From positions 59,967 to 123,966 of the forward strand of contig CAVUMZ010000010.1 of assembly GCA_963742705.1 (NCBI GenBank): a stretch of 64,000 nt of DNA. The letters are read 5' to 3'. This DNA comes from an uncultured Solirubrobacterales bacterium (GTDB taxonomy: Bacteria > Actinomycetota > Thermoleophilia > Solirubrobacterales > Solirubrobacteraceae). Positions 1 through 64,000 of the stretch are shown one piece after another (position 1 is the stretch's first letter; every line of letters starts with the position of its first letter). The notes under the pieces were generated by a model, which saw only the letters and a program-made list of their open reading frames with translations, had not been told where the DNA came from and did no database searches. The position numbers were made by a program, and so were the translations under genes.

Positions 1-538
1 TGCCCTTCGCGGTCAGGGCGACGCTGTCCTGGGAGCTGTTCTTGCTCAGGCCGAAGTCGGTCAGGTAGCAGTGGTCCTCGGCCTCGACGGCGTCGCGCGG
101 GGCGATAAGGACGTTCTCCGGCTTGAGGTCGCGGTGGAGGATCCCGGCGGCGTGGGCGGCATCGAGCGCGTCGGCGACCTGGCGCAGCAGGGCGACCGCG
201 CGATCGGGATGCAGTTGACCCTCGCGCCCGAGCAGCTCGCGCAGGTCGCCTCCGGGGACGTACTGCATCGCCATGTAGTGGACCCCGTGGTCCTCGCCGG
301 CGGCATATAGCGAGACGATGTTGGGATGGTGCAGCGACGCCGCATACTGGGCCTCGCGCGCGAAGCGCCGCCGCATGTCCTCGTCGTCGATGAGCTCCGG
401 CGGCAGGAACTTGACCGCCGCCGCCTGCCCGGTCGAGACGTGCTCGCCGCGGAAGACGATGCCCATCCCGCCGCGCCCGATCTCGCCGATGATGCGGTAG
501 TCGCCCAGCGTGTCGCCGATGTTGACGCGGTCGGTCAT
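1..538 (-). CDS. Ser/Thr protein kinase (Hanks type), N-terminal part; the C-terminus lies beyond the window edge
   Basis: Own minus-strand translation from ATG at 538: MTDRVNIGDTLGDYRIIGEIGRGGMGIVF..AAVKFL..ILHRDLKPENVL..LTDFGLSK. Gly-loop, catalytic Lys, HRDLKPEN loop and DFG are all present. Absent from the ORF track because it is open at the edge. Confidence 0.85.
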   Translation of the reverse strand, partial: MTDRVNIGDTLGDYRIIGEIGRGGMGIVFRGEHVSTGQAAAVKFLPPELIDDEDMRRRFAREAQYAASLHHPNIVSLYAAGEDHGVHYMAMQYVPGGDLRELLGREGQLHPDRAVALLRQVADALDAAHAAGILHRDLKPENVLIAPRDAVEAEDHCYLTDFGLSKNSSQDSVALTAKG

Positions 539-562
539 GTCCTTGGTTCTACCAGCTTGGGC

Positions 563-2485
563 TCACGAGAAGGGACGGGAGCGCGGCGACTCGGGCGCGA
601 AGGCCGCCCCGGCGGAACCGCGGTCGCCGCGGATCACGTGCATCACGGCGTTGATCTGCGCGAGGTGCGTGAATGCCTGCGGAAAGTTGCCTAGGTGGCG
701 CCCGGTGCGCGGGTCGATCTCCTCGGCGTAGAGCTGCAGCGGGCTGGCGAACGACAGCAGCCGCTCGCACAGTTGCCGGGCCCGCGCGTGCTCGCCGATC
801 TCGCTGAGCGCCGAGACGAGCCAGAACGAGCAGATCGTGAAGGTCCCCTCCTCACCCGAAAGGCCGTCGTCGGTTTCCTCGACCCGGTAGCGCAGGACGA
901 GGCCCTGGTCGGTCAGCTCGTCGGCGATCGTCAGCACCGTGTCGCGGATGCGGGGATCCTCGACCGGCAGGAAGCGGGTCAGCGGCATCAGGAGCACCGA
1001 CGCGTCGAGCGCCTTGGTGTCGTAGTGCTGGACGAACACCCCCCGGTCGTCGACGCCGTGGGCGCAGATGTCGGCGTGGATCTCGGCCGCCGCCGCGCTC
1101 CAGCGTTCCGCCATCGCCCGGTCCTCGCGCAGCGCCGCCAGACGGGCGCCGCGGTCGGCGGCGACCCAGCACATCATCTTCGACGACGTGAAGTGCTTCG
1201 GGTCGCCGCGGACCTCCCAGATGCCGCGATCGGGCTCGCGCCAGTTGGCCAGCGCCGTCTCGACCTGGCGCTTGAGGATCGGCCACAGCCGCTCGGGCAG
1301 CTGGTCGCGCGTCTTGGTGTGGAGGTAGATCGAGTCCAGCACGGCGCCCCAGACGTCGTGCTGGCGCTGGTTGTACGCCCCGTTGCCGATCCGCACCGGC
1401 CGCGCGCCGCCATAGCCCGAGAGATGCGTCAGCTCCTGCTCCTCCAGCCGCGACTCGCCGCCGATCCCGTACATGATCTGGAGCTGCCCCTCCTCGGCCT
1501 CGGCGACGTCGGCGACGAAGTAGAAGAAGTCGTTGGCCTCCCAGTCGAAGCCGAGCGTGTAGAGCGCCCAGAGCATGAACGTCGAGTCGCGGATCCAGCT
1601 GAAGCGGTAGTCCCAGTTGCGCGTCCCGCCCGGCGTCTCCGGCAGCGAGGTCGTCGCCGCCGCCATCATCGCCCCGGTCGGAGCGTAGCTCAGACCCTTC
1701 AGGGTCAGCGCGCTCCGCTGGAGGTACGTGCGCCACCGATGATCGGGGAAGGAACCGTGGCGCAGCCACTCCTGCCAGTGGTGGGCGGTGCGCTCGAGCC
1801 GCTCGTGCGCCTCGGCGAACGTCGCCGGCAGCGGCAGCTCCGACCAGCCCAGCGCGACATAGGCGACGTCGCCCTCGCGGAGCACGGTCCGCGCCCGTGC
1901 CCGCGGCCCCTCGAGGCCTAGGCGCATGTCGGTGAGCAGCCGCAGCTCGATGTTCATGCCCTCGCTGCTGGCGATCGCCTCGTGGTAGCCCGGGCCGGCG
2001 TAGCGCCAGTCGGCGGCGAGGCCGCCGTAGTCGAAGGCCGGCTCGCAGTCGAGGTGCACCTCGGCCGAGCCCTGCACGCAGCGCACCGTTCGCAACAGCA
2101 CGTGGTCGGCGTCGTAGTCGGTCGGCGACCGGCGGTGGTTGACCGACCGCTGCGCCTCGTGCACCCACGGGCCGATGCAGAGGACGTCGCGCACGATGAT
2201 CCACCCGGTCGGGGTCTCCCAGCTCGTCTCCAGCACCATCGTCCCCGGGAGGTAACGCCGACCGGCGGGCACCTCGACATCGGCCGGTCCGAGGCGGAAG
2301 CCCCCGGCGTCGCGGTCGAGGATCGCGCCGAACACGCTCGGCGAGTCCATCCGCGGCAGGCACATCCATTCGACGTTCCCGCTCGGGGCAATCAGCGCCG
2401 TCGTCTCGCAGTCCGAGAGGAACGCATAGTCGGCGATCGGCGGGAAGGGATCCGCGGCGACGGTATCGGGGATGAACGGGGTCAT
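563..2485 (-). CDS. Glycoside hydrolase family 15 (glucoamylase/trehalase-like)
   Basis: 640-aa ORF. N-terminus YAFLSDCETTALIAPSGNVEWMCLPRMDSPSVFGAILD and later RNWDYRFSWIRDS and CSFWLV are typical of bacterial GH15 proteins. Confidence 0.85.
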   Translation of the reverse strand: MTPFIPDTVAADPFPPIADYAFLSDCETTALIAPSGNVEWMCLPRMDSPSVFGAILDRDAGGFRLGPADVEVPAGRRYLPGTMVLETSWETPTGWIIVRDVLCIGPWVHEAQRSVNHRRSPTDYDADHVLLRTVRCVQGSAEVHLDCEPAFDYGGLAADWRYAGPGYHEAIASSEGMNIELRLLTDMRLGLEGPRARARTVLREGDVAYVALGWSELPLPATFAEAHERLERTAHHWQEWLRHGSFPDHRWRTYLQRSALTLKGLSYAPTGAMMAAATTSLPETPGGTRNWDYRFSWIRDSTFMLWALYTLGFDWEANDFFYFVADVAEAEEGQLQIMYGIGGESRLEEQELTHLSGYGGARPVRIGNGAYNQRQHDVWGAVLDSIYLHTKTRDQLPERLWPILKRQVETALANWREPDRGIWEVRGDPKHFTSSKMMCWVAADRGARLAALREDRAMAERWSAAAAEIHADICAHGVDDRGVFVQHYDTKALDASVLLMPLTRFLPVEDPRIRDTVLTIADELTDQGLVLRYRVEETDDGLSGEEGTFTICSFWLVSALSEIGEHARARQLCERLLSFASPLQLYAEEIDPRTGRHLGNFPQAFTHLAQINAVMHVIRGDRGSAGAAFAPESPRSRPFS

Positions 2486-2571
2486 GTGCGCGCTCGACCG
2501 GCGCTCGCCAGCGTATCCGACGGCGCCGTCGACTCCGTCCTACGGGCTGCGCCGAGAGGAGCCCGCCGGCG

Positions 2572-3894
2572 TCAGCTCTCGCGCGGGCGCCCGAACGACG
2601 TCACCGTCATCCCGAGGCTGGTGAACATGCTCGGGTTCACGTTCAGGGCGGTAACGGCCAGCTCGGCGAACAGCGCCGCGCGATCGAGATCCCCGGGGCC
2701 GTACAGGCCGCCGTCGCGCCGGTCGAGCAGCGACAGGACGCCGATCGGCTCGCCTTGGCGGAGCATGGGCACGACAAGCATCGTGTACGGCACGTATCCG
2801 GTGCCGGCAGCGATTCGCGCGGCGAAGCGGGGGTCCGTGCGACAGTTCGGCACAGCCTGCCCCTGACCGGATTGGGCCACGCTGCCGGCGATCCCGGTGC
2901 CCGGCGGGAGCCGCACGCCGACGATCTCCGAGGCGCCGGCGCCCCAGGCCGACTGGTAGACGAGCTCGTGCGTCGTCTCGTCGATGAAGGCGATCGACGA
3001 CGCGGCCGCGTCGAAGACGCCGGCGGCCGTCCGCACGACGGCCTCCATCAGGCTGCGCGGGGCGGCCGCCTGCGGGATCGACAGGGCGAGCGACTCGCCG
3101 CGCGAGAGCGACAGCGGGGTGCCGAGCGCGCTCGCGAAAGCGCCGACGGAGGCGACGCGGCGCTCGGGGATCAGCTCGAGGCCGGCGGCGACGGCGCGCT
3201 CGAGCTCGGGCGAGACGTCGGGGTTGATCGAGCTGAGGTTGGTCGTCCCGGCGTAGACCGGCGGCTTGCCGGCGATCAGCGTCCAGAGCGTGGCGGCGAC
3301 GCCGAACACGTCGCTGCGCGGGGACACCGCGCCGCCGGCGAAGACCTCGGGCGCCATGAAGCGCGGCGTGCCGATGCCGACCGTCCCGGGCTCCTCGTCC
3401 TCGAGCAGGCGGGCGACGCCGAAGTCGACGAGCACGACGCCGTCGCCGCCGAGGATCAGGTTCTGCGGCTTGACGTCGCGGTGGACGATCTGCTGGTCGT
3501 GGACGTACTGGAGCGCCTCGCACGTCTCCTGCGTGTAACGGATCGCCTCCTCGAGCGGCAGGCCCGGGTTGCCGCGCTGCTGGAGCAGCACGTGGAGGTC
3601 GGTGCCGCGCACGAGGTCCATCAGCAGGTACTGGCCGCTGTCGTCGTGGAAGTAGTCGAGGATCCGCACGACGCGTGGATGGCGCAGCAGCGCTAGGAGC
3701 CGCGACTCGACCTCGAAGCGCTCGGAGTGGCGGGTGTCGGTCAGGTGCTTGAGGGCCACGAGATCGCCGGTCTCGTTGTCCTTGGCGACATAGACGGCGC
3801 CCATCGCGCCCCTGGAAATCGGCTCCACGATCGCCCAGCGATCGTTGATCATCAGGTCGAGCGATAGCGAGAACGCCGAATCGTCGTTGGCCAC
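2572..3894 (-). CDS. Ser/Thr protein kinase with C-terminal GAF domain
   Basis: 440-aa ORF with a GTG start. Kinase motifs: GAMGAVYVA, VALKHL, HRDVKPQNLIL, DFGVARL, APE. The C-terminal ~150 aa (IAFIDETTHELVY..GIAGSVAQSGQ..DPRF..MLVVPML..PIGVLSLLD) is GAF-like. Confidence 0.9.
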   Translation of the reverse strand: MANDDSAFSLSLDLMINDRWAIVEPISRGAMGAVYVAKDNETGDLVALKHLTDTRHSERFEVESRLLALLRHPRVVRILDYFHDDSGQYLLMDLVRGTDLHVLLQQRGNPGLPLEEAIRYTQETCEALQYVHDQQIVHRDVKPQNLILGGDGVVLVDFGVARLLEDEEPGTVGIGTPRFMAPEVFAGGAVSPRSDVFGVAATLWTLIAGKPPVYAGTTNLSSINPDVSPELERAVAAGLELIPERRVASVGAFASALGTPLSLSRGESLALSIPQAAAPRSLMEAVVRTAAGVFDAAASSIAFIDETTHELVYQSAWGAGASEIVGVRLPPGTGIAGSVAQSGQGQAVPNCRTDPRFAARIAAGTGYVPYTMLVVPMLRQGEPIGVLSLLDRRDGGLYGPGDLDRAALFAELAVTALNVNPSMFTSLGMTVTSFGRPRES

Positions 3895-3923
3895 GCTTCG
3901 AGCCTAGCGCTAAGCTCGCGACC

Positions 3924-4316
3924 ATGGGGTGGGTCGCGGTCCTCGTTGCTTTCGTGGTCAGCCACCTGGTCGGGGACTACCTATTCCAGACCGATTGGCA
4001 GGCCTGCAACAAGCACGGTGGGCTGACGCGAGCCGGGGTTCCGCGGCGGGCGCTGGCCTCGCACGTGGCCACCTACACGCTGGCCTACGTGCCGGCGCTG
4101 ATCTGGCTGGCGGACGACCTCGGGGTCGCCGTCCTCGGGGCAGCCCTGCTGATCGCCGTCCCGCACTTCATCCAGGACGACGGGCGCCTGATCGGGCGGT
4201 ACATGTCGCGCGTGAAGCACCTCGAGTTCGGCGCCAACCCGGCGGTCGACCGGGCCGTCGACCAGAGCTTCCACGTCGTTGCGCTCTTCCTCCTGGCGCT
4301 GCTCGTGGGGAGCTGA
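3924..4316 (+). CDS. DUF3307-like small integral membrane protein
   Basis: 130-aa ORF with hydrophobic segments. HLVGDYLFQTDWQA and PHFIQDD resemble the DUF3307 signature. Stop lies 11 nt before the cyclase start. Confidence 0.6.
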   Translation: MGWVAVLVAFVVSHLVGDYLFQTDWQACNKHGGLTRAGVPRRALASHVATYTLAYVPALIWLADDLGVAVLGAALLIAVPHFIQDDGRLIGRYMSRVKHLEFGANPAVDRAVDQSFHVVALFLLALLVGS

Positions 4317-4327
4317 GGCGCCCGCGG

Positions 4328-6187
4328 ATGCGACTCCGCCGGCGGTTCGTCCTATCGCGCGCGCGCCAGCGGGTCGCCCTGCTCGCCGCGGTCGGCGCCT
4401 GGATGACCGCGCTCGTTCTCGTCGCCTACGCAACCGATACGTTCAAGAGCCAGGAGCTCAACAGCGTGGCGACCCGGTTCTCGATCCGCGGCACCAAGCC
4501 CCCACCGAAGGACCTGGTCCTGGTCGAGATCGACGACTCGACCTTCAGCAACCTGCCGCAGTACCAGTGGCCCTACCCGCGCCAACTCCACGCCAAGGTG
4601 ATCGACCACCTCGTCGCCGACCACGCCAAGGCGATCGGCTTCGACGTGCAGTTCACCGAGGAGCCCAAGAGCCCGAGTGAGAACATCGCGCTCGCCTCGT
4701 CGATCTACGGAGCGACCTCGGCCGGCGTACCGGTGGTGCTGGACACGACCGCGACGGACGCGCGCGGCGACACCGGGATCCTCGGCGGCGACAAGGTGCT
4801 GAAGGCGATCGGCGCCCGCCCGGCGAGCGCCCTCAACCCGCCGGGCGAGCCGGACAACGACATCCGGCGGGTGTCCTATGCCCTCGGCGGCCTGCAGACG
4901 TTCGCGACGGTGGTCGCCGAGGCGGCCGACCACCGCCAGATCAAGCCGGCGCTGTTCGGGGGAAAGCCGGCCTGGATCGACTTCGGCGGCCCGGCCGGCA
5001 CGATCCCGTCCGTCTCCTACTACAAGGTGCTCGAGAACAAGGTTCCGCGCGGATTCTTCCGGGGCAAGATCGTCCTCATCGGGGCTTCGGACACGGCGCT
5101 CCAGGATCTCCACCCCACGCCGGCCGGCCCCCTCATGCCCGGCGTCGAGGTCCAGGCCAACGCGGTCGAGACCATCCGCCGCTCGCTGCCGCTGAAGTCC
5201 GCCCCCGGCTGGCTGAACGTCGGGTTGATCCTGCTGCTCGGTCTGGCGGCCCCCGCCGCCAGCCTCCGCCTCTCGCCGCTCCGGTCGCTCGGCCTGGCCC
5301 TGCTGATGGGAGGCGCCTTCGTCGTCGCCTGCCAGCTCGCCTTCGACGGCGGCCTGATCGTCGCCTTCGTCTACCCGCTGGCCGCCCTGCTGCTGAGCGC
5401 CTCGGGGTCCCTCGGCGTGCACTACGCCACCGCGTCGTCAGAGCGCGAGCGCGTGCGCGATCTGTTCTCGCGCTTCGTCCCCGAGAACGTCGTCGGCCAG
5501 GTCCTCGAGAGCGCCGACGACGGCCTGCGCCTCGGCGGCGTTCAGCGCACGGCGACGGTGATGTTCACCGACCTTCGCGGCTTCACGAGCTTCGCCGAGT
5601 CGCTCCCGCCGAACCGGGTGATCTCCGTGCTCAACCAGTACCTCAGCTCGATGAGCGACGGCATCCTCGACCACGGCGGTACCCTCGTCGCCTACATGGG
5701 TGACGGCATCATGGCCGTCTTCGGTGCCCCGATCGAGCGCGAGGACCACGCCGACCAGGCGCTGGCCACGGCCCGGGAGATGCTCGACCTGCGGCTGCCG
5801 CGCTTCAACGCCTGGCTGCGCGAGGAGGGGCTCGGCGACGGCTTCCGCATGGGCATCGGCCTCAACAGCGGCTCGGTGATGTCGGGCAACGTCGGCTCCG
5901 AGCGCCGGCTCGAGTACACGGCAATCGGCGACACGACGAACACGGCCTCGCGGATCGAGGGGATGACGAAGGGCACGCCGCACCAGCTGCTGTTCACCGA
6001 ATCGACGCGCGAGCTGCTGCGCCACCAGCCGGACGACGTGATCTTCGTCGAGGAGCGCGAGGTCCGCGGCCGCCAGGCGACGGTCAAACTCTGGTCGCTG
6101 GCGAGCCCCGAGGCGGCCGGCGCACCGCCCGCCGCGCCGGCGGCCGCCGCCCCGGCGCCGGGCGGCGGAGGAGCAGCCGAGGCCTGA
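4328..6187 (+). CDS. CHASE2 sensor-domain adenylate/guanylate cyclase (class III)
   Basis: Start taken at MRLRRRFV (ATG 4328) inside the longer 3929..6187 ORF. It has an N-terminal TM, an extracytoplasmic CHASE2-like region, a TM bundle and then a canonical cyclase core (VMFTDLRGFTSF, AYMGDGIMAVFGAP, IGDTTNTASRIEG). Confidence 0.85.
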   Translation: MRLRRRFVLSRARQRVALLAAVGAWMTALVLVAYATDTFKSQELNSVATRFSIRGTKPPPKDLVLVEIDDSTFSNLPQYQWPYPRQLHAKVIDHLVADHAKAIGFDVQFTEEPKSPSENIALASSIYGATSAGVPVVLDTTATDARGDTGILGGDKVLKAIGARPASALNPPGEPDNDIRRVSYALGGLQTFATVVAEAADHRQIKPALFGGKPAWIDFGGPAGTIPSVSYYKVLENKVPRGFFRGKIVLIGASDTALQDLHPTPAGPLMPGVEVQANAVETIRRSLPLKSAPGWLNVGLILLLGLAAPAASLRLSPLRSLGLALLMGGAFVVACQLAFDGGLIVAFVYPLAALLLSASGSLGVHYATASSERERVRDLFSRFVPENVVGQVLESADDGLRLGGVQRTATVMFTDLRGFTSFAESLPPNRVISVLNQYLSSMSDGILDHGGTLVAYMGDGIMAVFGAPIEREDHADQALATAREMLDLRLPRFNAWLREEGLGDGFRMGIGLNSGSVMSGNVGSERRLEYTAIGDTTNTASRIEGMTKGTPHQLLFTESTRELLRHQPDDVIFVEEREVRGRQATVKLWSLASPEAAGAPPAAPAAAAPAPGGGGAAEA

Positions 6188-6198
6188 GCGCGGCGGCC

Positions 6199-8106
6199 TC
6201 AGCCGCCGAGCTTGTACCCGAGCGTGCGCAACCCGGCGATCGCCCGGGCGGCGTCCGCGCCGGCGCTGGTCAGCGCCCGGCCCGCGGCGGCGTAGCCGGA
6301 CTTGTCGTTGGCGGCGGCGGCCGTGGCGGAGCTCGTATAAGCGCGCGCGACCGCCCCGAGCCCGGCTGCGATCTGGGCGGCCGCCTGCGCCACCAGCGGG
6401 TTGGTCGCGGTCGCGGCGACCGCGCGTCCGGCGGCGGCGTAGGCCGCCGCGAGCGCGCGATCGGCGCCGGCCTGGGCGCCCGAGGTCGTCGCCCCGGCGA
6501 GGCGGCTCTCCGCCACCCGCCGGGCCGCGGCGAGCCGCGCCAGGGCGGCTTGCACCTGGGCGGCGAAGCGGGCGTTCGGCCCGAGCGGATAGGCGCTCGC
6601 CCCGACAACCCGCGCCGAGGCGACCACGCGGGCGCAGTCGGCGTCAAATGCGGCGGCGGGTGCCGCCCCCGGCCGGCAGGCGAGGGTGAGGACGCCCTGA
6701 CTCGTCGGCACGACGTACAGCGTCACGGCCCCCGCCAGGCCGCGCGGGCGGAGTCCGACGTAACGCAACGCCTCGAGACCGCCGCCGCCGAGCCGCACCG
6801 GCTGCCCGACCGGCGCCGGTGCCGGCAGCAGGCGCAGGAGCGACGCGGGCAGGAGCGTCGGGCCCGTCGCGGCGACGGTCCCGGCCTCCAGGCGTGACGC
6901 CCCCGCCGACGGCGCGAGGACGACCGCGTTCGCGAACGTGAGGCCCGGGACGGCCGGCTGGACCTGGAGCCGCTGCCAGCCGCTGGGAAAGGAGAGCTCC
7001 AGCGGACCGACCGAGGCCGAGTTCGCGAGCGGCGCCGGCGCCGTCGGGCCGGAAGAGCCGGAGCCGCCGACGACGGCGCCGATGGCCGCGGCGGCGACCA
7101 TCAGCGCGGCGATCAGCGGGGCTGGCGAGCGTCGGCGTGGCGCGGGGGCGGCGGTCGGCTCAGGCGGCGCCGGGCGCACGACCCCGACCGTCTCCTCGGC
7201 AGGGGGGGCTGCGGCCGCCGGAGCGGCCGGCGCCGCCGGCGGAGCGGCGGCCACGGCCTCGACCCGGTGCATGCGCGTGCGGTCGGTCGAGGTCGCCGGG
7301 GCGACGGCGGCGAAGGCCCGGCGCGCCTCGAGCATCAACGCCCCGGCTGACGGATAGCGTTCGCCGGCGTCCTTGGCCATGCCCTTGGCGATCACCGCGT
7401 CAATCGCCCCCGGCAGATCGGGATAGCGGTTGCTGACCTTCGGCGGGGCGACGGTCAGGTGGGCGAAGAGGACGCTGGGCTCCGACGGCCGGGGAAACGG
7501 GACCTCGCCCGTCAGGCACTCGTGGAGCACGCAGCAGAGCGAGTAGACGTCGCTGCGCGCCGTCGCGCCTTCGCCCCGGGCCTGCTCGGGCGAGATGTAG
7601 TCGATCGTGCCGACGAAGTGGCCCGGCTCGGTTAGGAGAGCATCCTCGTCGGAGCCCTTGGTCAGGCCGAAGTCGGCGAGGTAGGCATGGTCGCGGGCGC
7701 CGATCAGGATGTTCTGGGGCTTGACGTCGCGATGGATCAGACCGACGGCGTGGGCGGCATCGAGGGCGTCGGCGACCTGGGTCAGCACCAGGAGCGTGCG
7801 CCGGCGGTCGATCGCACCTTCCAGCACCAGGGCCTTCAACGTCGGGCCCTCGACGAGCCGCATGGCCAGGAAGAGCCCGGCGTCAGTCTCACCGGCCTCG
7901 TAGACCGAGACGATGTGCGGGTGGTCAATCGCCGCCTGGCGCAGACCCTCGCGGCGGAAGCGCTCGCGAAACCCGGCGTCGTCGCTCAGCTCGCCGGTCA
8001 GCACCTTCAGGGCGACGACGCGCTCGAGCGAGAGCTGGGTCGCGCGATACACCGTGCCCATGCCGCCCTCTCCCAAGAGGCCGTCGACCCGGTACCCCCC
8101 GACCAT
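6199..8106 (-). CDS. Membrane-anchored Ser/Thr protein kinase with Pro/Ala-rich linker and extracytoplasmic domain
   Basis: Motifs: MVGGYRVDGLLGEGGMGTVYRA, VALKVL, HRDVKPQNILI, DFGLTK, SPEQ. One TM (LIAALMVAAAAIGAVVGG) follows a Pro-rich linker. The ORF track starts at TTG 8124; I prefer ATG 8106. Confidence 0.9.
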   Translation of the reverse strand: MVGGYRVDGLLGEGGMGTVYRATQLSLERVVALKVLTGELSDDAGFRERFRREGLRQAAIDHPHIVSVYEAGETDAGLFLAMRLVEGPTLKALVLEGAIDRRRTLLVLTQVADALDAAHAVGLIHRDVKPQNILIGARDHAYLADFGLTKGSDEDALLTEPGHFVGTIDYISPEQARGEGATARSDVYSLCCVLHECLTGEVPFPRPSEPSVLFAHLTVAPPKVSNRYPDLPGAIDAVIAKGMAKDAGERYPSAGALMLEARRAFAAVAPATSTDRTRMHRVEAVAAAPPAAPAAPAAAAPPAEETVGVVRPAPPEPTAAPAPRRRSPAPLIAALMVAAAAIGAVVGGSGSSGPTAPAPLANSASVGPLELSFPSGWQRLQVQPAVPGLTFANAVVLAPSAGASRLEAGTVAATGPTLLPASLLRLLPAPAPVGQPVRLGGGGLEALRYVGLRPRGLAGAVTLYVVPTSQGVLTLACRPGAAPAAAFDADCARVVASARVVGASAYPLGPNARFAAQVQAALARLAAARRVAESRLAGATTSGAQAGADRALAAAYAAAGRAVAATATNPLVAQAAAQIAAGLGAVARAYTSSATAAAANDKSGYAAAGRALTSAGADAARAIAGLRTLGYKLGG

Positions 8107-8171
8107 CGTGCCGGACTCGAGCAATGTGGCCGCGATTCTACGCCCCGCCCGCGGCGGCGCGCGGGCGGCGG

Positions 8172-8483
8172 CTACCCGACCAGCGTGACGCCGCCCCCGC
8201 CACCACCGCCACCGCCACCACGGCTCGGCGCCGGGGCCGGGGCCACGGGCGCGAGGGTCCGACCGGGACTCGGCGCGACGGGAGCCACGTGTACCGGCGG
8301 AGGGGTGTGGAGCGTCGGCGGGCGCGACGGACCCGGCAGCGCCGGCACCGACGGAGCGGCGCCACCGAGCGTCAGCGGCGCGATCGCCGGCCCGGATGCC
8401 CCGATCGTCCCAGCGCCGCTCGAATGGGCGATCGCATAGGCGGCGGCGAAGGCGGCGAGCGCGGCCACGGCGGCGGCGACCAT
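8172..8483 (-). CDS. Small Pro/Gly-rich membrane-anchored hypothetical protein
   Basis: ATG at 8483 gives MVAAAVAALAAFAAAYAIA (TM), then a Pro-rich tail ending in a run of ten Gly. GC3 is high in this frame. It sits between the secreted-protein gene and the kinase gene on the same strand. No family recognised. Confidence 0.4.
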   Translation of the reverse strand: MVAAAVAALAAFAAAYAIAHSSGAGTIGASGPAIAPLTLGGAAPSVPALPGPSRPPTLHTPPPVHVAPVAPSPGRTLAPVAPAPAPSRGGGGGGGGGGVTLVG

Positions 8484-8506
8484 CGCCAGCGGGCTGCGCA
8501 GGCTCC

Positions 8507-9406
8507 TCAGCACGTCTGCTTCGGCTTCAGCGAGCCCGGCGCGAGGCAGCGGACGAGCTTCGAGAAGTTCCCGCTCCGGATCTTGTACTCGACGTAGACG
8601 CCGATCGAGTTCGGGGCGGTGACGAAGATCTGCAGCCGCGCGCCGGACTTCAACCGCGTGCCGGCAAGACGCGGGAAGCGAACGTTCACGGCGGTCCGCG
8701 CCTGCGGCCGGCAGCCGGCGCTGCAGCGGACCGAGACGTGGGCGCCCTTGGGCGCCGTGACGCCCAGCGAGCGGACGAGGATCCCGGTCGGGAGCGCCTG
8801 GGCGATCAGCGTGGCGTCGGCGGTGATCCGCCTGATGTCGGGGATGAAGTCGAAGAGAAACTCGAGCATGCCCGTGGCGTTGTTGACACCTCCGATCTGC
8901 ACGGTGTAGGCCTTGCCGGCCGCCACGGTGGCGTCGAGCTCTTGGAGGTTCGTGCTCACGTTCGGCACGCAGCGGCGGGCGGCGAAATCGGGCTGGGCGG
9001 TCGCCTCGTCGAACGGGACGAGCGAGATCACGTTGTCGAAGCCGGAGGTGCGTAGGCGCACGGCGCCGTTCACGTCGGGATGGAAGTCGTACCAGACGGT
9101 GGCGCCGTAGTTGACGCCCTGGCACGTCGTCGGCTCGGCCGGACCGCCCATCATCGGCGGGTTGAACACGTCGGTCTGGACGGTGGCGCCGGTCGTGTCG
9201 CGGAGGTCGCGCAGGGTGTCGGTCCGGTTCAGCCGGGTGCCGGGATCGTTGAGCCGCAGCGAGTTGAGGTAGTTGTCGTTGATCGGAGCGGCTGCGGCCG
9301 GAACGGCCGCGGCGGCGAGCCAGAGGCAGAGGCAGAGGGCGCCGAGCAGACCGGGGAGCGCGAGCACCGGCCGGCGGATCGGACGGCGGTGATTTCCTTC
9401 GCGCAT
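8507..9406 (-). CDS. Secreted hypothetical protein (signal peptide)
   Basis: Start taken at MREGNHRRPIRRP..LCLCLWLAAAAVPAAAAP (ATG 9406) within ORF 8507..9751. The mature part begins INDNYLNSLRLND, a pattern seen in secreted beta-sandwich domains. No enzyme motif recognised. Confidence 0.7.
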   Translation of the reverse strand: MREGNHRRPIRRPVLALPGLLGALCLCLWLAAAAVPAAAAPINDNYLNSLRLNDPGTRLNRTDTLRDLRDTTGATVQTDVFNPPMMGGPAEPTTCQGVNYGATVWYDFHPDVNGAVRLRTSGFDNVISLVPFDEATAQPDFAARRCVPNVSTNLQELDATVAAGKAYTVQIGGVNNATGMLEFLFDFIPDIRRITADATLIAQALPTGILVRSLGVTAPKGAHVSVRCSAGCRPQARTAVNVRFPRLAGTRLKSGARLQIFVTAPNSIGVYVEYKIRSGNFSKLVRCLAPGSLKPKQTC

Positions 9407-9496
9407 CAGATCACCTATCCTCGTTGCGGTGGGGCGAAACGCGAACACTCTCCCACAATTCGCCGGCCGCGCGAGCCAGATGATCGATCGCCGCAG

Positions 9497-10333
9497 ATGA
9501 CCGAGCGACCGGGGGAGCCGCAGCCGGGAGAATTCGTCGGTCCCTACCGGATCGAGTCGGAATTGGGCGTCGGCGGCATGGGCCGCGTCTACAAGGCGCA
9601 GGCGCCCGGGGGCGAGCTGATCGCGCTGAAGATGGTCAAGCCCGACCTGGCGATGGACTCGGTCTTCCGCAAGCGCTTCGAGCGCGAGGCGCGGATCGCC
9701 TCGCAGGTGACCCACCCCCACGTCGTGCCGGTGCTCGACACCGGCGAGCACGAGGGCATCCCCTACCTGACGCAGCGCTTCGTCAACGGGGGTTCACTCG
9801 CCGACCGGCTGGAGAAGGGCTCGCTCGACGTGCCCACGGCGCTGCGGATCTGCGCCGAGACCGCCGCCGGACTCGACGCGCTCTGCGAGCACGGGCTCGT
9901 CCACCGCGACGTCAAGCCGGGGAACGTGCTGCTCGACGAGCACGGCACCGCCTATATCACCGACTTCGGTCTCGCCAAGGACAGCCAGGGGAGCGTGCTG
10001 ACGCGCCCGGGCCAGGCGCTCGGATCGCTCGACTACATGGCGCCGGAGCAGATTCGCGGGGAGGCCGTGGCCGGCTCGGCCGACGTCTACGCGCTCGCCT
10101 GCGTGATGGTCGAGTGCCTCACCGGCAGCCCGCCGTTCGGCGACCGGCAGGGTATGCGCGTGCTCTGGGCCCATCTCCAGGACGACCCGCCGGACCCGTG
10201 TGAGAAGCGCCCGGATCTGCCGGCGGCGCTCGGCCAGGTGATCATCGGGGCGATGCAGAAGGAGCCGGAGGACCGGCCGCAGACGGCGGGCGAGTTCGCC
10301 CAGCAGGCGCTCGGGGCCGCCGGCCTGACCTGA
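9497..10333 (+). CDS. Ser/Thr protein kinase, catalytic domain only (~278 aa)
   Basis: Start at ATG 9497 (MTERPGEPQPGEFVGPYRIESELGVGGMGRVYKA). Motifs: IALKMV, HRDVKPGNVLL, DFGLAK, APEQ. The protein ends right after the kinase fold with no sensor or TM domain. Confidence 0.85.
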   Translation: MTERPGEPQPGEFVGPYRIESELGVGGMGRVYKAQAPGGELIALKMVKPDLAMDSVFRKRFEREARIASQVTHPHVVPVLDTGEHEGIPYLTQRFVNGGSLADRLEKGSLDVPTALRICAETAAGLDALCEHGLVHRDVKPGNVLLDEHGTAYITDFGLAKDSQGSVLTRPGQALGSLDYMAPEQIRGEAVAGSADVYALACVMVECLTGSPPFGDRQGMRVLWAHLQDDPPDPCEKRPDLPAALGQVIIGAMQKEPEDRPQTAGEFAQQALGAAGLT

Positions 10334-10360
10334 CGGCCGCCGGCCGGGCCCGACCAGCGC

Positions 10361-10380
10361 CCGCCGGAGACCGCCGGCGG
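10361..10380. terminator. GC hairpin between convergent genes (possible bidirectional terminator)
   Basis: CCGCCGG-agaccg-CCGGCGG, a 7-bp perfect stem, lies between the kinase stop (10333) and the small TM ORF stop (10419). No U-tract. Confidence 0.25.
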
Positions 10381-10418
10381 CACGCCGCATCCGATCACGC
10401 GAGGTCGGCCACCGGCGC

Positions 10419-10598
10419 TCAGGCCGCGGCCGCGCCGGTCAGAGCCGAGCCGAGCAGGGCGAGGCAGAGCACGAAGAGCAGGATCGCCAGCACGATCAGC
10501 AGCGTCCGGTCGATCCCCCCACCACGGCCCCGGCCGGGGCCGCGACCCGTCCCGGCGTGCCCGGCGGTCCGATCCTCCGATGCGGCGCCCGAATGCAT
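10419..10598 (-). CDS. 59-aa single-pass membrane peptide, hypothetical
   Basis: Hand translation: MHSGAASEDRTAGHAGTGRGPGRGRGGGIDRTLLIVLAILLFVLCLALLGSALTGAAAA*. GC3 is high. Its ATG overlaps the TGA of the upstream cyclase-like gene (TGATG). Below the ORF-track size cutoff. Confidence 0.45.
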   Translation of the reverse strand: MHSGAASEDRTAGHAGTGRGPGRGRGGGIDRTLLIVLAILLFVLCLALLGSALTGAAAA

Positions 10599-11191
10599 CA
10601 GTGCGCCTCCCAGTCGAGGCGGTAGAGCTCGTGCTCGCCGTGGACGCCGCGGAAGTGGACGGCGCCGCGCTCCTCGAAGCGCAGCGACGCGTCGCCGGCC
10701 GTGTAGTCGCGCACCGCGGCCGAGACGAGGATCTCGCCGCCGGCGGCCTGGTCGGCGACGCGGGCGGCGATCACGACGTTGCGGCCGAAGACGTCCTGAC
10801 CGCTTGAGATCACGAAGCCGGTGTGGACCCCGGCGCGCAGCCGCAACCGGCCGACCGGGGCGACCTCGAGCCCCGAGATCGTCCGCTGGAGTCCGATCGC
10901 GCAGCGCAGGGCGGCATGCGAGCTCGAGAAGCTGATCATGACGGCGTCCTGCTCGCCCTTGACGACCTGACCTTCGTGGCTGGCGGCGGCCGCCTCGACG
11001 ACGGCGCGGTGGTTGCGCAACAGCGCGGCGCCGGCGTCGTCCCCGAGCGCGGCCAGAAGCGCCGGGCAGTCGGCGAGCGCTACGAGCAGCAGCGTCACCG
11101 CGCCGTCGGGCGAGCTCATCGCCCCGACGGGGAAGTCGGCGCCGCCGAGGGCGTCGGCGAGCACGTCCAAGGAGGTGGGCTCTCCGGCCAT
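10598..11191 (-). CDS. Stand-alone class III nucleotidyl cyclase homology domain with a substituted catalytic Asn
   Basis: Start at MAGEPTS (ATG 11191, overlapping the upstream stop as TGATG). It aligns by eye to the cyclase core: VTLLLVALADCPAL (for FxDxxGFT), GEQDAVMISF (for GDxxMxxF), GVHTGFV and GRNVVIAARV (for GDTVNxAxR; the Asn is replaced by Val). Confidence 0.7.
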   Translation of the reverse strand: MAGEPTSLDVLADALGGADFPVGAMSSPDGAVTLLLVALADCPALLAALGDDAGAALLRNHRAVVEAAAASHEGQVVKGEQDAVMISFSSSHAALRCAIGLQRTISGLEVAPVGRLRLRAGVHTGFVISSGQDVFGRNVVIAARVADQAAGGEILVSAAVRDYTAGDASLRFEERGAVHFRGVHGEHELYRLDWEAH

Positions 11192-11844
11192 CAGTAGGGG
11201 GGCAGCTCGCCGTACCAACGGCCGAGCAGGCGGAAGGCGGCCCAGAACGCCCGCTTGGCGCGCTCGTCGTCGAGGGCGGTGTCGATGTTGGGGACGTAAA
11301 GGGCGGCCATCGACGGAGTCAGCTCCTGAATCTCGCCCGGATCGGCCTCGAGCTGGCGGCCGAGGGGCAGCTCGAGGTCGTTGAGCACCTCGAGCGCGTC
11401 CTCGCCCATGACGACGACGATCTTCGGCTGGACGATGGCCAGCTCGTCGAGCACCCGGGCGATGCAGGCCGGGTCCGACAGGGCGGTGTCGGGCACGGGG
11501 CACTTGATCGCGAGCGTGCCGTAGACGGTCAGGGGGTCGATGTCGAGCCGGCGCAACGACTTCATCAGGGCGTTGCCGGACCGCCCGTAGAAGGCGACGC
11601 CCTCCTCGATCTCGGCCGGCCGGGGGGCGTACTTGAGCAGGAAGATGTCGGCCTGGGGATGCCCGGAGCCGAGCACCGGCGTCAGGGCCCCGCGGGGGCA
11701 GCCGGTGCAGCCCTGGATCTCTCGCGTCAGCAGGTTCAGCTCGCGGATCGCGCGCTCTAGATACTTCTCGCGGATCTCGTCGTCGATGGCCGGCATGCGC
11801 CCGATCTCTTTTGACCGGGGGTCGGCTTGTCCTTGGCCGTGCAT
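11191..11844 (-). CDS. Uracil-DNA glycosylase superfamily protein (family-4-like Fe-S scaffold) with non-canonical catalytic motifs
   Basis: Four Cys sit at family-4 positions (GCTGC, AIKCPVP, DPACIAR). Motif A reads LKYAPRPAEIEEGVAFYGRSG instead of GEAPGxxEDxxGxPFxGxxG. Motif B reads LYVPNID instead of HPS/HPA. Alternative start at ATG 11796 (MPAIDD). ATG 11844 overlaps the upstream stop (TGATG). Confidence 0.7.
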   Translation of the reverse strand: MHGQGQADPRSKEIGRMPAIDDEIREKYLERAIRELNLLTREIQGCTGCPRGALTPVLGSGHPQADIFLLKYAPRPAEIEEGVAFYGRSGNALMKSLRRLDIDPLTVYGTLAIKCPVPDTALSDPACIARVLDELAIVQPKIVVVMGEDALEVLNDLELPLGRQLEADPGEIQELTPSMAALYVPNIDTALDDERAKRAFWAAFRLLGRWYGELPPY

Positions 11845-13760
11845 CAGGACTTGCGCATCGCCCGGCGCACGCGCCGCTCCCGCCGAGCCCGGCGGGCGCC
11901 CGGGGGCGTGGCCTTGGTTTCGAGGAACTTCAGCGCCTGGACGTACAGAAGACTGGTCGGCTTGGTGACGATGTCGGCGTCGCGCAGCGACTCGAGGAAC
12001 TCGGTCGGCCCGTCGAAGTCGCGCATGCGGATGCGGACCGAGCCGAGGCCGGCGGCGACGTGCGAATCCGAACCGGCACCGGCGATGATCCGGTACTTGG
12101 CGGCAAACCGAGCCGCCTCCTCGTTGAACGATCCGATCGCCACCCGGGGATTGAACACCTCGAGGGCGTCGACATCGTCCAGGATCGTCAGCAGGTGCTC
12201 GTAGTCGGGCACGGCGTGCATGCGGTCGAACGGGTGCGGGACGTAGACGAGGCCGCCCTGGGCCTTGATCTCGGCGACCGTCTCGGCCAGCGTCAGGCCA
12301 CGGGGGATCTTGCGCTCGAGGAAGAGGCCGATTACCTCGCCCTGGCTGGCGGTCTTGACCTCCTCGGCGACGATCACCTTGATTCCGACGGCCTTCGCGG
12401 CGGCCTCGAGCGCGCCGGAGACCTCGTTGTGGTCGGTGATCGCGATCGCGCCGAGGCCCTGCTCGACCGCCGTCGCCAGCAGCACCTCGACGGGCGTGGC
12501 GCAGTCGGGCGAGTGGTCGGTGTGCATGTGCAGGTCGACGTCGATCAGCGGCCGGCCGGAGATCCGCCGGCGCACGTCCGGGTCGCCGGCGGTGTCACGG
12601 CGGCGGGCGGCGACCGCGCCGTAGACGGCCTCGAGCTCGCCGGCGACGCGGTCCCAGCCGAGCTCGGCCCGCAGCGGCCGGGCGGCGGCGCGCAGGCGGT
12701 CGCGCAGCGACCGGTCGGACAGAAGCCGGCCGAGCTGGGCGGCGAGCGTGTCGACGTCGCCCGGCTCGAACAGCAGGCCGCGCTCGCCGGTGGCGAGCAC
12801 CTCGTCGTAGACCGGCGTGCGCGAGGCGAGCGGGACGGCGCCGGCGGCGATCGCGCGCAGCAGCAGGTCGGGGGCGGGGCCGGATCCGTCGGAGGCGCAG
12901 ACGAGCACGTCGACCTCGGCGAGCAGGGCGTCGCGATCGAGCTCGGCCGGGTCGACGAAGCTGACGCGGTCGCGCAGGGAGGCGCGGAGCTGCGCCGAGG
13001 ATCCGCGCGCGGTGACGACGGTCGCCCGCCAGCCCTGCGCTTCGGCCTGGCGGCGGAGGCCGCGGAGGAAGAGCCGCATCGCTCCCCGCTCCTCCTCGTC
13101 GAAGTACGCGATATGGACCGGCTGCTCGTCGACGGATTCCGCGGAGCAGTCCCTGGTGGTCGCGGGCTGGGCGCCGGGCAGGATCACCCGGTAATCGGCC
13201 GGGAATTGGCGGGCCATGATCGCGGCGGTGGCGGCGTAGCTGGCGGTGCGGGCGTCCAGGCGGCCGAAGAACAACTCGACGAAGCGGCGGGCTACCTGGG
13301 TCGAGACGAGCAGGTCGTTGGGGACGTGGAAGCTGCCGATGTTCAGCGAGCGCGAGTGGCGCAGGGCGGCGCTGGCCAGGCTTGGGGCGAACGGCTCGTG
13401 GACGTGGACGAAGTCGAGCGGCACCAGGGTCAGGAGCTCCTCGACCGTGCGGGCGACATCGACCGGGAGCCCGGCCTGGCGGCGGGCGGTCGGGCCGGGG
13501 ACGGCGATCACCTCGCCGGCGGCGAACAGCGAAGGCTCGCCGCCGGCTTCCCCGAGTAGCGCCGCGGGCCGATCGCGGGCGGTGCTCAGGACCTGGCGCG
13601 AGGCGCGCACGAGGCGCGGCGACTCCGACGGGGCGACGATGACGACGCGGTGGCCGCGGCCCGACAACTCGGCGGCGACGCGCTCGACGTAGCGGTTGAG
13701 CTCCGAGCGCATCTCCCACGGGTGGGGCGTCACCTGGGCGATCGAGAAGCGCGGCTCCAT
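11844..13760 (-). CDS. Fusion protein: PimA-like GT4 glycosyltransferase (N-terminal) plus PHP-family metal-dependent phosphoesterase (C-terminal)
   Basis: 638 aa. The N-terminal part has LDFVHVHEPFAPSLASAAL and GSFHVP (compare PimA FDVLHIHEPNAPSL) and a GT-B C-lobe (LFEPGDVD). The C-terminal part has DVDLHMHTDHSPD, IAITDHN, EEV, VYVPHPFD and GSDSH, the PHP metal-ligand pattern. Confidence 0.85.
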   Translation of the reverse strand: MEPRFSIAQVTPHPWEMRSELNRYVERVAAELSGRGHRVVIVAPSESPRLVRASRQVLSTARDRPAALLGEAGGEPSLFAAGEVIAVPGPTARRQAGLPVDVARTVEELLTLVPLDFVHVHEPFAPSLASAALRHSRSLNIGSFHVPNDLLVSTQVARRFVELFFGRLDARTASYAATAAIMARQFPADYRVILPGAQPATTRDCSAESVDEQPVHIAYFDEEERGAMRLFLRGLRRQAEAQGWRATVVTARGSSAQLRASLRDRVSFVDPAELDRDALLAEVDVLVCASDGSGPAPDLLLRAIAAGAVPLASRTPVYDEVLATGERGLLFEPGDVDTLAAQLGRLLSDRSLRDRLRAAARPLRAELGWDRVAGELEAVYGAVAARRRDTAGDPDVRRRISGRPLIDVDLHMHTDHSPDCATPVEVLLATAVEQGLGAIAITDHNEVSGALEAAAKAVGIKVIVAEEVKTASQGEVIGLFLERKIPRGLTLAETVAEIKAQGGLVYVPHPFDRMHAVPDYEHLLTILDDVDALEVFNPRVAIGSFNEEAARFAAKYRIIAGAGSDSHVAAGLGSVRIRMRDFDGPTEFLESLRDADIVTKPTSLLYVQALKFLETKATPPGARRARRERRVRRAMRKS

Positions 13761-13836
13761 CCAGAGCAGAGCATATGGTCAGCCGTCGGCGGCGTTGCGC
13801 GGCGGCGGCGCCGTCCGTCCGCCGGCGCCCCGGGGC

Positions 13837-14406
13837 TCAGCCGATCCGCAGCGACGCGAGCAAGGCGCGGTACTGCGCCGGCGGGGTCGTGTGGCTGCCC
13901 TTGATGATGTAGCCGAGCACGTAGCCGGCGTGCCTGGCGCCGATCACGCGCAGGAAGAACGTGCCCTTGTGGCCGCCGATGCCGGCGATCAGCGCGTCGT
14001 GGGCCGGGAAGCCCTCATATGTCGTCGTCACCTCGTCCGCGACCTGCCCGCCGGACGAGCTGGCGGCGCCGTTGATCGTGCTGGCGATCGCCGCGTCGTC
14101 GAGCGTCGTCGCGATGGAGCCGACCTCGGTCGCCGCGTCGCCGTGGCGGGAGAGGTAGAAGACGAGCTTGACGTCAGAGCCGGCGTACCGGAACGACGCC
14201 GCGAGGCGCTGCGGCTTCCCGGGCAGGACGCCGACCGACAAGCCGCGACGGCGAAAGCTGACGAGCCCGGACCCGCTCGGCAGCCCGGCGTAGGCCGTCG
14301 GCAGGCCGGCGACCGGCTTGGCCTTGCCCCCGCCCCCGCCCCCGCACCCGGCCGCCGACACAACGAGCGCGACGACACCGGCGGCGAGACGAATGTGTAG
14401 CGGCAC
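13837..14406 (-). CDS. Lipoprotein, hypothetical
   Basis: A GTG at 14406 gives VPLHIRLAAGVVALVVSAAGC-GGGGGGK, a signal peptide with a lipobox Cys. The ORF track's ATG at 14490 would add 28 non-signal residues. Confidence 0.6.
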   Translation of the reverse strand: MPLHIRLAAGVVALVVSAAGCGGGGGGKAKPVAGLPTAYAGLPSGSGLVSFRRRGLSVGVLPGKPQRLAASFRYAGSDVKLVFYLSRHGDAATEVGSIATTLDDAAIASTINGAASSSGGQVADEVTTTYEGFPAHDALIAGIGGHKGTFFLRVIGARHAGYVLGYIIKGSHTTPPAQYRALLASLRIG

Positions 14407-14493
14407 GACCGACCTTCCGTTCGTAGGGCCGGGGTGGCGGGACCGGGGCGAAATGCCCACGCGGTCCCAGCGCCCGGCGCTTGCAACCACGGC

Positions 14494-15678
14494 TCAGTCG
14501 GCGAGCGCCTCCGCTGAGGTCGGCGCCGCGGCCTTCGTGCCCGGCTTGCCGCCGTACTGGGCGATGAAGCCCTCCGTCGCCGCGCGCGCCTGGTCGTCGG
14601 GGCGCTGGTTGTGGGGCGACTTCATCAGGTAGGAGCTCGGCCCGTCGATCTGGCCGCCGAGGCCGTGGTTGAGCGCCAGCTTGCAGCAGCGAACGGCGTC
14701 GATCACGATGCCGGCCGAGTTCGGCGAATCCCAGACCTCGAGCTTCAGCTCCAGGTTCAGCGGCACGTCGCCGAACGCCTGGCCCTCGACTCGGATGTGG
14801 GCCCACTTGCGGTCGGTCAGCCACGGGACGTAGTCCGACGGCCCGATGTAGACGTCCTCGGCCGGCAGCTTGTGGTCCATGATCGAAGTCACGGCGTTGG
14901 TCTTGGAGATCTTCTTCGACTCCAGCCGCTCGCGTTCGAGCATGTTGTAGAAGTCCATGTTGCCGCCGACGTTCAGCTGCGAGGTGCGCAGCATCTTCAC
15001 GCCGCGGTCGGCGAACAGGCGCGCCAGCGTCCGGTGGACGATCGTCGCCCCGACCTGCGACTTGATGTCGTCGCCGACGATGGGCAGGCCGGCGTTGCGA
15101 AAGCGCTTGTCCCAGTAGTCCTCGCGGGCGATGAAGACCGGGATGCAGTTGACGAAGCCGCAGCCGGCCTCGAGCACCTGCTCGACGTACCACTTGGTCG
15201 CCTGCTCGGAACCGACCGGCAGGTAGGAGACGACGACGTCGGTGTGGGTGTCCTTGAGGATGCCGACGATGTCGGCCGTCTCGCCCGGCGCCTTCTCGAT
15301 CTTCTGCTTGAGGTACTTGCCGAGCCCGTCGTGCGTCATGCCCCGGTGGACGGTGACCCCGGTCTGGGCCGGTACCTCGGCGAACTTGATCGTGTTGTTC
15401 TGGCCCGACCAGATCGCCTCGCCCAGATCCTTGCCGACCTTCTCCCGGTCGATGTCGAAGGCCGCGGTGAACTCGATGTCGCGGATGTGGTAGCCGCCCA
15501 GGTCGACGTGCATCAGGCCCGGGACCTGGAGGTCGGCGTCGGCGTCGCGGTAGTGGTGGACGCCCTGGACGAAGCTGTTGGCGCAGTTGCCGACGCCGAT
15601 GATCGCCACCCGGACCTTGTCCGGTTGATAGCGCGACGCGCCGTTGCTGCTGGAAGCCTTGCCGTTGGTCTTGCTCAC
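14494..15678 (-). CDS. ino1: myo-Inositol-1-phosphate (inositol-3-phosphate) synthase
   Basis: 394 aa with a GTG start. [18 protein letters not shown] Rossmann start, then [27 protein letters not shown] and NVGGNMDF are typical of bacterial/archaeal MIPS. Confidence 0.95.
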
Positions 15679-15753
15679 GTTTGGGTGATCCCTTCTTGAA
15701 TGCGTTGCCTCCAGCTACACGACTGGCGACGTTCGATTACACCCGCGGGGTGG

Positions 15754-16317
15754 TCAGGCCGAGATGGAGAGCGCCTTGCGGACGTGGATGATCCGCTGGA
15801 GCACCGTGATCGCGCTCAGCGCCGCCAGCACGTAGACCGCGGGCTCGAGCAGCGTGAAGTTCCCCAGCGACGCCCCGCGGGCGAAGACGAGCCCGGCTGA
15901 CAGGATCACGACGCGGACCGCCCGGTTGGCGATGCCGACCTTGCACTCGACGCCGAGCGCCTCGGCCCGGGCCCGGGTGTAGGAGACCATCAATGACGCC
16001 AGCACGGCGATCACGACCGCCGCGGTCGCCGCCTGATCCTGCTCGCGGACGAACTGGATCGCGACCGCCGTCAGCACGATCCCCTCCTCGCACCGGTCGA
16101 GCGTCGAGTCCAGGAAGGCCCCGAACGGCGTCCCCTTGCCCGACATCCGCGAGTAGCGGCCGTCGAGCGTGTCCATGATCGAGCCGACGATGAAGGCCAC
16201 GCCGCCGAGGAAGAAGTACTGCTGCCAGACGAGCACGGCCGCGACGACGTTCAGCGCCAGGCCCGTCAGGGAGATCGCGTTCGGCGTCAGCCGCGACTCG
16301 ATCAGCAGGCTGCGCAT
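15754..16317 (-). CDS. CDP-alcohol phosphatidyltransferase (phosphatidylinositol-phosphate synthase-like)
   Basis: The motif DTLDGRYSRMSGKGTPFGAFLDSTLD matches DGx2(A/S)Rx8Gx3Dx3D, and the protein is multi-TM. Start at ATG 16317 (MRSLLIES). An alternative GTG at 16386 overlaps the upstream stop (GTGA). The rest of ORF 15754..16899 is out of context. Confidence 0.85.
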   Translation of the reverse strand: MRSLLIESRLTPNAISLTGLALNVVAAVLVWQQYFFLGGVAFIVGSIMDTLDGRYSRMSGKGTPFGAFLDSTLDRCEEGIVLTAVAIQFVREQDQAATAAVVIAVLASLMVSYTRARAEALGVECKVGIANRAVRVVILSAGLVFARGASLGNFTLLEPAVYVLAALSAITVLQRIIHVRKALSISA

Positions 16318-16382
16318 GGTCGACCGCGAGTCGCCCCCTCGAGCCGGGCGCGCCGGCGCGCGGGGCGGCGCTTCGAGCGGGC

Positions 16383-17153
16383 TCACGTGGCGCCGACCGG
16401 CCGGCCGAAGTTCCAGGCCTGCGGGCGCAGCCGGCCGAGCCGGCGCGCGACGTAGGCCGAGAGAGCCGCGGTCAGCGCGCCGAGGATCGCGTCGGCCAGG
16501 AAGTGGTTGGCGGTGGCCACCGTCACGAAGGTGATGATGAAGGGGTAGCAGAACCAGAACGCCCGCACCACCCGGTGGCGCGTCAGCCGGGCCAGCGGCC
16601 AGCCGAGCATCAGCGCGAAGGCGACGTGCATCGACGGGATCGCCGCGTAGGGGTTGAACAGGGCGTTGACCGACGCGGTCGTCGCCGGGACGCCCGTGAA
16701 GTCGGAGACCGAGTCGAAGAAGCCCCACTCCGGCAGGAAGCGCGGCGGCGCGGTGGGGAAGACGAAGTAGCCGACGAGCGCGACGCCCATCGCCACCATC
16801 AGCATGTTGCGCACGAAGTAGAAGCTCCGGTTGTGGAACATGTACAGGTAGAGCAGCACCCCGATCAGCACCGAGCTCTGCGCCGTCAGGTAGAGCCACG
16901 TCGCCGCCTCCATCAGCAGATGGCTGCCGGCCGCCCAGGTCTGGACGCTCGGCTCGACGAAGAAGTGCAGTGTCCGCTCGACGCCGATCAGCTCGCGGGC
17001 GTGCTGGAAGGCCACCGCGGTGCGCGAGTCAGCGAGCCCCCGCACGACGCGGTAGAGCATGTAGGCGCCGCCGAACAGCAGCAGCTGGCGGACGATGTCT
17101 AACCAACCGTGCGGCAGGACACGCGCCCGGATTGAGCCGGGTCGGATCAGCAT
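16383..17153 (-). CDS. PAP2 superfamily membrane protein (PAP2_3 / AUR1-inositolphosphotransferase-like)
   Basis: 256 aa, polytopic. AIPSMHVAF (C2-like S-x-H) and ATANHFLADAI (C3-like Hx3D) match the PAP2 catalytic motifs in the arrangement seen in PAP2_3 proteins. Confidence 0.7.
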   Translation of the reverse strand: MLIRPGSIRARVLPHGWLDIVRQLLLFGGAYMLYRVVRGLADSRTAVAFQHARELIGVERTLHFFVEPSVQTWAAGSHLLMEAATWLYLTAQSSVLIGVLLYLYMFHNRSFYFVRNMLMVAMGVALVGYFVFPTAPPRFLPEWGFFDSVSDFTGVPATTASVNALFNPYAAIPSMHVAFALMLGWPLARLTRHRVVRAFWFCYPFIITFVTVATANHFLADAILGALTAALSAYVARRLGRLRPQAWNFGRPVGAT

Positions 17154-17168
17154 CGGAGAACCGGGATC

Positions 17169-18494
17169 CTATCCTGCGCCGCGGCCGCGATCACCAGTCG
17201 TGGCCGCCGACCCCACCGGCCCGGCCCCCACCGCCCGCGCCGGGCACGCCCGATCCTGCTCCGAAAGGATTCCGCCGGCGAGCCGGGCCACCACGCGCAC
17301 GCGCCCCGGCCCGGCGGCGGTGACCTCCGTGAAGCCCCCCGGGCCCGCCCGCACGCAGCCGCTCCAGTGGTCGCTGTAGCGCAGCCGCACCAGGCTGGTC
17401 CCGGCCCGGGCGAAGCGCAGCGTGAACCCGTTCGGTCCGAGCTCGGTCAGCGTCGCCGGCGCCGTGGCCAGCGCCGTCGCGCCGACGACGGCGTAGACGC
17501 GCCAGTGGGCCAGCCGCGCGACCGGCCGCAGGTATGGCTGCCCCGCCCTGATCAGCGCCGCCTCGGCCCGGGCCGAGTAGTCGAGCTCCGCGTCGGGCAG
17601 CGCGACCAGGGAGACCGCGGTCGACCGCAGCCAGGCCCCGTAGGCCGCGGCGCTCAGACGCGGGCGGTAGAAGAGCGGGTTGTCGGCGATGTCGAGCTGG
17701 CGCTCCCAGCCGCGCGCGAGGGCGACGTGCACGGCCAGCAGCGCCGCCTCCCAGTGCTGGCGCGTGAACGGGACCTCGATCCGCCCGGGCGCCCGGCCGG
17801 CCAGATAGCGCTCGAGCGGGGCGTAGTAGGCCGCGCCGGTCGACGGATCGCCGGCCGCGGTGACGACGTCGCGGATCGGCGCCTGCAGCTGCCAGTAGGC
17901 CAACGGCAGGACGAGCACGGCGAGCACGCGGCGGTCGCGGACCGCGAGCACGGCCAGGGGACCGGCGAACAGCGCGCCGAGCCGCACAGCGTTGCCGCCG
18001 ACCGGGGTGTGCAGGACGAACGCCGCCACGCAGACCAGCGCGTAGAGCGCGGCGGCCGGGCGCAGCCGCGGGGCGGCCGCGGCGAGGATCGCGATCAGCG
18101 CGAGCGCCGGCCAGAAGCTCGAGGCGGCGAACGGCTCGTAGCCGGGGGTCGGGAAGGCGAGCCCGAGCGCCGCGGCCGGGATCAGCGCCGCCAGGGCGAG
18201 CGGGAAGCGCCGCTGGGACACGGCGGCGAGGCCGAGGAAGGCCCCGGCGAGCGGGCTGGCGAGGCCGCTGAGCGCGGCCAGGATCAGCGCGGCCGGCGTC
18301 CGGCCGTGGCGGGCGGCCAGGAGCGCCCCGAGACCGATCGCCACGCCCAGCGTGAAGGCCACGCGTCCGGAGCCGAGCGAGATCCCGATCCCGGCGGCGA
18401 ACCACAGCGACGCGGCCGGGCGCTCGACGAGGCGGTCCCACAGCGCGGCGGCGGCGACGGCGGCCGTCGCGGCCAGCAGCCGCGCGCCGAGCAC
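17169..18494 (-). CDS. Polytopic membrane protein with C-terminal extracytoplasmic domain (putative GT-C-type glycosyltransferase); N-terminus uncertain
   Basis: A 441-aa ORF from GTG 18494 with about 9 or more hydrophobic helices and then a soluble C-terminal domain. The same frame stays open with high GC3 and a protein-like sequence (..LIWRPPSADLAAALYRVGQFSRDGFVLYDPQWYAGYDPLGYSLLLGPLGS) for about 80 codons upstream. There is no ATG, GTG or TTG in that stretch. Confidence 0.7.
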   Translation of the reverse strand: MLGARLLAATAAVAAAALWDRLVERPAASLWFAAGIGISLGSGRVAFTLGVAIGLGALLAARHGRTPAALILAALSGLASPLAGAFLGLAAVSQRRFPLALAALIPAAALGLAFPTPGYEPFAASSFWPALALIAILAAAAPRLRPAAALYALVCVAAFVLHTPVGGNAVRLGALFAGPLAVLAVRDRRVLAVLVLPLAYWQLQAPIRDVVTAAGDPSTGAAYYAPLERYLAGRAPGRIEVPFTRQHWEAALLAVHVALARGWERQLDIADNPLFYRPRLSAAAYGAWLRSTAVSLVALPDAELDYSARAEAALIRAGQPYLRPVARLAHWRVYAVVGATALATAPATLTELGPNGFTLRFARAGTSLVRLRYSDHWSGCVRAGPGGFTEVTAAGPGRVRVVARLAGGILSEQDRACPARAVGAGPVGSAATTGDRGRGAG

Positions 18495-18711
18495 GGAGCC
18501 GAGCGGGCCGAGCAGCAGGCTGTATCCGAGCGGGTCGTAGCCGGCGTACCACTGCGGGTCATAGAGGACGAACCCGTCACGGCTGAACTGTCCGACCCGG
18601 TAGAGCGCGGCCGCGAGATCGGCGCTCGGCGGCCGCCAGATCAGGTAGCCGGCGGCGATCGCCGCCGCCAGCCCGGGCCCGGCGGCCCATGCCGGGACAC
18701 GCCGGAACGCG

Positions 18712-19563
18712 TCAGGCCTCGAGGAAGGCGACGACGCGGTCGATCAGGTCGGGCTGATCGAGCCACGGATAGTGGCCGGCGTCGGGCGCCCGGACGACCT
18801 CCGTCTCGCCGCCGAGCGCCGCGGCGTAGGCGTCGGCGAACTCCGCCGGGAAGTACGGGTCACGCTCGCCCCAGACGATCAGGGCCGGGGCCTCGATCTC
18901 CGCCAGGCGGGCACCAGCCTGGGCGAGCATGTCGGGCGGCGAGCGGCGGTGGAGCTTGATCGTCGCCCGCTGGGTCCCGTAGTCGAAGTGGTCGAGCACC
19001 GACTTGATGTGCTCCTCCGGCAGCGGGTTGACGTTGACCTCGCGGCCCAGCCGGCGCACCAGTCGCTCGCTCAACGCCCCCATCGCCAGCTCCCCGGCCC
19101 CCGGCCGGCGCCACGTCCGGGCGAGCCGGTGCCACCGGTAGCCGGGCAGCAGCGGCACGGCGTCGATCACGACGAGGCGGGCGATCCGCTCGGGGAAGCG
19201 CTGGGCGAAGGCCAGGGCGACCGCGCCGAAGTCGTGGACGACGAGGTTCAGCCGGTCGATCTGCTGGAGCTCGAGGAAGCGCTCGATGAAGCGGTCGTAG
19301 CCGCCGATGGTGTAGTCGAAGCTGTTCGGCTTGCCCGACCGGCCGAAGCCCGGCAGGTCCGGGGCGATGCCGCCGCCGAGCGCGAGGAACGGCGTCCAGT
19401 CGTCGGCGTTGGTCGGCGTTCCGTGGACGTAGAGCGTCGGCGGGCCGGCGGCGGTCGCGGCGCTGCGCCAGAAGATCGGCAGCCCGTCGATGTCGACCCG
19501 CTCGCCGTCGAAGCTGGCCGGGACCCCGTCGATCGCGGCGCGGTGTTCCTCGACGGCGGGCAT
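18712..19563 (-). CDS. Alpha/beta hydrolase (haloalkane dehalogenase / epoxide hydrolase-like)
   Basis: 283 aa. Motifs: LYVHGTPTN, PDLPGFGRS, an Asp nucleophile elbow VVHDFGA, and a C-terminal GHYPWLDQP. Confidence 0.85.
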   Translation of the reverse strand: MPAVEEHRAAIDGVPASFDGERVDIDGLPIFWRSAATAAGPPTLYVHGTPTNADDWTPFLALGGGIAPDLPGFGRSGKPNSFDYTIGGYDRFIERFLELQQIDRLNLVVHDFGAVALAFAQRFPERIARLVVIDAVPLLPGYRWHRLARTWRRPGAGELAMGALSERLVRRLGREVNVNPLPEEHIKSVLDHFDYGTQRATIKLHRRSPPDMLAQAGARLAEIEAPALIVWGERDPYFPAEFADAYAAALGGETEVVRAPDAGHYPWLDQPDLIDRVVAFLEA

Positions 19564-19585
19564 CAGACGCCCGAGAATACCTCGC

Positions 19586-20287
19586 GTGAAAGCCGCCCCG
19601 CCCCGACCGGCCGCCGCCGCCTGGACCCCGCCGAACCGCGCCCGGGTCCGCCGCGTCCGCGATCGCCTGCGCTCGCGCTACGGGATCCCGTCCGCTCCGC
19701 CGCACCGGCGCCCGGTCGACGAGCTGATCCTGACGGTGCTCAGCCAGAGCACGAACGACCGCAACCGCGACGTCGCCTTCCTGCGCCTGCGCGACCGGTT
19801 CCCCTCCTGGGAGGCCGTCCGCGATGCGCCGCTGGCCGAGGTCGAGGCGGCGATCCGGCCGGGCGGCATCTCGAAGGTCAAGTCGGCCCGCATCCAGGCG
19901 ATCCTCCGCGCCATCGGCGACCCGGTCGAGCTCGACTGGCTCGCCGACGCGCCGCTCGAGCGCTGCCGCGACTACCTCTGCGCGCTGCCCGGCGTCGGGC
20001 GCAAGACCGCCGCCTGCGTGCTGCTCTTCAGCTTCGGCCGCCGCGACGTCCCCGTCGACACCCACGTCTCGCGGGTCGCCACCCGCCTGGGGCTGCTGCG
20101 CCCGGGCGCGCCGTTCCCCGAGCTCCACGACGGCATGCTCGCCCTGACCGCCGCGGGTGCCGAGCTCGAGCTCCACGTCAACCTCCTGCGCCACGGCCGG
20201 CGCACCTGCCACGCCAGGTCGCCGGCGTGCTCGACGTGCGTGCTCGTGCGCATGTGCCCGGCGGTCGGGGTCACCGCCCGGACGTGA
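19586..20287 (+). CDS. nth: Endonuclease III (HhH-GPD DNA glycosylase/AP lyase with Fe-S cluster)
   Basis: Start taken at GTG 19586. It has LILTVLSQSTND, the HhH LPGVGRKTAACVLLF, VDTHV, and a C-terminal Cx6Cx2Cx5C (CHARSPACSTCVLVRMC). Confidence 0.85.
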   Translation: MKAAPPRPAAAAWTPPNRARVRRVRDRLRSRYGIPSAPPHRRPVDELILTVLSQSTNDRNRDVAFLRLRDRFPSWEAVRDAPLAEVEAAIRPGGISKVKSARIQAILRAIGDPVELDWLADAPLERCRDYLCALPGVGRKTAACVLLFSFGRRDVPVDTHVSRVATRLGLLRPGAPFPELHDGMLALTAAGAELELHVNLLRHGRRTCHARSPACSTCVLVRMCPAVGVTART

Positions 20288-20850
20288 CGGCGGGTCACGT
20301 CTTCGGCTACGGGTCGCTGCTCGCCGGAGCGAGTGGGGTCCCGTGCCGGCTGCGGGGCCACCGGCGGGCCTGGGACGTGGCGATGGACAACGCCGTCGAC
20401 CTGCCGGGCTACAAGTACTACGTCGACCCGGTCACGCGGGCGCGGCCGGCGGCGATGGTCACCTTCCTCAGCATCGCGCCCGACCCGGCGGGTCACGTCA
20501 ACGGGGTGGCCTTCCCGGTCGACGCGGCCGAGCTCGCCCGGCTCGACGCGCGCGAGCGCAACTACCGGCGGGCGGACGTACGCCGGCTCGTGTCGGCCCA
20601 GCTCGACGGGCCGGTCTGGGCCTTCGTCGGCCTGGACGCGGCGCGGCGGCGCTACGCGGCGGGGCGGGCGTCGGGCCGGGCGGTGATCAGCCGCGACTAC
20701 CACGACGCCGTGCTCGCCGGCTTCGCGGGCCTCGGGCCGGACGCGCTGGCGGAGTTCCGCCGGACGACGGCGGGCCCGGCGGTGCCGGTGGTCGACCTCA
20801 TCCGCCTGGCGGTCGATGACGACCATGCACGTCGCGCCGGACCGTCGTGA
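20284..20850 (+). CDS. Gamma-glutamylcyclotransferase-like (AIG2/GGCT fold) protein
   Basis: GTG 20284 overlaps the nth stop (GTGA). The N-terminus VFGYGSLL is the GGCT-family YGSL motif. About 188 aa, at the tail of ORF 18772..20850. Confidence 0.7.
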   Translation: MTAGHVFGYGSLLAGASGVPCRLRGHRRAWDVAMDNAVDLPGYKYYVDPVTRARPAAMVTFLSIAPDPAGHVNGVAFPVDAAELARLDARERNYRRADVRRLVSAQLDGPVWAFVGLDAARRRYAAGRASGRAVISRDYHDAVLAGFAGLGPDALAEFRRTTAGPAVPVVDLIRLAVDDDHARRAGPS

Positions 20851-21004
20851 CCAGCTCGCCGCTGGGGTGCGCCTGAACCTGCAGCGGTCCGCGGGCGAGC
20901 TTGTCGAGATACAGCCGGTCCTCGAGCCAGTCGGGGAGGCCCGGGCGCGCCGGACGTCGTAGGCCGCCACGCAGAGGCCGGGCTCGTTCCGCGAGCCGGG
21001 GATG

Positions 21005-21033
21005 TTGATTACTTCCCGCCGTTGCGATATCTT
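21005..21033 (+). promoter_or_regulatory. Sigma-70-like promoter candidate in the convergent intergenic gap
   Basis: TTGATT (21005-21010), a 17-nt spacer, then TATCTT (21028-21033), in a locally AT-richer patch. No convincing ORF lies downstream. Confidence 0.3.
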
Positions 21034-21224
21034 CTCCGCTCCGGTTTTCGGTGCCTGTCAGGCGTCGTGATCGAGATGTGTAGGACGGAAGTGGACGCAC
21101 GGCTCGCAACGCGGGCTGATCCGGCGCCGTACTTCTTCTCAAGGTGGGACTCGACGAGGAGAAACAAGGGCGCAGCAGGATCTGTCTTCAAGCCGCGCGC
21201 GGACGCCGCGGCCAACCAAGCGTG

Positions 21225-21341
21225 GCTCGGGGAGCCCTACCCTCTCCTTCCCCGAGCGCGAAACGGACGTCGACGCGCCCCCACGCCTCGACGGCCACCG
21301 CTCGCTGCGGTTCCGGAGGCCCGCCCGGCCCCGGAACCGCA
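21225..21341 (+). ncRNA. Candidate structured sRNA: three consecutive stem-loops with C-rich loops (6C-like)
   Basis: Hairpin 1: 21225-21233 pairs with 21249-21257 (9 bp), loop GCCCTACCCTCTCCT. Hairpin 2: 21268-21273 pairs with 21288-21293, plus 3 inner bp, loop CCCCCA. Hairpin 3: 21307-21316 pairs with 21331-21340 (10 bp), plus 4 inner bp, loop CGCCC. Strand is assigned only from the C-rich loops and the upstream promoter-like site. Confidence 0.25.
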
Positions 21342-21446
21342 CGAGCAACTTCTCAGCGCGGCTTTCGCGGCGTCATCCGGAGATCGGCGCGCGCGGGGCC
21401 CCGTGAACTTCAGCGCGGCCGCACGCAGCGGTCGGCGCGAGGCCGG

Positions 21447-22373
21447 TCAGGCGCCGACGCCGGCGGATTGCGGCCGCGGCGACGCGCTCGGCTTGGCGAG
21501 CTTGGCCTTCTGCTTGTCACGGTCGATCAGGACGACGTCCCAGGCCAGGCCGACCTTGGCGAAGATCTGGATCAGCCAGCCCGACGGATCGAGCTCGTAC
21601 CAGCGCAGGCCGTGACGGGCCGACCGCGGGAAGGCATGGTGGTTGTGGTGCCATGACTCGCCGAGCGTCGGCAGCGACAGCCAGAAGACGTTGGTCGAGA
21701 AGTCGTCGGTCTTGAAGCGCCGGGACCCGAAGAAGTGGCAGACCGAGTTGACGCTCCAGGTGACGTGGTGGATCAGGAAGATCCGCACCAGGCCACCCCA
21801 CAGCAGCGCCTCGAGGCCGCCCCGCAGCGTCCCGCTCCAGACGAGGCCGGCGACGAACGGGACGGCGAGCGTCGCGACGGTCAACTGGAGGAAGTGCCGG
21901 TGGATCCAGCGCAGGCTCGGATCATCGAGCAGATCCGGACAGTACCGGCGCTTCTGCGCCTGGCCGTTGGTCTCCCACAGCCAGCCGACGTGGGCGTGCC
22001 AGAGGCCGCGGATCATGCCGCCGACGCCCTTGCCCTGACCGGCATGCGGTGAGTGCGGGTCGCCCTCCTCGTCGGTGAACGCGTGGTGCTTGCGGTGGTC
22101 GGCGACCCAGTCGAGCACCGGGCCCTGGACGGCCAGCGAGCCCATAACGGCGAGCAGGTTGCGCAGTGGCTTGTACGTCTCGAATGCCCGGTGGGTCAGC
22201 ATGCGGTGGAACCCGATCGTCACGCCGAAGGCGCTGAAGACGTACATGAAGGCGAAGATCACGAGGTCCCGCGGGCGCAGCCAGTCGTTCCACGCGAGCG
22301 TCGCCGCGGCGATCAGCCCGAGGAAGGGGATGGTCACGGCGGCGATGTTGACGTTCCGTTCGGCTCTGGTCAT
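21447..22373 (-). CDS. Membrane fatty-acid (acyl-CoA/acyl-lipid) desaturase
   Basis: Start at MTRAERN (ATG 22373). The three His boxes are HRMLTH, HRKHH and HNHHAF, with four TM segments in the typical order. Confidence 0.9.
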   Translation of the reverse strand: MTRAERNVNIAAVTIPFLGLIAAATLAWNDWLRPRDLVIFAFMYVFSAFGVTIGFHRMLTHRAFETYKPLRNLLAVMGSLAVQGPVLDWVADHRKHHAFTDEEGDPHSPHAGQGKGVGGMIRGLWHAHVGWLWETNGQAQKRRYCPDLLDDPSLRWIHRHFLQLTVATLAVPFVAGLVWSGTLRGGLEALLWGGLVRIFLIHHVTWSVNSVCHFFGSRRFKTDDFSTNVFWLSLPTLGESWHHNHHAFPRSARHGLRWYELDPSGWLIQIFAKVGLAWDVVLIDRDKQKAKLAKPSASPRPQSAGVGA

Positions 22374-22407
22374 GTTGTGAAGCCTAGACGCACATTCACG
22401 TCGGTTC

Positions 22408-23643
22408 TTGGCACAATCTCCAATTGTGGAGAGCAGTTTTGGCAAAATCGAACAAGATCTCGCGTCGTCGCAGCCGTGGGAGGCGCTCGACCCCGGGCTC
22501 GCCGCGCTGCTGCTGCCCGAGCTGGCCGGGCTGGCCCAGGAGATCACGGCGGCCGTCGGCACCTACGTTCCCGAGTACCGCCGGGCGATGCACGGCGCCT
22601 TCGGCCGGACCGTGCGCACCGCGATCGAGGAGGCATTGCGCCAGTTCGTCGAGCAGATGGGCCGCCCGGCCCCTGGTCCGGCCGCCCGACCCGGGCGCAG
22701 CGTCTACGTCGAGCTCGGCCGCGGGGAGCTGCGCGCCGGCCGCGGCCTTGACGCCCTCCAGGCCGCCTACCGGCTCGGTGCCCGGATCGCCTGGCGGCGC
22801 CTGGCGAGCACAGCCGCCCGCGGCGGCGACATCGATCCCGAGCAGCTCACGCTCCTGGCCGAGTCGATCTTCGCCTACATCGACGAGCTGTCGGCCGAGT
22901 CGACCGAGGGCTACGCCAGCGAGCAGGCGGCCCGCGCCGGCGAGCGCCAGGGCCGCCGCCAGCACCTGATCCGCCTCCTCGTGGAGGGTGCCCCGTCCGA
23001 CGAGGTCGAGCAGGCGGCGGCGGCGGTCGGCTGGGAGCTCCCGCGCCGGCTCGCCGTGCTCGCCTGCGACTACTTCGACGCCGAGCGGCTCGCCGCCCGC
23101 GTCGGGCACGGGGCGGTCGCCGCGGCCATCGACGGCTGCAGCTGCCTGCTGCTGCCCGATCCCGACGCACCCGGTCGCCGCGACGCGCTGCTCGCGTCCC
23201 TGCGCCGAACGACCGCGGCGATCGGCCCGACGGTCGCGCCGTCCGACGCCCGCCGGAGCTTCGCCCGGGCCCGCGCCTGCCTGCGCCTACAGGCTGCCGG
23301 CACGCTGACGGGGTCGGGGCTGATCGTCGCCGGCGAGCAGCTCGCGGCGCTCATCCTCCACAACGACGAGACCCTCCTGGGCGAGCTTGCCGACCGTCGC
23401 CTGGCGCCGCTCGCCGAGCTCACGCCCGGCGCCGCCGAGCGGCTCCATGCGACCCTGCGCGAATGGCTGCGCTGGCAGGGCAGCGTGCCCGACGTCGCCG
23501 CCGCCCTGCACGTGCACCCGCAGACCGTCCGCTACCGTCTGACCCGCCTGCGCGAGCTGTTCGGTGCGGCGCTCGAGGATCCCGAGTCCCGCTTCGAGCT
23601 GATGCTCGCCACCCGGGCGCGGGTGTCCGAGCCCGTCGCCTGA
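22408..23643 (+). CDS. PucR-family transcriptional regulator
   Basis: The C-terminal [44 protein letters not shown] is the PucR C-terminal signature. Start is TTG 22408 or GTG 22426. Divergent from the desaturase gene. Confidence 0.8.
22417..22432. promoter_or_regulatory. Inverted repeat in the desaturase/PucR divergent region (possible operator)
   Basis: TCTCCA-ATTG-TGGAGA. It is flanked by a direct repeat, TTGGCACAATC (22408) and TTGGCAAAATC (22439), in an AT-richer patch that overlaps both candidate PucR start codons. Confidence 0.25.
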
Positions 23644-23716
23644 GGCTCGGGGCGGGCCGCCCGGCCCCCCGCCCGGCGACCGACCCCCCGGCGTGCGCCC
23701 GACCGGCCGGCCAGGC

Positions 23717-23756
23717 TTGTGGACCTGGGCGAGATCTTCTATACTCAGACTCAGAT
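23717..23756 (+). promoter_or_regulatory. dnaK promoter (-35 TTGTGG, -10 TATACT) with flanking GATCT..AGAT inverted repeat
   Basis: TTGTGG (23717-22), 17 nt, TATACT (23740-45). GATCT (23733-37), N15, AGAT (23753-56). The same GATCTnCTATA..N..AGAT block occurs at the clpB promoter. SD AAGGAG at 23774-23779. Confidence 0.4.
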
Positions 23757-23789
23757 TTTTTCTCAAGGACAGTAAGGAGTCCGGACAAC

Positions 23790-25690
<1,901 letters not shown>

Positions 25691-25691
<1 letters not shown>

Positions 25692-26335
25692 TGGCCGACG
25701 AGCGCACCACCGCCGACGTGGCGCCGCCGACCGACGAGCCCACCGCCGCCACGCCCACCACCACCGACCAGCCACAGGCGCCGCCGCAGGACGCGGCGGC
25801 GCCGGGGGCCGGCGCTGCGGCGGAGCCGGCGCCGGAGCCCGTGAACATCGAGGACCTCCAGACCCGGGCGGCCGAGCGCGACGAGTATCTGGCGCTCGCC
25901 CAGCGCACGCGCGCCGATCTCGAGAACTACCGCAAGCGCGTGGTCCGCGACGCCGCGGCCGCCGAGGCGCGGGCCGTGGCGCGGCTCGTGCGCGAACTGC
26001 TGCCGGCGCTCGACAACCTCGAGCGAGCGCTCGCGGCCGCCGGCGCCGACGGCCAGGGCGGGCATCTGCTCGAGGGCATGCGGCTCGTCCGCGACGACCT
26101 CGGCGGCGCGCTCGCCCGCGCCGGCGTCGAGTCCTTCACCTCCCAGGGCGAGCGCTTCGACCCGGAGCTGCACGAGGCGATCGCCCAGCATGAGGTCGCC
26201 GGCGCCGTGCCGGGCACCGTGATCGAGGTCTACCAGGCCGGCTATCGCATGAACGGCACGCTGATCCGCCCGGCCCGCGTCGTCGTCGCCGCCGCGCCGG
26301 CCGCCGAGCCGACCCCGGACGACCGAGGGTCCTGA
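25691..26335 (+). CDS. grpE: Nucleotide exchange factor GrpE
   Basis: 214 aa. The ATG overlaps the dnaK TAA (TAATG). Motifs: DLENYRKR.., [11 protein letters not shown], and C-terminal [23 protein letters not shown]. Confidence 0.9.
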
Positions 26336-26336
26336 G

Positions 26337-27443
26337 ATGGCACGCAAGGACCTATACGGGGTGCTCGGCGTCGAGAAGAAGGCGACGCCGGACGAGATCA
26401 AGAAGGCCTACCGCAAGCTCGCCCGGCGCTACCACCCCGACCGCAACCCCGGCGACAAGCAGGCCGAGGAGCGCTTCAAGGAGATCTCCCAGGCTCACGA
26501 CGTGCTCGGCGACCCCGCCAAGCGGCGCGCCTACGACCGGGGGGAGGGGCCCTTCGCCGCGGCCGGGCCGGCCGGCTCGCCGTTCGGGGCCGGCGGCTTC
26601 GACGTCGGCGGGCTCGGCGACATCCTCTCCAATCTCTTCGGCGGCGCCGGGCCCGGCACCACCGGCGCGACGCGCGCCCGGACGGCGCCGCAGCGCGGTC
26701 GCGACCTCGAGGCGCAGATCCAGATCAGCTTCGATCAGGCCGTCAACGGTGCGCAGGTTCCGTTGACGGTGCCGACGCCCGAGCGCTGCGGCACCTGCTC
26801 GGGCACCGGCGCCCGGCCCGGCACGAGCGCCACCGTCTGCCCGCAGTGCCAGGGCCGCGGAATCGAGTCCCAGGGGCAGGGCATGTTCTCGATCTCGCAG
26901 CCCTGCTCCCGCTGCGGCGGCAGCGGCGCCGTGATCGAGGACCCGTGCCCGACCTGCCAGGGGTCGGGCGTCACGCGCACCGTCAAGCGCTTCCGCGTCA
27001 ACGTCCCCGCCGGCGTGCGCGACGGCAGCCGCATCCGGCTCGCCGGCAAAGGCGAGCCCGGGCAGCGCGGCGGTCCGCCCGGCGACCTCTACGTCGTGAC
27101 CCATGTCGACCCGTCCAGCGTCTTCACCCGCAAGGGCGAGAACATCGAGGTCGAGGTGCCGCTCAGCGTCGTCGAGGCCCTCCGCGGTGGCGAGATCGAG
27201 GTGCCCACCCTGCAGGGCCGCAAGACGCTCCGCGTGCCGGCCGGAACGCGCCACGGAACCGTCCAGCGCCTGCGCGGCGAAGGGCCGCCGCGGCTGGGCT
27301 CCGACGGACGCGGTGACATCCACTACCGTTTCGTCATCGACCTGCCCGACAAGCTCAACGCCGCGCAACAGGAGGCCGTCGACGCACTCTCGCAGGTGCT
27401 CAACGGCAACCCCCGGGCGCGGCTGTTCGACACGGTCGCATGA
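26337..27443 (+). CDS. dnaJ: Co-chaperone DnaJ (Hsp40)
   Basis: The J-domain has [16 protein letters not shown]. There is a G/F region and four CxxCxGxG zinc-finger repeats ([32 protein letters not shown]). Confidence 0.95.
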
Positions 27444-27895
27444 CCCGCATCGAGGTCTCCTCCGATCGCGGTGTGTTCATGATCTCGATCGCCGCCGAGC
27501 TCGCCGAGATGCACCCGCAGACGCTGCGCATGTACGAGTCGCGCGGCCTGATCGAGCCGAAGCGCTCGCCGAAGGGGACCCGGCTCTACTCGCACGAGGA
27601 TGTCGAGCGGCTGCGGCGGATCCAGCAGATGACGGTCGAGCTCGGGCTCAACCTGGCCGGCGTCGAGCGGGTCCTGGCGCTCGAGACCGAGCTCGAGATC
27701 GCCCGGGCGCGGCTCGCCGACCTCGAACGCCAGGCGCTGGTGGCCAAGATCGCTATGGAGGAGGAGCTCGAGCGCGTCCGCCGGTCGATCGTCCGCTACG
27801 AGGTCGTCCCGTACGTCGGGTCGACCGAGATCGTTCGCAGCGCCGACGCCCGCTCGCCGTACAAGCCGCCGATTCGCCGACCGCCGAGTCAGTAG
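27440..27895 (+). CDS. hspR: MerR-family heat-shock repressor HspR
   Basis: ATGA overlap with dna[49 protein letters not shown] is the HspR/MerR HTH. The position after dnaJ is as in the actinobacterial dnaK operon. Confidence 0.9.
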
Positions 27896-28163
27896 CCACC
27901 AGGAGCCGACGCAGCGCCACGGTCGACCGGCGAGGGTCAGCGGCGTTACCGACCGGCCGACGAACGGGCGCGCCGCGGCCGACGTCGGGGACGCAAGCGA
28001 CCCCCGCGTCGATGATGGACGCAATCGGCCGGGCCGCGGACGACTGGTATCGTTGGCGGGCGCCCAGGCTCGAGTTCATCCCCCGGTGGGGTCGATCGCC
28101 TGGCGCGGAAGTCGCGGCCGCCTGGGCCGCCCGACCCTGAGCCCTCGACGAGAGAGAACAAGC

Positions 28164-30386
28164 ATGCGCAGACTTGCCCGGTGGTGCGTCGTGCACCGGC
28201 GCGTCGTCATCGTCGTCTGGCTGATCGCCCTGGTCGCGCTGACCGGCGCCAAGCAGTCGATCGGCACCGACTACAAGGACACCTTCGACCTCAGCGGCAC
28301 CCAGAGCTTCGACGCGCTGAACCTGCTCCGCGCCTCGGCGCCGAAGGCGGCCGGCGATACCGAGCAGATCGTGATCGCCGCGAAGACCGGCAGCGTCCGC
28401 GACCCGGCTGTGCGCGCCCGCATCGCGCCGATGCTCGCCCGGCTCGCCAAGCTGCCCGACGTCGCCAGCGTCAGCTCCCCGTACGCCAAGGCCGGCGCCC
28501 AGCAGATCTCCCACGACGGCACCGTCGCCTTCGCCGAGGTCAAGCTGACCAAGGAATCGATCAAGATCCTCCAGCCGGAGGCCAAGCGGTTCGTCAACGC
28601 CGCGCGCGGCGCCGCCAGCCCCCAGGTCGAGGTCGAGGTCTCCGGTCAGGTCGCACAGCTGGCCGAGCAGACACAGGCGGCCAGCACCGGCATCGGCGCC
28701 TTCGCGGCGCTCGTCGTCCTGCTGCTCGTGTTCGGGTCGGCGCTGGCGGCCACAACCCCGCTGGTCACTACGGGCGTCGCCCTGGGCGTCGGCACCGCCG
28801 TGATCGGGCTGCTGTCCCACGTCATCAACATGGCCTCGTTCTCCTCGCAGCTCTCGCTCCTGATCGGGCTCGGCGTCGGCGTCGACTACGCCCTCTTCAT
28901 CGTCACCCGCATGCGCCAGGGGATCGGACGCGGCAAGGACGTGCCCGACGCGATCGTCGACGCGGTCGACACGTCCGGCCGGGCCGTGATGTTCGCGGGC
29001 ATCACCGTGTGCATCGCCCTGCTCGGCATGTTCGCCCTCGGCGTCAGCTTCCTCTACGGCGTGGCGATCGCCGCGAGCATCACCGTCGCCTTCACCGTTC
29101 TCGCCGCGCTGACGTTCCTGCCCGCCATGCTCGGCTTCATCGGCCCGCGCGTGCTCTCGCGCCGCCAGCGCCGCAAGCTCACGGCGTCGGGCCCCCGGCC
29201 CGAGGTCGCCACCGACGGCTTCTGGGCCCGCTGGAGCGCCGCGATCAGCGCCCGACCCGCCCTGTTTGCCACCGTCGCGGCCGTCCTCATCGCCGTCATC
29301 GCCATCCCCTTCTTCTCGATGCGCCTCGGCTCGTCCGACAACGGCAGCGACCCGACCAACACGACGACCCGCAAGGCCTACGACCTCCTCGCCAAGGGCT
29401 TCGGCCCGGGCTACAACGGCCCGCTCCAGCTCGTCGCCAAGGTCGACGATCCTGCCCAGCGAGCCGCGTTCGAGCGGGTCCGCGAGGCCGCCGCCGCGAC
29501 GCCCGGCGTGGTCGCGGCCACCCCGACGTCCGTGCTCGGCGCCACCCCGACCGGCGGCGGCGTGGCGATCGCCGACGTCTATCCGAAGGGCTCGCCTCAG
29601 GACGCGTCGACGACGACCCTGCTCGACGACCTGCGCGGCCATGTCGTTCCGTCCGCAACCAGCGCCGGCCTGCGCGTGCTCGTCGGCGGCCAGACGGCGA
29701 TCTTCGAGGACTTCAGCCAGGTCCTCTCGAGCAAGCTGCCGCTGTTCATCGGCGTCGTCGTCCTGCTCAGCTTCCTGCTGCTCACGGCCGTCTTCCGCAG
29801 TCTCGTGATCCCGGCGATGGCCGCGGTGATGAACCTGCTCTCGGCCGGCGCCGCCTTCGGCGTGATCACCGCCGTCTTCCAGGACGGCTTCGCCGCCGGG
29901 GTCTTCGGCATCGACAAGACCGGTCCGATCGAGGCCTTCGTGCCCGTGTTGATGTTCGCGATCCTCTTCGGCCTGTCGATGGACTACGAGGTCTTCCTCG
30001 TCAGCCGCATCTACGAGGAATGGCGGCGCAGCGGCGAGAACCGCCTGGCGATCACGCGCGGGCTGGCGGCGACGGGCCGCACGATCACGGCCGCCGCGGC
30101 GATCATGATCCTCGTCTTCGGCGCCTTCATCCTCGGCGGCGAGCGGATCATCGAGCTGTTCGGGCTCGGCCTGGCCAGCGCCGTCGCGCTCGACGCGCTG
30201 ATCGTCCGCTCGGCGCTCGTCCCGGCCCTGATGATGCTCTGCGGCGACGCCAACTGGAAGCTCCCGCGCCTGCTCGAGCGGGCGCTGCCACGCCTGAACG
30301 TCGAGGGCAGCGTCGACCACGACGCCGCCCCGCCGGCCACCGCGCCCGGCCCCGGCACGCTCACCCCGGACCCGAGCGCCGCCTGA
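28164..30386 (+). CDS. MMPL-family (RND superfamily) membrane transporter
   Basis: Start at MRRLARWCVVHRRVVIVVWL (ATG 28164). It has two 6-TM bundles with GVGVDYALFIVTRMR and GLSMDYEVFLVSRI, typical of MmpL proteins. Confidence 0.9.
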   Translation: MRRLARWCVVHRRVVIVVWLIALVALTGAKQSIGTDYKDTFDLSGTQSFDALNLLRASAPKAAGDTEQIVIAAKTGSVRDPAVRARIAPMLARLAKLPDVASVSSPYAKAGAQQISHDGTVAFAEVKLTKESIKILQPEAKRFVNAARGAASPQVEVEVSGQVAQLAEQTQAASTGIGAFAALVVLLLVFGSALAATTPLVTTGVALGVGTAVIGLLSHVINMASFSSQLSLLIGLGVGVDYALFIVTRMRQGIGRGKDVPDAIVDAVDTSGRAVMFAGITVCIALLGMFALGVSFLYGVAIAASITVAFTVLAALTFLPAMLGFIGPRVLSRRQRRKLTASGPRPEVATDGFWARWSAAISARPALFATVAAVLIAVIAIPFFSMRLGSSDNGSDPTNTTTRKAYDLLAKGFGPGYNGPLQLVAKVDDPAQRAAFERVREAAAATPGVVAATPTSVLGATPTGGGVAIADVYPKGSPQDASTTTLLDDLRGHVVPSATSAGLRVLVGGQTAIFEDFSQVLSSKLPLFIGVVVLLSFLLLTAVFRSLVIPAMAAVMNLLSAGAAFGVITAVFQDGFAAGVFGIDKTGPIEAFVPVLMFAILFGLSMDYEVFLVSRIYEEWRRSGENRLAITRGLAATGRTITAAAAIMILVFGAFILGGERIIELFGLGLASAVALDALIVRSALVPALMMLCGDANWKLPRLLERALPRLNVEGSVDHDAAPPATAPGPGTLTPDPSAA

Positions 30387-30392
30387 CCGACC

Positions 30393-30741
30393 TCAGGCTG
30401 GGGCGAGCGTGCCCTGGTGGTAGATCGCCCGCCAGTCCCCGGCCGCCCGCTCCCATAGCGTCGCCCGGCGGCTGCGCCGCTCGCCCTGGGCGAGCGTGTA
30501 GGTCACGAGGTAGGTCTGGGCGCCGAGCTCGCGGCAGTCGAAGTCGCTGACCTCCCACGCGTCCTCGTGCGGGCCGGCGGTGGCGCTCCGCGAGCCCGTC
30601 GAGCACCTCGGCACGGGTGTAGCGGCGACCGGATGCCCCGACCTCCCAGAAGTCCGTCGTCGTCATCGCGGCGAAGTCGCCGCCGAGCTCGGGGCGGTGG
30701 AAGAGCGGCTCGCGCGCCCGGAGCTCCTCGATCGGGTTCAC
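30393..30741 (-). pseudogene. NTF2-like / DUF4440-type small protein, disrupted by a frameshift
   Basis: Two overlapping minus-strand ORFs in different frames together rebuild one domain. ORF 30361..30741 gives MNPIEELRAREPLFHRPE..FWEVGASGRRYTRAEVLDGLAER. ORF 30393..30614 gives ..GPHEDAWEVSDFDCRELGAQTYLVTYTLAQGERRSRRATLWERAAGDWRAIYHQGT. The frame switch is near 30575-30595. Confidence 0.6.
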
Positions 30742-30762
30742 CCGACCGAGACTAGTGCACTA

Positions 30763-30802
30763 TTGACATCGGCGCTGGATCTGCTATAAAGACACTTAGA
30801 TC
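30763..30802 (+). promoter_or_regulatory. clpB promoter (-35 TTGACA, -10 TATAAA) with GATCT..AGATC inverted repeat
   Basis: TTGACA (30763-68), 16 nt, TATAAA (30785-90). GATCT (30778-82), N15, AGATC (30798-802). The ATG at 30805 leaves a leader of only a few nt. Confidence 0.45.
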
Positions 30803-30804
30803 TT

Positions 30805-33374
<2,570 letters not shown>

Positions 33375-33378
<4 letters not shown>

Positions 33379-34022
33379 GCGCCGACCGCGACCTTCAGCA
33401 CGATCCGCGGCCGGCTGGCGGCGCCGAAGCGCTTGTGCAGGTCGAACTGGAGCTGCCACGCCCCGCGGCCGACGCGCAGCGGGAAGAGCCGGTGGCGGAT
33501 GCTCTGGAGGCTCCCGCAGACGCCGCGCGTGCGCCCGATCGGCGTGCTCAGGCGCAAGCGGCCGACCGGGTCGACGTAGTGGATCCAGACGAGTGCCCCC
33601 GCGCGTGCCGAGAGGCCGATGCCGTCGACGGTGTAGCGCACCCGCAGCGACCGCGGATCTCCGGTGGCCGGCGCGAACGACGCCCCGAACGCCGTCGTGC
33701 GGAAGCCGATGCCTGCCTGCAGCGCCCCGTCGGCGACCACGACGCGGTGGATCACCTGGTGCATCCCGGCCGGCACCCCGCCGCTCGACAGCCGCCCCGC
33801 CATCGTTCCGTCGGATCGCACGAGCCCGGTGCCCAGGAGCGTCCGGTCGAGCATCACGCTGTAGCGGTCGGCCGGCTGGAAGCCGCTGCCGGTCACGCGC
33901 ACCTCCTGCCCCGGCAGGTAGCAGCGCAGGGCCGTCCGGATCGCCGGCACCGGGGCGTCGGCGGCGGCAAAGCCCGGAGTGAGCGGGGCCGCGGCGGCGA
34001 GCAGGGCGAGCTGGAGGCGCAT
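33375..34022 (-). CDS. Secreted hypothetical protein
   Basis: 215 aa with signal peptide [21 protein letters not shown]. No recognisable motif. Its stop overlaps the clpB stop within CCTAGG. Confidence 0.6.
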
Positions 34023-34136
34023 CGCCCCCGAAGGTTACGCGCGCCCGCCGGCGTCGCCGCCGACGGCCCGTGCGGTGCCGCGCCGGGCGATCAGGTAGAA
34101 ACGACTCAGATAGCAACGCCGCTCAAGGGAGGGCAG

Positions 34137-34418
34137 ATGCCGACTTACGTGATGCTTTGCACGCTGACGCCGGAGGGAGTGCAGACGATCAAGAACAACC
34201 CCAGGCGGATCCTCGAGGTCAACCAGGAGGTCGAACAGCTCGGGGCCCGAGTGGTCGCCCAGTGGGCCACGCTCGGCCACTTCGACTTCATCAACATCAT
34301 CGAGGCCCCCGGCGATTCGGAGATGGCCCGGATCTCACTCGAGCTCGGCTCCCGAGGCACGGCCCGCTACGAGACGCTCGCGGCGATTCCGATCGACGAC
34401 TTCATCGCCTCGCTGTGA
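34137..34418 (+). CDS. GYD-domain protein
   Basis: MPTYVMLCTLTPEGVQTIKNNPRRI..GHFDFINIIEAPGD matches the GYD family pattern. SD GGGAGGG lies upstream of ATG 34137. Confidence 0.8.
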   Translation: MPTYVMLCTLTPEGVQTIKNNPRRILEVNQEVEQLGARVVAQWATLGHFDFINIIEAPGDSEMARISLELGSRGTARYETLAAIPIDDFIASL

Positions 34419-35695
34419 CCGACGCCCCACCCCGCGTTCTCGTGGTCGGCGGCGGCGGACGCGAGCACGCGCTCATCCGGGCGCTCGCCCGCTCGCCCCA
34501 GCGGCCGGAGCTCGTCTGCGCCCCCGGCAACGCGGGGATCGACGCCGACGCCGTGGTCGCGGCGATCGCGACCGACGACCTCGACGCCCTGGTCGGCCTG
34601 GCGCTCGACCAGCGCGTCGACCTCGTCGTCGTCGGCCCCGAGGGGCCGCTCGTCGCCGGGCTCGTCGACGCGCTCGGCGCGGCCGGCATCCCCGCCTTCG
34701 GGCCGACCGCCGCCGCCGCCCGGCTCGAGGGCTCCAAGCAGTTCGCCAAGGAGGCGCTGGTCGAGGCCGGCGTGCCGACCGCCGCCTGGACGCCGGTTCG
34801 CACCGTCGCCGACGGCATCGCCGCGATCGACGCCTACCCCGTGGTGATCAAGGCCGACGGGCTCGCCGCCGGCAAGGGCGTCGTGATCGCCGCGGACGCC
34901 GCCGCCGCCCGGACGGCGCTCGAGGAGCTGCTCGACGCCCACCGCTTCGACACCGAGCTGGTGCTCGTCGAGGAGTGCCTCGTCGGCGTCGAGGTCTCCC
35001 TGCTGGCGCTGTGCGACGGCGAGCGCGCCGTGCCGCTGGCGCCGGCCCAGGACTACAAGCGCATCTTCGACGGCGACGCCGGGCCGAACACCGGCGGCAT
35101 GGGCTCCTACTCGCCGGTCGCCTGGATCGACGACGCCGGCGCCGAGCGGCTTACCGACGCGATCCACCAGCCGGTCGTCGACCTGATGCGCCGCCGCGGC
35201 ACCCCGTTCCACGGCGTCCTCTACGCCGGCCTGATGCTGACCGGGAAGGGTCCGATCGTGCTCGAGCTGAACGCCCGCTTCGGCGACCCCGAGACCCAGG
35301 CCGTGCTGCCCCGCCTGCGCAGCGACCTGCTCGACCTGCTGACCCGGTCGACGCGCCCCGGCGGCCTCGCCGGCGCCCGGCTCGACTGGTCGCGCGAATG
35401 CGCGGTGACCGTCGTCCTGGCCAGCCGCGGCTACCCGGAGTCGTCGTCCAGCGGCGACGAGATCCGCGGCCTCGGCGACGTCGACGCCGCAGTCGAGGTC
35501 ACCCACGCCGGGACCGCCCGCGCCGGCGAGCGCGTGCTGACCGCCGGCGGGCGCGTGCTCAACCTGACCGCGCTCGGCGACGACCCGGCCGCCGCCCGGG
35601 CGGCCGCATATGCTGCGGCTGACGTGATCGACTTCGACGGCAAACAGTTGCGGCGCGACATCGCCGTCCCGGCGCGCGGCCCGGTGCCGGCGTGA
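34415..35695 (+). CDS. purD: Phosphoribosylamine-glycine ligase
   Basis: GTG 34415 overlaps the GYD stop (GTGA). RVLVVGGGGREHAL, ATP-grasp motifs and NARFGDPETQ are present. Confidence 0.93.
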   Translation: MTDAPPRVLVVGGGGREHALIRALARSPQRPELVCAPGNAGIDADAVVAAIATDDLDALVGLALDQRVDLVVVGPEGPLVAGLVDALGAAGIPAFGPTAAAARLEGSKQFAKEALVEAGVPTAAWTPVRTVADGIAAIDAYPVVIKADGLAAGKGVVIAADAAAARTALEELLDAHRFDTELVLVEECLVGVEVSLLALCDGERAVPLAPAQDYKRIFDGDAGPNTGGMGSYSPVAWIDDAGAERLTDAIHQPVVDLMRRRGTPFHGVLYAGLMLTGKGPIVLELNARFGDPETQAVLPRLRSDLLDLLTRSTRPGGLAGARLDWSRECAVTVVLASRGYPESSSSGDEIRGLGDVDAAVEVTHAGTARAGERVLTAGGRVLNLTALGDDPAAARAAAYAAADVIDFDGKQLRRDIAVPARGPVPA

Positions 35696-36261
35696 ACCCG
35701 GGGCGACCCGCGGCCAGGCCGCCGGAGACGTCGACGGAGCCGGCGGAGACCCAGCCGCTCGGCGACCCCGAGGTCGCCGAGACCCTCGCCGAGCTCGAGG
35801 ACATCCCCGTTGACAGCCCGCTCGTCGGGATCGTGATGGGCTCGCGCAGCGACGTCGACACGATGCACGCCGCCGCCAAGGAGCTCGACCAGCGCGCCAT
35901 CAGCTACGAGGTGCGCGTTATGTCGGCCCACCGCGAGCCCGACACGGTGGCCGACTACTCGAAGACCGCGCGGATGCGCGGCCTGCGCGTGATCATCGCC
36001 GGCGCCGGCCTCTCGGCCGCGCTCCCCGGCGTGGTCGCCGCCCACACCGACCTGCCGGTGATCGGCGTGCCGCTCTCGAGCCGGCTCTCGGTCTCCGGCG
36101 GCCTCGACGCCATCCTCTCGATCGTCCAGATGCCGCCCGGCGTCCCGGTCGGCTGCGTCGGCCTCGACAACGCCCGCAACGCCGCGGTGCTCGCCGCCCG
36201 CATCCTCGGCGTCAGCGACCGCCCGCCGCCGTCCGGCGGACGGCCGACGGCGCTCAGCTGA
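35692..36261 (+). CDS. purE: N5-CAIR mutase (PurE) with ~45-aa acidic N-terminal extension
   Basis: The core is VGIVMGSRSDVDTM..MSAHREPD..IAGAGLSAALPGVVAA..PVIGVP. The GTG overlaps the purD stop (GTGA). No purK lies next to it in this window. Confidence 0.9.
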   Translation: MNPGRPAARPPETSTEPAETQPLGDPEVAETLAELEDIPVDSPLVGIVMGSRSDVDTMHAAAKELDQRAISYEVRVMSAHREPDTVADYSKTARMRGLRVIIAGAGLSAALPGVVAAHTDLPVIGVPLSSRLSVSGGLDAILSIVQMPPGVPVGCVGLDNARNAAVLAARILGVSDRPPPSGGRPTALS

Positions 36262-36586
36262 GCCGCGGCCGGCGGACTGGACGGGCAGCCGATCGAGCCC
36301 GCGACGCCGGATGCCGATGCCCGGCTGGTGAGCAAATTTCCCGCCGGTCGGCTCGGATCGGCTCCGCGCCTACTAGAATCATCTCTGCCGGATGCGACAC
36401 GGATACGCGCGGGCGGGCGGCGGGGTCGCTGCCGAGCCACGTTTCTCCGGCGCGCGTCGAACCCGCGCGCCCGGCAACCCACGCCTTTTGGGCAGTACGC
36501 CTCCAAGCTCATGGAGCCTGAGGGTGGCGCCTCGAACGCGGAACCGACCGGCGACCTCACCTACATCGATGGCAGGAGAAGCTGAA

Positions 36587-37705
36587 ATGTCCGTAGCTGA
36601 ACTTCAGGAGCTTCAAGAGCTCGACGAGGTCAAGGCCCTCATCGCCCGCGGCCAGCAGGTCGGCGTGCTCACCTACGCCGAGATCCAGGGAGCCGTCTCC
36701 CAGCTCGCCCTCGACGAGACCGACCTCGAGGAGCTGCACGGCTTCTTCGAGCGGTCGGAGATCGAGCTGGTCGAGGAGATCGACCCGGCCACGGCCGCCG
36801 GCAGCGAGGTCGAACGGGCGCCCGACAAGCGCACGCGCGGCCGGGCCAAGACCGGCCTCGACCTGACCGCCGCGATGACGACCGACTCGCTCCAGCTCTT
36901 CCTCAAGGGAATCGGCAAGGTCCGCCTGCTGACCGCCCAGGAGGAGATCGACCTGGCCAAGCGGATCGAGCGCGGCGATCTGGACGCCAAGCAGCGCATG
37001 GTCGAGTCCAACCTGCGCCTGGTCGTGTCGATCGCCAAGAACTACCGCAACCAGGGCCTGCCGTTCCTCGACCTGATCCAGGAGGGCACGCTCGGCCTCG
37101 TGCGCGCCGCGGAGAAGTTCGACTACCGCAAGGGCTTCAAGTTCTCGACCTACGCGACCTGGTGGATCCGCCAGGCGATCGCCCGGGCCCTGGCCGACAA
37201 GGCGCGGACGATCCGGATCCCGGTCCACGTCGTCGAGAAGCTCAACAAGATCGGCCGCGCCGAGCGCAAGCTCGTGACCGAGCTCGGCCGCGAGCCGACC
37301 CCCCACGAGATCGCCGTCGTCACCGGCATCGATCCCGACGAGGTCGACTCGATCAAGCGCTCCGCCCAGGCGCCGATCTCGCTGGAGAAGCCGGTCGGCG
37401 ACGAGGACGGGTCCGAGTTCGGCCAGTTCATCGCCGACGAGCAGTCCGAGTCGCCGTACGAGCGGGCCGCGGAGATCCTGACCAAGGAGGCGCTGCGGGA
37501 GGCGCTCGAAAGCCTGAGCTACCGCGAGCGTCGGGTGCTCGAGCTGCGCTACGGCCTCGGCGGTGAGCATCCCCGGACGCTCGACGAGGTCGGCCGGACG
37601 TTCAACGTCACGCGTGAGCGGATCCGTCAGATCGAGAACCAGTCGCTGAAGAAGCTGCAGAGCCTGGACGTCGCGCAAAAGCTGCGCGAGACGGCCATGG
37701 CGTGA
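36587..37705 (+). CDS. rpoD: Principal-type RNA polymerase sigma factor (group 1/2 sigma-70)
   Basis: Regions 1.2-4.2 are present: [64 protein letters not shown] lies 6 nt upstream of ATG 36587. Alternative ATG at 36569. Confidence 0.93.
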
Positions 37706-39333
37706 GCAACGCCGCAGGCGCCGTCGCCGACCCCGTCGCCGGGCGTGGGGTCGCCGACACCGCCGCGGCGATCGGCCGGGAGGCGGCCCGGCGGCGGACG
37801 TTCGCGATCATCTCGCACCCGGACGCCGGCAAGACGACACTGACGGAGAAGCTGCTGCTCTACGGCGGCGCCGTCGCCGAGGCCGGCGCCGTCCACGCCC
37901 GCCGCAACCGCCGGGCGTCGAAGTCCGACTGGATGGCGCTCGAGCAGGAGCGCGGCATATCCGTCACCTCGACGGTGCTCCGCTTCCGCCACGACGACAC
38001 GGTCTTCAACCTGCTGGACACCCCCGGCCACCACGACTTCTCCGAGGACACGCTCCGCGTGCTCGCGGCCGCCGACTCCGCCGTGATGCTGCTGGATGCG
38101 GCGAAGGGCGTCGAGGCCCAGACGCTGCGGCTGTTCGAGGTCGCCCGCGCTCGCGGCATCCCCCTGATCACGTTTGTCAACAAGTACGACCGCCCGGGCA
38201 TGGAGCCGCTCGAGATGCTCGACCACATCGAGCAGACGCTCGACCTCCAGCCGGTGCCGATGACCTGGCCGGTCGGGATCGCCGGCGACTTCCGCGGCGT
38301 GGTCGAGCGCGCGACCGGCGAATTTCACCGCTTCACGCGGTCGACCGGCGGAGCCACGCGCGCGGCGCGGGAGCTGCTCTCGCCCGAGCAGGCCGCGCTC
38401 GCCGAGCCCGACGCCTGGCCGACCGCCGCCGAGGAGCTCGAGCTGCTCGACGCCGTCGTCAGCCAGCTCGACCCCGCCGCGTTCGCCACCGGCCGCGCCA
38501 CGCCCGTCTTCTTCGGCTCGGCCGTCTCGAACTTCGGCGTCGGGCTCCTGCTCGAGGCGCTCCACAAGCTCGCCCCGGCGCCCACCGAACGACCCGACGA
38601 CGCCGGCGTTCCCCGCCCGATCGACGCGGCCTTCTCCGGCCTCGTGTTCAAGGTCCAGGCCAACATGGACCCGCGCCACCGCGATCGCGTCGCCTTCATG
38701 CGCGTCTGCTCCGGGCGCTTCGAGCGCGGCATGCGCGCGACCAACGCCCGCACCGGCCGACCGTTCGCGCTGACCCACGCCCACGAGGTCTTCGGCCAGG
38801 ACCGCGCCGTGCTCGACGAGGCGTTCCCCGGCGATGTCGTCGGGGTCATCAACGCCAGCGAGCTGCGCGTCGGCGACACGCTCTACGTCGACGAGCCCGT
38901 CGCCTTCCCGCCGATCCCGACGCTCGCGCCCGAGTACTTCGTCAGCGTCCGCAACCGCGACTCGACCCGCCACAAGCAGTTTCACCGCGGTCTCGCCCAG
39001 CTCGCCGAGGAGGGCGTCGTCCACGTCCTGCGACGCGGCGGCACCGCCGACCCGATGCCTGTCCTCGCCGGCGTCGGCCCGCTCCAGTTCGAGGTCGCCG
39101 TCGACCGGTTGCAGCGCGAGTTCGGGGCGACCGTCGCGCTCGACCCGACGCCGTGGAACGTCGCCCGCCGCACCGACCACGCCGGCGCGGAGGTCGTGCG
39201 CGCCAACTCGCACGCCGACGTCCTCGTCCGCAGCGACGGCACCGAGCTCGCCCTGTTCACCAGCGAGTTCATGCTCGACCGCTTCGCCCGGGCCCACCCC
39301 GAGGTCCTGCTCGAGCGGATGCTGACCCGCTGA
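37702..39333 (+). CDS. prfC: Peptide chain release factor 3 (translational GTPase)
   Basis: [30 protein letters not shown] and NKYD. GTG 37702 overlaps the sigma-gene stop (GTGA). Confidence 0.9.
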
Positions 39334-39358
39334 GCGCCCTCCCCGGCACCCCAGGGCC

Positions 39359-39379
39359 GACCGCCGGCCGACGGCGGTC
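39359..39379 (+). terminator. Hairpin downstream of prfC (possible terminator)
   Basis: GACCGCC-ggccgac-GGCGGTC, 7-8 bp, 25 nt after the prfC stop. No U-tract. Confidence 0.3.
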
Positions 39380-39397
39380 AACTGGGATGATCCCGGC

Positions 39398-40675
39398 GTG
39401 ATCGACCGCTACACGCGTCCGGAGATCGGCGCCCTCTGGACCGACCAGGCGCGCATGGACGCCTGGCGCCGCGTCGAGATCGCCGCCGCGCAGGAGCTCG
39501 ACGGGCCGACGGCCGACGAGCTCGACGCGATCCGCGCCGCGAGCTTCACCGTCGCCGCCGTGGCGGCGCGCGAGGCGATCACCGACCACGACGTCGCCGC
39601 CTTCGTCGACGTCCTCGCCGCCTCGGTCGGGCCGGCCGGCCGCTGGATCCACTACGGACTGACCTCATCCGACGTGCTCGACACCGCGCTCGGCCTGCAG
39701 CTGCGCGCCGCCGGCGAGATCGTCGTGGTCGGCGCCCGCGAGCTCGTCGCCGCGCTCGCCGCCCAGGCCCGCGCCCACACGCTCACCCTGTGTGTCGGCC
39801 GCACCCACGGGATCCACGCCGAGCCGACGACGTTCGGAGTCAAGCTCGCGGGATTCGCGTTCGAGGCGCACCGCAATGCCGAGCGCCTCCAGCGCGCATT
39901 CGAACAGGCATCGGTCGGGGCGATCTCGGGCGCGGTGGGCACCTACGCCGCGAACAGCCCGGATTACGAGCGCCGGGTGCTCGCGCGCCTGGGGATCGGG
40001 GCCGAGTCGGTCTCCACGCAGGTCGTCGCCCGCGACCGCCACGCCGAGCTGCTCGGCGCGATCGCGCTCGCCGGCGCCGGGCTCGAGCGCCTGGCGACCG
40101 AGGTCCGTCACCTCCAGCGGACCGAGCTGCTCGAGGCGAGCGAGCCGTTTCGGACCGGCGCGCAGAAGGGCTCGTCGGCGATGCCGCACAAGCGCAACCC
40201 GATCGTCAGCGAGCGCATCACCGGCCTGGCCCGCGTGCTGCGGGGCAACGCCCAGGCCGCGCTCGAGAACGTGGCGCTCTGGCACGAGCGCGACATCTCC
40301 CACTCGGGCGTCGAGCGCGTCATCCTCCCCGACTCGACGATCCTGCTCGACTACATGCAGCACCTCGCGCTGCGGGTCGTCCGCGGGTTGGTGATCGACC
40401 CCGAGCGTATGCTCGAGAACCTCGAGCTGACGCACGGCGCGCTGTTTTCCCAGCCGCTGCTGCTGGCGTTGGTCGCCGGGGGGATGACGCGCGACGACGC
40501 CTACCGGCTCGTCCAGGACGCCGCCCAGCGGGCCTGGCGCGAGCGCGTGCCGCTGCGCGGGCTGATCGCCGGCGATCCCGCCGTCGCCGGGATCGACCTC
40601 GACGCGATCTTCGATTACGCGCAGTTCACGCGCAACGCCGCCGAGATCGTCGGCCGCCTCGATCAGATCGACTGA
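39398..40675 (+). CDS. purB: Adenylosuccinate lyase
   Basis: MIDRYTRPEIGALW.., HYGLTSSDV, and the signature SSAMPHKRNP. Confidence 0.93.
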   Translation: MIDRYTRPEIGALWTDQARMDAWRRVEIAAAQELDGPTADELDAIRAASFTVAAVAAREAITDHDVAAFVDVLAASVGPAGRWIHYGLTSSDVLDTALGLQLRAAGEIVVVGARELVAALAAQARAHTLTLCVGRTHGIHAEPTTFGVKLAGFAFEAHRNAERLQRAFEQASVGAISGAVGTYAANSPDYERRVLARLGIGAESVSTQVVARDRHAELLGAIALAGAGLERLATEVRHLQRTELLEASEPFRTGAQKGSSAMPHKRNPIVSERITGLARVLRGNAQAALENVALWHERDISHSGVERVILPDSTILLDYMQHLALRVVRGLVIDPERMLENLELTHGALFSQPLLLALVAGGMTRDDAYRLVQDAAQRAWRERVPLRGLIAGDPAVAGIDLDAIFDYAQFTRNAAEIVGRLDQID

Positions 40676-40727
40676 ACATCCGGCTGGGCCGGCGCATTTT
40701 CTGGAAGCCCCACGGTATGTTCCTCAA

Positions 40728-40937
40728 ATGAGCGATCTGGACGACGAGGTCATCGGCATGACAGCAACTGTCACCCTCGCCGTCGATCCAAAGCGTCCCG
40801 GCGAGGTGATGATCGCGATCCGCGGCGGCACCGAGGCGTTCACCGCCGTCTCGGACGAGCCGATCGCCAAGCACACCCGGGTGGTCGTCGTCGACCACCT
40901 GTCCGCCCGCACCGTGAGCGTCACCCCGCTTCCCTGA
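40728..40937 (+). CDS. NfeD-like OB-fold domain protein (no TM segment)
   Basis: 69 aa. IGMTATVTLAVDPKRPGEVMIAIRGGTEAFTAVSDEPIAKHTRVVVVD fits the NfeD C-terminal OB pattern. It lies directly upstream of a flotillin gene. Confidence 0.65.
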   Translation: MSDLDDEVIGMTATVTLAVDPKRPGEVMIAIRGGTEAFTAVSDEPIAKHTRVVVVDHLSARTVSVTPLP

Positions 40938-40958
40938 GTTCTCTCCGAAAGGTCGCTG

Positions 40959-42179
40959 ATGCTCTTCTGGAACGTCCCGGCCCCAGATCAGGCGCTGCTG
41001 ATCTCGGGGTCCCGCCACAAGGATCCCTCGACCCAGTTCCGCATCGTCACCGGCCACGGGTCGTTCGTGCTGCCGATCAAGCAGAAGGCCCGCTTCCTCT
41101 CGCTCGCCCTGCGCGAATCGGAGGTCCGTGAGGAGTGCGTCACCCGCCAGGGCATCCCGCTCCAGCTGATCGCCGTCGCCTTCTTCAAGGTCGGCGACGA
41201 CGCCGCGTCGATCGCCAACGCCGCCCGGCGCTTCCTCGACGAGCAGGGGCGAATGGAGGAGCTCTGCGGGCGCATCTTCGCCGGTCACCTGCGGTCGATC
41301 GTCGGCGGCCTCACCGTCGAGGAGATCATCCGCGAGCGCGACCGCGTCGCCACCGAGGTCAAGGAGGGCTCCCAGCCGGAGATGGAGAAGCTCGGCATCG
41401 TCGTCGACGGGTTCCAGATCCAGGAGATCGGCGACCCGTCCGGCTACATCACGAACCTCGCCGCCCCGCACGCCGCCGCGGTCGCCAGCGCGGCCCGGAT
41501 CGCCGCCGCCGAGCGCGACCAGGAGGCCGCCGAGAAGGAGCAGGAGGCCGCCCGGGCCAAGGCCGGCTTCGCCCGCGAGACGTCGCTGCAGAAGGCGAAG
41601 ATCGAGGCCGAGGTCCAGCAGGCCCAGGCTGAGACCTCCCAGGCGGGCCCGCTCGCCCAGGCGCGGTCCTCCCAACAGGTCATCGCCGAGCAGACGGCGC
41701 TCGCCGAGCGTAACGCCGCCCTGAAGGAGAAGCAGCTCGAGGCCGAGGTCCGCCGCCCGGCCGACGCCGAGGCCTACCGCCAGAACACGCTCGCCGCGGC
41801 GGCGCTGCAGCGGACGAAGCTCGAAGCCGACGGCGAGGCCTATGCCGCGCTGACCACTGCCGAAGCCGACGCCCGGGCGATCACCGCCCGGGCCGGGGCG
41901 CTCGCCGGCGAGAACCAGCGGCTGATCGCCGCCAACCAGCTCGTCGAGATGCTGCCCGAGCTCGTCGCCGCCGCCGCCCAGGGGATCGATGGCGCCCACC
42001 TGACGATCCTGAACGGGGCCGACGGGCTCGGCGAGTTCGCCACCGGCCTCGCGGCCGAGGGACTGACGATCTATGAGGCCCTCAGGCGCAGCCTGGCCGC
42101 GGCGAGCGGGCCGGCGAAGCCGGCGATCGCGCGCGGCGACGGCGGCGGGCGCGCGCCGGACGCTTCGCGCGCAGGGTGA
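40959..42179 (+). CDS. Flotillin-like SPFH/band-7 protein
   Basis: 406 aa. An SPFH core (PDQALLISGS..) is followed by a long Ala/Glu/Gln-rich coiled-coil flotillin region. An in-frame TGA just upstream rules out an N-terminal TM hairpin. Confidence 0.85.
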   Translation: MLFWNVPAPDQALLISGSRHKDPSTQFRIVTGHGSFVLPIKQKARFLSLALRESEVREECVTRQGIPLQLIAVAFFKVGDDAASIANAARRFLDEQGRMEELCGRIFAGHLRSIVGGLTVEEIIRERDRVATEVKEGSQPEMEKLGIVVDGFQIQEIGDPSGYITNLAAPHAAAVASAARIAAAERDQEAAEKEQEAARAKAGFARETSLQKAKIEAEVQQAQAETSQAGPLAQARSSQQVIAEQTALAERNAALKEKQLEAEVRRPADAEAYRQNTLAAAALQRTKLEADGEAYAALTTAEADARAITARAGALAGENQRLIAANQLVEMLPELVAAAAQGIDGAHLTILNGADGLGEFATGLAAEGLTIYEALRRSLAAASGPAKPAIARGDGGGRAPDASRAG

Positions 42180-42214
42180 ACCGGCGCGGACGGTACGCCA
42201 GGCGCCCGGCGACC

Positions 42215-42234
42215 TGTGTGACTGACGTCACACA
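42215..42234. promoter_or_regulatory. Perfect 8-bp inverted repeat upstream of the ABC transporter operon
   Basis: TGTGTGAC-TGAC-GTCACACA. It lies 36 nt after the flotillin stop and 36 nt before the ABC ATPase start. It could be an operator or a hairpin. Confidence 0.3.
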
Positions 42235-42269
42235 CAGCGAACCGCCAACTGGCTAGCCTGACGCGTTCG

Positions 42270-43156
<887 letters not shown>

Positions 43157-43160
<4 letters not shown>

Positions 43161-43885
43161 AGCCGCTGCTCTCCGGCGAGCTCGTCAAGCTGCGCACGAC
43201 GCGGACGTTCGCCGCTCTCGTCGGCTCCGCCCTCGTGCTTTCGCTGCTCGTCGTCATCCTCACCGGACTACTGCGCGACACCTTCACCGACCACGACCTG
43301 CGCCAGCTCTTCACGGCCAACTTCAGCAGCTTCTTCATCCTGCTGCTGGGCGTGATCGGCATGGCCGGCGAGTGGCGCCACCGCACGATCGCCGGGACGA
43401 TCCTCGCGGCGCCCGACCGGATCCGCCTGCTCGCGGCGAAGCTGCTGTCCTACGCCGTCGCCGGGATCGTGCTGTCGGCCGTCGTCACGCTGGCGATCAT
43501 GCTCGTCGGGACGATCATCCTCTCGGTCCGGGGTCTCCCCACGCTCGACGTCGGCAGCATGGCCGACCTGCTCTGGCGGCAGCTGCTGATCGCCGGCCTC
43601 CAGGGGGCGTTCGGCGTCTGCGTCGGCGGGCTCGTGCGCAACCAGGTCGTCGCGATCGTCACCGTGCTCGCCGTAGCCTTCGTCGTCGAGCCGGCGATCC
43701 TCGGCCTGGTCCCCAGCGTCGGCCAGTTCGGCCCGACCGTCGGCACGCCCAACGGGATCCTCCAGATGCAGTTCAACAACAAGGACCTGCTCGCCCCCGG
43801 CTACGCGATCCTCGTGCTGCTCGGCTGGGTCGGGCTCGGCTTCGCCGCGACCGGGACCCTGCTGCGCCGGCGCGACCTGCTCTGA
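43157..43885 (+). CDS. ABC-2 family transporter permease
   Basis: ATG 43157 overlaps the ATPase stop (ATGA). 242 aa with about 6 TM helices, starting MKPLLSGELVKLRTTRT as is typical for these permeases. Confidence 0.8.
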
Positions 43886-43935
43886 CCCCGCACGCAGGCC
43901 GCGCGAGCGCCGGTCGAGCTGTGGCTGCGGCGTCA

Positions 43936-43959
43936 GGGACGCAGGCGTGCGTGCGTCCC
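43936..43959. terminator. Hairpin between convergent genes (possible bidirectional terminator)
   Basis: GGGACGCA-ggcgtgcg-TGCGTCCC, an 8-bp stem, between the stops at 43885 (+) and 44023 (-). Confidence 0.3.
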
Positions 43960-44022
43960 GTCAGGCGCGCGCCGTGCGGGCGACGACGTCGACCGCGCCC
44001 AAAGCGCCGCCGACGCGGCCGG

Positions 44023-44382
44023 TCAGTCGAAGTCGGTGACGGCGTAGACCGTCCGCTTGGCGAGCTCGATCGTGGTCGTGCGACCGGGCTCGTCCGGATC
44101 GTCGCAGTGGACGGTGTAGAGCTCGCGTCCGACCTGGAGGATCGCCATCACCCGCTGTCCGTCGACCAGCTGGTCGGAGCCGACCTCGATCGTCGTGTCG
44201 GCTCCGGCGCGGCGGCACATCACGCGGTGGATGCGCCGCTTGTGGGCGACCATGCCCGAAGCGGACTCGGCCTCGGTGCGGAGATCGTCATACAGACGCT
44301 CGGCACCGGTCGGATCGGACTCGTAGCCGGGGACGAAGAAGGAGGTCAAGCCCAGACCGCCCCCGGCAGGGGCACTAGACAC
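44023..44382 (-). CDS. Hypothetical protein (119 aa)
   Basis: GC3 is high throughout. No motif recognised. It overlaps the upstream small ORF by 8 nt. Confidence 0.55.
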   Translation of the reverse strand: MSSAPAGGGLGLTSFFVPGYESDPTGAERLYDDLRTEAESASGMVAHKRRIHRVMCRRAGADTTIEVGSDQLVDGQRVMAILQVGRELYTVHCDDPDEPGRTTTIELAKRTVYAVTDFD

Positions 44383-44578
44383 GGCCGCGCTGACGCGCGG
44401 CGGCAGGGCGCTTCGGCTTCGCCGCCTTGGACGGCCGCGCCGGCTGGAGCTTGCGCTCGTCAGCGGTCATCTGCCGGACGGTGAGCTTGCCCGCGGCGAT
44501 CTGCGCGCGAATCTCGGCGAGCTTCTGCTCCCGCCGCTCGTCGGCGCGCTGCTGCTGTTGTCCCTTGGGCGGTGGCAT
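44375..44578 (-). CDS. Small highly basic hypothetical protein (67 aa)
   Basis: Start taken at ATG 44578: MPPPKGQQQQRADERREQKLAEIRAQIAAGKLTVRQMTADERK.. plus a Lys/Arg/Pro-rich tail. The rest of ORF 44375..44764 looks non-coding. Confidence 0.4.
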   Translation of the reverse strand: MPPPKGQQQQRADERREQKLAEIRAQIAAGKLTVRQMTADERKLQPARPSKAAKPKRPAAARQRGRV

Positions 44579-44680
44579 GCGTAGACCGAGGGTACTCCCT
44601 TGGTCGCCCCGGCACCGAGGGCCCGGGCCGGCACCGGCGCTGGGGTCGCCGGCAAGCCGGCGATTCGCCGGCACGGCCGG

Positions 44681-44686
44681 TAGAGT
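44681..44686 (+). promoter_or_regulatory. -10 element (TAGAGT) positioned for a leaderless purC transcript
   Basis: TAGAGT ends 7 nt before the purC GTG (44694), and there is no SD in between. Confidence 0.3.
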
Positions 44687-44693
44687 CAGTGCG

Positions 44694-45596
44694 GTGATCG
44701 CCCCCGACCTGCCGCTCCTGTCGTCCGGCAAGGTGCGCGACATGTACGCGTTCGGCGACAACATCCTGATGGTCGCCTCCGACCGGATCTCGACCTACGA
44801 CGTCGTCCATCCGACGCCGATCCCCGACAAGGGCAACGTCCTCACGGGGATCTCGGTCTTCTGGTTTCGTCTGACCGACCAGATCGTCCCCAACCACCTG
44901 CTGGCGGCCGCCGTGCCCGTTCCGACTGCCCTGCGCGGCCGGGGCCTGATCGTCAAGTCGCTCGAGATGCTGCCGGTCGAGTGCGTCGTGCGCGGCTACC
45001 TGACCGGGTCGGGGTGGAAGGACTACCAGCAGACGGGCGCGGTCTGCGGGATCGAGCTTCCGCCGGGCCTCGAGGAGTCGGCGCGCCTGCCCGAGCCGAT
45101 CTTCACACCGGCGAGCAAGGCGATGCTCGGCGACCACGACGAGAACATCAACTTCGAGGCGGCGGTCGCCGCCGTCGGTGACCGAGCGCTCGCCGAGCGG
45201 CTGCGCGACATCTCGATCGCGTTGTATGAGAAGGCCGCGGCGCACGCGCTGGAGCGGGGGATCATCCTCGCCGACACGAAGTTCGAGTTCGGCCACGACC
45301 ACGGCGGCCGGCTGACCCTGGGCGACGAGGTCCTGACGCCCGACTCGTCGCGCTTCTGGCCGGCCGACGGCTACGAGCCGGGCCACGGCCAGCCGAGCTT
45401 CGACAAGCAGTACGTCCGGGACTGGGCGACCGCCACCGGCTGGGACCGCAATCCCCCGGCGCCGGCGATCCCGCAAGACGTCGTCACCCAGACGCGGGCC
45501 CTATACATCGAAGCCTACGAGCGGATCACCGGCGAGCCGTACGCGGCCTGGCTCGAGCGCAGCACCGGGATCCCGACCGCCGACCAGCACCCCTGA
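44694..45596 (+). CDS. purC: SAICAR synthetase
   Basis: GTG 44694. Motifs: SGKVRDMY, LMVASDRISTYD, ILADTKFEFG, LTPDSSRFW. Confidence 0.93.
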   Translation: MIAPDLPLLSSGKVRDMYAFGDNILMVASDRISTYDVVHPTPIPDKGNVLTGISVFWFRLTDQIVPNHLLAAAVPVPTALRGRGLIVKSLEMLPVECVVRGYLTGSGWKDYQQTGAVCGIELPPGLEESARLPEPIFTPASKAMLGDHDENINFEAAVAAVGDRALAERLRDISIALYEKAAAHALERGIILADTKFEFGHDHGGRLTLGDEVLTPDSSRFWPADGYEPGHGQPSFDKQYVRDWATATGWDRNPPAPAIPQDVVTQTRALYIEAYERITGEPYAAWLERSTGIPTADQHP

Positions 45597-45820
45597 TGCG
45601 GGCCCGGGTGCTGGTGCGGCCGAAGGCCGGCATCCTCGACCCGCAGGGCCAGGCGGTCGAGCGGGCGCTGCCGGCACTCGGCTTCTCCGGGGTCCGCAAC
45701 GTCCACGTCGGCCGGCTGATCGAGCTCGACGTCGACGACCCGGCGCGGCTGGCCGAGATGTGCGAGCAGCTGCTGTCGAACCCGCTGATCGAGGACTACG
45801 AGGTGCTGGTCGGGGAATGA
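45596..45820 (+). CDS. purS: FGAM synthase subunit PurS
   Basis: 74 aa. VRPKAGILDPQGQAVERALPALGF..V.VGR is the PurS pattern. Its ATG overlaps the purC stop. Confidence 0.9.
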   Translation: MRARVLVRPKAGILDPQGQAVERALPALGFSGVRNVHVGRLIELDVDDPARLAEMCEQLLSNPLIEDYEVLVGE

Positions 45821-46515
45821 GGTCGGGGACCCCTCGGTTCGGCGTCGTCGTCTTTCCCGGCAGCTGCGACGACGTCGACGCGCGGCTGGCCTGCGCGCGG
45901 GTCGGCGAGACGGTCATGCTCTGGCACGCCGACCGCGACCTCCAGTCAGTCGACGCGGTCGTCGTGCCGGGCGGCTTCTCCTACGGCGACTACCTGCGGG
46001 CCGGGGCGATCGCCCGGTTCGCGCCGATCATGGAGGAGGTCATCGCCTTCGCCCGGGACGGCGGCCTGGTGATGGGGATCTGCAACGGCTTCCAGGTCCT
46101 CTGCGAGGCCGGCCTGCTGCCGGGGGCGCTGCTGCCGAACACGGGCCTGCGCTTCCTCTGCCGGCAGGTCGAGCTCGAGGTCGTCAACCCCGACACGCCG
46201 TTCACCACGGCGTGCGCCCCGGGCCGAACCCTGTCGGTCCCCGTCAAGCACACGACCGGCCGCTACTACGCCCCGGCGACCCAGCTGACCCAGATGGAGG
46301 CAGACGGGCAGGTCGTCCTGCGCTACGCCGGCGGGCAGAACCCGAACGGCTCGGCCCGCGACATCGCCGGCGTGACCAACGCCGCGGGCAACGTGTTCGG
46401 CCTGATGCCGCACCCCGAGCACGCCGTCGACCCCCTCACAGGGTCGACCGACGGCCTCTGCCTGTTCGCCTCGATCGGCGCGAGCCTCGGCCACGTCGCC
46501 GGGGCGCCGGCATGA
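45817..46515 (+). CDS. purQ: FGAM synthase glutaminase subunit PurQ
   Basis: ATGA overlap with purS. FGVVVFPGS, PGGFSYGDYLR, the nucleophile GICNGFQ, and MPHPE. Confidence 0.93.
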   Translation: MRSGTPRFGVVVFPGSCDDVDARLACARVGETVMLWHADRDLQSVDAVVVPGGFSYGDYLRAGAIARFAPIMEEVIAFARDGGLVMGICNGFQVLCEAGLLPGALLPNTGLRFLCRQVELEVVNPDTPFTTACAPGRTLSVPVKHTTGRYYAPATQLTQMEADGQVVLRYAGGQNPNGSARDIAGVTNAAGNVFGLMPHPEHAVDPLTGSTDGLCLFASIGASLGHVAGAPA

Positions 46516-48716
46516 GCGCGACGACCAACCCGCCTCCCGGCCTCGCCCGGGCGGTCGAGCTCGGCCTGACGACGGCCGAGTACGAGCTGATCGTCGGCCG
46601 CCTCGACCGGGAGCCGAACGAGGTCGAGCTGGCGATGTTCTCGCTGATGTGGTCCGAGCACTGCGCCTACAAGCACTCCAAGCTCCTCCTCAGGAGCCTC
46701 CCGACCGACGGACCCAAGCTCGTGCTGGGGCCGGGCGAGAACGCCGGGGCGGTCGATGTCGGCGGCGGCCTCGTCTGCGCCTTCAAGGTCGAGTCGCACA
46801 ACCACCCGAGCGCCGTCGAGCCCTTCCAGGGGGCGGCGACCGGGGTCGGGGGCATCCTCCGCGACGTGTTCGCGATCGGGGCCCGGCCGATCGCCATCCT
46901 CGACAGCCTGCGCTTCGGCGAGCCGAGCCCCGACCCGACCGGCCGGACCCGGTACCTGCTCGAGCACGCGGTCGCCGGGATCGGCCACTACGGCAACTCG
47001 ATCGGCGTGCCGACGATCGGCGGGGAGATCTACTTCGAGGGGCCGTACGAGCAGAACTGCCTGATCAACGCGATGGCGATCGGCCTGATCGAGCGTGACC
47101 GGCTGATCCGGGCGGCGGCCCAGGGGCCGGGCAACGTGCTCGTGCTGTTCGGGGCCTCGACCGGCCGCGACGGCATCGGCGGGGCGTCGGTGCTGGCCAG
47201 CGCCGAGCTCGGGTCCGACGACGCGTCCAAGCGCCCGAGCGTCCAGGTCGGCGATCCGTTCGCCGAGAAGAAGCTGATGGAGTGCTCGCTCGAGCTGCTC
47301 GACCGCGGCCTGCTCGTCGCCCTGCAGGACCTCGGCGCGGCCGGCCTGACCTCGGCGGCGTCGGAGATGGCGAGCAAGGGTGAGCTCGGGATCGACATCG
47401 ACATCACGAGGATCCCGCTGCGCGAGGCGGGGATGGAGCCGTTCGAGATCATGGTCTCGGAATCGCAGGAGCGGATGCTGTGCGTGGCCGAGCCCGACCG
47501 CGTGGCCGAGGTGATCGCCGTCTGCGAGCGGTGGGAGACGACGGCGACGGCGATCGGCACCGTCACCGACAGCGGCCTGATGCGGATCCTCGACGGCGAC
47601 CGCGTCGTCGGCGAGCTGCCCGTCGCGGCGCTCGTCGACGACGTCCCCACCTACGCGCTCGAGCCCCAGAGGCCCGCCCACCAGCTCTACCCCCGCCCGC
47701 CCAAGACGCTGACCAGCGAGGATCCGACCCAGATCCTCCTGGCTCTGCTCGCGAGCCCGAACATCGCCGACCGCCGGCCGGTCTTCGAGCAGTACGACTG
47801 CATCGTGCAGTCGCGGACCGTGCGCCGGCCGGCCGAGGCCGACGCCGCCGTGCTGATGCTGCCCGAGCGCGACGGCGTGACGCCGGCGATCGCCGCATCG
47901 ATCGACGGCAACGGCCGCCGGGTCGCCTGCGATCCGTACAACGGGACGATCGAGGCGGTGCTCGAGTGCGCGGCCAACCTCGCGTGCGTCGGGGCCGAGC
48001 CGCTCGGACTGACCAACTGCCTGAACTTCGGAAACCCCGAGAAGCCGCATGTGGCCTGGCAGCTGACGGAGTCCGTCCGCGGCCTGGGCGACGCCTGCCG
48101 GGCGCTGGGGATCCCCGTCGTCGGTGGCAACGTGTCGCTCTACAACGAGGCCGGCGACGGGCCGATCTACCCGACGCCCGTGGTCGGGATGGTCGGCGAG
48201 CTGCCCGACGCGACCCGGGCCGGGCGGCTCGGCTTCGCCCGCGCGGGCGACCGGATCGGCCTCGTCGGCCGGTTCGCCCCGACCCTCCCCGGGTCGGAGC
48301 TGGCCCGCCTCGGGGGCGCCGAGCTGCCGCAGAGCCTGCCGCCCGCGCCGATCGACGAGGTCGCGGCCGCCCAGGCGGCGATCCGCGCGGCCGTCCGCGC
48401 CGGTGCCGTCAGCAGCGCCCACGACATCGCCGAAGGCGGCCTGGGCGTGTGCCTGGCCGAGTGCTGCCTCGCCGGCGGGATCGGCGCGACGATCGGGCTC
48501 GGAGATCGGGGCAAGTCGATCCGCGCCCTGTTCGGCGAGGGCCCGGGCGGCTTCGTCGTGTCGGGCCCGCCGGACGGGCTCGCCCGGCTCGGAGCGACGG
48601 TGATCGGGCAGGTCGGGGGGGACGCACTGCGGATCGACGCGGGCGACGCGCAGATCGTTCTTTCCCTGGAGCAGTGTCGGGCCGCACACGCGTCCCTGGG
48701 AGCTCTGCTTGCCTGA
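46512..48716 (+). CDS. purL: FGAM synthase subunit PurL
   Basis: ATGA overlap with purQ. MWSEHCAYKHSK, KVESHNHPSAVEPFQGAATGVGGILRD. Confidence 0.95.
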   Translation: MSATTNPPPGLARAVELGLTTAEYELIVGRLDREPNEVELAMFSLMWSEHCAYKHSKLLLRSLPTDGPKLVLGPGENAGAVDVGGGLVCAFKVESHNHPSAVEPFQGAATGVGGILRDVFAIGARPIAILDSLRFGEPSPDPTGRTRYLLEHAVAGIGHYGNSIGVPTIGGEIYFEGPYEQNCLINAMAIGLIERDRLIRAAAQGPGNVLVLFGASTGRDGIGGASVLASAELGSDDASKRPSVQVGDPFAEKKLMECSLELLDRGLLVALQDLGAAGLTSAASEMASKGELGIDIDITRIPLREAGMEPFEIMVSESQERMLCVAEPDRVAEVIAVCERWETTATAIGTVTDSGLMRILDGDRVVGELPVAALVDDVPTYALEPQRPAHQLYPRPPKTLTSEDPTQILLALLASPNIADRRPVFEQYDCIVQSRTVRRPAEADAAVLMLPERDGVTPAIAASIDGNGRRVACDPYNGTIEAVLECAANLACVGAEPLGLTNCLNFGNPEKPHVAWQLTESVRGLGDACRALGIPVVGGNVSLYNEAGDGPIYPTPVVGMVGELPDATRAGRLGFARAGDRIGLVGRFAPTLPGSELARLGGAELPQSLPPAPIDEVAAAQAAIRAAVRAGAVSSAHDIAEGGLGVCLAECCLAGGIGATIGLGDRGKSIRALFGEGPGGFVVSGPPDGLARLGATVIGQVGGDALRIDAGDAQIVLSLEQCRAAHASLGALLA

Positions 48717-49212
48717 GGCCCTCGGCCGGGAGGCGGTCGTTCACGCCGCAGACCACGGGTACGCCGACGGGATCTGGCGGATCTTTCGGGCCGTGGTGGC
48801 CGCCGGCGAGACCTACGTCTATGCGCCGGAAACGTCGCGCGAGGAGGCGCTCCGGCTGTGGCTCGACGGCGGCGAGTGCTTCGTCGCCTGCGCCGGTGGC
48901 GAGGTCGTCGGGACGTACGTCCTGCGGCCCAACCAGCCGGGTCTCGGGGGCCACGTGGGGAACGCGGCGTTCATGGTCGACCCGGCGGCCCGGGGGCAGG
49001 GGATCGGCCGGCTGCTCGGTGCTCACGCGCTCGGGCGGGCGGTGGAGCTCGGGTACCGGGCGATGCAGTTCAACCTCGTCGTCGCCACGAACACCCCGGC
49101 GATCGCGCTCTGGGAGAGCCTCGGCTTCGCGGTCGTCGGCCGCCTGCCGGGGGCGTTCCACTGGCGGCGGGAGCGCTACGTGGACGCCCTGGTGATGTAT
49201 CGGTCGCTGTAG
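48709..49212 (+). CDS. GNAT-family N-acetyltransferase
   Basis: 167 aa with a TTG start overlapping the purL end. The acetyl-CoA motif is RGQGIGRLLGAHAL, followed by FNLVVATNTPAIALWESLGF. Confidence 0.8.
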   Translation: MPEALGREAVVHAADHGYADGIWRIFRAVVAAGETYVYAPETSREEALRLWLDGGECFVACAGGEVVGTYVLRPNQPGLGGHVGNAAFMVDPAARGQGIGRLLGAHALGRAVELGYRAMQFNLVVATNTPAIALWESLGFAVVGRLPGAFHWRRERYVDALVMYRSL

Positions 49213-49294
49213 TGGTCCACCGGGACGCGCCGGGGCCACTGCTAGGCTTGTCGTCCGGCGCGGAGGGCTCCAGCCCGACGGGCCCCGGTCTTCG

Positions 49295-50767
49295 ATGAAC
49301 CCATCATTCGACCTCGACGCACGCGACGGACCGCGCGACGAGTGCGGCGTCTTCGGGATCTACGCCCCCGATCACGACGTCTCTCGCCTCGCGTACTTCG
49401 CCCTGTTCGCGCTCCAGCACCGGGGCCAGGAGTCGGCGGGCATCGCCGCCGCCGACCACGGCGGGCAGATCGTGACGCGGCGCGAGCTCGGGCTGGTCAG
49501 CCAGGTCTTCAACGAGAACGACCTGGCGACGCTGGCCGGCGAGCTGGCGATCGGCCACGTGCGCTATTCGACCACGGGCGGCAACCAGTGGGAGAACTCG
49601 CAGCCGGTACAGCGCTCAGCCGGGTCCGACGCCAACCGCCGGGAGGTGGCGCTGGCGCACAACGGCAACCTCATCAACGCCGTCGACCTCCACGCCGAGC
49701 TGACCGGCCGGGGCGTCAGCTTCCGGTCGACTTCGGATTCGGAGATCATCGCCGCGCTGATCGCCACCAATCGGGCAGAGCGGATCGAGGACGCGGTCGC
49801 CGACGTCCTGCCGCGGCTGAAGGGTGCCTTCTCGGCCGTGGTGATGACCCGGGATCGCGTCGTCGCCTTCCGCGACCCGCACGGCCTGCGACCGCTGGCG
49901 CTGGGGGTGCTGCCGGGGCTTGAGCCGGGCGACCCGGAGCGCTTCTGCGTGGCCAGCGAGTCGTGCGCGTTCGACATCATCGGCGCCCGGCTGCTGCGCG
50001 ATGTCCGCCCGGGGGAGGTCGTCTCGATCGGGGCCGACGGCATGCGGTCGGTGCAGGTGACCGAGGGGGAGCGGGAGGCGTTCTGCGTCTTCGAGTACAT
50101 CTACTTCGCCCGGCCCGACTCGCGCATGGGGGGCAACGTGCTCCAGGTCGCGCGCGGGCGGATGGGCGAGATCCTGGCGCGCGAAGCGCCGGTCGAGGCC
50201 GATCTGGTGATCCCGGTGCCCGACTCGGGCAACCCGGCGGCCCGGGGCTTCGCCCGGGCCAGCAAGCTGCCGCAGGACGACGGCTTCGTCAAGAACCGCT
50301 ACGTCGCCCGGACGTTCATCCAGCCGGGCCAGGAGCTGCGCAAGCACGGCCTGCGGATGAAGTTCAACCCGCTGCCGGAAGTCGTTCGCGGCAAGCGGCT
50401 CGTCGTCGTCGACGACTCGATCGTGCGTGGGAACACGACCAAGCAGATCGTCAAGATGCTGCGCGACGCCGGGGCGGCCGAGATCCACATGCGGATCTGC
50501 GCGCCGCCGATCGAGCACCCGTGCCACTACGGGATCGACATGTCGACGCGCGAGGAGATGATCGCCCACGGGCGGACGGTGGCCGAGATCGCCGCCGAGC
50601 TCGAGTGCGACTCGCTCGCCTACCTGTCGCTCGAGGGCGTCTACGAGGCGATCAACGGGACGCGGTCGACCCACTGCGACGCCTGCTTCACCGGGGAGTA
50701 CCCGCTGAACGGGCATCACGACGCCGGCGGCAAGTACTCGCTCGAGCTCCCGCTCGCCAAGGTCTGA
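49295..50767 (+). CDS. purF: Amidophosphoribosyltransferase
   Basis: Ntn Cys in DECGVFGIY, LQHRGQESAGI, the PRT motif VVVDDSIVRGNT, and Fe-S Cys residues near the C-terminus. Confidence 0.95.
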   Translation: MNPSFDLDARDGPRDECGVFGIYAPDHDVSRLAYFALFALQHRGQESAGIAAADHGGQIVTRRELGLVSQVFNENDLATLAGELAIGHVRYSTTGGNQWENSQPVQRSAGSDANRREVALAHNGNLINAVDLHAELTGRGVSFRSTSDSEIIAALIATNRAERIEDAVADVLPRLKGAFSAVVMTRDRVVAFRDPHGLRPLALGVLPGLEPGDPERFCVASESCAFDIIGARLLRDVRPGEVVSIGADGMRSVQVTEGEREAFCVFEYIYFARPDSRMGGNVLQVARGRMGEILAREAPVEADLVIPVPDSGNPAARGFARASKLPQDDGFVKNRYVARTFIQPGQELRKHGLRMKFNPLPEVVRGKRLVVVDDSIVRGNTTKQIVKMLRDAGAAEIHMRICAPPIEHPCHYGIDMSTREEMIAHGRTVAEIAAELECDSLAYLSLEGVYEAINGTRSTHCDACFTGEYPLNGHHDAGGKYSLELPLAKV

Positions 50768-50777
50768 CGCCCCGGGC

Positions 50778-52373
50778 ATGCGTCAGCTGCGACTCGGCCT
50801 CGCAGCGCTCGCCCTGATCCTGCTGGCCCCGGCCTCCGCCGGGGCGCGGGTCCTGCTCGTCGGCAGCTACCACGGCATCGCCGGGGACTACACCGGAATC
50901 CAGGCCGCCGTCGACGCGGCGCGACCGGGCGACTGGATCCTCGTCGGCCCGGGCGACTACAAGGAGACCGGCGACCGGGTGCCGGCCGGGGCGGGCGGGG
51001 ATGACCGCGCGGGCGCCGGCGTCCTGATCGGGGTGCCCGGACTGCACCTGCGGGGCATGGATCGCAACGCCGTGGTCGTCGACGGGACCCGGGCCGGGAC
51101 GCCGGCATGCAGCCCGGCCGCCGGCGATCAGCTGCCCGATCGCAACGGCATCCTCGTCTACGAGACCGACAGGACGCAGATTCAGAACCTGACGGTGTGC
51201 AACTTCCTGGCCGGGGCCGACGGCGGCGGGAACCTGATCTGGTGGGACGGCGGCGGTTCGACCGGCCAGCAGCATCTGGGCCGCTTCACCGGGTCCTACC
51301 TGAGCGCCACGTCGACTTTCTACGGCGGGCCCGACGGCCCGCTCTCGACCTACGGCATCTACGCGTCGAACACCTACGGCCCGGGGACGATCAGCCGGGT
51401 CTACGCCAGCAACATGGCCGACTCGTCGTTCTACGTCGGCGCCTGCCTCGACTGCAACGTCACGCTCAACCGGGCCCACGGCCAGTTCAGCGCGCTCGGC
51501 TACTCGGGGACGAACTCTGGCGGCCACCTCATCATCGAGCATTCGGAGTTCGACCACAACCAGTCGGGCATCGTCACGAACTCGGCCAACAACGACGATG
51601 CCCCGTCGCCGCAGGACGGGGCGTGCCCGCACGGCGGGCGCGGACCGACCGCAAGCCAGTCGTGCTGGGTGCTGCGGGCGAGCAACATCCACGACAACAA
51701 CAACGCGAACGTGCCGACGACGGGCCTGGCGACGCTGGCCCCGGTCGGGACGGGCGTCGTGATCGCCGGCGGGCGGGACGACACGGTGGTCGGCAACCGG
51801 GTCACCGGCAACGGCGCCTGGGGCATCCTGGCCATCCCCTTTCCCGACGTCGGCAACCCACCGGCGGTGGCCGACTGCGCCGGCGGGACCGCGGCGCCGC
51901 TCGGTGGCCTGCTCGGCAGCCAGGCGCTGTGCTACTTCGACGACTTCGGCAACGAGATCGCCGGCAACACGCTCAGCGGCAATGGCGGCTTCGACAATCT
52001 GACCAACGCCGACCTGGCCGAGGCGTCGAACCTGGAGGACCCGGGCAACTGCTGGCACGACAACGTCCGGCCGGCCGGGCAGGGCACCGTCACGAGCGCG
52101 CCGCCGCTGCTCCAGTTCACCCACCGCCTGTGCAGCGTGCCGAACGTCGGCGCCGCCTTCGTCAGCCCGCTCGGGCTGGACGTGATCTGCGATGCCCAGT
52201 TCCTCGCCTCGCTGCTGCCGGGCGCCGACTGCCCGGCGGTGTCGGGCCTGCCCGGCCTGCCCGGCCTGTTCGTCTACCCGCGGACGACCGCGGTCGCGAT
52301 GCCGGCGCTGCCGGCCCAGCCGTCGCTGACCCAGCCGTGCCGGGGCGTGCCAGCCAACCGCTGGTGCCGCTGA
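50778..52373 (+). CDS. Secreted right-handed parallel beta-helix repeat protein
   Basis: Signal peptide MRQLRLGLAALALILLAPASAGA. Repeated PbH1-like turns (IQNLTVCNF, EHSEFDHNQSGIV, SNIHDNNN, VVGNRVTGNGAWGI, IAGNTLSGNG). Confidence 0.75.
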   Translation: MRQLRLGLAALALILLAPASAGARVLLVGSYHGIAGDYTGIQAAVDAARPGDWILVGPGDYKETGDRVPAGAGGDDRAGAGVLIGVPGLHLRGMDRNAVVVDGTRAGTPACSPAAGDQLPDRNGILVYETDRTQIQNLTVCNFLAGADGGGNLIWWDGGGSTGQQHLGRFTGSYLSATSTFYGGPDGPLSTYGIYASNTYGPGTISRVYASNMADSSFYVGACLDCNVTLNRAHGQFSALGYSGTNSGGHLIIEHSEFDHNQSGIVTNSANNDDAPSPQDGACPHGGRGPTASQSCWVLRASNIHDNNNANVPTTGLATLAPVGTGVVIAGGRDDTVVGNRVTGNGAWGILAIPFPDVGNPPAVADCAGGTAAPLGGLLGSQALCYFDDFGNEIAGNTLSGNGGFDNLTNADLAEASNLEDPGNCWHDNVRPAGQGTVTSAPPLLQFTHRLCSVPNVGAAFVSPLGLDVICDAQFLASLLPGADCPAVSGLPGLPGLFVYPRTTAVAMPALPAQPSLTQPCRGVPANRWCR

Positions 52374-52493
52374 GCGGTATCCGTAGGCGGCTTTCGCAGT
52401 GTCGCAATGCGCGACCGCCAGTCGCGTGCCGCCCGCACGGGCCTCCCCGGAGCGGCGCGACCCGAGCGGGCCGCGCCGCGCCCGGGGCGTAGA

Positions 52494-52880
52494 TCAGCCG
52501 GGGAGCGAGGCGCCCACCTCGGTGAACCCCGGGGCCGAGTAGGCCGCGCCCGGGGTGCCGCCGATCGCCAGCAGCTGGACCGGCTCGTCGGCTGTCGTGA
52601 TCTTGCGCGTCACGCCGGGGCCGACGCGGGCGAAGACCCCCGGCTCGAGCCGGAACGTCTCGCCTCCGGCGTGGAGCGTGGCCGACCCCGACAGCGCCGT
52701 GTAGACCTCCTCCTGACCGTCGGCCGAATGGTCGTGCTCGGGGAAGTGCTCGAAGGCCGGGGGGAAGTTCTCGACCTGCATTCCGAACGCGCTCACCCCG
52801 AGGCTGGCCCGGGCCCGGCAGAAGCCGCCGCCGTTGGGGGTGTCGAACTCGGCGACGCGCTTGATCGTGACATCGGACAT
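52494..52880 (-). CDS. Cupin-domain protein
   Basis: Start at MSDVTIKR (ATG 52880). The cupin motif is FPEHDHSADGQEEVY..G.....G. The upstream part of ORF 52494..53264 is not protein-like. Confidence 0.8.
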   Translation of the reverse strand: MSDVTIKRVAEFDTPNGGGFCRARASLGVSAFGMQVENFPPAFEHFPEHDHSADGQEEVYTALSGSATLHAGGETFRLEPGVFARVGPGVTRKITTADEPVQLLAIGGTPGAAYSAPGFTEVGASLPG

Positions 52881-52994
52881 GTTGTTGGTGCCTCCTGGGG
52901 CTTCGCGAGATGATCCGTCGGGGAACAGACGAACGGCCGGCGGCGAAAAGGACAGCGATCTCGTAGCGGCCGCAGCGGGCGCTACCTTCAAGTC

Positions 52995-55160
52995 GTGCAA
53001 CCGGTTCTCGAAGCCTTCTCCCGGGCCGCGGGCGGCGACCCTGCCGGGCTGGCCCAGGCCCGCAGCGCGTGGGGCGGACTGACCTCGGCCGAGCGCGACC
53101 TGCTCGCCGAGCTCGGCCGGCATCTTGCCCGGGTGACCGCGCCGTCGCCGGCGCTCGGCGAGGTGCTGGCCGCGCTGGCGGCGACCGATGTCCCCGCGGC
53201 GCGCCGGGCCACGGCTGGGCTCTCGGCGGCCGAGCGGGGACTTGTCGGCCCGCTCGGCCGCCACGTCGCCTCCCAGCCGGTTCCGGTCGACGAGGAGGCG
53301 GCGGCCTGGCTGGCCGGGCAGGAGGGCCTGGCGGCCGAGGAGGATCCCTACGAGGGCTACGACTTCGCCGGAGAGATCGCCCGTGAGGCGGTGCGCGACC
53401 GCCCGCGCCGGACGGGCATCCGCTCCGAGCGCACGCCCGAGGAGCTCCTCGGGCTGATGGGCCTGAGCGCGTTCCGGCCGAGCCAGCGCGAGGCGGTTCA
53501 GGCGGCGCTCGACGGACGCGACAGCCTCGTCGTGATGCCGACCGGCGGCGGCAAGACGCTCTGCTACCAGCTGCCGGCCCTGGCCTCAGACGCCCTGACC
53601 GTCGTCGTCAGCCCGCTGATCGCGCTGATCTCAGACCAGCACAAGCGCCTCGTCGACGCCGGTCACCGATCGGTGATGCTGGCGTCGAACCTGCCGCCCG
53701 AGGTCAACCGCGCCGCGCTCGACGACGTCCGCTCCGGCGGCGCCCAGATCGTCTTCTGCGCGCCCGAGCGCTTCGCCAGCCGGGCGCTGCGCGAAGCCCT
53801 GCTGACCCGGGACATCGGCCTGTTCGTCGTCGACGAGGCCCACTGCGTGAGCGAGTGGGGGCACGACTTCCGGCCCGACTATCTGCGCCTGCGTCCGGTG
53901 ATCGACCTGCTCGGCCGGCCGCCGGTGATGGCCTGCACGGCGACGGCGACGCCCCGCGTCGCCGAGGAGATCGCCGCCCGCCTCGGGCTGCGCGACCCGC
54001 TGCTCGTCCGCCGGGGCTTCGACCGGCCGAACATCAGCTTCGACGTGATCACGCTCGCCGGCGACGGGGCAGTCGCCCGCAAGCGCGGCATCCTCCTCGC
54101 GGGCCTGGCCGCCGCCGAGAACCGCCCGGCGATCGTCTACTGCGGCACGCGCAAGGACACCGAGGCGGTCGCCGACCTGCTCGTCGGCGCCGGGATCACG
54201 GCCGCGCCCTACCACGCCGGGATGGACGCGGCGGACCGAAACGCCAGCCAGGGGCGCTTCATGGACGGGTCGGTGGACGTCGTCGTGGCGACGAACGCCT
54301 TCGGCCAGGGCATCGACAAGCAGGACATCCGCAGCGTCTGGCACTGGGCGCTCCCGGCGAGCGTCGAGGGCTACTACCAGGAGGCCGGACGCGCCGGGCG
54401 CGACGGCGCCCCGGCGCGAGCGGTGCTCCTGGCGATGCGCGGCGATCTCGGCCGGCTGATCCAGTTCATCAAGAACTCAGAGATGACCGTCGGCGACGTC
54501 AAGGCCGTCATCGAGCGGCTGCGCCGCAGCGGCGACGCCGGCGGCGTGGCGATCGTCGACCCGCGCGGCCAGGACGACCGCGAGCGGATCGCCCTGGCGG
54601 TGGCCGAGCGCGCCGGGACCGTGACGCTCGCCCCCGCCCCGGGCGGCCGCCTCGCCGCGACGATCACCGGCCGCCTCGACGAGTGGGCGGCGCGGGCGGT
54701 CTGCCGGGAGGCGACCAACCGCCGGTGGACGGCCTACCAGGCGCTCAAGCGTTTCGCCGACAGCGCCGATGTCTGCCGCCGGCGGCAGCTGCTCGACCAC
54801 TTCGGCGACGACACGCCGACCGCCCCGCAGGGGCGGTGCTGCGACGTCTGCTCACCGATCGAGTGGATCGACCTCGACGCGATCCGCAGCGCCCGACCCC
54901 GCGGGCGTCCGGCGCCCGCCGCGCCGAACGCAGCGGCCGGGCCGCCGGTCGACGAGACCGAGTTCGAGACGCTCAAGCGCTGGCGCCACGCCCGCGCCGA
55001 CGGCAAGCCGGCGTACACCGTCGCCGCCAACGCCGCGCTCGAGGAGATCCTCCGCCGGCGCCCGGGATCACCGGACGAGCTGCTGGCGATCCGGGGGATC
55101 GGACCGGCGTTCGTCGAGCGTCACGGCGAGGACCTGCTCGCCGTCCTCGGGACGCTGTGA
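52995..55160 (+). CDS. recQ: ATP-dependent DNA helicase RecQ with ~150-aa N-terminal extension
   Basis: FRPSQREAV, MPTGGGKTLCYQLPA, DEAHCVSEWGHDFRPDY, a Zn-binding CCDVC region and a C-terminal HRDC domain. The GTG 52995 start adds an extension carrying two copies of the GL(T/S)xAERxL(L/V)xxLGRH(L/V)A motif. Confidence 0.9.
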   Translation: MQPVLEAFSRAAGGDPAGLAQARSAWGGLTSAERDLLAELGRHLARVTAPSPALGEVLAALAATDVPAARRATAGLSAAERGLVGPLGRHVASQPVPVDEEAAAWLAGQEGLAAEEDPYEGYDFAGEIAREAVRDRPRRTGIRSERTPEELLGLMGLSAFRPSQREAVQAALDGRDSLVVMPTGGGKTLCYQLPALASDALTVVVSPLIALISDQHKRLVDAGHRSVMLASNLPPEVNRAALDDVRSGGAQIVFCAPERFASRALREALLTRDIGLFVVDEAHCVSEWGHDFRPDYLRLRPVIDLLGRPPVMACTATATPRVAEEIAARLGLRDPLLVRRGFDRPNISFDVITLAGDGAVARKRGILLAGLAAAENRPAIVYCGTRKDTEAVADLLVGAGITAAPYHAGMDAADRNASQGRFMDGSVDVVVATNAFGQGIDKQDIRSVWHWALPASVEGYYQEAGRAGRDGAPARAVLLAMRGDLGRLIQFIKNSEMTVGDVKAVIERLRRSGDAGGVAIVDPRGQDDRERIALAVAERAGTVTLAPAPGGRLAATITGRLDEWAARAVCREATNRRWTAYQALKRFADSADVCRRRQLLDHFGDDTPTAPQGRCCDVCSPIEWIDLDAIRSARPRGRPAPAAPNAAAGPPVDETEFETLKRWRHARADGKPAYTVAANAALEEILRRRPGSPDELLAIRGIGPAFVERHGEDLLAVLGTL

Positions 55161-55177
55161 GGGTGTAGCGTTCGCCG

Positions 55178-55534
55178 GTGGAGACATGTGTCGATAAAGG
55201 AGTGACGGCTCGGGTCTTCCCGGGAGTGCCGCTCCCGCCCGGTGGGGGCGACCGCGTCGACATCGCCGTCAGCGGCCTCGACCAGGCCGGGCCGTCGTAT
55301 GAGCTCCGCGTCTTCCTCGGCAACCCGGCGGCCGACGCCGCGACCGACCTGACGCCGGACGCCGGCTATGCCGGCTCGATCCACGTCTACGGCTACGGCG
55401 ACCCGCCGCCGCCCGATCTCGGCGATTCGCGGCCGCGGCTGCCGATGACCCGCTCCCTGGTCGCGAACGACGCCGTCCGCGCCGCCGCCGCCCGCGGCCC
55501 GACGGCGGCGGTGACGCTCGTCCCCGTCGGCTAG
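55178..55534 (+). CDS. Hypothetical protein
   Basis: 118-aa ORF with good GC3. The start is ambiguous. No family recognised. Confidence 0.45.
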   Translation: METCVDKGVTARVFPGVPLPPGGGDRVDIAVSGLDQAGPSYELRVFLGNPAADAATDLTPDAGYAGSIHVYGYGDPPPPDLGDSRPRLPMTRSLVANDAVRAAAARGPTAAVTLVPVG

Positions 55535-55695
55535 GGCGCCCCGGACCCGGCGATCGACCTCACCGGTGTGGATGTTGCCGTGGTGACCGGCTAGAGCACG
55601 CGTGTCCTCGCCGGACGTCCGCCGCTCGGCGAGGCGCAGCGGATCGTCCACGCGCCGTGGAGTCCGCTCGCCCCGCCGAGCTGAGCGATAGGGGC

Positions 55696-56319
55696 CTACG
55701 GGCCGGTCAGCGGCTTGACCGGCAGGATCGACCGGCCGAACGACGCCGCCAGCACGCCCGCGAAGGAGACGTACCAGGCCATCGCCGCGGTCGCCAGCCC
55801 GAAGTAGCCGCCCCACTTGATGAGATTCGGGTGCGGGCCGGTGTTGCCGAACCCGAGCAGGAAGAACGTGATCGCCAGCAGCAGGAACACGAGCACGACG
55901 CCGACCGAGGCGCGGAGGGCGGCGACCAACATGTAGGTCGTGAAGATGCCCCAGGCGATCAGGAACAGGCCGACGGCGTCGCCGACGTCGCCCGCCGGGA
56001 TGCCCTTGGCGTAGAACACGTTGAGCGCCCAGAAGGACAGCCAGAAGGCGCCGAAGGAGCTGAAGGCGACGGCGCCGAACGTGTTGCCGCGCTTGAACTC
56101 CCACATCCCGGCCAGCAGCTGCGTGAGGCCCCCGTAGGCGAGCGCAAGCCCCAGCACCACCGGCTCCCCGCCCTTGCCGATCAGGTCGGCGTTGAACATG
56201 CTGAGGACGAACGTCGTCAGGGCGAAGGCGGCGAGCCCGAGCGGGGCGGGATCGGCGACTGCGGCGACTGCGACCGGCGCCGCCGGGGCGCGCTCGGTCG
56301 GGACGTGGGCGGCTTGCAT
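55696..56319 (-). CDS. GPR1/FUN34/YaaH-family acetate/succinate transporter (SatP-like)
   Basis: Start at ATG 56319 with SD GGAGGAG. The family signature appears as ADPAPLGLAAFALTTFVLS (for NPAPLGL), followed by 6 TM segments. Confidence 0.85.
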   Translation of the reverse strand: MQAAHVPTERAPAAPVAVAAVADPAPLGLAAFALTTFVLSMFNADLIGKGGEPVVLGLALAYGGLTQLLAGMWEFKRGNTFGAVAFSSFGAFWLSFWALNVFYAKGIPAGDVGDAVGLFLIAWGIFTTYMLVAALRASVGVVLVFLLLAITFFLLGFGNTGPHPNLIKWGGYFGLATAAMAWYVSFAGVLAASFGRSILPVKPLTGP

Positions 56320-56555
56320 GGCTCCTCCTTCCCCCGCACGGTCGCAGGTGCCCAGGGCCGTCCGAGGATTTATTGACAGGTAGGCCGAGCGTATCCCGAA
56401 CCGCGGTCGGAATTCCAGGTTCAAGGCGTACACCTGCCCGTCGGTCAAACCTGTTCGCCATCGAACGGGGGCGGGCGCTCGGTGCTCGACGGGCGCGGGC
56501 GGCAGAAGCTCAGCTTCGTCTCCGGGTGCACCCAGTCCGGGTATCGTGCCCGCCG

Positions 56556-57173
56556 GTGACGCAGCCGCTCCCGATCGGCGTGCTCGCCTCCGGCGCCGGC
56601 ACGAACCTCCAGGCTCTGATCGATCACGTCCACGGCCGCGAGGCCGAGATCGTCGGCGTCGCCTCCAACCGTCCGCAGGCGCCGGCGCTCGGCCGGGCGC
56701 AGCGCGCCGGAATCCCGACCGGCGTCTTTCCCCTGGCCGCCGGGGAGGACCGCGCCGAGCGCGACGGGCGGATGGCCGCCTGGATCGCCGCCCGGGGGGC
56801 TCGCCTCGTCGTCCTCGCCGGCTATATGCAGCTGCTCGGGCCGACCTTTCTCGACCGCTTTCCCGATGCGGTGATCAACGTCCACCCGTCCCTTCTGCCC
56901 GCCTTCCCCGGCCTGCGCGCCGTCGAGCAGGCGCTGGCCTACGGGGCCCGGGTGTTCGGCGTCAGCGTGCACCTGGTCGACGACGGCGTCGACACCGGTC
57001 CGGTGATCCTCCAGCAGGCGGTCTCGCTGCCGGACGCCCGCGACGCGGACGAGGTGCTCGCCGCCCTGCGGCCGCTCGAGCACGCGCTGCTGCCCGAGGC
57101 GGTGCGGCTGTTTGCCGCCGGGGCGCTCCGTCGCGACCCGGACAACCCGCGGCGAATCGTGAGCGGTCGGTGA
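56556..57173 (+). CDS. purN: Phosphoribosylglycinamide formyltransferase
   Basis: GTG 56556. IGVLASGAGTNLQALID, LAGYMQLL, VINVHPSLLPAFPG, HLVDDGVDTGPVILQ. Confidence 0.9.
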   Translation: MTQPLPIGVLASGAGTNLQALIDHVHGREAEIVGVASNRPQAPALGRAQRAGIPTGVFPLAAGEDRAERDGRMAAWIAARGARLVVLAGYMQLLGPTFLDRFPDAVINVHPSLLPAFPGLRAVEQALAYGARVFGVSVHLVDDGVDTGPVILQQAVSLPDARDADEVLAALRPLEHALLPEAVRLFAAGALRRDPDNPRRIVSGR

Positions 57174-58786
57174 CTCCGGCTCGGATATCCTCGGACGCAG
57201 TGGCCGCCGCCGACACCTCGCCGACCGAGACCGCGCCCGGCGAGGTTCGCATCCGCCGCGCCCTGTTGTCGGTCTCCGACAAGCGCGGCATCGTCGATTT
57301 CGCCCGCGGCCTGGCCGAGCTCGGCGTCGAGATCGTCTCGACCGGCGGCACGGCCACCGCGCTCGCCGCCGCGGACATCCCGGTCCGGGCGATCGACGAC
57401 TTCACCGGCTTCCCGGAGATCATGGACGGCCGCGTCAAGACGCTCCACCCCAAGCTCTACGCCGGCCTTCTGGCGGTGCGCGAGAACCCCGCCCACATGG
57501 AGGCGGCCGCAGCCCAGGGGATCGAGTTCGTCGACATGGTCTGCGTCAACCTCTACCCGTTCGAGCGCACCGTCGCCCGGCGCGGGGCACCCGACGCCGA
57601 GGTGATCGAGAACATCGACATCGGCGGGCCGACGATGATTCGCGCCGCGGCCAAGAACCACGCCTACGCGGCGCCGGTCGTGCGGCCCGAAAGCTACGAC
57701 GCGATCCTCGACGAGCTGCGCGAGGCCGACGGCCGGCTGTCGCTGCCGACGCGGGAGAGCCTCGCCGCCGAGGCCTTCGCCTACAGCGCCCGCTACGAGG
57801 CGGCGATCGCCCGCTGGTTCGCGGAGAAGGGAGACGACTTCCCGTCGCTCTACGTCCGCGCGTTCGAGAAGGTCGTCGACCTCTCCTACGGCGAGAACCC
57901 CCACCAGCGGGCCGCCTACTACCGCCAGGTCGGCGCCCGGGCCGACCTATTGTCGATGGTGCGCCAGCACCAGGGCAAGCAGCTGTCGTTCAACAACCTG
58001 CTCGACCTCGACGCCGTGCGTCAGCTGATCGCCGAGCTCGACCCGCCGGCGTGCGCGATCGTCAAGCACAACAACCCGTGCGGCTGCGCGCTGGCCAGCA
58101 GCGGCCTCGATGCCTACGCCCGGGCGTTCGCGTGCGACCCGATGAGCGCCTTCGGCGGCGTGATCGCGTTCAACATCCCCGTCGACGGCGAGCTCGCCCG
58201 GGCCGTCGTCAAGCAGTTCCTCGAGCTCGTGGTCGCCCCGGCGTTCGACGCCGAGGCGCTCGCGGTGTTCGCGGCCAAGCCGAACGTCCGCGTGCTCGAG
58301 ACAGCGGAGCGCCGCACCTACGGCGCCCTGCCGGCCTTCCGCCAGGTGATGGGCGGACTTCTGGTCCAGGACCGCGACATGGTGCTCGAGGAGCGCGCGC
58401 AGATGACCGTCGCCAGCGCCCGGCAGCCGACCGAGACCGAGTGGCGCGACCTCCTGTTCTCCTGGCGTGTCTGCAAGCACGTCCGCTCGAACGCGATCGT
58501 CCTCGCCCGCGACGGGGTCACCGTCGGTATCGGCGCCGGGCAGATGAGCCGCGTCGACTCGGTGCGCCTCGCGGTCGAGAAGTCGAACGCCGACTCGCTC
58601 GCCGGAGCGTCGCTCGCCTCGGATGCCTACTTCCCCTTCGCCGACGGCCCGGAGCTGGCGATCGCCGCCGGCGTGAGCGCGATCATCCAGCCCGGCGGAT
58701 CGATCAGGGACGCCGACACGGTCGCCGCCGCCGACGCCGCGGGCGTGGCGATGGTGCTGACGGCGCGGCGCCACTTCCTCCACTGA
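57170..58786 (+). CDS. purH: Bifunctional AICAR transformylase / IMP cyclohydrolase
   Basis: GTGA overlap with purN. RALLSVSDKRGIVDFA, MDGRVKTLHPK, DIGGPTMIRAAAKN, and C-terminal VLTARRHFLH. Confidence 0.95.
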   Translation: MTPARISSDAVAAADTSPTETAPGEVRIRRALLSVSDKRGIVDFARGLAELGVEIVSTGGTATALAAADIPVRAIDDFTGFPEIMDGRVKTLHPKLYAGLLAVRENPAHMEAAAAQGIEFVDMVCVNLYPFERTVARRGAPDAEVIENIDIGGPTMIRAAAKNHAYAAPVVRPESYDAILDELREADGRLSLPTRESLAAEAFAYSARYEAAIARWFAEKGDDFPSLYVRAFEKVVDLSYGENPHQRAAYYRQVGARADLLSMVRQHQGKQLSFNNLLDLDAVRQLIAELDPPACAIVKHNNPCGCALASSGLDAYARAFACDPMSAFGGVIAFNIPVDGELARAVVKQFLELVVAPAFDAEALAVFAAKPNVRVLETAERRTYGALPAFRQVMGGLLVQDRDMVLEERAQMTVASARQPTETEWRDLLFSWRVCKHVRSNAIVLARDGVTVGIGAGQMSRVDSVRLAVEKSNADSLAGASLASDAYFPFADGPELAIAAGVSAIIQPGGSIRDADTVAAADAAGVAMVLTARRHFLH

Positions 58787-58835
58787 TCGCTTCCCGCTGG
58801 ATGCCGTACGCCCGGGCGGCTAGGCTCCGCTGACG

Positions 58836-60386
58836 GTGGGTGGGAGACGCAGAGGCCAGGGTCGCCGGGCGAGCAACCTGCTCGTCGGCTCGGTCACGAC
58901 GCTGATCGTCGTCGTGGCCGTCTTCCTCGCCTACAACGCCAACCAGGGCCTGCCGCTCGTGCCGACCCGGTCGCTCCATGTCGAGCTCGCCAACGGGCAG
59001 GAGCTGCTGCGCGGCAACGAGGTCCGCGAGGGCGGCACGAGGATCGGGATCGTCGACCAGCTGCGGCCGCAACGCCTGCCCGACGGCGTCGTCGGCGCCG
59101 TGGCGACGCTGAAGCTCGACGCGAGCTCCGGCCGCTTCCCGGTCGACAGCACGGCGACGATCCGCACGCGCTCGGCGCTCGGCCTCGAGTACCTCGAGGT
59201 CACGCGCGGACACGCCAGCCGGCTGATCCCCGACGGCGGGACGATCCCGCTGGCGCAGACGGCCCAGCAGGTCGAGCTCGACCAGATCTACGGGATCTTC
59301 GACGCCAAGACGCGGGCCGCCGTCGAGGGCAACCTCAAGGAGCTCGGGGACGCGTTCGCCGGCCGCGGCGCCGATCTGAACGAGACGATCCGCGGCCTGC
59401 CGCGGACGCTCGGCCTGCTCGCCCCCGTCGCCGCGAACCTGGCCGCCGCCCGCACGGGCCTCGCGGCGTTCTTCCCTGCGATCGAGCGCACGGCGGCGGT
59501 GGTCGCACCGGTCGCCGGCCAGTTCGCCCGGACGTTCACGTCGGCGGCCGACACGTTCGCCGCGATCTCCCACGACCCGGCCGCCCTGCGCGACACGATC
59601 ACCAAGCTCCCGGGGACGCTCGCCGTCGGCACCGACTCGCTCAATGCCCAGCTCCCCTTCCTGCGCAACACGGCCGCGTTCAGCAAGGACCTGGCGAAGG
59701 CGACGGTCGAGCTCCGCCGCGCGCTGCCTGACCTCAACGCGGCGCTCAAGGTCGCGATCCCCGTGACCAAGCGGTCGTCGGGGCTCTACGCGAACCTTCA
59801 GCAGACGCTGGCGGCCCTGCTCGACCTCGTGACGACGCCGACGACCAACGCCGCCCTGCGCGGCCTGACGGCGACGGTCACGACGCTCCAGCCCCAGCTG
59901 CGCTACCTCGGCCCGTTCGTCACCGTCTGCAACTACTGGAACATCTGGTGGACGTTCGTCAGCGAACACCTGTCGGCCCCGACGCCCCAGGGAACCGCCC
60001 AGCGGGTGATGCTCGACCTGGCGACCGTGCAGAACAACTCCTACAGCATCGCCGGGGCGGTCGCCCCGGCCAACGGCGAGGGCGTCGTCGCCGGCGGGCC
60101 GCCGGTCTACCTGCACAACCAGCCCTACGTGCACGCCGTCGACAACGCCGGCCGGGCCGACTGCTCGGCCGGCCAGTCGGGCGTCGTCGAGCGCGACTAC
60201 AAGTACGGCCAGCCGCGCTTCAAGATCGCCGTCGACGCGATCGGGCCCGACCAGTTCGGCTATCCGCTCGGGCCGACCTATAAGACCTTCGGCCCGGACG
60301 GCGGCCAGGGCCTCGGGACGAGCAGCGTGCCGGCCGGCGAGACGTTCACCGCCCTGCCCGGCGGCACCGCCGCCCAGGTCCCCTGA
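58836..60386 (+). CDS. MCE-family (MlaD domain) protein, solitary
   Basis: An N-terminal TM (VGSVTTLIVVVAVFLAY), then the MlaD/Mce fold start (LPLVPTRSLHVELANGQELLRGNEVREGGTRIGIV) and a long helical C-terminal region. Confidence 0.85.
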   Translation: MGGRRRGQGRRASNLLVGSVTTLIVVVAVFLAYNANQGLPLVPTRSLHVELANGQELLRGNEVREGGTRIGIVDQLRPQRLPDGVVGAVATLKLDASSGRFPVDSTATIRTRSALGLEYLEVTRGHASRLIPDGGTIPLAQTAQQVELDQIYGIFDAKTRAAVEGNLKELGDAFAGRGADLNETIRGLPRTLGLLAPVAANLAAARTGLAAFFPAIERTAAVVAPVAGQFARTFTSAADTFAAISHDPAALRDTITKLPGTLAVGTDSLNAQLPFLRNTAAFSKDLAKATVELRRALPDLNAALKVAIPVTKRSSGLYANLQQTLAALLDLVTTPTTNAALRGLTATVTTLQPQLRYLGPFVTVCNYWNIWWTFVSEHLSAPTPQGTAQRVMLDLATVQNNSYSIAGAVAPANGEGVVAGGPPVYLHNQPYVHAVDNAGRADCSAGQSGVVERDYKYGQPRFKIAVDAIGPDQFGYPLGPTYKTFGPDGGQGLGTSSVPAGETFTALPGGTAAQVP

Positions 60387-60486
60387 CGCCGGCGCCGCCG
60401 CCCCGGCCGGCGCGGCGACCGCGGCCGGCGTCCCGCCTCCGTCAGGCGTCGCCCACGAAATCCGCGCCGGCAGCCGCGGGGCGGCC

Positions 60487-60720
60487 CTACTTCTCCGGGC
60501 GGAAGGCGGTCGAGCCCGACGGCAGCGGCGGCGGCGTCATCCGCGCCTTGCGGCCGTTGAACGACGTCGGCTGACCGTTCGACGCGACGACCGGCACCGA
60601 CCACTGGCGCTCGGCCGGGCGGCCGCACTCCGGGCAGTTGGCCGGCGTGCCGGCCTCGGTGTGGTGGCGCGTGGCCTCGAACGAGCCGCAGCTCTCGCAG
60701 ATGTAGTCGTAAAGCGGCAT
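60487..60720 (-). CDS. FmdB-family zinc-ribbon protein
   Basis: MPLYDYICESCGSFE...CPECG is the classic FmdB CxxC..CxxC N-terminus. Confidence 0.8.
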   Translation of the reverse strand: MPLYDYICESCGSFEATRHHTEAGTPANCPECGRPAERQWSVPVVASNGQPTSFNGRKARMTPPPLPSGSTAFRPEK

Positions 60721-60849
60721 CGGGCGGCTCCTCTCAGTGCTCGGAAAACTAGACGCGGCCAGGGTATCCGACTGCCCGCACGAGGCGGGTGACCGTCACC
60801 GGCGCGCCGGCGGGCCGCCGGGGCCGGGCACCTCCCCTACCCTTGCCGG

Positions 60850-61911
60850 ATGCCCCTTCCCGACGTCCTCCGCAGGCTCCTGACCGCCGCCGGGCCGTCG
60901 GGGTACGAGACCGGCCCGGCCGCTGTCTTCACCGAGGCGGGGCGGGCGTTCACGCCGGACGTCTCGGTCGACGTCATGGGGTCGGCCGTCGTCCGCGTGC
61001 CGGGGACGATCCCCCGGGCCCCGCTGCTGGCGGTCGTCGGCCACATCGACGAGATCGGGCTGATCGTCACCCACATCGACGACGACGGCTTCCTGCGCTT
61101 CGCCGGCGTCGGCGGCTGGGACGCCCAGATCCTCGTCGGCCAGCGGCTCGAGCTGCTGACGCGCGCCGGGCCGCTCCCGGCAGTCGTCGGGCGCAAGGCG
61201 ATCCACCTGCTGCGCGAGGACGACCGCAAGAAGGTCCCGGAGCTCCGCGACCTGCACATCGACATCGGCGCCAAGGACGGCGACGAGGCGCGCGGCCTGG
61301 TGCGGATCGGCGATGTCGCCGTGATCGCCGGAGAGCCACTCGAGCTGGCCAACGACCGCTTCGTCTCCCGGTCGATGGACAACCGCCTGGGGGCGTTCAT
61401 CGCGCTCGAGGCCGCCCGGATCGTGGCTTCGGAGGGCGGGGCCCCGGGGACGGTCGCGGCGTGCGGCGTAGTCCAGGAGGAGATCACCTTCGGCGGCGCG
61501 CGGACGTCGGCCTACAGCTTGGCGCCGGACGTGGCGATCGTCGTCGACGTGACTCACGAGACCGGGTCCCCCGGCGTCGAGGTCGGCCAGGTCGGCAGGC
61601 ACGAGTTCGGCAGCGGGCCGATCATCGAGCGCGGGTCGGTGCTGAACCCGGCCGTCTTCGAGCTGCTCCACGATTGCGCCGAGCGCGAGCAGATCCCGTT
61701 CACCGTCGCCGCTTCGGCCCGGTCGACGGGGACCGACGCCGACGCGATCCACCTCTCGGGGGCCGGCATCCCCACCGGGGGCGTGTCGATCGCCCTGCGC
61801 TACATGCACTCGCCGGTGGAGATGGTCGAGCTCGGCGACGTCGACGCCTGCGCCCGGCTGATCGCCGCCTTCGCCCGGTCGCTCGGGCCCGAGACGTCGT
61901 TCGCCCGCTGA
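60850..61911 (+). CDS. M42-family metallo-aminopeptidase (glutamyl aminopeptidase/endoglucanase-like)
   Basis: GHIDEIG, SRSMDNRLG, VQEEI, DVTHET and the GTDA..IALRYMHSP pattern. Confidence 0.88.
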   Translation: MPLPDVLRRLLTAAGPSGYETGPAAVFTEAGRAFTPDVSVDVMGSAVVRVPGTIPRAPLLAVVGHIDEIGLIVTHIDDDGFLRFAGVGGWDAQILVGQRLELLTRAGPLPAVVGRKAIHLLREDDRKKVPELRDLHIDIGAKDGDEARGLVRIGDVAVIAGEPLELANDRFVSRSMDNRLGAFIALEAARIVASEGGAPGTVAACGVVQEEITFGGARTSAYSLAPDVAIVVDVTHETGSPGVEVGQVGRHEFGSGPIIERGSVLNPAVFELLHDCAEREQIPFTVAASARSTGTDADAIHLSGAGIPTGGVSIALRYMHSPVEMVELGDVDACARLIAAFARSLGPETSFAR

Positions 61912-62021
61912 TTCAACGCCGCCGGCCGGCCGGCGCGGGCAGCCGTCATCGCGTCGGCGGAGCCACCGGCCGGGGGGATCGTTGGCCCCGGGTCGACGCG
62001 GCGAGCTCCGCGCGGCGGGCT

Positions 62022-62816
62022 CTATCCGCGCCCAGGCTTGGTGTTCGTCCCCGGGACCACCGGGCTAGCGCCGGACGCCGAAGGCTTCGCCTTCTGCGCC
62101 GAGGGGCTCGCGCCGCGCAAGGCGGAATTCACCCCATGCGCCAGGGCGTGGATCGCTCCGGCCGCGGGCGGGCTCAGGTGGTGCGCCGTCGGCTTGCCGT
62201 GACCCTTGGACGCGGTTCCGCGCGCCGGAGCCGCCGGCCGCCGGGCGACGCCCTGCCCGCGCGCGGCGGGCTGGGACGCTCCGGCGACCACCGGGAGCGC
62301 GGCCTTCGCATGGCTCGCCGACGTGGTCGGAGTCGCTTGCGATCGCGCCGGCGGCGACCCCGCTGCGGTGCTCGACTGTTGGCCCCGGGAGTGCCTAGGG
62401 CCAGCGCCGGTGCGCGGCGGGCGGGTCGTGGCGGCGGGCCGCTGCGCGCCGGTCGGGGTTGCCGGGTGCGCCGCGGCGGGCCCGGTCGGGGCCGCCGGCT
62501 CCGACGGAGCTTGGTGCGGGAGCGTGATGCCGGCGGCTCGGTAGGGCGCGTCGACGGCCCCGGGGAGTGAGACGCCGGCGGCCGCGAGGCCCACGGGCAG
62601 CAGGAGCGTCGCGGAGACGGCCGCCAGCGCCGGGCGCCACGCCCCTTGCCGCGGACGCCGCCGGCGGGCGCTGACCTCTGCGGCCGCCGGCGCGTCGATG
62701 GCCGCGAGCACGTGCCGCCGAGTCGTCGCTTCATCGACCGGGCGCACGAAGGCGCGGCGCACCGCGTCGGCGATGACCGGGTCGATGTTGCGTTGATCGT
62801 CTGGCGACACGCGCAA
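62022..62816 (-). CDS. Single-pass membrane protein in anti-sigma position (putative anti-sigma factor)
   Basis: 264 aa. A ~55-aa cytoplasmic N-terminus, one TM (ALAAVSATLLLPVGLAAAGV), then a low-complexity Pro/Ala/basic tail. It is the last gene of the ECF-sigma operon. No zinc HxxxCxxC motif. Confidence 0.5.
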   Translation of the reverse strand: MRVSPDDQRNIDPVIADAVRRAFVRPVDEATTRRHVLAAIDAPAAAEVSARRRRPRQGAWRPALAAVSATLLLPVGLAAAGVSLPGAVDAPYRAAGITLPHQAPSEPAAPTGPAAAHPATPTGAQRPAATTRPPRTGAGPRHSRGQQSSTAAGSPPARSQATPTTSASHAKAALPVVAGASQPAARGQGVARRPAAPARGTASKGHGKPTAHHLSPPAAGAIHALAHGVNSALRGASPSAQKAKPSASGASPVVPGTNTKPGRG

Positions 62817-62828
62817 GCGCCCTTCCGG

Positions 62829-63206
62829 CTAGGAGCCCTGCTGGGCCTTGGCGGCGCCGGTGACGCACGCCGCGAACGGGCTCTTGGTGTCGGTCGCGCT
62901 CTTCTTGTGCGACATCGCCGCGCACAGCTGGCCCGGCGCCGTCGTGGTGGTCGTGGTCGGAGCTGTCGTGGTCGTCGGCGGCGTGGTGACCGCGTGCGAC
63001 CGGGCGAGCAGGACGCCGGCGACGCAGGCCGCGAACGGGCTCTTGCCCCTGCCGTGGTTGGTCTTCTTGTGCGACATCGACTTGCAGATCTGTCCCGGAG
63101 CCGTGGTCTTGCCGTGCGTGGTCGCCGCGTGGCTAGCGGCCAGGGCCGGGGTCGCCAGCATGGCGAGGGCGGCGGTCAGCGACACGGCGGTGGTCTTCAG
63201 ATGCAT
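62829..63206 (-). CDS. Small secreted protein with a duplicated two-Cys motif and a poly-Thr linker
   Basis: Start at ATG 63206: MHLKTTAVSLTAALAMLATPALA (signal peptide). Then APGQICKSMSHKKTNHGRGKSPFAACVAG, a T-rich linker, and APGQLCAAMSHKKSATDTKSPFAACVTG. The ORF track's ATG at 63227 is an alternative start. Confidence 0.6.
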   Translation of the reverse strand: MHLKTTAVSLTAALAMLATPALAASHAATTHGKTTAPGQICKSMSHKKTNHGRGKSPFAACVAGVLLARSHAVTTPPTTTTAPTTTTTTAPGQLCAAMSHKKSATDTKSPFAACVTGAAKAQQGS

Positions 63207-63266
63207 AAGGAGTCCTTTCGTGGACATCGTTCTCAGAGCGGTCGGGGCAACCTGCCCTCACCACCC

Positions 63267-63842
63267 CTATCGCACCGGACGCTCAAAGGGGTACGTCTGT
63301 CCCAGCCGCACCAGGGCGCGTCGCTGCAGCGCCTTGACGGCTCCCGGACGCTTACCGAGGGCCCGCGCGATCTCCTCGATCGTCAGATCTCCGATGATTC
63401 GCAGCAGGATGACGGCCCGCTGATCTGTCGGCAACACGTCGATCGCGGCCCGCACCGACGCGTCCTGGAGCCGCGACTGCGCCTCCGCCTCGAGATCACC
63501 GCCGACGTGGGCGTCGATCGCCGCGTCGACGTGAACCTCCACGGGCCGCCGCCCGCGGCGCCGCAGCTCGTCGACCAGCCGCCGGTGGGCGATCGTGAAC
63601 GTCCAGGCGGTGAACTCGCGCTCGCCCCCGGTGAACCCCGGCAGGCCGCGGACCAGCTGCAGGAGGACCTCGCCGGCGAGATCCTCGGGATCGGCGGCAC
63701 CGTGCGCACGCAGGTAGCCGACCAGCTTCGGCGCGATCTCCGTATAGATCTGCGTCCAGGCCCACTCCGCGCCCACGCGGGCCGCCGACAGCACGTCGTC
63801 AAACGGAGGCTCGGCGCGCACGCGGGCATTCTCGTCCGCCAA
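63267..63842 (-). CDS. ECF-type RNA polymerase sigma-70 family factor
   Basis: Region 2 (DLAGEVLLQLVR..FTAWTFTIAHRRLVDELRRR) and region 4 HTH (LTIEEIARALGKRPGAVKALQRRAL). TTG start. Confidence 0.88.
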   Translation of the reverse strand: MADENARVRAEPPFDDVLSAARVGAEWAWTQIYTEIAPKLVGYLRAHGAADPEDLAGEVLLQLVRGLPGFTGGEREFTAWTFTIAHRRLVDELRRRGRRPVEVHVDAAIDAHVGGDLEAEAQSRLQDASVRAAIDVLPTDQRAVILLRIIGDLTIEEIARALGKRPGAVKALQRRALVRLGQTYPFERPVR

Positions 63843-63882
63843 GCGCGGTCCCGCATTGGCCCCGTGAAGCCGGGACGTCTCA

Positions 63883-63954
63883 TGCGCGGCCTGGGACTCG
63901 AACCCAGCCCGCCGGATTAAAAGTCCGGTGCTCTACCCGATGAGCTAGCCGCGC
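63883..63954 (-). tRNA. tRNA-Lys (anticodon UUU)
   Basis: The reverse complement is GCGCGGCTAGCTCATCGGGTAGAGCACCGGACTTTTAATCCGGCGGGCTGGGTTCGAGTCCCAGGCCGCGCA. It shows a 7-bp acceptor stem, D-arm GCTC/GAGC, anticodon loop CTTTTAA and T-arm CTGGG-TTCGAGT-CCCAG. CCA is not encoded. Confidence 0.9.
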
Positions 63955-64000
63955 CCCGGCAGTTTTCCACAGGCCGCGGTGGCGGCGGGTTCGCCGACTA

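Follow-up and report, generated by a model that had tools for sequence, protein, structure and literature searches.

The stretch of DNA analysed here (the window, 64,000 nucleotides from an uncultured Solirubrobacterales bacterium) carries an inositol-lipid operon with a CDP-alcohol phosphatidyltransferase, Ino1 and GT4::PHP. The last of these is a fusion gene whose product has Pfam matches to Glyco_transf_4, Glycos_transf_1, PHP and PHP_C, and the fusion of GT4 with PHP is kept throughout the class Thermoleophilia. At the 3′ end of the operon lies a three-gene tail: a gene for a protein that resembles uracil-DNA glycosylases (UDG-like), a gene for a protein that resembles class III cyclases (cyclase-like) and a small ORF for a membrane peptide (Table 1). 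A preliminary description of the locus had placed all three on the minus strand behind GT4::PHP, with every junction a TGATG, and this can be read directly in the sequence.

GC3 is 0.93 for the UDG-like gene, 0.95 for the cyclase-like gene and 0.87 for the 59-aa ORF. The longest ORF in the cyclase frame begins further upstream than the ATG used here, at a GTG within the UDG-like gene. A scan for promoters and terminators found nothing relevant within the operon tail. In what follows G000 is this genome, G018, G022 and G009 are close genomes, and L149, L150 and L151 are metagenome contigs.

Table 1. Genes and junctions of the operon tail, in coordinates of the window
Feature	Position	Strand	Evidence or remark
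GT4::PHP fusion gene (638 aa)	11844..13760	-	Upstream context; stop overlaps UDG-like start
UDG-like gene, 217 aa	11191..11844	-	ORF list; Pfam PF03167
Cyclase-like gene, 197 aa from ATG at 11191	10598..11191	-	ORF list; Pfam PF00211
Small membrane-peptide ORF, 59 aa	10419..10598	-	ORF list; GC3; homologues in L149-L151
TGATG overlap GT4::PHP/UDG-like	11842..11846	-	TGA 11846-11844, ATG 11844-11842
TGATG overlap UDG-like/cyclase-like	11189..11193	-	TGA 11193-11191, ATG 11191-11189
TGATG overlap cyclase-like/peptide	10596..10600	-	TGA 10600-10598, ATG 10598-10596

Fold and motifs of the UDG-like protein

The Pfam UDG model (PF03167) matches the UDG-like protein at 44.3 bits (cutoff 24.3). An AlphaFold2 model (pLDDT 84.1, pTM 0.81) finds only members of the UDG superfamily in Foldseek, UdgX among them, and the best are of family 4: the UdgA proteins of T. 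thermophilus (1ui0), T. maritima (1vk2) and S. tokodaii (4zby) share the same alpha/beta fold at a TM of 0.65-0.76. The G-x-G...A-D lead-in and the (P/A)F-x-G-x-x-G segment of family 4 are also present. C46, C49, C115 and C127 align with the Fe-S ligand cysteines of the T. thermophilus UDG and of a canonical family-4 paralogue that is encoded elsewhere in the genome, on contig C17, and from these four shared positions a [4Fe-4S] cluster is predicted. The cysteines are invariant in 59 Solirubrobacterales UDG-like sequences, and they are gone from the protein in some other Thermoleophilia (L035 and L039).

The departures from family 4 fall on its hallmark residues. Motif A, GE(A/G)PG in family 4, is KYAPR in the UDG-like protein; across the class the Lys is invariant and the Glu position holds Y, F, H or W. 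The uracil-recognising Asn of N-x-V-K-C-R-P-P is replaced by Leu (YGTLAIKC), with Leu or Val at this position in the Solirubrobacterales, and is still there in the UDG-like proteins of some other Thermoleophilia. Motif B, HPS(A/S) in family 4, reads VPN (within YVPNID), and across the class the His position is V or T. Together the aligned sequences show Glu, Asn and His disappearing step by step, with K-E/D, N and TH retained in more distant relatives. Two further differences from family 4 are an extra conserved W....PPY at the C-terminus, in a tail of the form LGxW....PPY, and the fixed place of the gene behind an inositol-lipid gene. Against TIGR00758 (cutoff 125.3 bits) the UDG-like protein reaches 41 bits and the canonical paralogue 206.8 bits. 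Databases annotate the UDG-like protein as ‘uracil-DNA glycosylase family 4’, a label that very probably misnames it throughout this class of abundant soil Actinomycetota. A literature search found no paper on the UDG-like subfamily or on a PHP-type PIP phosphatase.

Judged by these substitutions in its sequence, the UDG-like protein is most likely a non-excising pseudoenzyme of the UDG fold. There is a precedent for such a member of the superfamily in UdgX of M. smegmatis (6ail), a family-4-like Fe-S protein of this fold that binds without excising (PMC4787834), and which matches our model at a TM of about 0.62. However, the UDG-like alignment has no insertion like the KRRIH loop of UdgX, and the protein scores just 38.5 bits against the UdgX model TIGR03914, for which the cutoff is 189.95.

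Another reading is that the protein is an active glycosylase or base-flipping enzyme with a new substrate, such as a DNA or RNA base that is damaged or modified, and that its place behind GT4::PHP is merely inherited gene order. The former active-site segments are the best-conserved parts of the protein, so a new catalytic or ligand specificity is possible. The pocket-forming K71, E81-G82-x-x-F85-x-G87, Y108-G109-T110 and M146-G147 show no variation within the class or beyond it, the Pro of motif B is retained (xVP[ND]) as in family 2, and the Glu/Asp, Asn and His of the more distant relatives point in the same direction. Family 2 UDGs likewise lack the His of motif B, and family 5 lacks the polar residue of motif A. 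Such activity is nevertheless harder to reconcile with the substitution of three catalytic or recognition positions at once, and with variable aromatics in motif A where a conserved new catalytic residue might have been expected. The invariant acidic residues D188 and D192 in the motif B loop and the missing Fe-S cysteines of L035 and L039 also argue against it. The gene itself is under purifying selection, with a dN/dS of 0.15-0.31.

Two smaller points concern the gene model and the charge of the protein. Many gene callers begin the protein at Met17, giving 201-aa models. We rejected this as the general start, as codon 17 is often no start codon and 71 of the 79 related loci have kept an ATG at residue 1. 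Residues 1-16 are predicted to be disordered in the AlphaFold2 model. The orthologues have a pI of 4.5-6.1, but we dropped acidity as a case against DNA binding because the canonical family-4 paralogue, with a pI of 5.56, is acidic too and the value has no discriminating power.

Linkage of the UDG-like gene to GT4::PHP

The UDG-like gene was found at E <= 1e-50 in all 23 of the Thermoleophilia genomes sampled. Outside the class its relatives are only 27-38% identical and are spread over five further Actinomycetota families of the sample; in all, relatives were counted in about 590 genome stretches. The coupling to GT4::PHP that had been proposed from the window persists across an order. GT4 and PHP lie immediately upstream in every species-level locus with enough flank (68/68), the 1-nt stop/start overlap (TGATG) is found in 43 of 75 related loci, and Ino1 and CDP-OH-PT are present at 63/63 UDG-like loci. 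The same gene order, GT4/PHP followed by the UDG-like gene, also occurs in other orders of Thermoleophilia.

The linkage is not obligatory. Genome G170 keeps the UDG-like gene without a close PHP orthologue, and in family f9 the gene is unlinked from GT4::PHP and sits after a gene for an RlmD-like RNA m5U methyltransferase. This RNA uracil-5 methyltransferase gene is a neighbour of the UDG-like gene class-wide, and its co-directional arrangement in f9 favours a glycosylase acting on a new substrate, as does a distant relative (L041) that overlaps a Clp1-type polynucleotide-kinase-like gene. In most lineages, however, the RlmD-like gene is convergent and not co-transcribed.

Homologues of PHP and of the UDG-like protein are found in disjoint families outside the class, which is again in line with a glycosylase in an inherited position. 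Inside the class both are nearly universal, so phyletic co-occurrence of the two is uninformative, or mildly contrary, as evidence of a functional link. PHP and UDG-like parts occur together in four database proteins (P0159, P0223, P0203 and P0129), none of which is a genuine fusion; in each case real stretches alternate with Arg/Pro-rich out-of-frame ones, and we therefore set them aside as assembly or frameshift artefacts. On balance we consider an active glycosylase improbable, and we retain the non-excising pseudoenzyme as our reading of the protein.

The cyclase-like protein and the membrane peptide

Pfam Guanylate_cyc (PF00211) matches the cyclase-like protein at 36.9 bits (cutoff 21.9). 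The closest solved homologue is Ma1120 of Mycobacterium avium (PDB 4wp3; also 4wp8 and 4wp9), a minimal class III adenylyl cyclase with which it is collinear over the full length (residues 7-191 against 18-202, E 1.8e-30), and like Ma1120 it is of stand-alone size with a short N-terminal segment. Unlike the gene for Ma1120, the cyclase-like gene has been added onto a lipid operon, where a coupled membrane-peptide gene follows it. The cyclase domain of Rv1900c/LipJ (1ybt) is a related cyclase-homology domain (E 5.3e-14), but the cyclase-like protein has no lipase domain, and it reaches 82.7 bits on the C-terminal cyclase part of the NCBIfam LipJ model, far under the 800-bit cutoff. The preliminary description had held that the tail contains two true enzyme folds, both off their canonical catalytic motifs. 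Pfam, the match to 4wp3 and, for the UDG-like protein, AlphaFold2 and Foldseek bear this out, and the motifs that it quoted (KYAPR, LYVPNID, GRNVVIAAR and ADCPAL, with the four family-4 cysteines) are all present.

Which of the substitutions matter is a separate question. VVKGEQD, GQDVFG and GRNVVIAAR align with K101, the Asp of GD, D157 and R168 of Ma1120 (numbering of PMC4215837). The substrate Lys and Asp, the second metal Asp and the transition-state Arg are all kept, which leaves five of the six catalytic positions in the Ma1120 state. A Val occupies the position of the transition-state Asn, and this had been taken for a defect. It is not one: Ma1120 also has a small hydrophobic residue there, Ala164, and is an active adenylyl cyclase that loses activity in the A164N mutant (PMC4215837), so the Asn does not define the subfamily and Val is normal within it. 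The real defect is the missing first metal-binding Asp, which lies in F-T-D-I-E-E in Ma1120 and is Ala in the cyclase-like protein. G000, G018 and L149-L151 all have Ala in its place; G022 and G009 retain this Asp, and in them the substrate Asp has become Ala.

Class III cyclases become inactive when either metal Asp is lost. Because the first of these is Ala, the cyclase homodimer would be expected to be catalytically dead or very weak. Alternatively, the protein might be an ordinary active cyclase of the Ma1120 type in which a neighbouring acidic residue binds the metal (D at +3; D/D at +2/+3 in close relatives). The five preserved positions are consistent with this, as are the activity of Ma1120 in the absence of the Asn (PMC4215837) and an intact gene that is under purifying selection (dN/dS 0.38-0.62). 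Yet Ma1120 has the same acidic residues at +2/+3 alongside a true metal Asp, so these are a trait of the subfamily and no substitute for the lost residue. The general dependence of the class on both metal Asp residues counts against activity too, and the sister lineage has lost the substrate-specifying Asp instead, which suggests relaxed catalytic constraint. An ordinary active enzyme is for these reasons unlikely. Residual or heterodimeric activity of a largely inactive cyclase-like protein is possible, since purifying selection persists and the acidic residues at +2/+3 are in place.

The cyclase-like gene is of narrow distribution. It was found only in G000, G018, G022, G009 and L149-L151, with orthologues in 4 of 41 relatives, and it follows the UDG-like gene at none of the 76 other Solirubrobacterales loci with flank. 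Elsewhere in the order the UDG-like gene is followed by small genes of other kinds, among them one for a membrane protein that begins at +3 (8 loci) and one of about 145 aa (6 loci). Between the UDG-like and cyclase-like genes, TGATG overlaps are also seen in G018, G022 and L149; a 2-nt gap separates the two in G009 (TGAccGTG) and in L150 and L151 (TGAtcATG).

The 59-aa peptide consists of a Gly/Arg-rich N-terminal part followed by a single TM helix, and a GGGAGG lies 7 nt upstream of its ATG. L149, L150 and L151 encode homologues of 54-57 aa in which the TM helix is almost unchanged and the indels are in frame, with the frame preserved through a 6-codon indel across these three contigs. The stop/start overlap with the cyclase-like gene is found in them as well, as TGATG in L149 and as TAGTG in L150 and L151. 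A tblastn search with the peptide in G018, G022 and G009 returned low-complexity noise only; downstream of the G018 cyclase there is an open frame with a TM segment, for which homology to the peptide is not demonstrable. The suggestion that the last ORF encodes a single-pass membrane protein is upheld by the conservation of frame, helix and overlap: on this comparative sequence evidence it is a real gene, restricted to the closest relatives and thus to the narrowest clade of the three.

A proposed history of three additions to one operon

The trio had been presented as one module, stoichiometrically coupled to a lipid-glycosylation enzyme. In its strongest form this makes the UDG-like protein, the cyclase-like protein, the peptide and GT4::PHP a single stoichiometric complex devoted to the regulation of lipid glycosylation. 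The 1-nt overlaps do join all four genes in G000 and again in L149, and in L150 and L151 the only interruption is the gap between the UDG-like and cyclase-like genes; these stop/start overlaps were the sole basis for the word stoichiometric. Synteny does not bear the module out. Co-occurrence with GT4::PHP holds for the UDG-like gene and fails for the other two, as the cyclase is missing from its slot in 76/76 other loci and the peptide was not found in G018, G022 or G009; the full four-gene set is confined to G000 and L149-L151. Unrelated genes occupy the same slot in other lineages, and the evolutionary rate of the cyclase-like gene is about double that of the UDG-like gene. We regard such a complex as very unlikely.

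We favour instead, with a probability of roughly 0.6, the view that the tail represents three additions to the operon made at different times and no single functional unit, with a non-excising UDG-like pseudoenzyme and a cyclase homodimer that is dead or very weak. The UDG-like gene would be a Thermoleophilia-wide descendant of the family-4 uracil-DNA glycosylases. Its product would have lost uracil excision and may act as a binding protein, with termination-reinitiation coupling its synthesis to that of GT4::PHP. The cyclase-like gene, for a stand-alone class III domain of the Ma1120 type, would have been gained within this genus; its product may be a nucleotide-binding or regulatory protein, or may work only as a heterodimer partner. 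The 59-aa peptide is a putative small membrane protein and, more speculatively, could tether the cyclase-like protein to the membrane.

A bolder extension, which we find doubtful, takes the pseudoenzyme away from nucleic acid altogether. It would bind GT4::PHP or a nucleotide or lipid ligand, and its Fe-S cluster would serve as a redox or iron sensor that tunes inositol-lipid synthesis; in the G000 lineage the dead cyclase and its tether would add a second input. If true, the UDG fold would here have its first role outside DNA repair.

These results also illustrate that ‘substituted motif’ calls need the right reference subfamily, here Ma1120. The cyclase and peptide layers suggest that the 3′ end of this operon gathers lineage-specific genes via stop/start overlap. 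Finally, the strongly conserved UDG-like protein is a clean candidate for the neofunctionalisation of a DNA-repair fold, because three hallmark residues have been lost while purifying selection and the predicted translational coupling to a lipid enzyme have been kept.

Layout of the gene trio

Three open reading frames follow the gene for a glycosyltransferase–PHP fusion (GT4::PHP), and their layout is borne out by a reading of the frames and junctions. TGATG occurs at all junctions, where the stop ends on the very base with which the following ATG begins. The GC3 values of the UDG-like (0.93), cyclase-like (0.95) and 59-aa (0.87) frames compare with 0.95 for GT4::PHP. A Pfam search with the 59-aa frame returned no family. 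Near-identical proteins in databases carry names that put the host in Solirubrobacterales (Thermoleophilia, Actinomycetota). Since the frames, the TGATG junctions, the Pfam domains and the motifs quoted in the preliminary description were all found in the sequence, the observation of a trio is confirmed. Its interpretation was right in part: each of the two folds departs from its canonical form, but the three genes do not form a module.

Location of the trio with its upstream gene in the window, and of RlmD-like genes in two fetched loci
Feature	Location	Strand	Details
GT4::PHP gene	11844-13760	minus	638 aa; upstream of the three frames
UDG-like frame	11191-11844	minus	217 aa; Pfam UDG superfamily
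Cyclase-like frame	10598-11191	minus	197 aa from the ATG overlapping the preceding stop; Pfam class III cyclase domain
Small frame	10419-10598	minus	59 aa
RlmD-like gene (TRAM + uracil-5 RNA methyltransferase)	L033:4466-5851	plus
RlmD-like gene (TRAM + uracil-5 RNA methyltransferase)	L034:6753-8126	minus

A UDG fold with lost catalytic residues

The profile and structure comparisons proposed earlier agree on the fold of the UDG-like protein. A structure search with its AlphaFold2 model (pLDDT 84.1) gave UDG-superfamily matches only, the best being family-4 enzymes and UdgX, and its four cysteines align with the Fe-S ligands. Its score against the family-4 model (TIGR00758) is 41 bits, below the cutoff of 125.3. 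In motif A, K-[YFHW]-x-x stands where family 4 has GE(A/G)PG; proteins of this order carry Leu or Val in place of the Asn of the N-x-V-K-C segment, and Val or Thr replaces the His of motif B. On contig C17 the genome also encodes a paralogue with GEAPG, NVLKCRPP and YHPAAAL that reaches 206.8 bits, therefore ordinary uracil repair is covered elsewhere in the genome.

Distant relatives in other classes have an intermediate score (86.6 bits) and retain K-E/D, Asn and T-H, which argues that the Thermoleophilia form is derived and progressively degenerate. The C-terminal LGxW....PPY tail is a class-specific gain, and dN/dS values of 0.15-0.31 show that purifying selection persists. The Cys ligands are gone in some lineages (L035, L039), thus the Fe-S cluster is inessential to the protein's role. 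Orthologues from other Thermoleophilia orders (L035, L037, L038, L039) have partly or wholly lost these cysteines and retain the remainder, including the PPY tail. The protein very probably does not work as a uracil-DNA glycosylase; from the lost residues we infer a non-excising UDG-fold protein that would act by binding.

Beyond Thermoleophilia, relatives in a 301-genome sample of the phylum are restricted to five other families and share only 27-38% identity. In other actinomycetotal classes (L041:4979-12621, L044-L047, L049) such relatives lie just 5′ of dnaK-grpE-dnaJ-hspR(MerR)-clpB, and these too retain K-E/D, Asn and T-H; in the window, dnaK is about 12 kb away. In L041, the UDG-like gene shares 4 nt with the end of a Clp1-type P-loop (polynucleotide-kinase-like) gene, itself preceded by a radical SAM gene. 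In a low-GC actinomycetotal genome, an IS605 OrfB/TnpB-type gene adjoins the homologue (L048:4527-5714, minus strand).

Conserved placement beside GT4::PHP

The UDG-like gene is an old one, and its position is fixed. Counterparts with 61-84% identity occur in 37 of 41 relatives across six families of the order, and all 23 Thermoleophilia genomes of the 301-genome sample carry the gene. Of 80 species-level loci drawn from GTDB genomes, all those with sufficient flank (68/68) have GT4 and PHP directly 5′, with Ino1 and a CDP-alcohol phosphatidyltransferase further upstream (63/63), and the residue-1 ATG is kept in 71 of 79. The proposed coupling to GT4::PHP is real: the 1-nt stop/start overlap is present in 43/75 loci, and nine more have a gap of 1-3 nt. 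The order phosphatidyltransferase, Ino1, GT4::PHP fusion, UDG-like gene is also kept in other orders of the class. Neighbours past the UDG-like gene are mostly convergent, so it normally ends the operon.

GT4::PHP ends in an Arg/Lys-rich tail (...RRARRERRVRRAMRKS; window 11847-11915) that is conserved at the equivalent site in L054-L133, and the junction nucleotides, CGCAAGTCCTGATGCAC, are preserved nearly base for base throughout the order.

Class-wide adjacency and order-wide conservation of the overlap favour a functional link between the two proteins. Against an obligatory link, family f9 has the fusion at another site, and its UDG-like gene is immediately 3′ of, and co-directional with, the RlmD-like gene. 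In most other Thermoleophilia that gene is a convergent neighbour; it also adjoins the UDG-like gene in L035-L040 and 17 of the 20 loci L013-L032, and has no copy in the 64-kb window. The complete genome G170 (L037:4011-6600) encodes the phosphatidyltransferase, a 397-aa GT4 without PHP domain and the UDG-like protein, and genome-wide it has no close PHP orthologue (best E 9.7e-6). Outside Thermoleophilia, PHP and UDG-like homologues are found in disjoint families of bacteria. That the protein is a true GT4::PHP accessory is, on balance, unlikely. It is doubtful, too, that the protein keeps nucleic-acid enzymology with a new specificity.

Apparent PHP-UDG fusion proteins were ruled out as frameshift artefacts. 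These metagenome gene calls (P0159, P0223, P0203, P0129, P0217) join the two parts via out-of-frame Arg/Pro-rich stretches in indel-ridden assemblies.

Recent additions to the operon tail

The cyclase-like gene, a recent arrival, is disabled in part. Among solved proteins the best match to its product, collinear end to end (E 1.8e-30), is the M. avium protein Ma1120. This minimal adenylyl cyclase is active with Ala in place of the transition-state Asn and loses activity on the A164N mutation (PMC4215837). The Val at this position, earlier taken as a defect, is therefore a subfamily trait rather than a lesion. As in Ma1120, the substrate Lys and Asp, the second metal Asp and the Arg are all retained. 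The other suspected defect stands: Ala replaces the first metal Asp in the host genome, in G018 and in three metagenome contigs. The cyclases of G022 and G009 have this Asp, but their substrate-specifying Asp is Ala. A homodimer would thus probably lack a complete active site, and the role may be nucleotide binding, regulation or heterodimerisation. Orthologues occur only in these four genomes and three contigs; the next-best matches are domains of 38-39% identity, some within open frames of >1400 aa. The cyclase-like gene has a dN/dS of 0.38-0.62, roughly double the UDG-like value.

The 59-aa frame is a genuine gene, restricted to a narrow clade; searches of the close genomes G018, G022 and G009 did not find it. 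The three metagenome contigs encode a UDG-like protein with 92% identity and have GT4::PHP, the UDG-like gene, the cyclase and a 54-57-aa frame whose start codon takes its first base from the end of the cyclase stop (TGATG or TAGTG). Common to the peptides are MHSGA..., a Gly/Arg-rich stretch with in-frame indels and a nearly identical helix, LLILLAIVLFVLCLALLGSALTG; in the host genome GGGAGG lies 7 nt 5′ of the ATG. In G022 the slot holds a gene for a 448-aa trypsin-like serine protease (L027:7318-8664, plus strand; GDSGGP identified by eye only).

Differing genes directly follow the UDG-like gene in other Solirubrobacterales (L054, L055, L062, L065, L088, L092, these at +3 after its stop; L069, L082, L093, L127, L133). 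One type is a polytopic membrane protein of ~230 aa beginning 3 nt past the stop, another a protein of ~145 aa.

Lineage-specific genes seem to gather at the end of the operon. Synteny with GT4 and PHP holds for the UDG-like gene and fails for the cyclase, which follows it in none of 76 other loci; with the peptide confined to a narrow clade, the trio is a stack built up in evolution rather than a module. The main object of interest is the degenerate UDG-fold protein, which is found class-wide.

Follow-up and report, generated by a model that had tools for sequence, protein, structure and literature searches.

Which enzyme removes the phosphate from PI-phosphate (PIP) to give phosphatidylinositol (PI) in actinobacteria? 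The original prediction for this locus held that the gene is not firmly assigned, and a preprint of July 2026 still calls the enzyme unidentified (bioRxiv 10.64898/2026.07.15.738315). The window (the whole 64,000-nucleotide stretch of DNA analysed), from a soil actinobacterium of the class Thermoleophilia, contains a concrete candidate for this missing step, namely the PHP domain of a fusion protein encoded among the following genes.

11191..11844, minus strand: UDG-superfamily gene, conserved neighbour downstream of the fusion (PF03167)
11844-13760, minus strand: GT4-PHP fusion, 638 aa (Pfam domains)
11847..11960, minus strand: fusion tail, aa 601-638, arginine-rich C-terminal helices (AF2, charge, consensus)
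11961..12548, minus strand: PHP phosphoesterase domain of the fusion, aa 405-600, candidate PIP 3-phosphatase (Pfam PHP and PHP_C)
12591..13760, minus strand: GT4 half of the fusion, aa 1-390, PimA-homologous GT-B (Pfam, hhalign, PDB profile, Foldseek)
13837..14406, minus strand: lipoprotein-like ORF between Ino1 and the fusion, counted from GTG 14406; full ORF 13837-14490 (lipobox)
14494..15678, minus strand: Ino1, myo-inositol-1-phosphate (D-inositol-3-phosphate) synthase (PF01658, TIGR03450)
15754..16317, minus strand: CDP-alcohol phosphatidyltransferase of PIP-synthase/AIP-synthase type, 187 aa from ATG 16317 (PF01066)
16383..17153, minus strand: PAP2_3 (AUR1-like) integral membrane protein, accessory (PF14378)
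17169..~18690, minus strand: polytopic membrane protein of an uncharacterised family, accessory (hydrophobic segments)
18712..19563, minus strand: α/β-hydrolase, haloalkane-dehalogenase/epoxide-hydrolase-like, accessory, at the upstream end of the cluster (Abhydrolase_1)

The genes originally described all lie on the minus strand where they had been placed, with neighbours at most about 76 nt apart and, at the closest, overlapping by 1 nt. In the fusion, Pfam recognises Glyco_transf_4 and Glycos_transf_1 (aa 22-376), PHP (409-475) and PHP_C (544-594). It is a single ORF, as first read, and not an assembly or frameshift artefact, because an identical protein is already recorded in the database, 120 relatives among the matches listed (66-93% identity) have the same two-part Pfam architecture, and tblastn finds the fusion as one ORF in at least 585 stretches of species-representative Thermoleophilia genomes. 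It is thus present in at least 585 species-level genomes of this class.

Does this pathway need a phosphatase at all? The motif DGx2SRx8Gx3Dx3D, by which the CDP-alcohol phosphatidyltransferase had been recognised, can be read directly in the protein. Its best PDB matches are RsPIPS (5d91, 6e-21) and MtPgsA1 (6h53, 2e-17), the NCBIfam models for AIP synthase (142 bits) and PIP synthase (134 bits) both score under their cutoffs, and the residues matching Mt S132, R155 and R195 are kept, both phosphate-binding arginines included (PMC4634129). A PIP-synthase-type transferase with both of these arginines therefore requires a phosphatase step, in agreement with what had been predicted. The expected ino1 gene is likewise present, its product matching PF01658 (128 bits) and TIGR03450 (542 bits, under its cutoff of 638). 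PI is the main polar lipid of Conexibacter (PMC3035278) and has also been reported in Solirubrobacter (PMC10722151). A Pfam scan of 38 window proteins turned up neither a PgpA family member nor a second GT4; the rest of the genome may encode a PgpA-type or EphE-type phosphatase or a canonical PimA.

The locus had been described as a supercluster, which overstates its coherence, for three genes alone are invariant. The PIP-synthase-type transferase, Ino1 and the fusion follow one another in that order in 70 of 71 assessable loci, with Ino1 directly upstream of the fusion in the same number. This trio is kept, with small or overlapping gaps, even around fusions of just 35-40% identity, and stays co-directional and tightly spaced at loci with different flanking genes. 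The PAP2_3 gene (53/58 loci), the polytopic membrane protein (48/58) and the α/β-hydrolase (48/58) are frequent yet dispensable; PAP2_3 is missing beside the trio in at least five of the 58 and neither of two distant fusions, P0146 and P0145, has it as a neighbour. Synteny by itself carries little weight, because this region keeps its gene order quite generally: the UDG-like gene and a tRNA methyltransferase (TRAM) are neighbours as faithful as the trio, and the DnaK operon is conserved nearby too. The UDG-like gene, whose ATG overlaps the TGA of the fusion by one base (junction CTGATGC), follows the fusion on its downstream side at almost every locus, distant ones included. Its product matches PF03167 at 44 bits, with family-4 UDG models far under their cutoffs, and it is probably functionally unrelated to the fusion.

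I propose, at roughly even odds (about 0.5), that the PHP domain is the PIP 3-phosphatase and that the PimA-like half is, in the window's clade, a non-catalytic headgroup or membrane module. The invariant three-gene unit would then make phosphatidylinositol: Ino1 would convert glucose-6-phosphate into 1L-myo-inositol-1-phosphate, the transferase would join this to CDP-DAG to give PIP, and the PHP domain, with its His/Asp/Glu metal centre, would remove the remaining monoester phosphate to give PI. The PimA-derived half would transfer no sugar in this clade and would, together with the arginine-rich C-terminal helix, hold the phosphatase in place at the membrane or at the inositol-phosphate headgroup. 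The fusion of g1, a deeper Thermoleophilia subgroup, probably performs two steps, removing the phosphate and attaching the first sugar. PAP2_3 and the polytopic membrane protein would be optional extras, probably working on PI at the outer face. What the sequences show directly are domain identities, conservation patterns, gene order and which catalytic residues are kept or lost; from these I infer the substrate, the phosphatase activity, the attachment to the membrane and a GT half that does not catalyse.

The PHP half is the constrained part of the fusion. Its identity is 87% among close relatives and 58% among distant ones, where the GT half reaches 59-68% and 27-31%, respectively, and the metal-ligand pattern noted at the outset holds without exception, the residues invariant across 55 fusions including D409, H411, H413, D419, H444, E467, E475, H509, D565 and H567. 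Modelled alone with AF2 (pLDDT 94.1), the domain has as Foldseek neighbours RNase AM, TM0559, BVU_3505, BAD_1165 and Cv1693 (TM 0.55-0.69), of which the search output names RNase AM a 5'-3' exoribonuclease, and BAD_1165 and Cv1693 a putative phosphoesterase and an amidohydrolase. TrpH/YciV (RNase AM) and Cv1693/BAD_1165, the best matches in sequence and structure, have the PHP barrel and the metal-ligand pattern in common with the window domain, but at only about 17-23% identity; they carry an insertion that the shorter, minimal window PHP lacks, and their substrates are nucleotides or RNA ends. BAD_1165 and Cv1693 I take to be pAp 3'-phosphatases, which remove a phosphate from a secondary alcohol on a ring. 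Among PHP enzymes, histidinol-phosphate phosphatases have small-molecule substrates.

Might the substrate then be soluble? The PHP domain could act on inositol monophosphate, releasing free inositol from the Ino1 product, or on a pAp-type nucleotide, with PIP dephosphorylated by other means. On one contig (L086) Ino1 is followed after 7 nt by a stand-alone PHP and then the UDG-like gene, the GT half being absent, so the domain can stand alone; a PHP directly behind Ino1 suits a soluble inositol-monophosphate phosphatase equally well. This, and the fact that the solved relatives are soluble proteins such as RNase AM that act on nucleotides or nucleic acids, with limited similarity to the window domain, count against a PIP phosphatase. 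However, were this operon to encode an inositol-phosphate phosphatase, that enzyme and PIP synthase would draw on one and the same substrate, and the synthase retains the inositol-phosphate arginine pair and is not of the free-inositol type. Moreover, PHP is fused in almost all lineages to a domain derived from a PI-binding enzyme, and it bears a strongly basic tail: aa 600-638 carry a net charge of +11 and the PHP core -11, two helices are modelled there (604-617 and 620-637), and members of the close clade share the consensus ARRARRxRRVRRAxRKS. I infer that this arginine-rich tail docks the fusion at the membrane. A soluble substrate is thus unlikely, though it keeps some weight, and the tight linkage of the trio argues for PHP as the PIP phosphatase.

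The N-terminal half, originally called PimA-type, is by its sequence clearly PimA-derived: hhalign aligns it to PimA residues 1-363 with a probability of 99.9%, its profile searched against the PDB scores PimA at 182 bits (E 1.5e-52), followed by 7qsg at 84 bits (8e-23) and PimB' at 41 bits, and its best Foldseek matches are PimA (TM 0.80-0.81, normalised to target). If the window fusion were a working bifunctional enzyme, its GT4 half would mannosylate PI (or PIP) and PHP would dephosphorylate before or after. This would fit the full-length homology, the retention of PimA H118 (as H145) and R201 (as R225), and the PIMs reported by TLC in one Solirubrobacter species (PMC10722151). Such an enzyme probably does exist in relatives, for g1 joins the full PimA catalytic set, conserved in 44 of 44 proteins, to this PHP within the equivalent operon. 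For the window protein I consider it quite unlikely. Three independent alignments agree on the substitutions G15G16 to S19E20, R196 to F220, K202 to G226, E274 to G294 and E282 to R302, and both of the GT4 glutamates matter in GT4 enzymes (PMC9883506, PMC2988379). Among the 120 closest relatives listed, the E274 column never holds E, and the E282 column (A in 54, R in 46, E in 11) varies freely, so that there is no constraint on ribose binding. The window's clade also lacks G16, R196 and K202, the window fusion has no basic counterpart to the RKVKK stretch of PimA (residues 77-81), and the C-terminal GT subdomain is the fastest-evolving portion of the protein. Because residues for GDP-mannose binding and catalysis are lost in the window protein and its 120 closest relatives, the GT half of this clade is probably not the next pathway enzyme. 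The original idea that the next enzyme had been fused to a phosphoesterase is therefore sound at the level of the family, where PimA binds PI and the intact catalytic set of g1 marks a real fusion of pathway neighbours, but probably fails for the window clade. I conjecture that the degenerate half binds the membrane or recognises the headgroup.

A second candidate within the cluster is the PAP2_3 protein, which might dephosphorylate PIP as PgpB does PGP, leaving GT4-PHP to envelope or nucleotide-sugar metabolism. The PAP2 superfamily includes lipid phosphate phosphatases, the gene lies directly upstream of the transferase in those 53 loci, and motifs C2 (PSMH) and C3 (NHFLAD/HFLAD) can be read directly. 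The assignment as PAP2_3/AUR1-like made from these letters agrees with PF14378 (134.7 bits, against 22 for generic PAP2), and it is this score, that of an AUR1-type transferase, which speaks against a phosphatase, as does the sole NCBIfam match, to a phosphoinositol-(dihydro)ceramide synthase model (28 bits against a cutoff of 480). PIP is moreover made in the cytoplasm, and active sites of the PAP2_3 family point away from it. Since some loci keep the trio without PAP2_3, I favour PHP over it and regard a PAP2_3 phosphatase as doubtful. That the linkage is historical synteny only, the fusion serving a process unrelated to inositol lipids, is very unlikely: the UDG-like, TRAM and DnaK neighbours are conserved over the same range of genomes, but the GT half derives from PimA in particular (which scores about 100 bits over the next-best solved GT4), the trio is tight where its flanks differ, and PHP still abuts Ino1 where the GT half is deleted.

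With what known systems can a PIP-phosphatase fusion be compared? PimA itself (GDP-mannose:PI α-1,2-mannosyltransferase, GT4; PDB 2gej/4n9w) is like the fusion in its GT-B fold and full-length homology (HIHEPNAPSL against HVHEPFAPSL, His118 being kept); its whole catalytic set is retained in g1, whereas the window clade has lost the glycine loop, R196, K202, E274 and E282, and a C-terminal PHP domain has been added. The mycobacterial pgsA1-patA-pimA-Rv2609c operon also has a pimA-type gene downstream of PIP synthase, but in the window Ino1 lies inside the operon, and the scan of window proteins showed neither a patA-like acyltransferase nor an Rv2609c-like gene. BT_1525 of Bacteroides thetaiotaomicron, a PgpA-family PIP phosphatase with genetic and lipidomic support (Heaver et al. 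2022, PMC9246714), catalyses the reaction proposed here (PIP-DAG to PI-DAG) and is likewise clustered with MIPS and PIP synthase; its PgpA fold is unrelated to the PHP barrel, and the PHP protein is a candidate. EphE (Rv3670), an α/β-hydrolase, was put forward in July 2026 for the role of PIP phosphatase in mycobacteria, working in complex with PimA (bioRxiv 10.64898/2026.07.15.738315). EphE and PHP are thus candidates for the same step from different superfamilies, each coupled to a PimA-type protein, EphE by a predicted complex and PHP by fusion. In their general design OtsA-OtsB, SPS-SPP and MpgS-MpgP, synthase-phosphatase fusions of sugar-phosphate pathways, also join a GT-B domain to a phosphatase of the same pathway. 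Their HAD-type phosphatase takes its turn once the transferase has acted, and its substrate is soluble; the window fusion has a PHP-type phosphatase, a putative lipid substrate and, in its clade, a degenerate transferase half.

The lipoprotein noted earlier does exist as an ORF (likely start GTG 14406, lipobox VSAAGC, one N-terminal hydrophobic segment), but it is not conserved in relatives: it has no Pfam match, and tblastn over the first 80 related loci gave nothing at E<=1e-8. It is local to the window's genome and outside the conserved unit. The polytopic protein, with about 8-9 hydrophobic segments followed by a soluble domain of about 240 aa, had been called GT-C-like, for which Pfam, NCBIfam and PDB profiles give no support; its family profile matches nothing in PDB or Pfam, and its 1391 homologues are all named hypothetical, none with a Pfam domain. 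Its conserved N-terminal stretch of about 65 aa lies upstream of the first in-frame start (GTG 18494) and has no in-frame start codon within the window, ATG 18690 being one base out of frame. Finally, the α/β-hydrolase (18712-19563) accompanies the cluster just beyond the range originally described. It matches Abhydrolase_1 at 80 bits, its best PDB matches are haloalkane dehalogenases, and its nucleophile elbow (VVHDFG) retains the Asp nucleophile where EphE has His-Ala.

The genes considered here lie in a window with a G+C content of about 72%, whose nearest relatives are Solirubrobacteraceae and other Thermoleophilia.

Genes of the cluster in the window
18712-19563, minus strand: α/β-hydrolase (Abhydrolase_1)
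17169 to about 18690, minus strand: polytopic membrane protein, no family match
16383-17153, minus strand: PAP2_3 protein (PF14378, 134.7 bits)
15754-16317, minus strand: CDP-alcohol phosphatidyltransferase (PF01066)
14494-15678, minus strand: Ino1 (PF01658, TIGR03450)
13837-14406, minus strand: lipoprotein-like ORF with the lipobox VSAAGC
11844-13760, minus strand: GT4-PHP fusion of 638 aa (GT4 domains, PHP, PHP_C)
11191-11844, minus strand: UDG-superfamily gene (PF03167), whose ATG shares one base with the TGA of the fusion

The gene list and motifs of the original prediction agree with the translations, which show FVHVHEPFAPSL, HMHTDHS, DHN, HP, DSH, PSMH, HFLAD and DGx2SRx8Gx3Dx3D. The remainder of the 64-kb window is housekeeping (DnaK operon, MMPL, ClpB, purine synthesis, Ser/Thr kinases). 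The stretches around the cluster at 2572-8124 and 21447-30386 encode two Ser/Thr protein kinases, of which one contains GAF, together with a CHASE2 adenylate/guanylate cyclase, a membrane fatty-acid desaturase, an MMPL transporter, a PucR-type regulator and the operon DnaK-GrpE-DnaJ-MerR (HspR-like).

The transferase is of the phosphatidylinositol phosphate (PIP) synthase type, as had been proposed. Its best PDB matches are the Renibacterium PIP synthase 5d91 (6e-21), Mycobacterium tuberculosis PgsA1 6h53 (2e-17) and the M. kansasii PIP synthase (1e-16), the CDP-alcohol motif can be read directly, and alignment to PgsA1 shows equivalents of Mt S132, R155 and R195; these residues bind inositol phosphate, the arginine pair through its phosphate (PMC4634129). 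Scores fall below the NCBIfam equivalog cutoffs for both PIP synthase (NF045883, 134 vs 170) and AIP synthase (NF040950, 142 vs 180). The compatible-solute pathway through DIPP synthase was ruled out, with E-values of 1e-17 to 6e-21 for PIP synthases against 4e-7 for IPCT/DIPPS. If the transferase makes PIP, a phosphatase step is therefore required to reach phosphatidylinositol (PI). In Conexibacter woesei PI is the chief polar lipid (PMC3035278), and PI and PIM spots were reported in one Solirubrobacter species (PMC10722151).

From 2010 on, with repeats in 2015, 2022 and July 2026, the enzyme that dephosphorylates PIP has been described as unidentified. Clarke et al. (2015) called it "as-yet-unidentified"; Heaver et al. 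(2022), describing BT_1525 of the PgpA family in Bacteroides, noted that no bacterial PIP phosphatase had been known earlier (PMC9246714); and a July 2026 preprint, in which the actinobacterial enzyme is still "as-yet unidentified", proposes EphE, a nucleophile-less α/β-hydrolase complexed with PimA, as a proposal only (bioRxiv 10.64898/2026.07.15.738315). The Bacteroides PgpA-family enzyme is the only PIP phosphatase with experimental support. A PgpA-family domain was absent from the cluster and from all 38 window proteins scanned, and a literature search linking the PHP domain with phosphatidylinositol or with a glycosyltransferase returned nothing relevant.

The most economical reading of the cluster, to which I assign a probability of about 0.5, is that Ino1 would make inositol phosphate, the transferase would make PIP and the PHP domain of the fusion would remove the phosphate from PIP, the PimA-like half being a catalytic partner in a deeper Thermoleophilia subgroup of fusions (g1, around the protein P0146) and a non-catalytic module in the window fusion. 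A more specific version is tentative and stands at somewhat under even odds: the PHP domain would be the PIP 3-phosphatase of Thermoleophilia, derived from a bifunctional PimA-PHP enzyme whose PimA half in Solirubrobacterales became a dead pseudo-glycosyltransferase for substrate or membrane targeting. This would be a third solution to the PIP step, unrelated to PgpA in Bacteroides or the proposed EphE in mycobacteria.

The fusion itself is genuine. A single ORF recurs in hundreds of independent assemblies, and an assembly or frameshift artefact is therefore rejected. A protein identical to the window fusion is already on a database record, and the best 120 database relatives (66-93% identity, 623-665 aa) all carry GT4, PHP and PHP_C. 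A tblastn scan with one genome per species gave at least 585 confirmed fusion matches, the best 80 of which all belong to Solirubrobacterales, Thermoleophilaceae, Conexibacter, Baekduia or unclassified Actinomycetota. An exhaustive search of representatives added full-length fusions at 34-44% identity, some labelled Gaiellaceae or "Thermoleophilia bacterium".

Of the two halves of the fusion, PHP is the constrained one. Columns conserved at 90% or more among 49 fusions make up 17.6% of the PHP half and 2.3% of the GT half; identity to the window PHP is 87% in close and 58% in distant relatives, but falls to 68% and 31% in the N-domain of the GT half and to 59% and 27% in its C-domain. The domain scores 48.2 bits with PF02811 (cutoff 26.4) and 41.3 bits with PF13263 (cutoff 21.3), and its metal-ligand set (HxH, D, DH, E, H, DxH) is complete. 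The ligands are kept across the family: D409, H411, H413, D419, H444, E467, E475, H509, D565 and H567 are invariant in 55 fusions, and H416 and H515 are conserved in at least 90% of fusions. The last 39 residues of the fusion carry a net charge of +11.

The AF2 model of the PHP half alone has a pLDDT of 94.1, and its top Foldseek matches are all PHP proteins: the RNase AM PHP domain, TM0559, BVU_3505, PsfC, BAD_1165 and Cv1693 (TM 0.55-0.69), with profile matches in agreement. These comparisons establish a predicted PHP fold with an intact active site, not a substrate. BAD_1165 and Cv1693 are 3',5'-bisphosphonucleotide 3'-phosphatases (the search output names both generically), and such company is what a phosphatase of soluble inositol phosphate or nucleotides would keep. 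That activity seems unlikely for the PHP domain, if the least unlikely of the alternatives.

Only one stand-alone PHP among the apparent ones is informative. On a 1.3-kb metagenomic contig (L086, 1-1304) a stand-alone PHP of 226 aa (P0257), 46% identical to the window PHP half, lies 7 nt past the end of Ino1 and is itself followed by a UDG-like gene; the GT half is therefore dispensable, and the adjacency of Ino1 and PHP is kept. Two other apparent cases were set aside, P0286 (on L087) because that assembly is full of split genes and P0254 because it has too little flank. Separately, the related locus L084 holds a second stand-alone PHP/PHP_C gene (15327-16016, minus strand; 229 aa, about 30% identical to the fusion PHP) 5 kb downstream of the fusion and beside a YjbQ gene, a paralogue.

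The assignment of the N-terminal half to the PimA type holds. It has a GT-B fold of two Rossmann domains and is homologous to PimA over its full length: hhalign aligned PimA residues 1-363 with a probability of 99.9%, phmmer with the GT half placed PimA first (1.9e-12), and a 55-sequence profile searched against the PDB returned PimA at 1.5e-52 (182 bits), followed by 7qsg at 84 bits, C. glutamicum MshA at about 64 bits and PimB' at 41 bits. For 7qsg the sequence table gives the name D-inositol 3-phosphate glycosyltransferase, the fold table that of the M. hassiacum mannosyltransferase ManT. The AF2 model (pLDDT 89.7, pTM 0.87) has PimA 4n9w and 2gej as its best Foldseek matches, at TM 0.80-0.81 normalised to the target. 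An MshA-like inositol-phosphate glycosyltransferase, with the PHP as the missing MshA2 phosphatase, was ruled out by the profile scores (about 64 bits for MshA 3c48/3c4q vs 182 for PimA), and the NCBIfam MshA model, at 22 bits, covers no more than the C-terminal 84 residues.

A working PimA step in the window protein, which the original prediction had assumed, is not supported, as the donor-binding and EX7E residues are lost. In PimA the donor diphosphate is held by G16, R196 and K202, and the ribose hydroxyls are bound by E282, whose equivalent in ManT abolishes activity when changed from Glu to Ala; E274 belongs to the GT-B signature, and its PimB' equivalent is described as strictly conserved across GT4 (PMC9883506, PMC2988379). 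The substitutions below are those on which three independent alignments (phmmer, MAFFT, hhalign) agree, and the census covers the window clade (the 120 closest relatives), a Gaiellaceae-type group (45) and g1 (44), whose members are 43-72% identical to P0146 and named "Thermoleophilia bacterium".

PimA residues, their window equivalents and the residue census
G15-G16 (diphosphate-binding Gly loop): S19-E20 in the window
R196: F220 in the window; always hydrophobic in the window clade, deleted in the Gaiellaceae-type, R in 44/44 of g1
R201: R225 in the window, kept
K202: G226 in the window; A, G or P in the window clade, lost in the Gaiellaceae-type, K or R in 44/44 of g1
E274 (EX7E): G294 in the window; E in 0/120 of the window clade and in 7/45 of the Gaiellaceae-type; 41 E and 3 D in g1
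E282 (EX7E): R302 in the window; A 54, R 46, E 11, D 5 in the window clade, E in 45/45 of the Gaiellaceae-type; 42 E and 2 D in g1
H118 (N-domain): H145 in the window, kept; present in 119/120 of the window clade, 35/45 of the Gaiellaceae-type and 44/44 of g1

The family thus spans intact, half-degenerate and degenerate PimA domains, and I infer from these sequences that the family descends from a working PimA-PHP enzyme and that canonical nucleotide-sugar binding has been lost from the window GT half, which is probably inactive as a transferase. The arginine aligned with PimA R201 is the only residue of the donor-diphosphate region to be kept (120/120 close relatives). That the window fusion is still an active bifunctional enzyme would fit the retention of this arginine and of H145; given the residues lost, I consider it improbable. 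No second, canonical PimA or PgpA gene was found in the 64-kb window or in flanks of about 20 kb. The GT half is 59-68% identical among close relatives and still under selection, and its conserved histidines and arginines lie mostly in the N-domain, with an arginine ladder at R225, R229 and R233. It therefore has some function, which may be headgroup or membrane docking; a literature search on PimA acceptor-site residues found nothing relevant. The g1 fusions (P0146, the loci L082/L083 and 43 relatives) are longer, at 600-730 aa, retain every catalytic residue of PimA in the motifs LGGEWxxxxxxE and RGDxRK/R, and sit in the trio of transferase, Ino1 and fusion without an adjoining PAP2_3 or membrane protein. 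They are likely to be true bifunctional PimA-PHP enzymes. Since the PimA domains joined to the same phosphatase may be intact, half-degenerate or fully degenerate, the family forms a natural series in which to study the path from glycosyltransferase to non-catalytic module and to find the PimA residues that recognise the PI headgroup.

The order transferase-Ino1-fusion was found in 70 of the 71 loci that could be assessed by tblastn of the window proteins against the fetched loci; in the lone exception the order runs off the contig. The other genes are less constant: PAP2_3 is present in 53/58 loci, the polytopic membrane protein in 48/58 and the α/β-hydrolase in 48/58, and the lipoprotein gave no tblastn match (E<=1e-8) among the first 80 related loci. 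The trio is also present at distant fusions, accompanied by PAP2_3 for P0143 and P0299 (Gaiellaceae) and lacking both PAP2_3 and the membrane protein for P0146 and P0145, and the genes overlap or stand close together (in L082, transferase and Ino1 share 4 nt).

This distribution bears on whether the PAP2_3 protein, and not the PHP domain, is the PIP phosphatase. The protein belongs firmly to its family (PF14378, 134.7 bits against a cutoff of 27) and has the C2 PSMH and C3 NHFLAD motifs. It scores as AUR1-type rather than as a generic lipid phosphatase, and its gene is missing from some loci, and I consider that role improbable too. It is also far from the phosphoinositol dihydroceramide synthase equivalog (28 vs 480). 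More likely, it uses PI at the outer face, perhaps, to speculate, together with the neighbouring membrane protein.

For that membrane protein, GT-C-like in the original prediction, the searches brought no confirmation of a GT-C assignment: there is no Pfam, NCBIfam or PDB match, either as a single sequence or as a 25-sequence profile. Its topology is compatible with GT-C. It represents an orphan family travelling with the inositol-lipid cluster: at least 1391 proteins (17169-18690 in the window; alignment A3), all annotated 'hypothetical', with invariant motifs that include PSADLAA, W(D/N)xxW(Y/F)xGHH, EGGxEPF and RGWERQxD. Its conserved N-terminus (…AAGPGLAAAIAAGYLIWRPPSADLAAALYRV…; 18494-18714, minus strand) lies 5' of the first in-frame start, GTG 18494, and the ATG at 18690 is one base out of frame (ATGGGCC, where ATGGCC would yield MAAGPGL…). 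Either a 1-nt insertion, by error or real mutation, or an unusual start would account for this. The database copy is a truncated 441-aa call, and relatives have 500-530 aa.

The α/β-hydrolase (18712-19563), which is haloalkane-dehalogenase/epoxide-hydrolase-like and heads the cluster where present, deserves mention because the 2026 preprint proposes the epoxide-hydrolase-family EphE as the mycobacterial PIP phosphatase. In EphE the Asp/Ser nucleophile of the elbow is replaced by Ala (His121-Ala122; bioRxiv 10.64898/2026.07.15.738315), whereas the window hydrolase reads H109-D110 in VVHDFG. Equivalence to EphE is not supported: the Asp nucleophile is kept, and some loci do without the gene.

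A UDG-like gene and a TRAM methyltransferase are neighbours as faithful as the trio members, so conservation of the trio is partly plain synteny; that the linkage is nothing more than synteny is the least probable of the alternatives, and the PHP beside Ino1 on L086 speaks for the pair. A class-wide fusion of a PimA homologue with an intact phosphoesterase, directly after PIP synthase and Ino1, offers a concrete protein for assay, and if the reading of its PHP domain as a PIP phosphatase is true, hundreds of Thermoleophilia annotations ('glycosyltransferase', 'PHP domain-containing protein') could be corrected.

Two junctions, Ino1/fusion and fusion/UDG-like gene, are insertion hot spots in several loci. 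The window lipoprotein gene (13837-14406) is an insert at the first; in L085 one of the two holds a TetR regulator, the other a restriction-modification pair (7364-7963, 9783-12079); and in some loci (L008, L010, L012 and L014 among them) Ino1 and the fusion are split by 1-4 kb of unrelated DNA. The Ino1 call of L085 (5845-7317) has an N-terminal extension of about 100 aa and a faint HicB match. In L087 a 727-aa gene call (4142-6325) merges CDP-OH_P_transf with Inos-1-P_synth, probably an indel artefact because the assembly has many split genes. Finally, the UDG-superfamily gene lies 3' of the fusion in the window, where it overlaps the fusion stop by 1 nt, and 3' of the PHP-encoding gene in L081-L086. 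It falls well short of the family-4 UDG cutoffs; there are four cysteines (CTGC…KC…AC), and it reads KYAPRP where family-4 UDGs have GEAPG. It may represent a divergent glycosylase subfamily.
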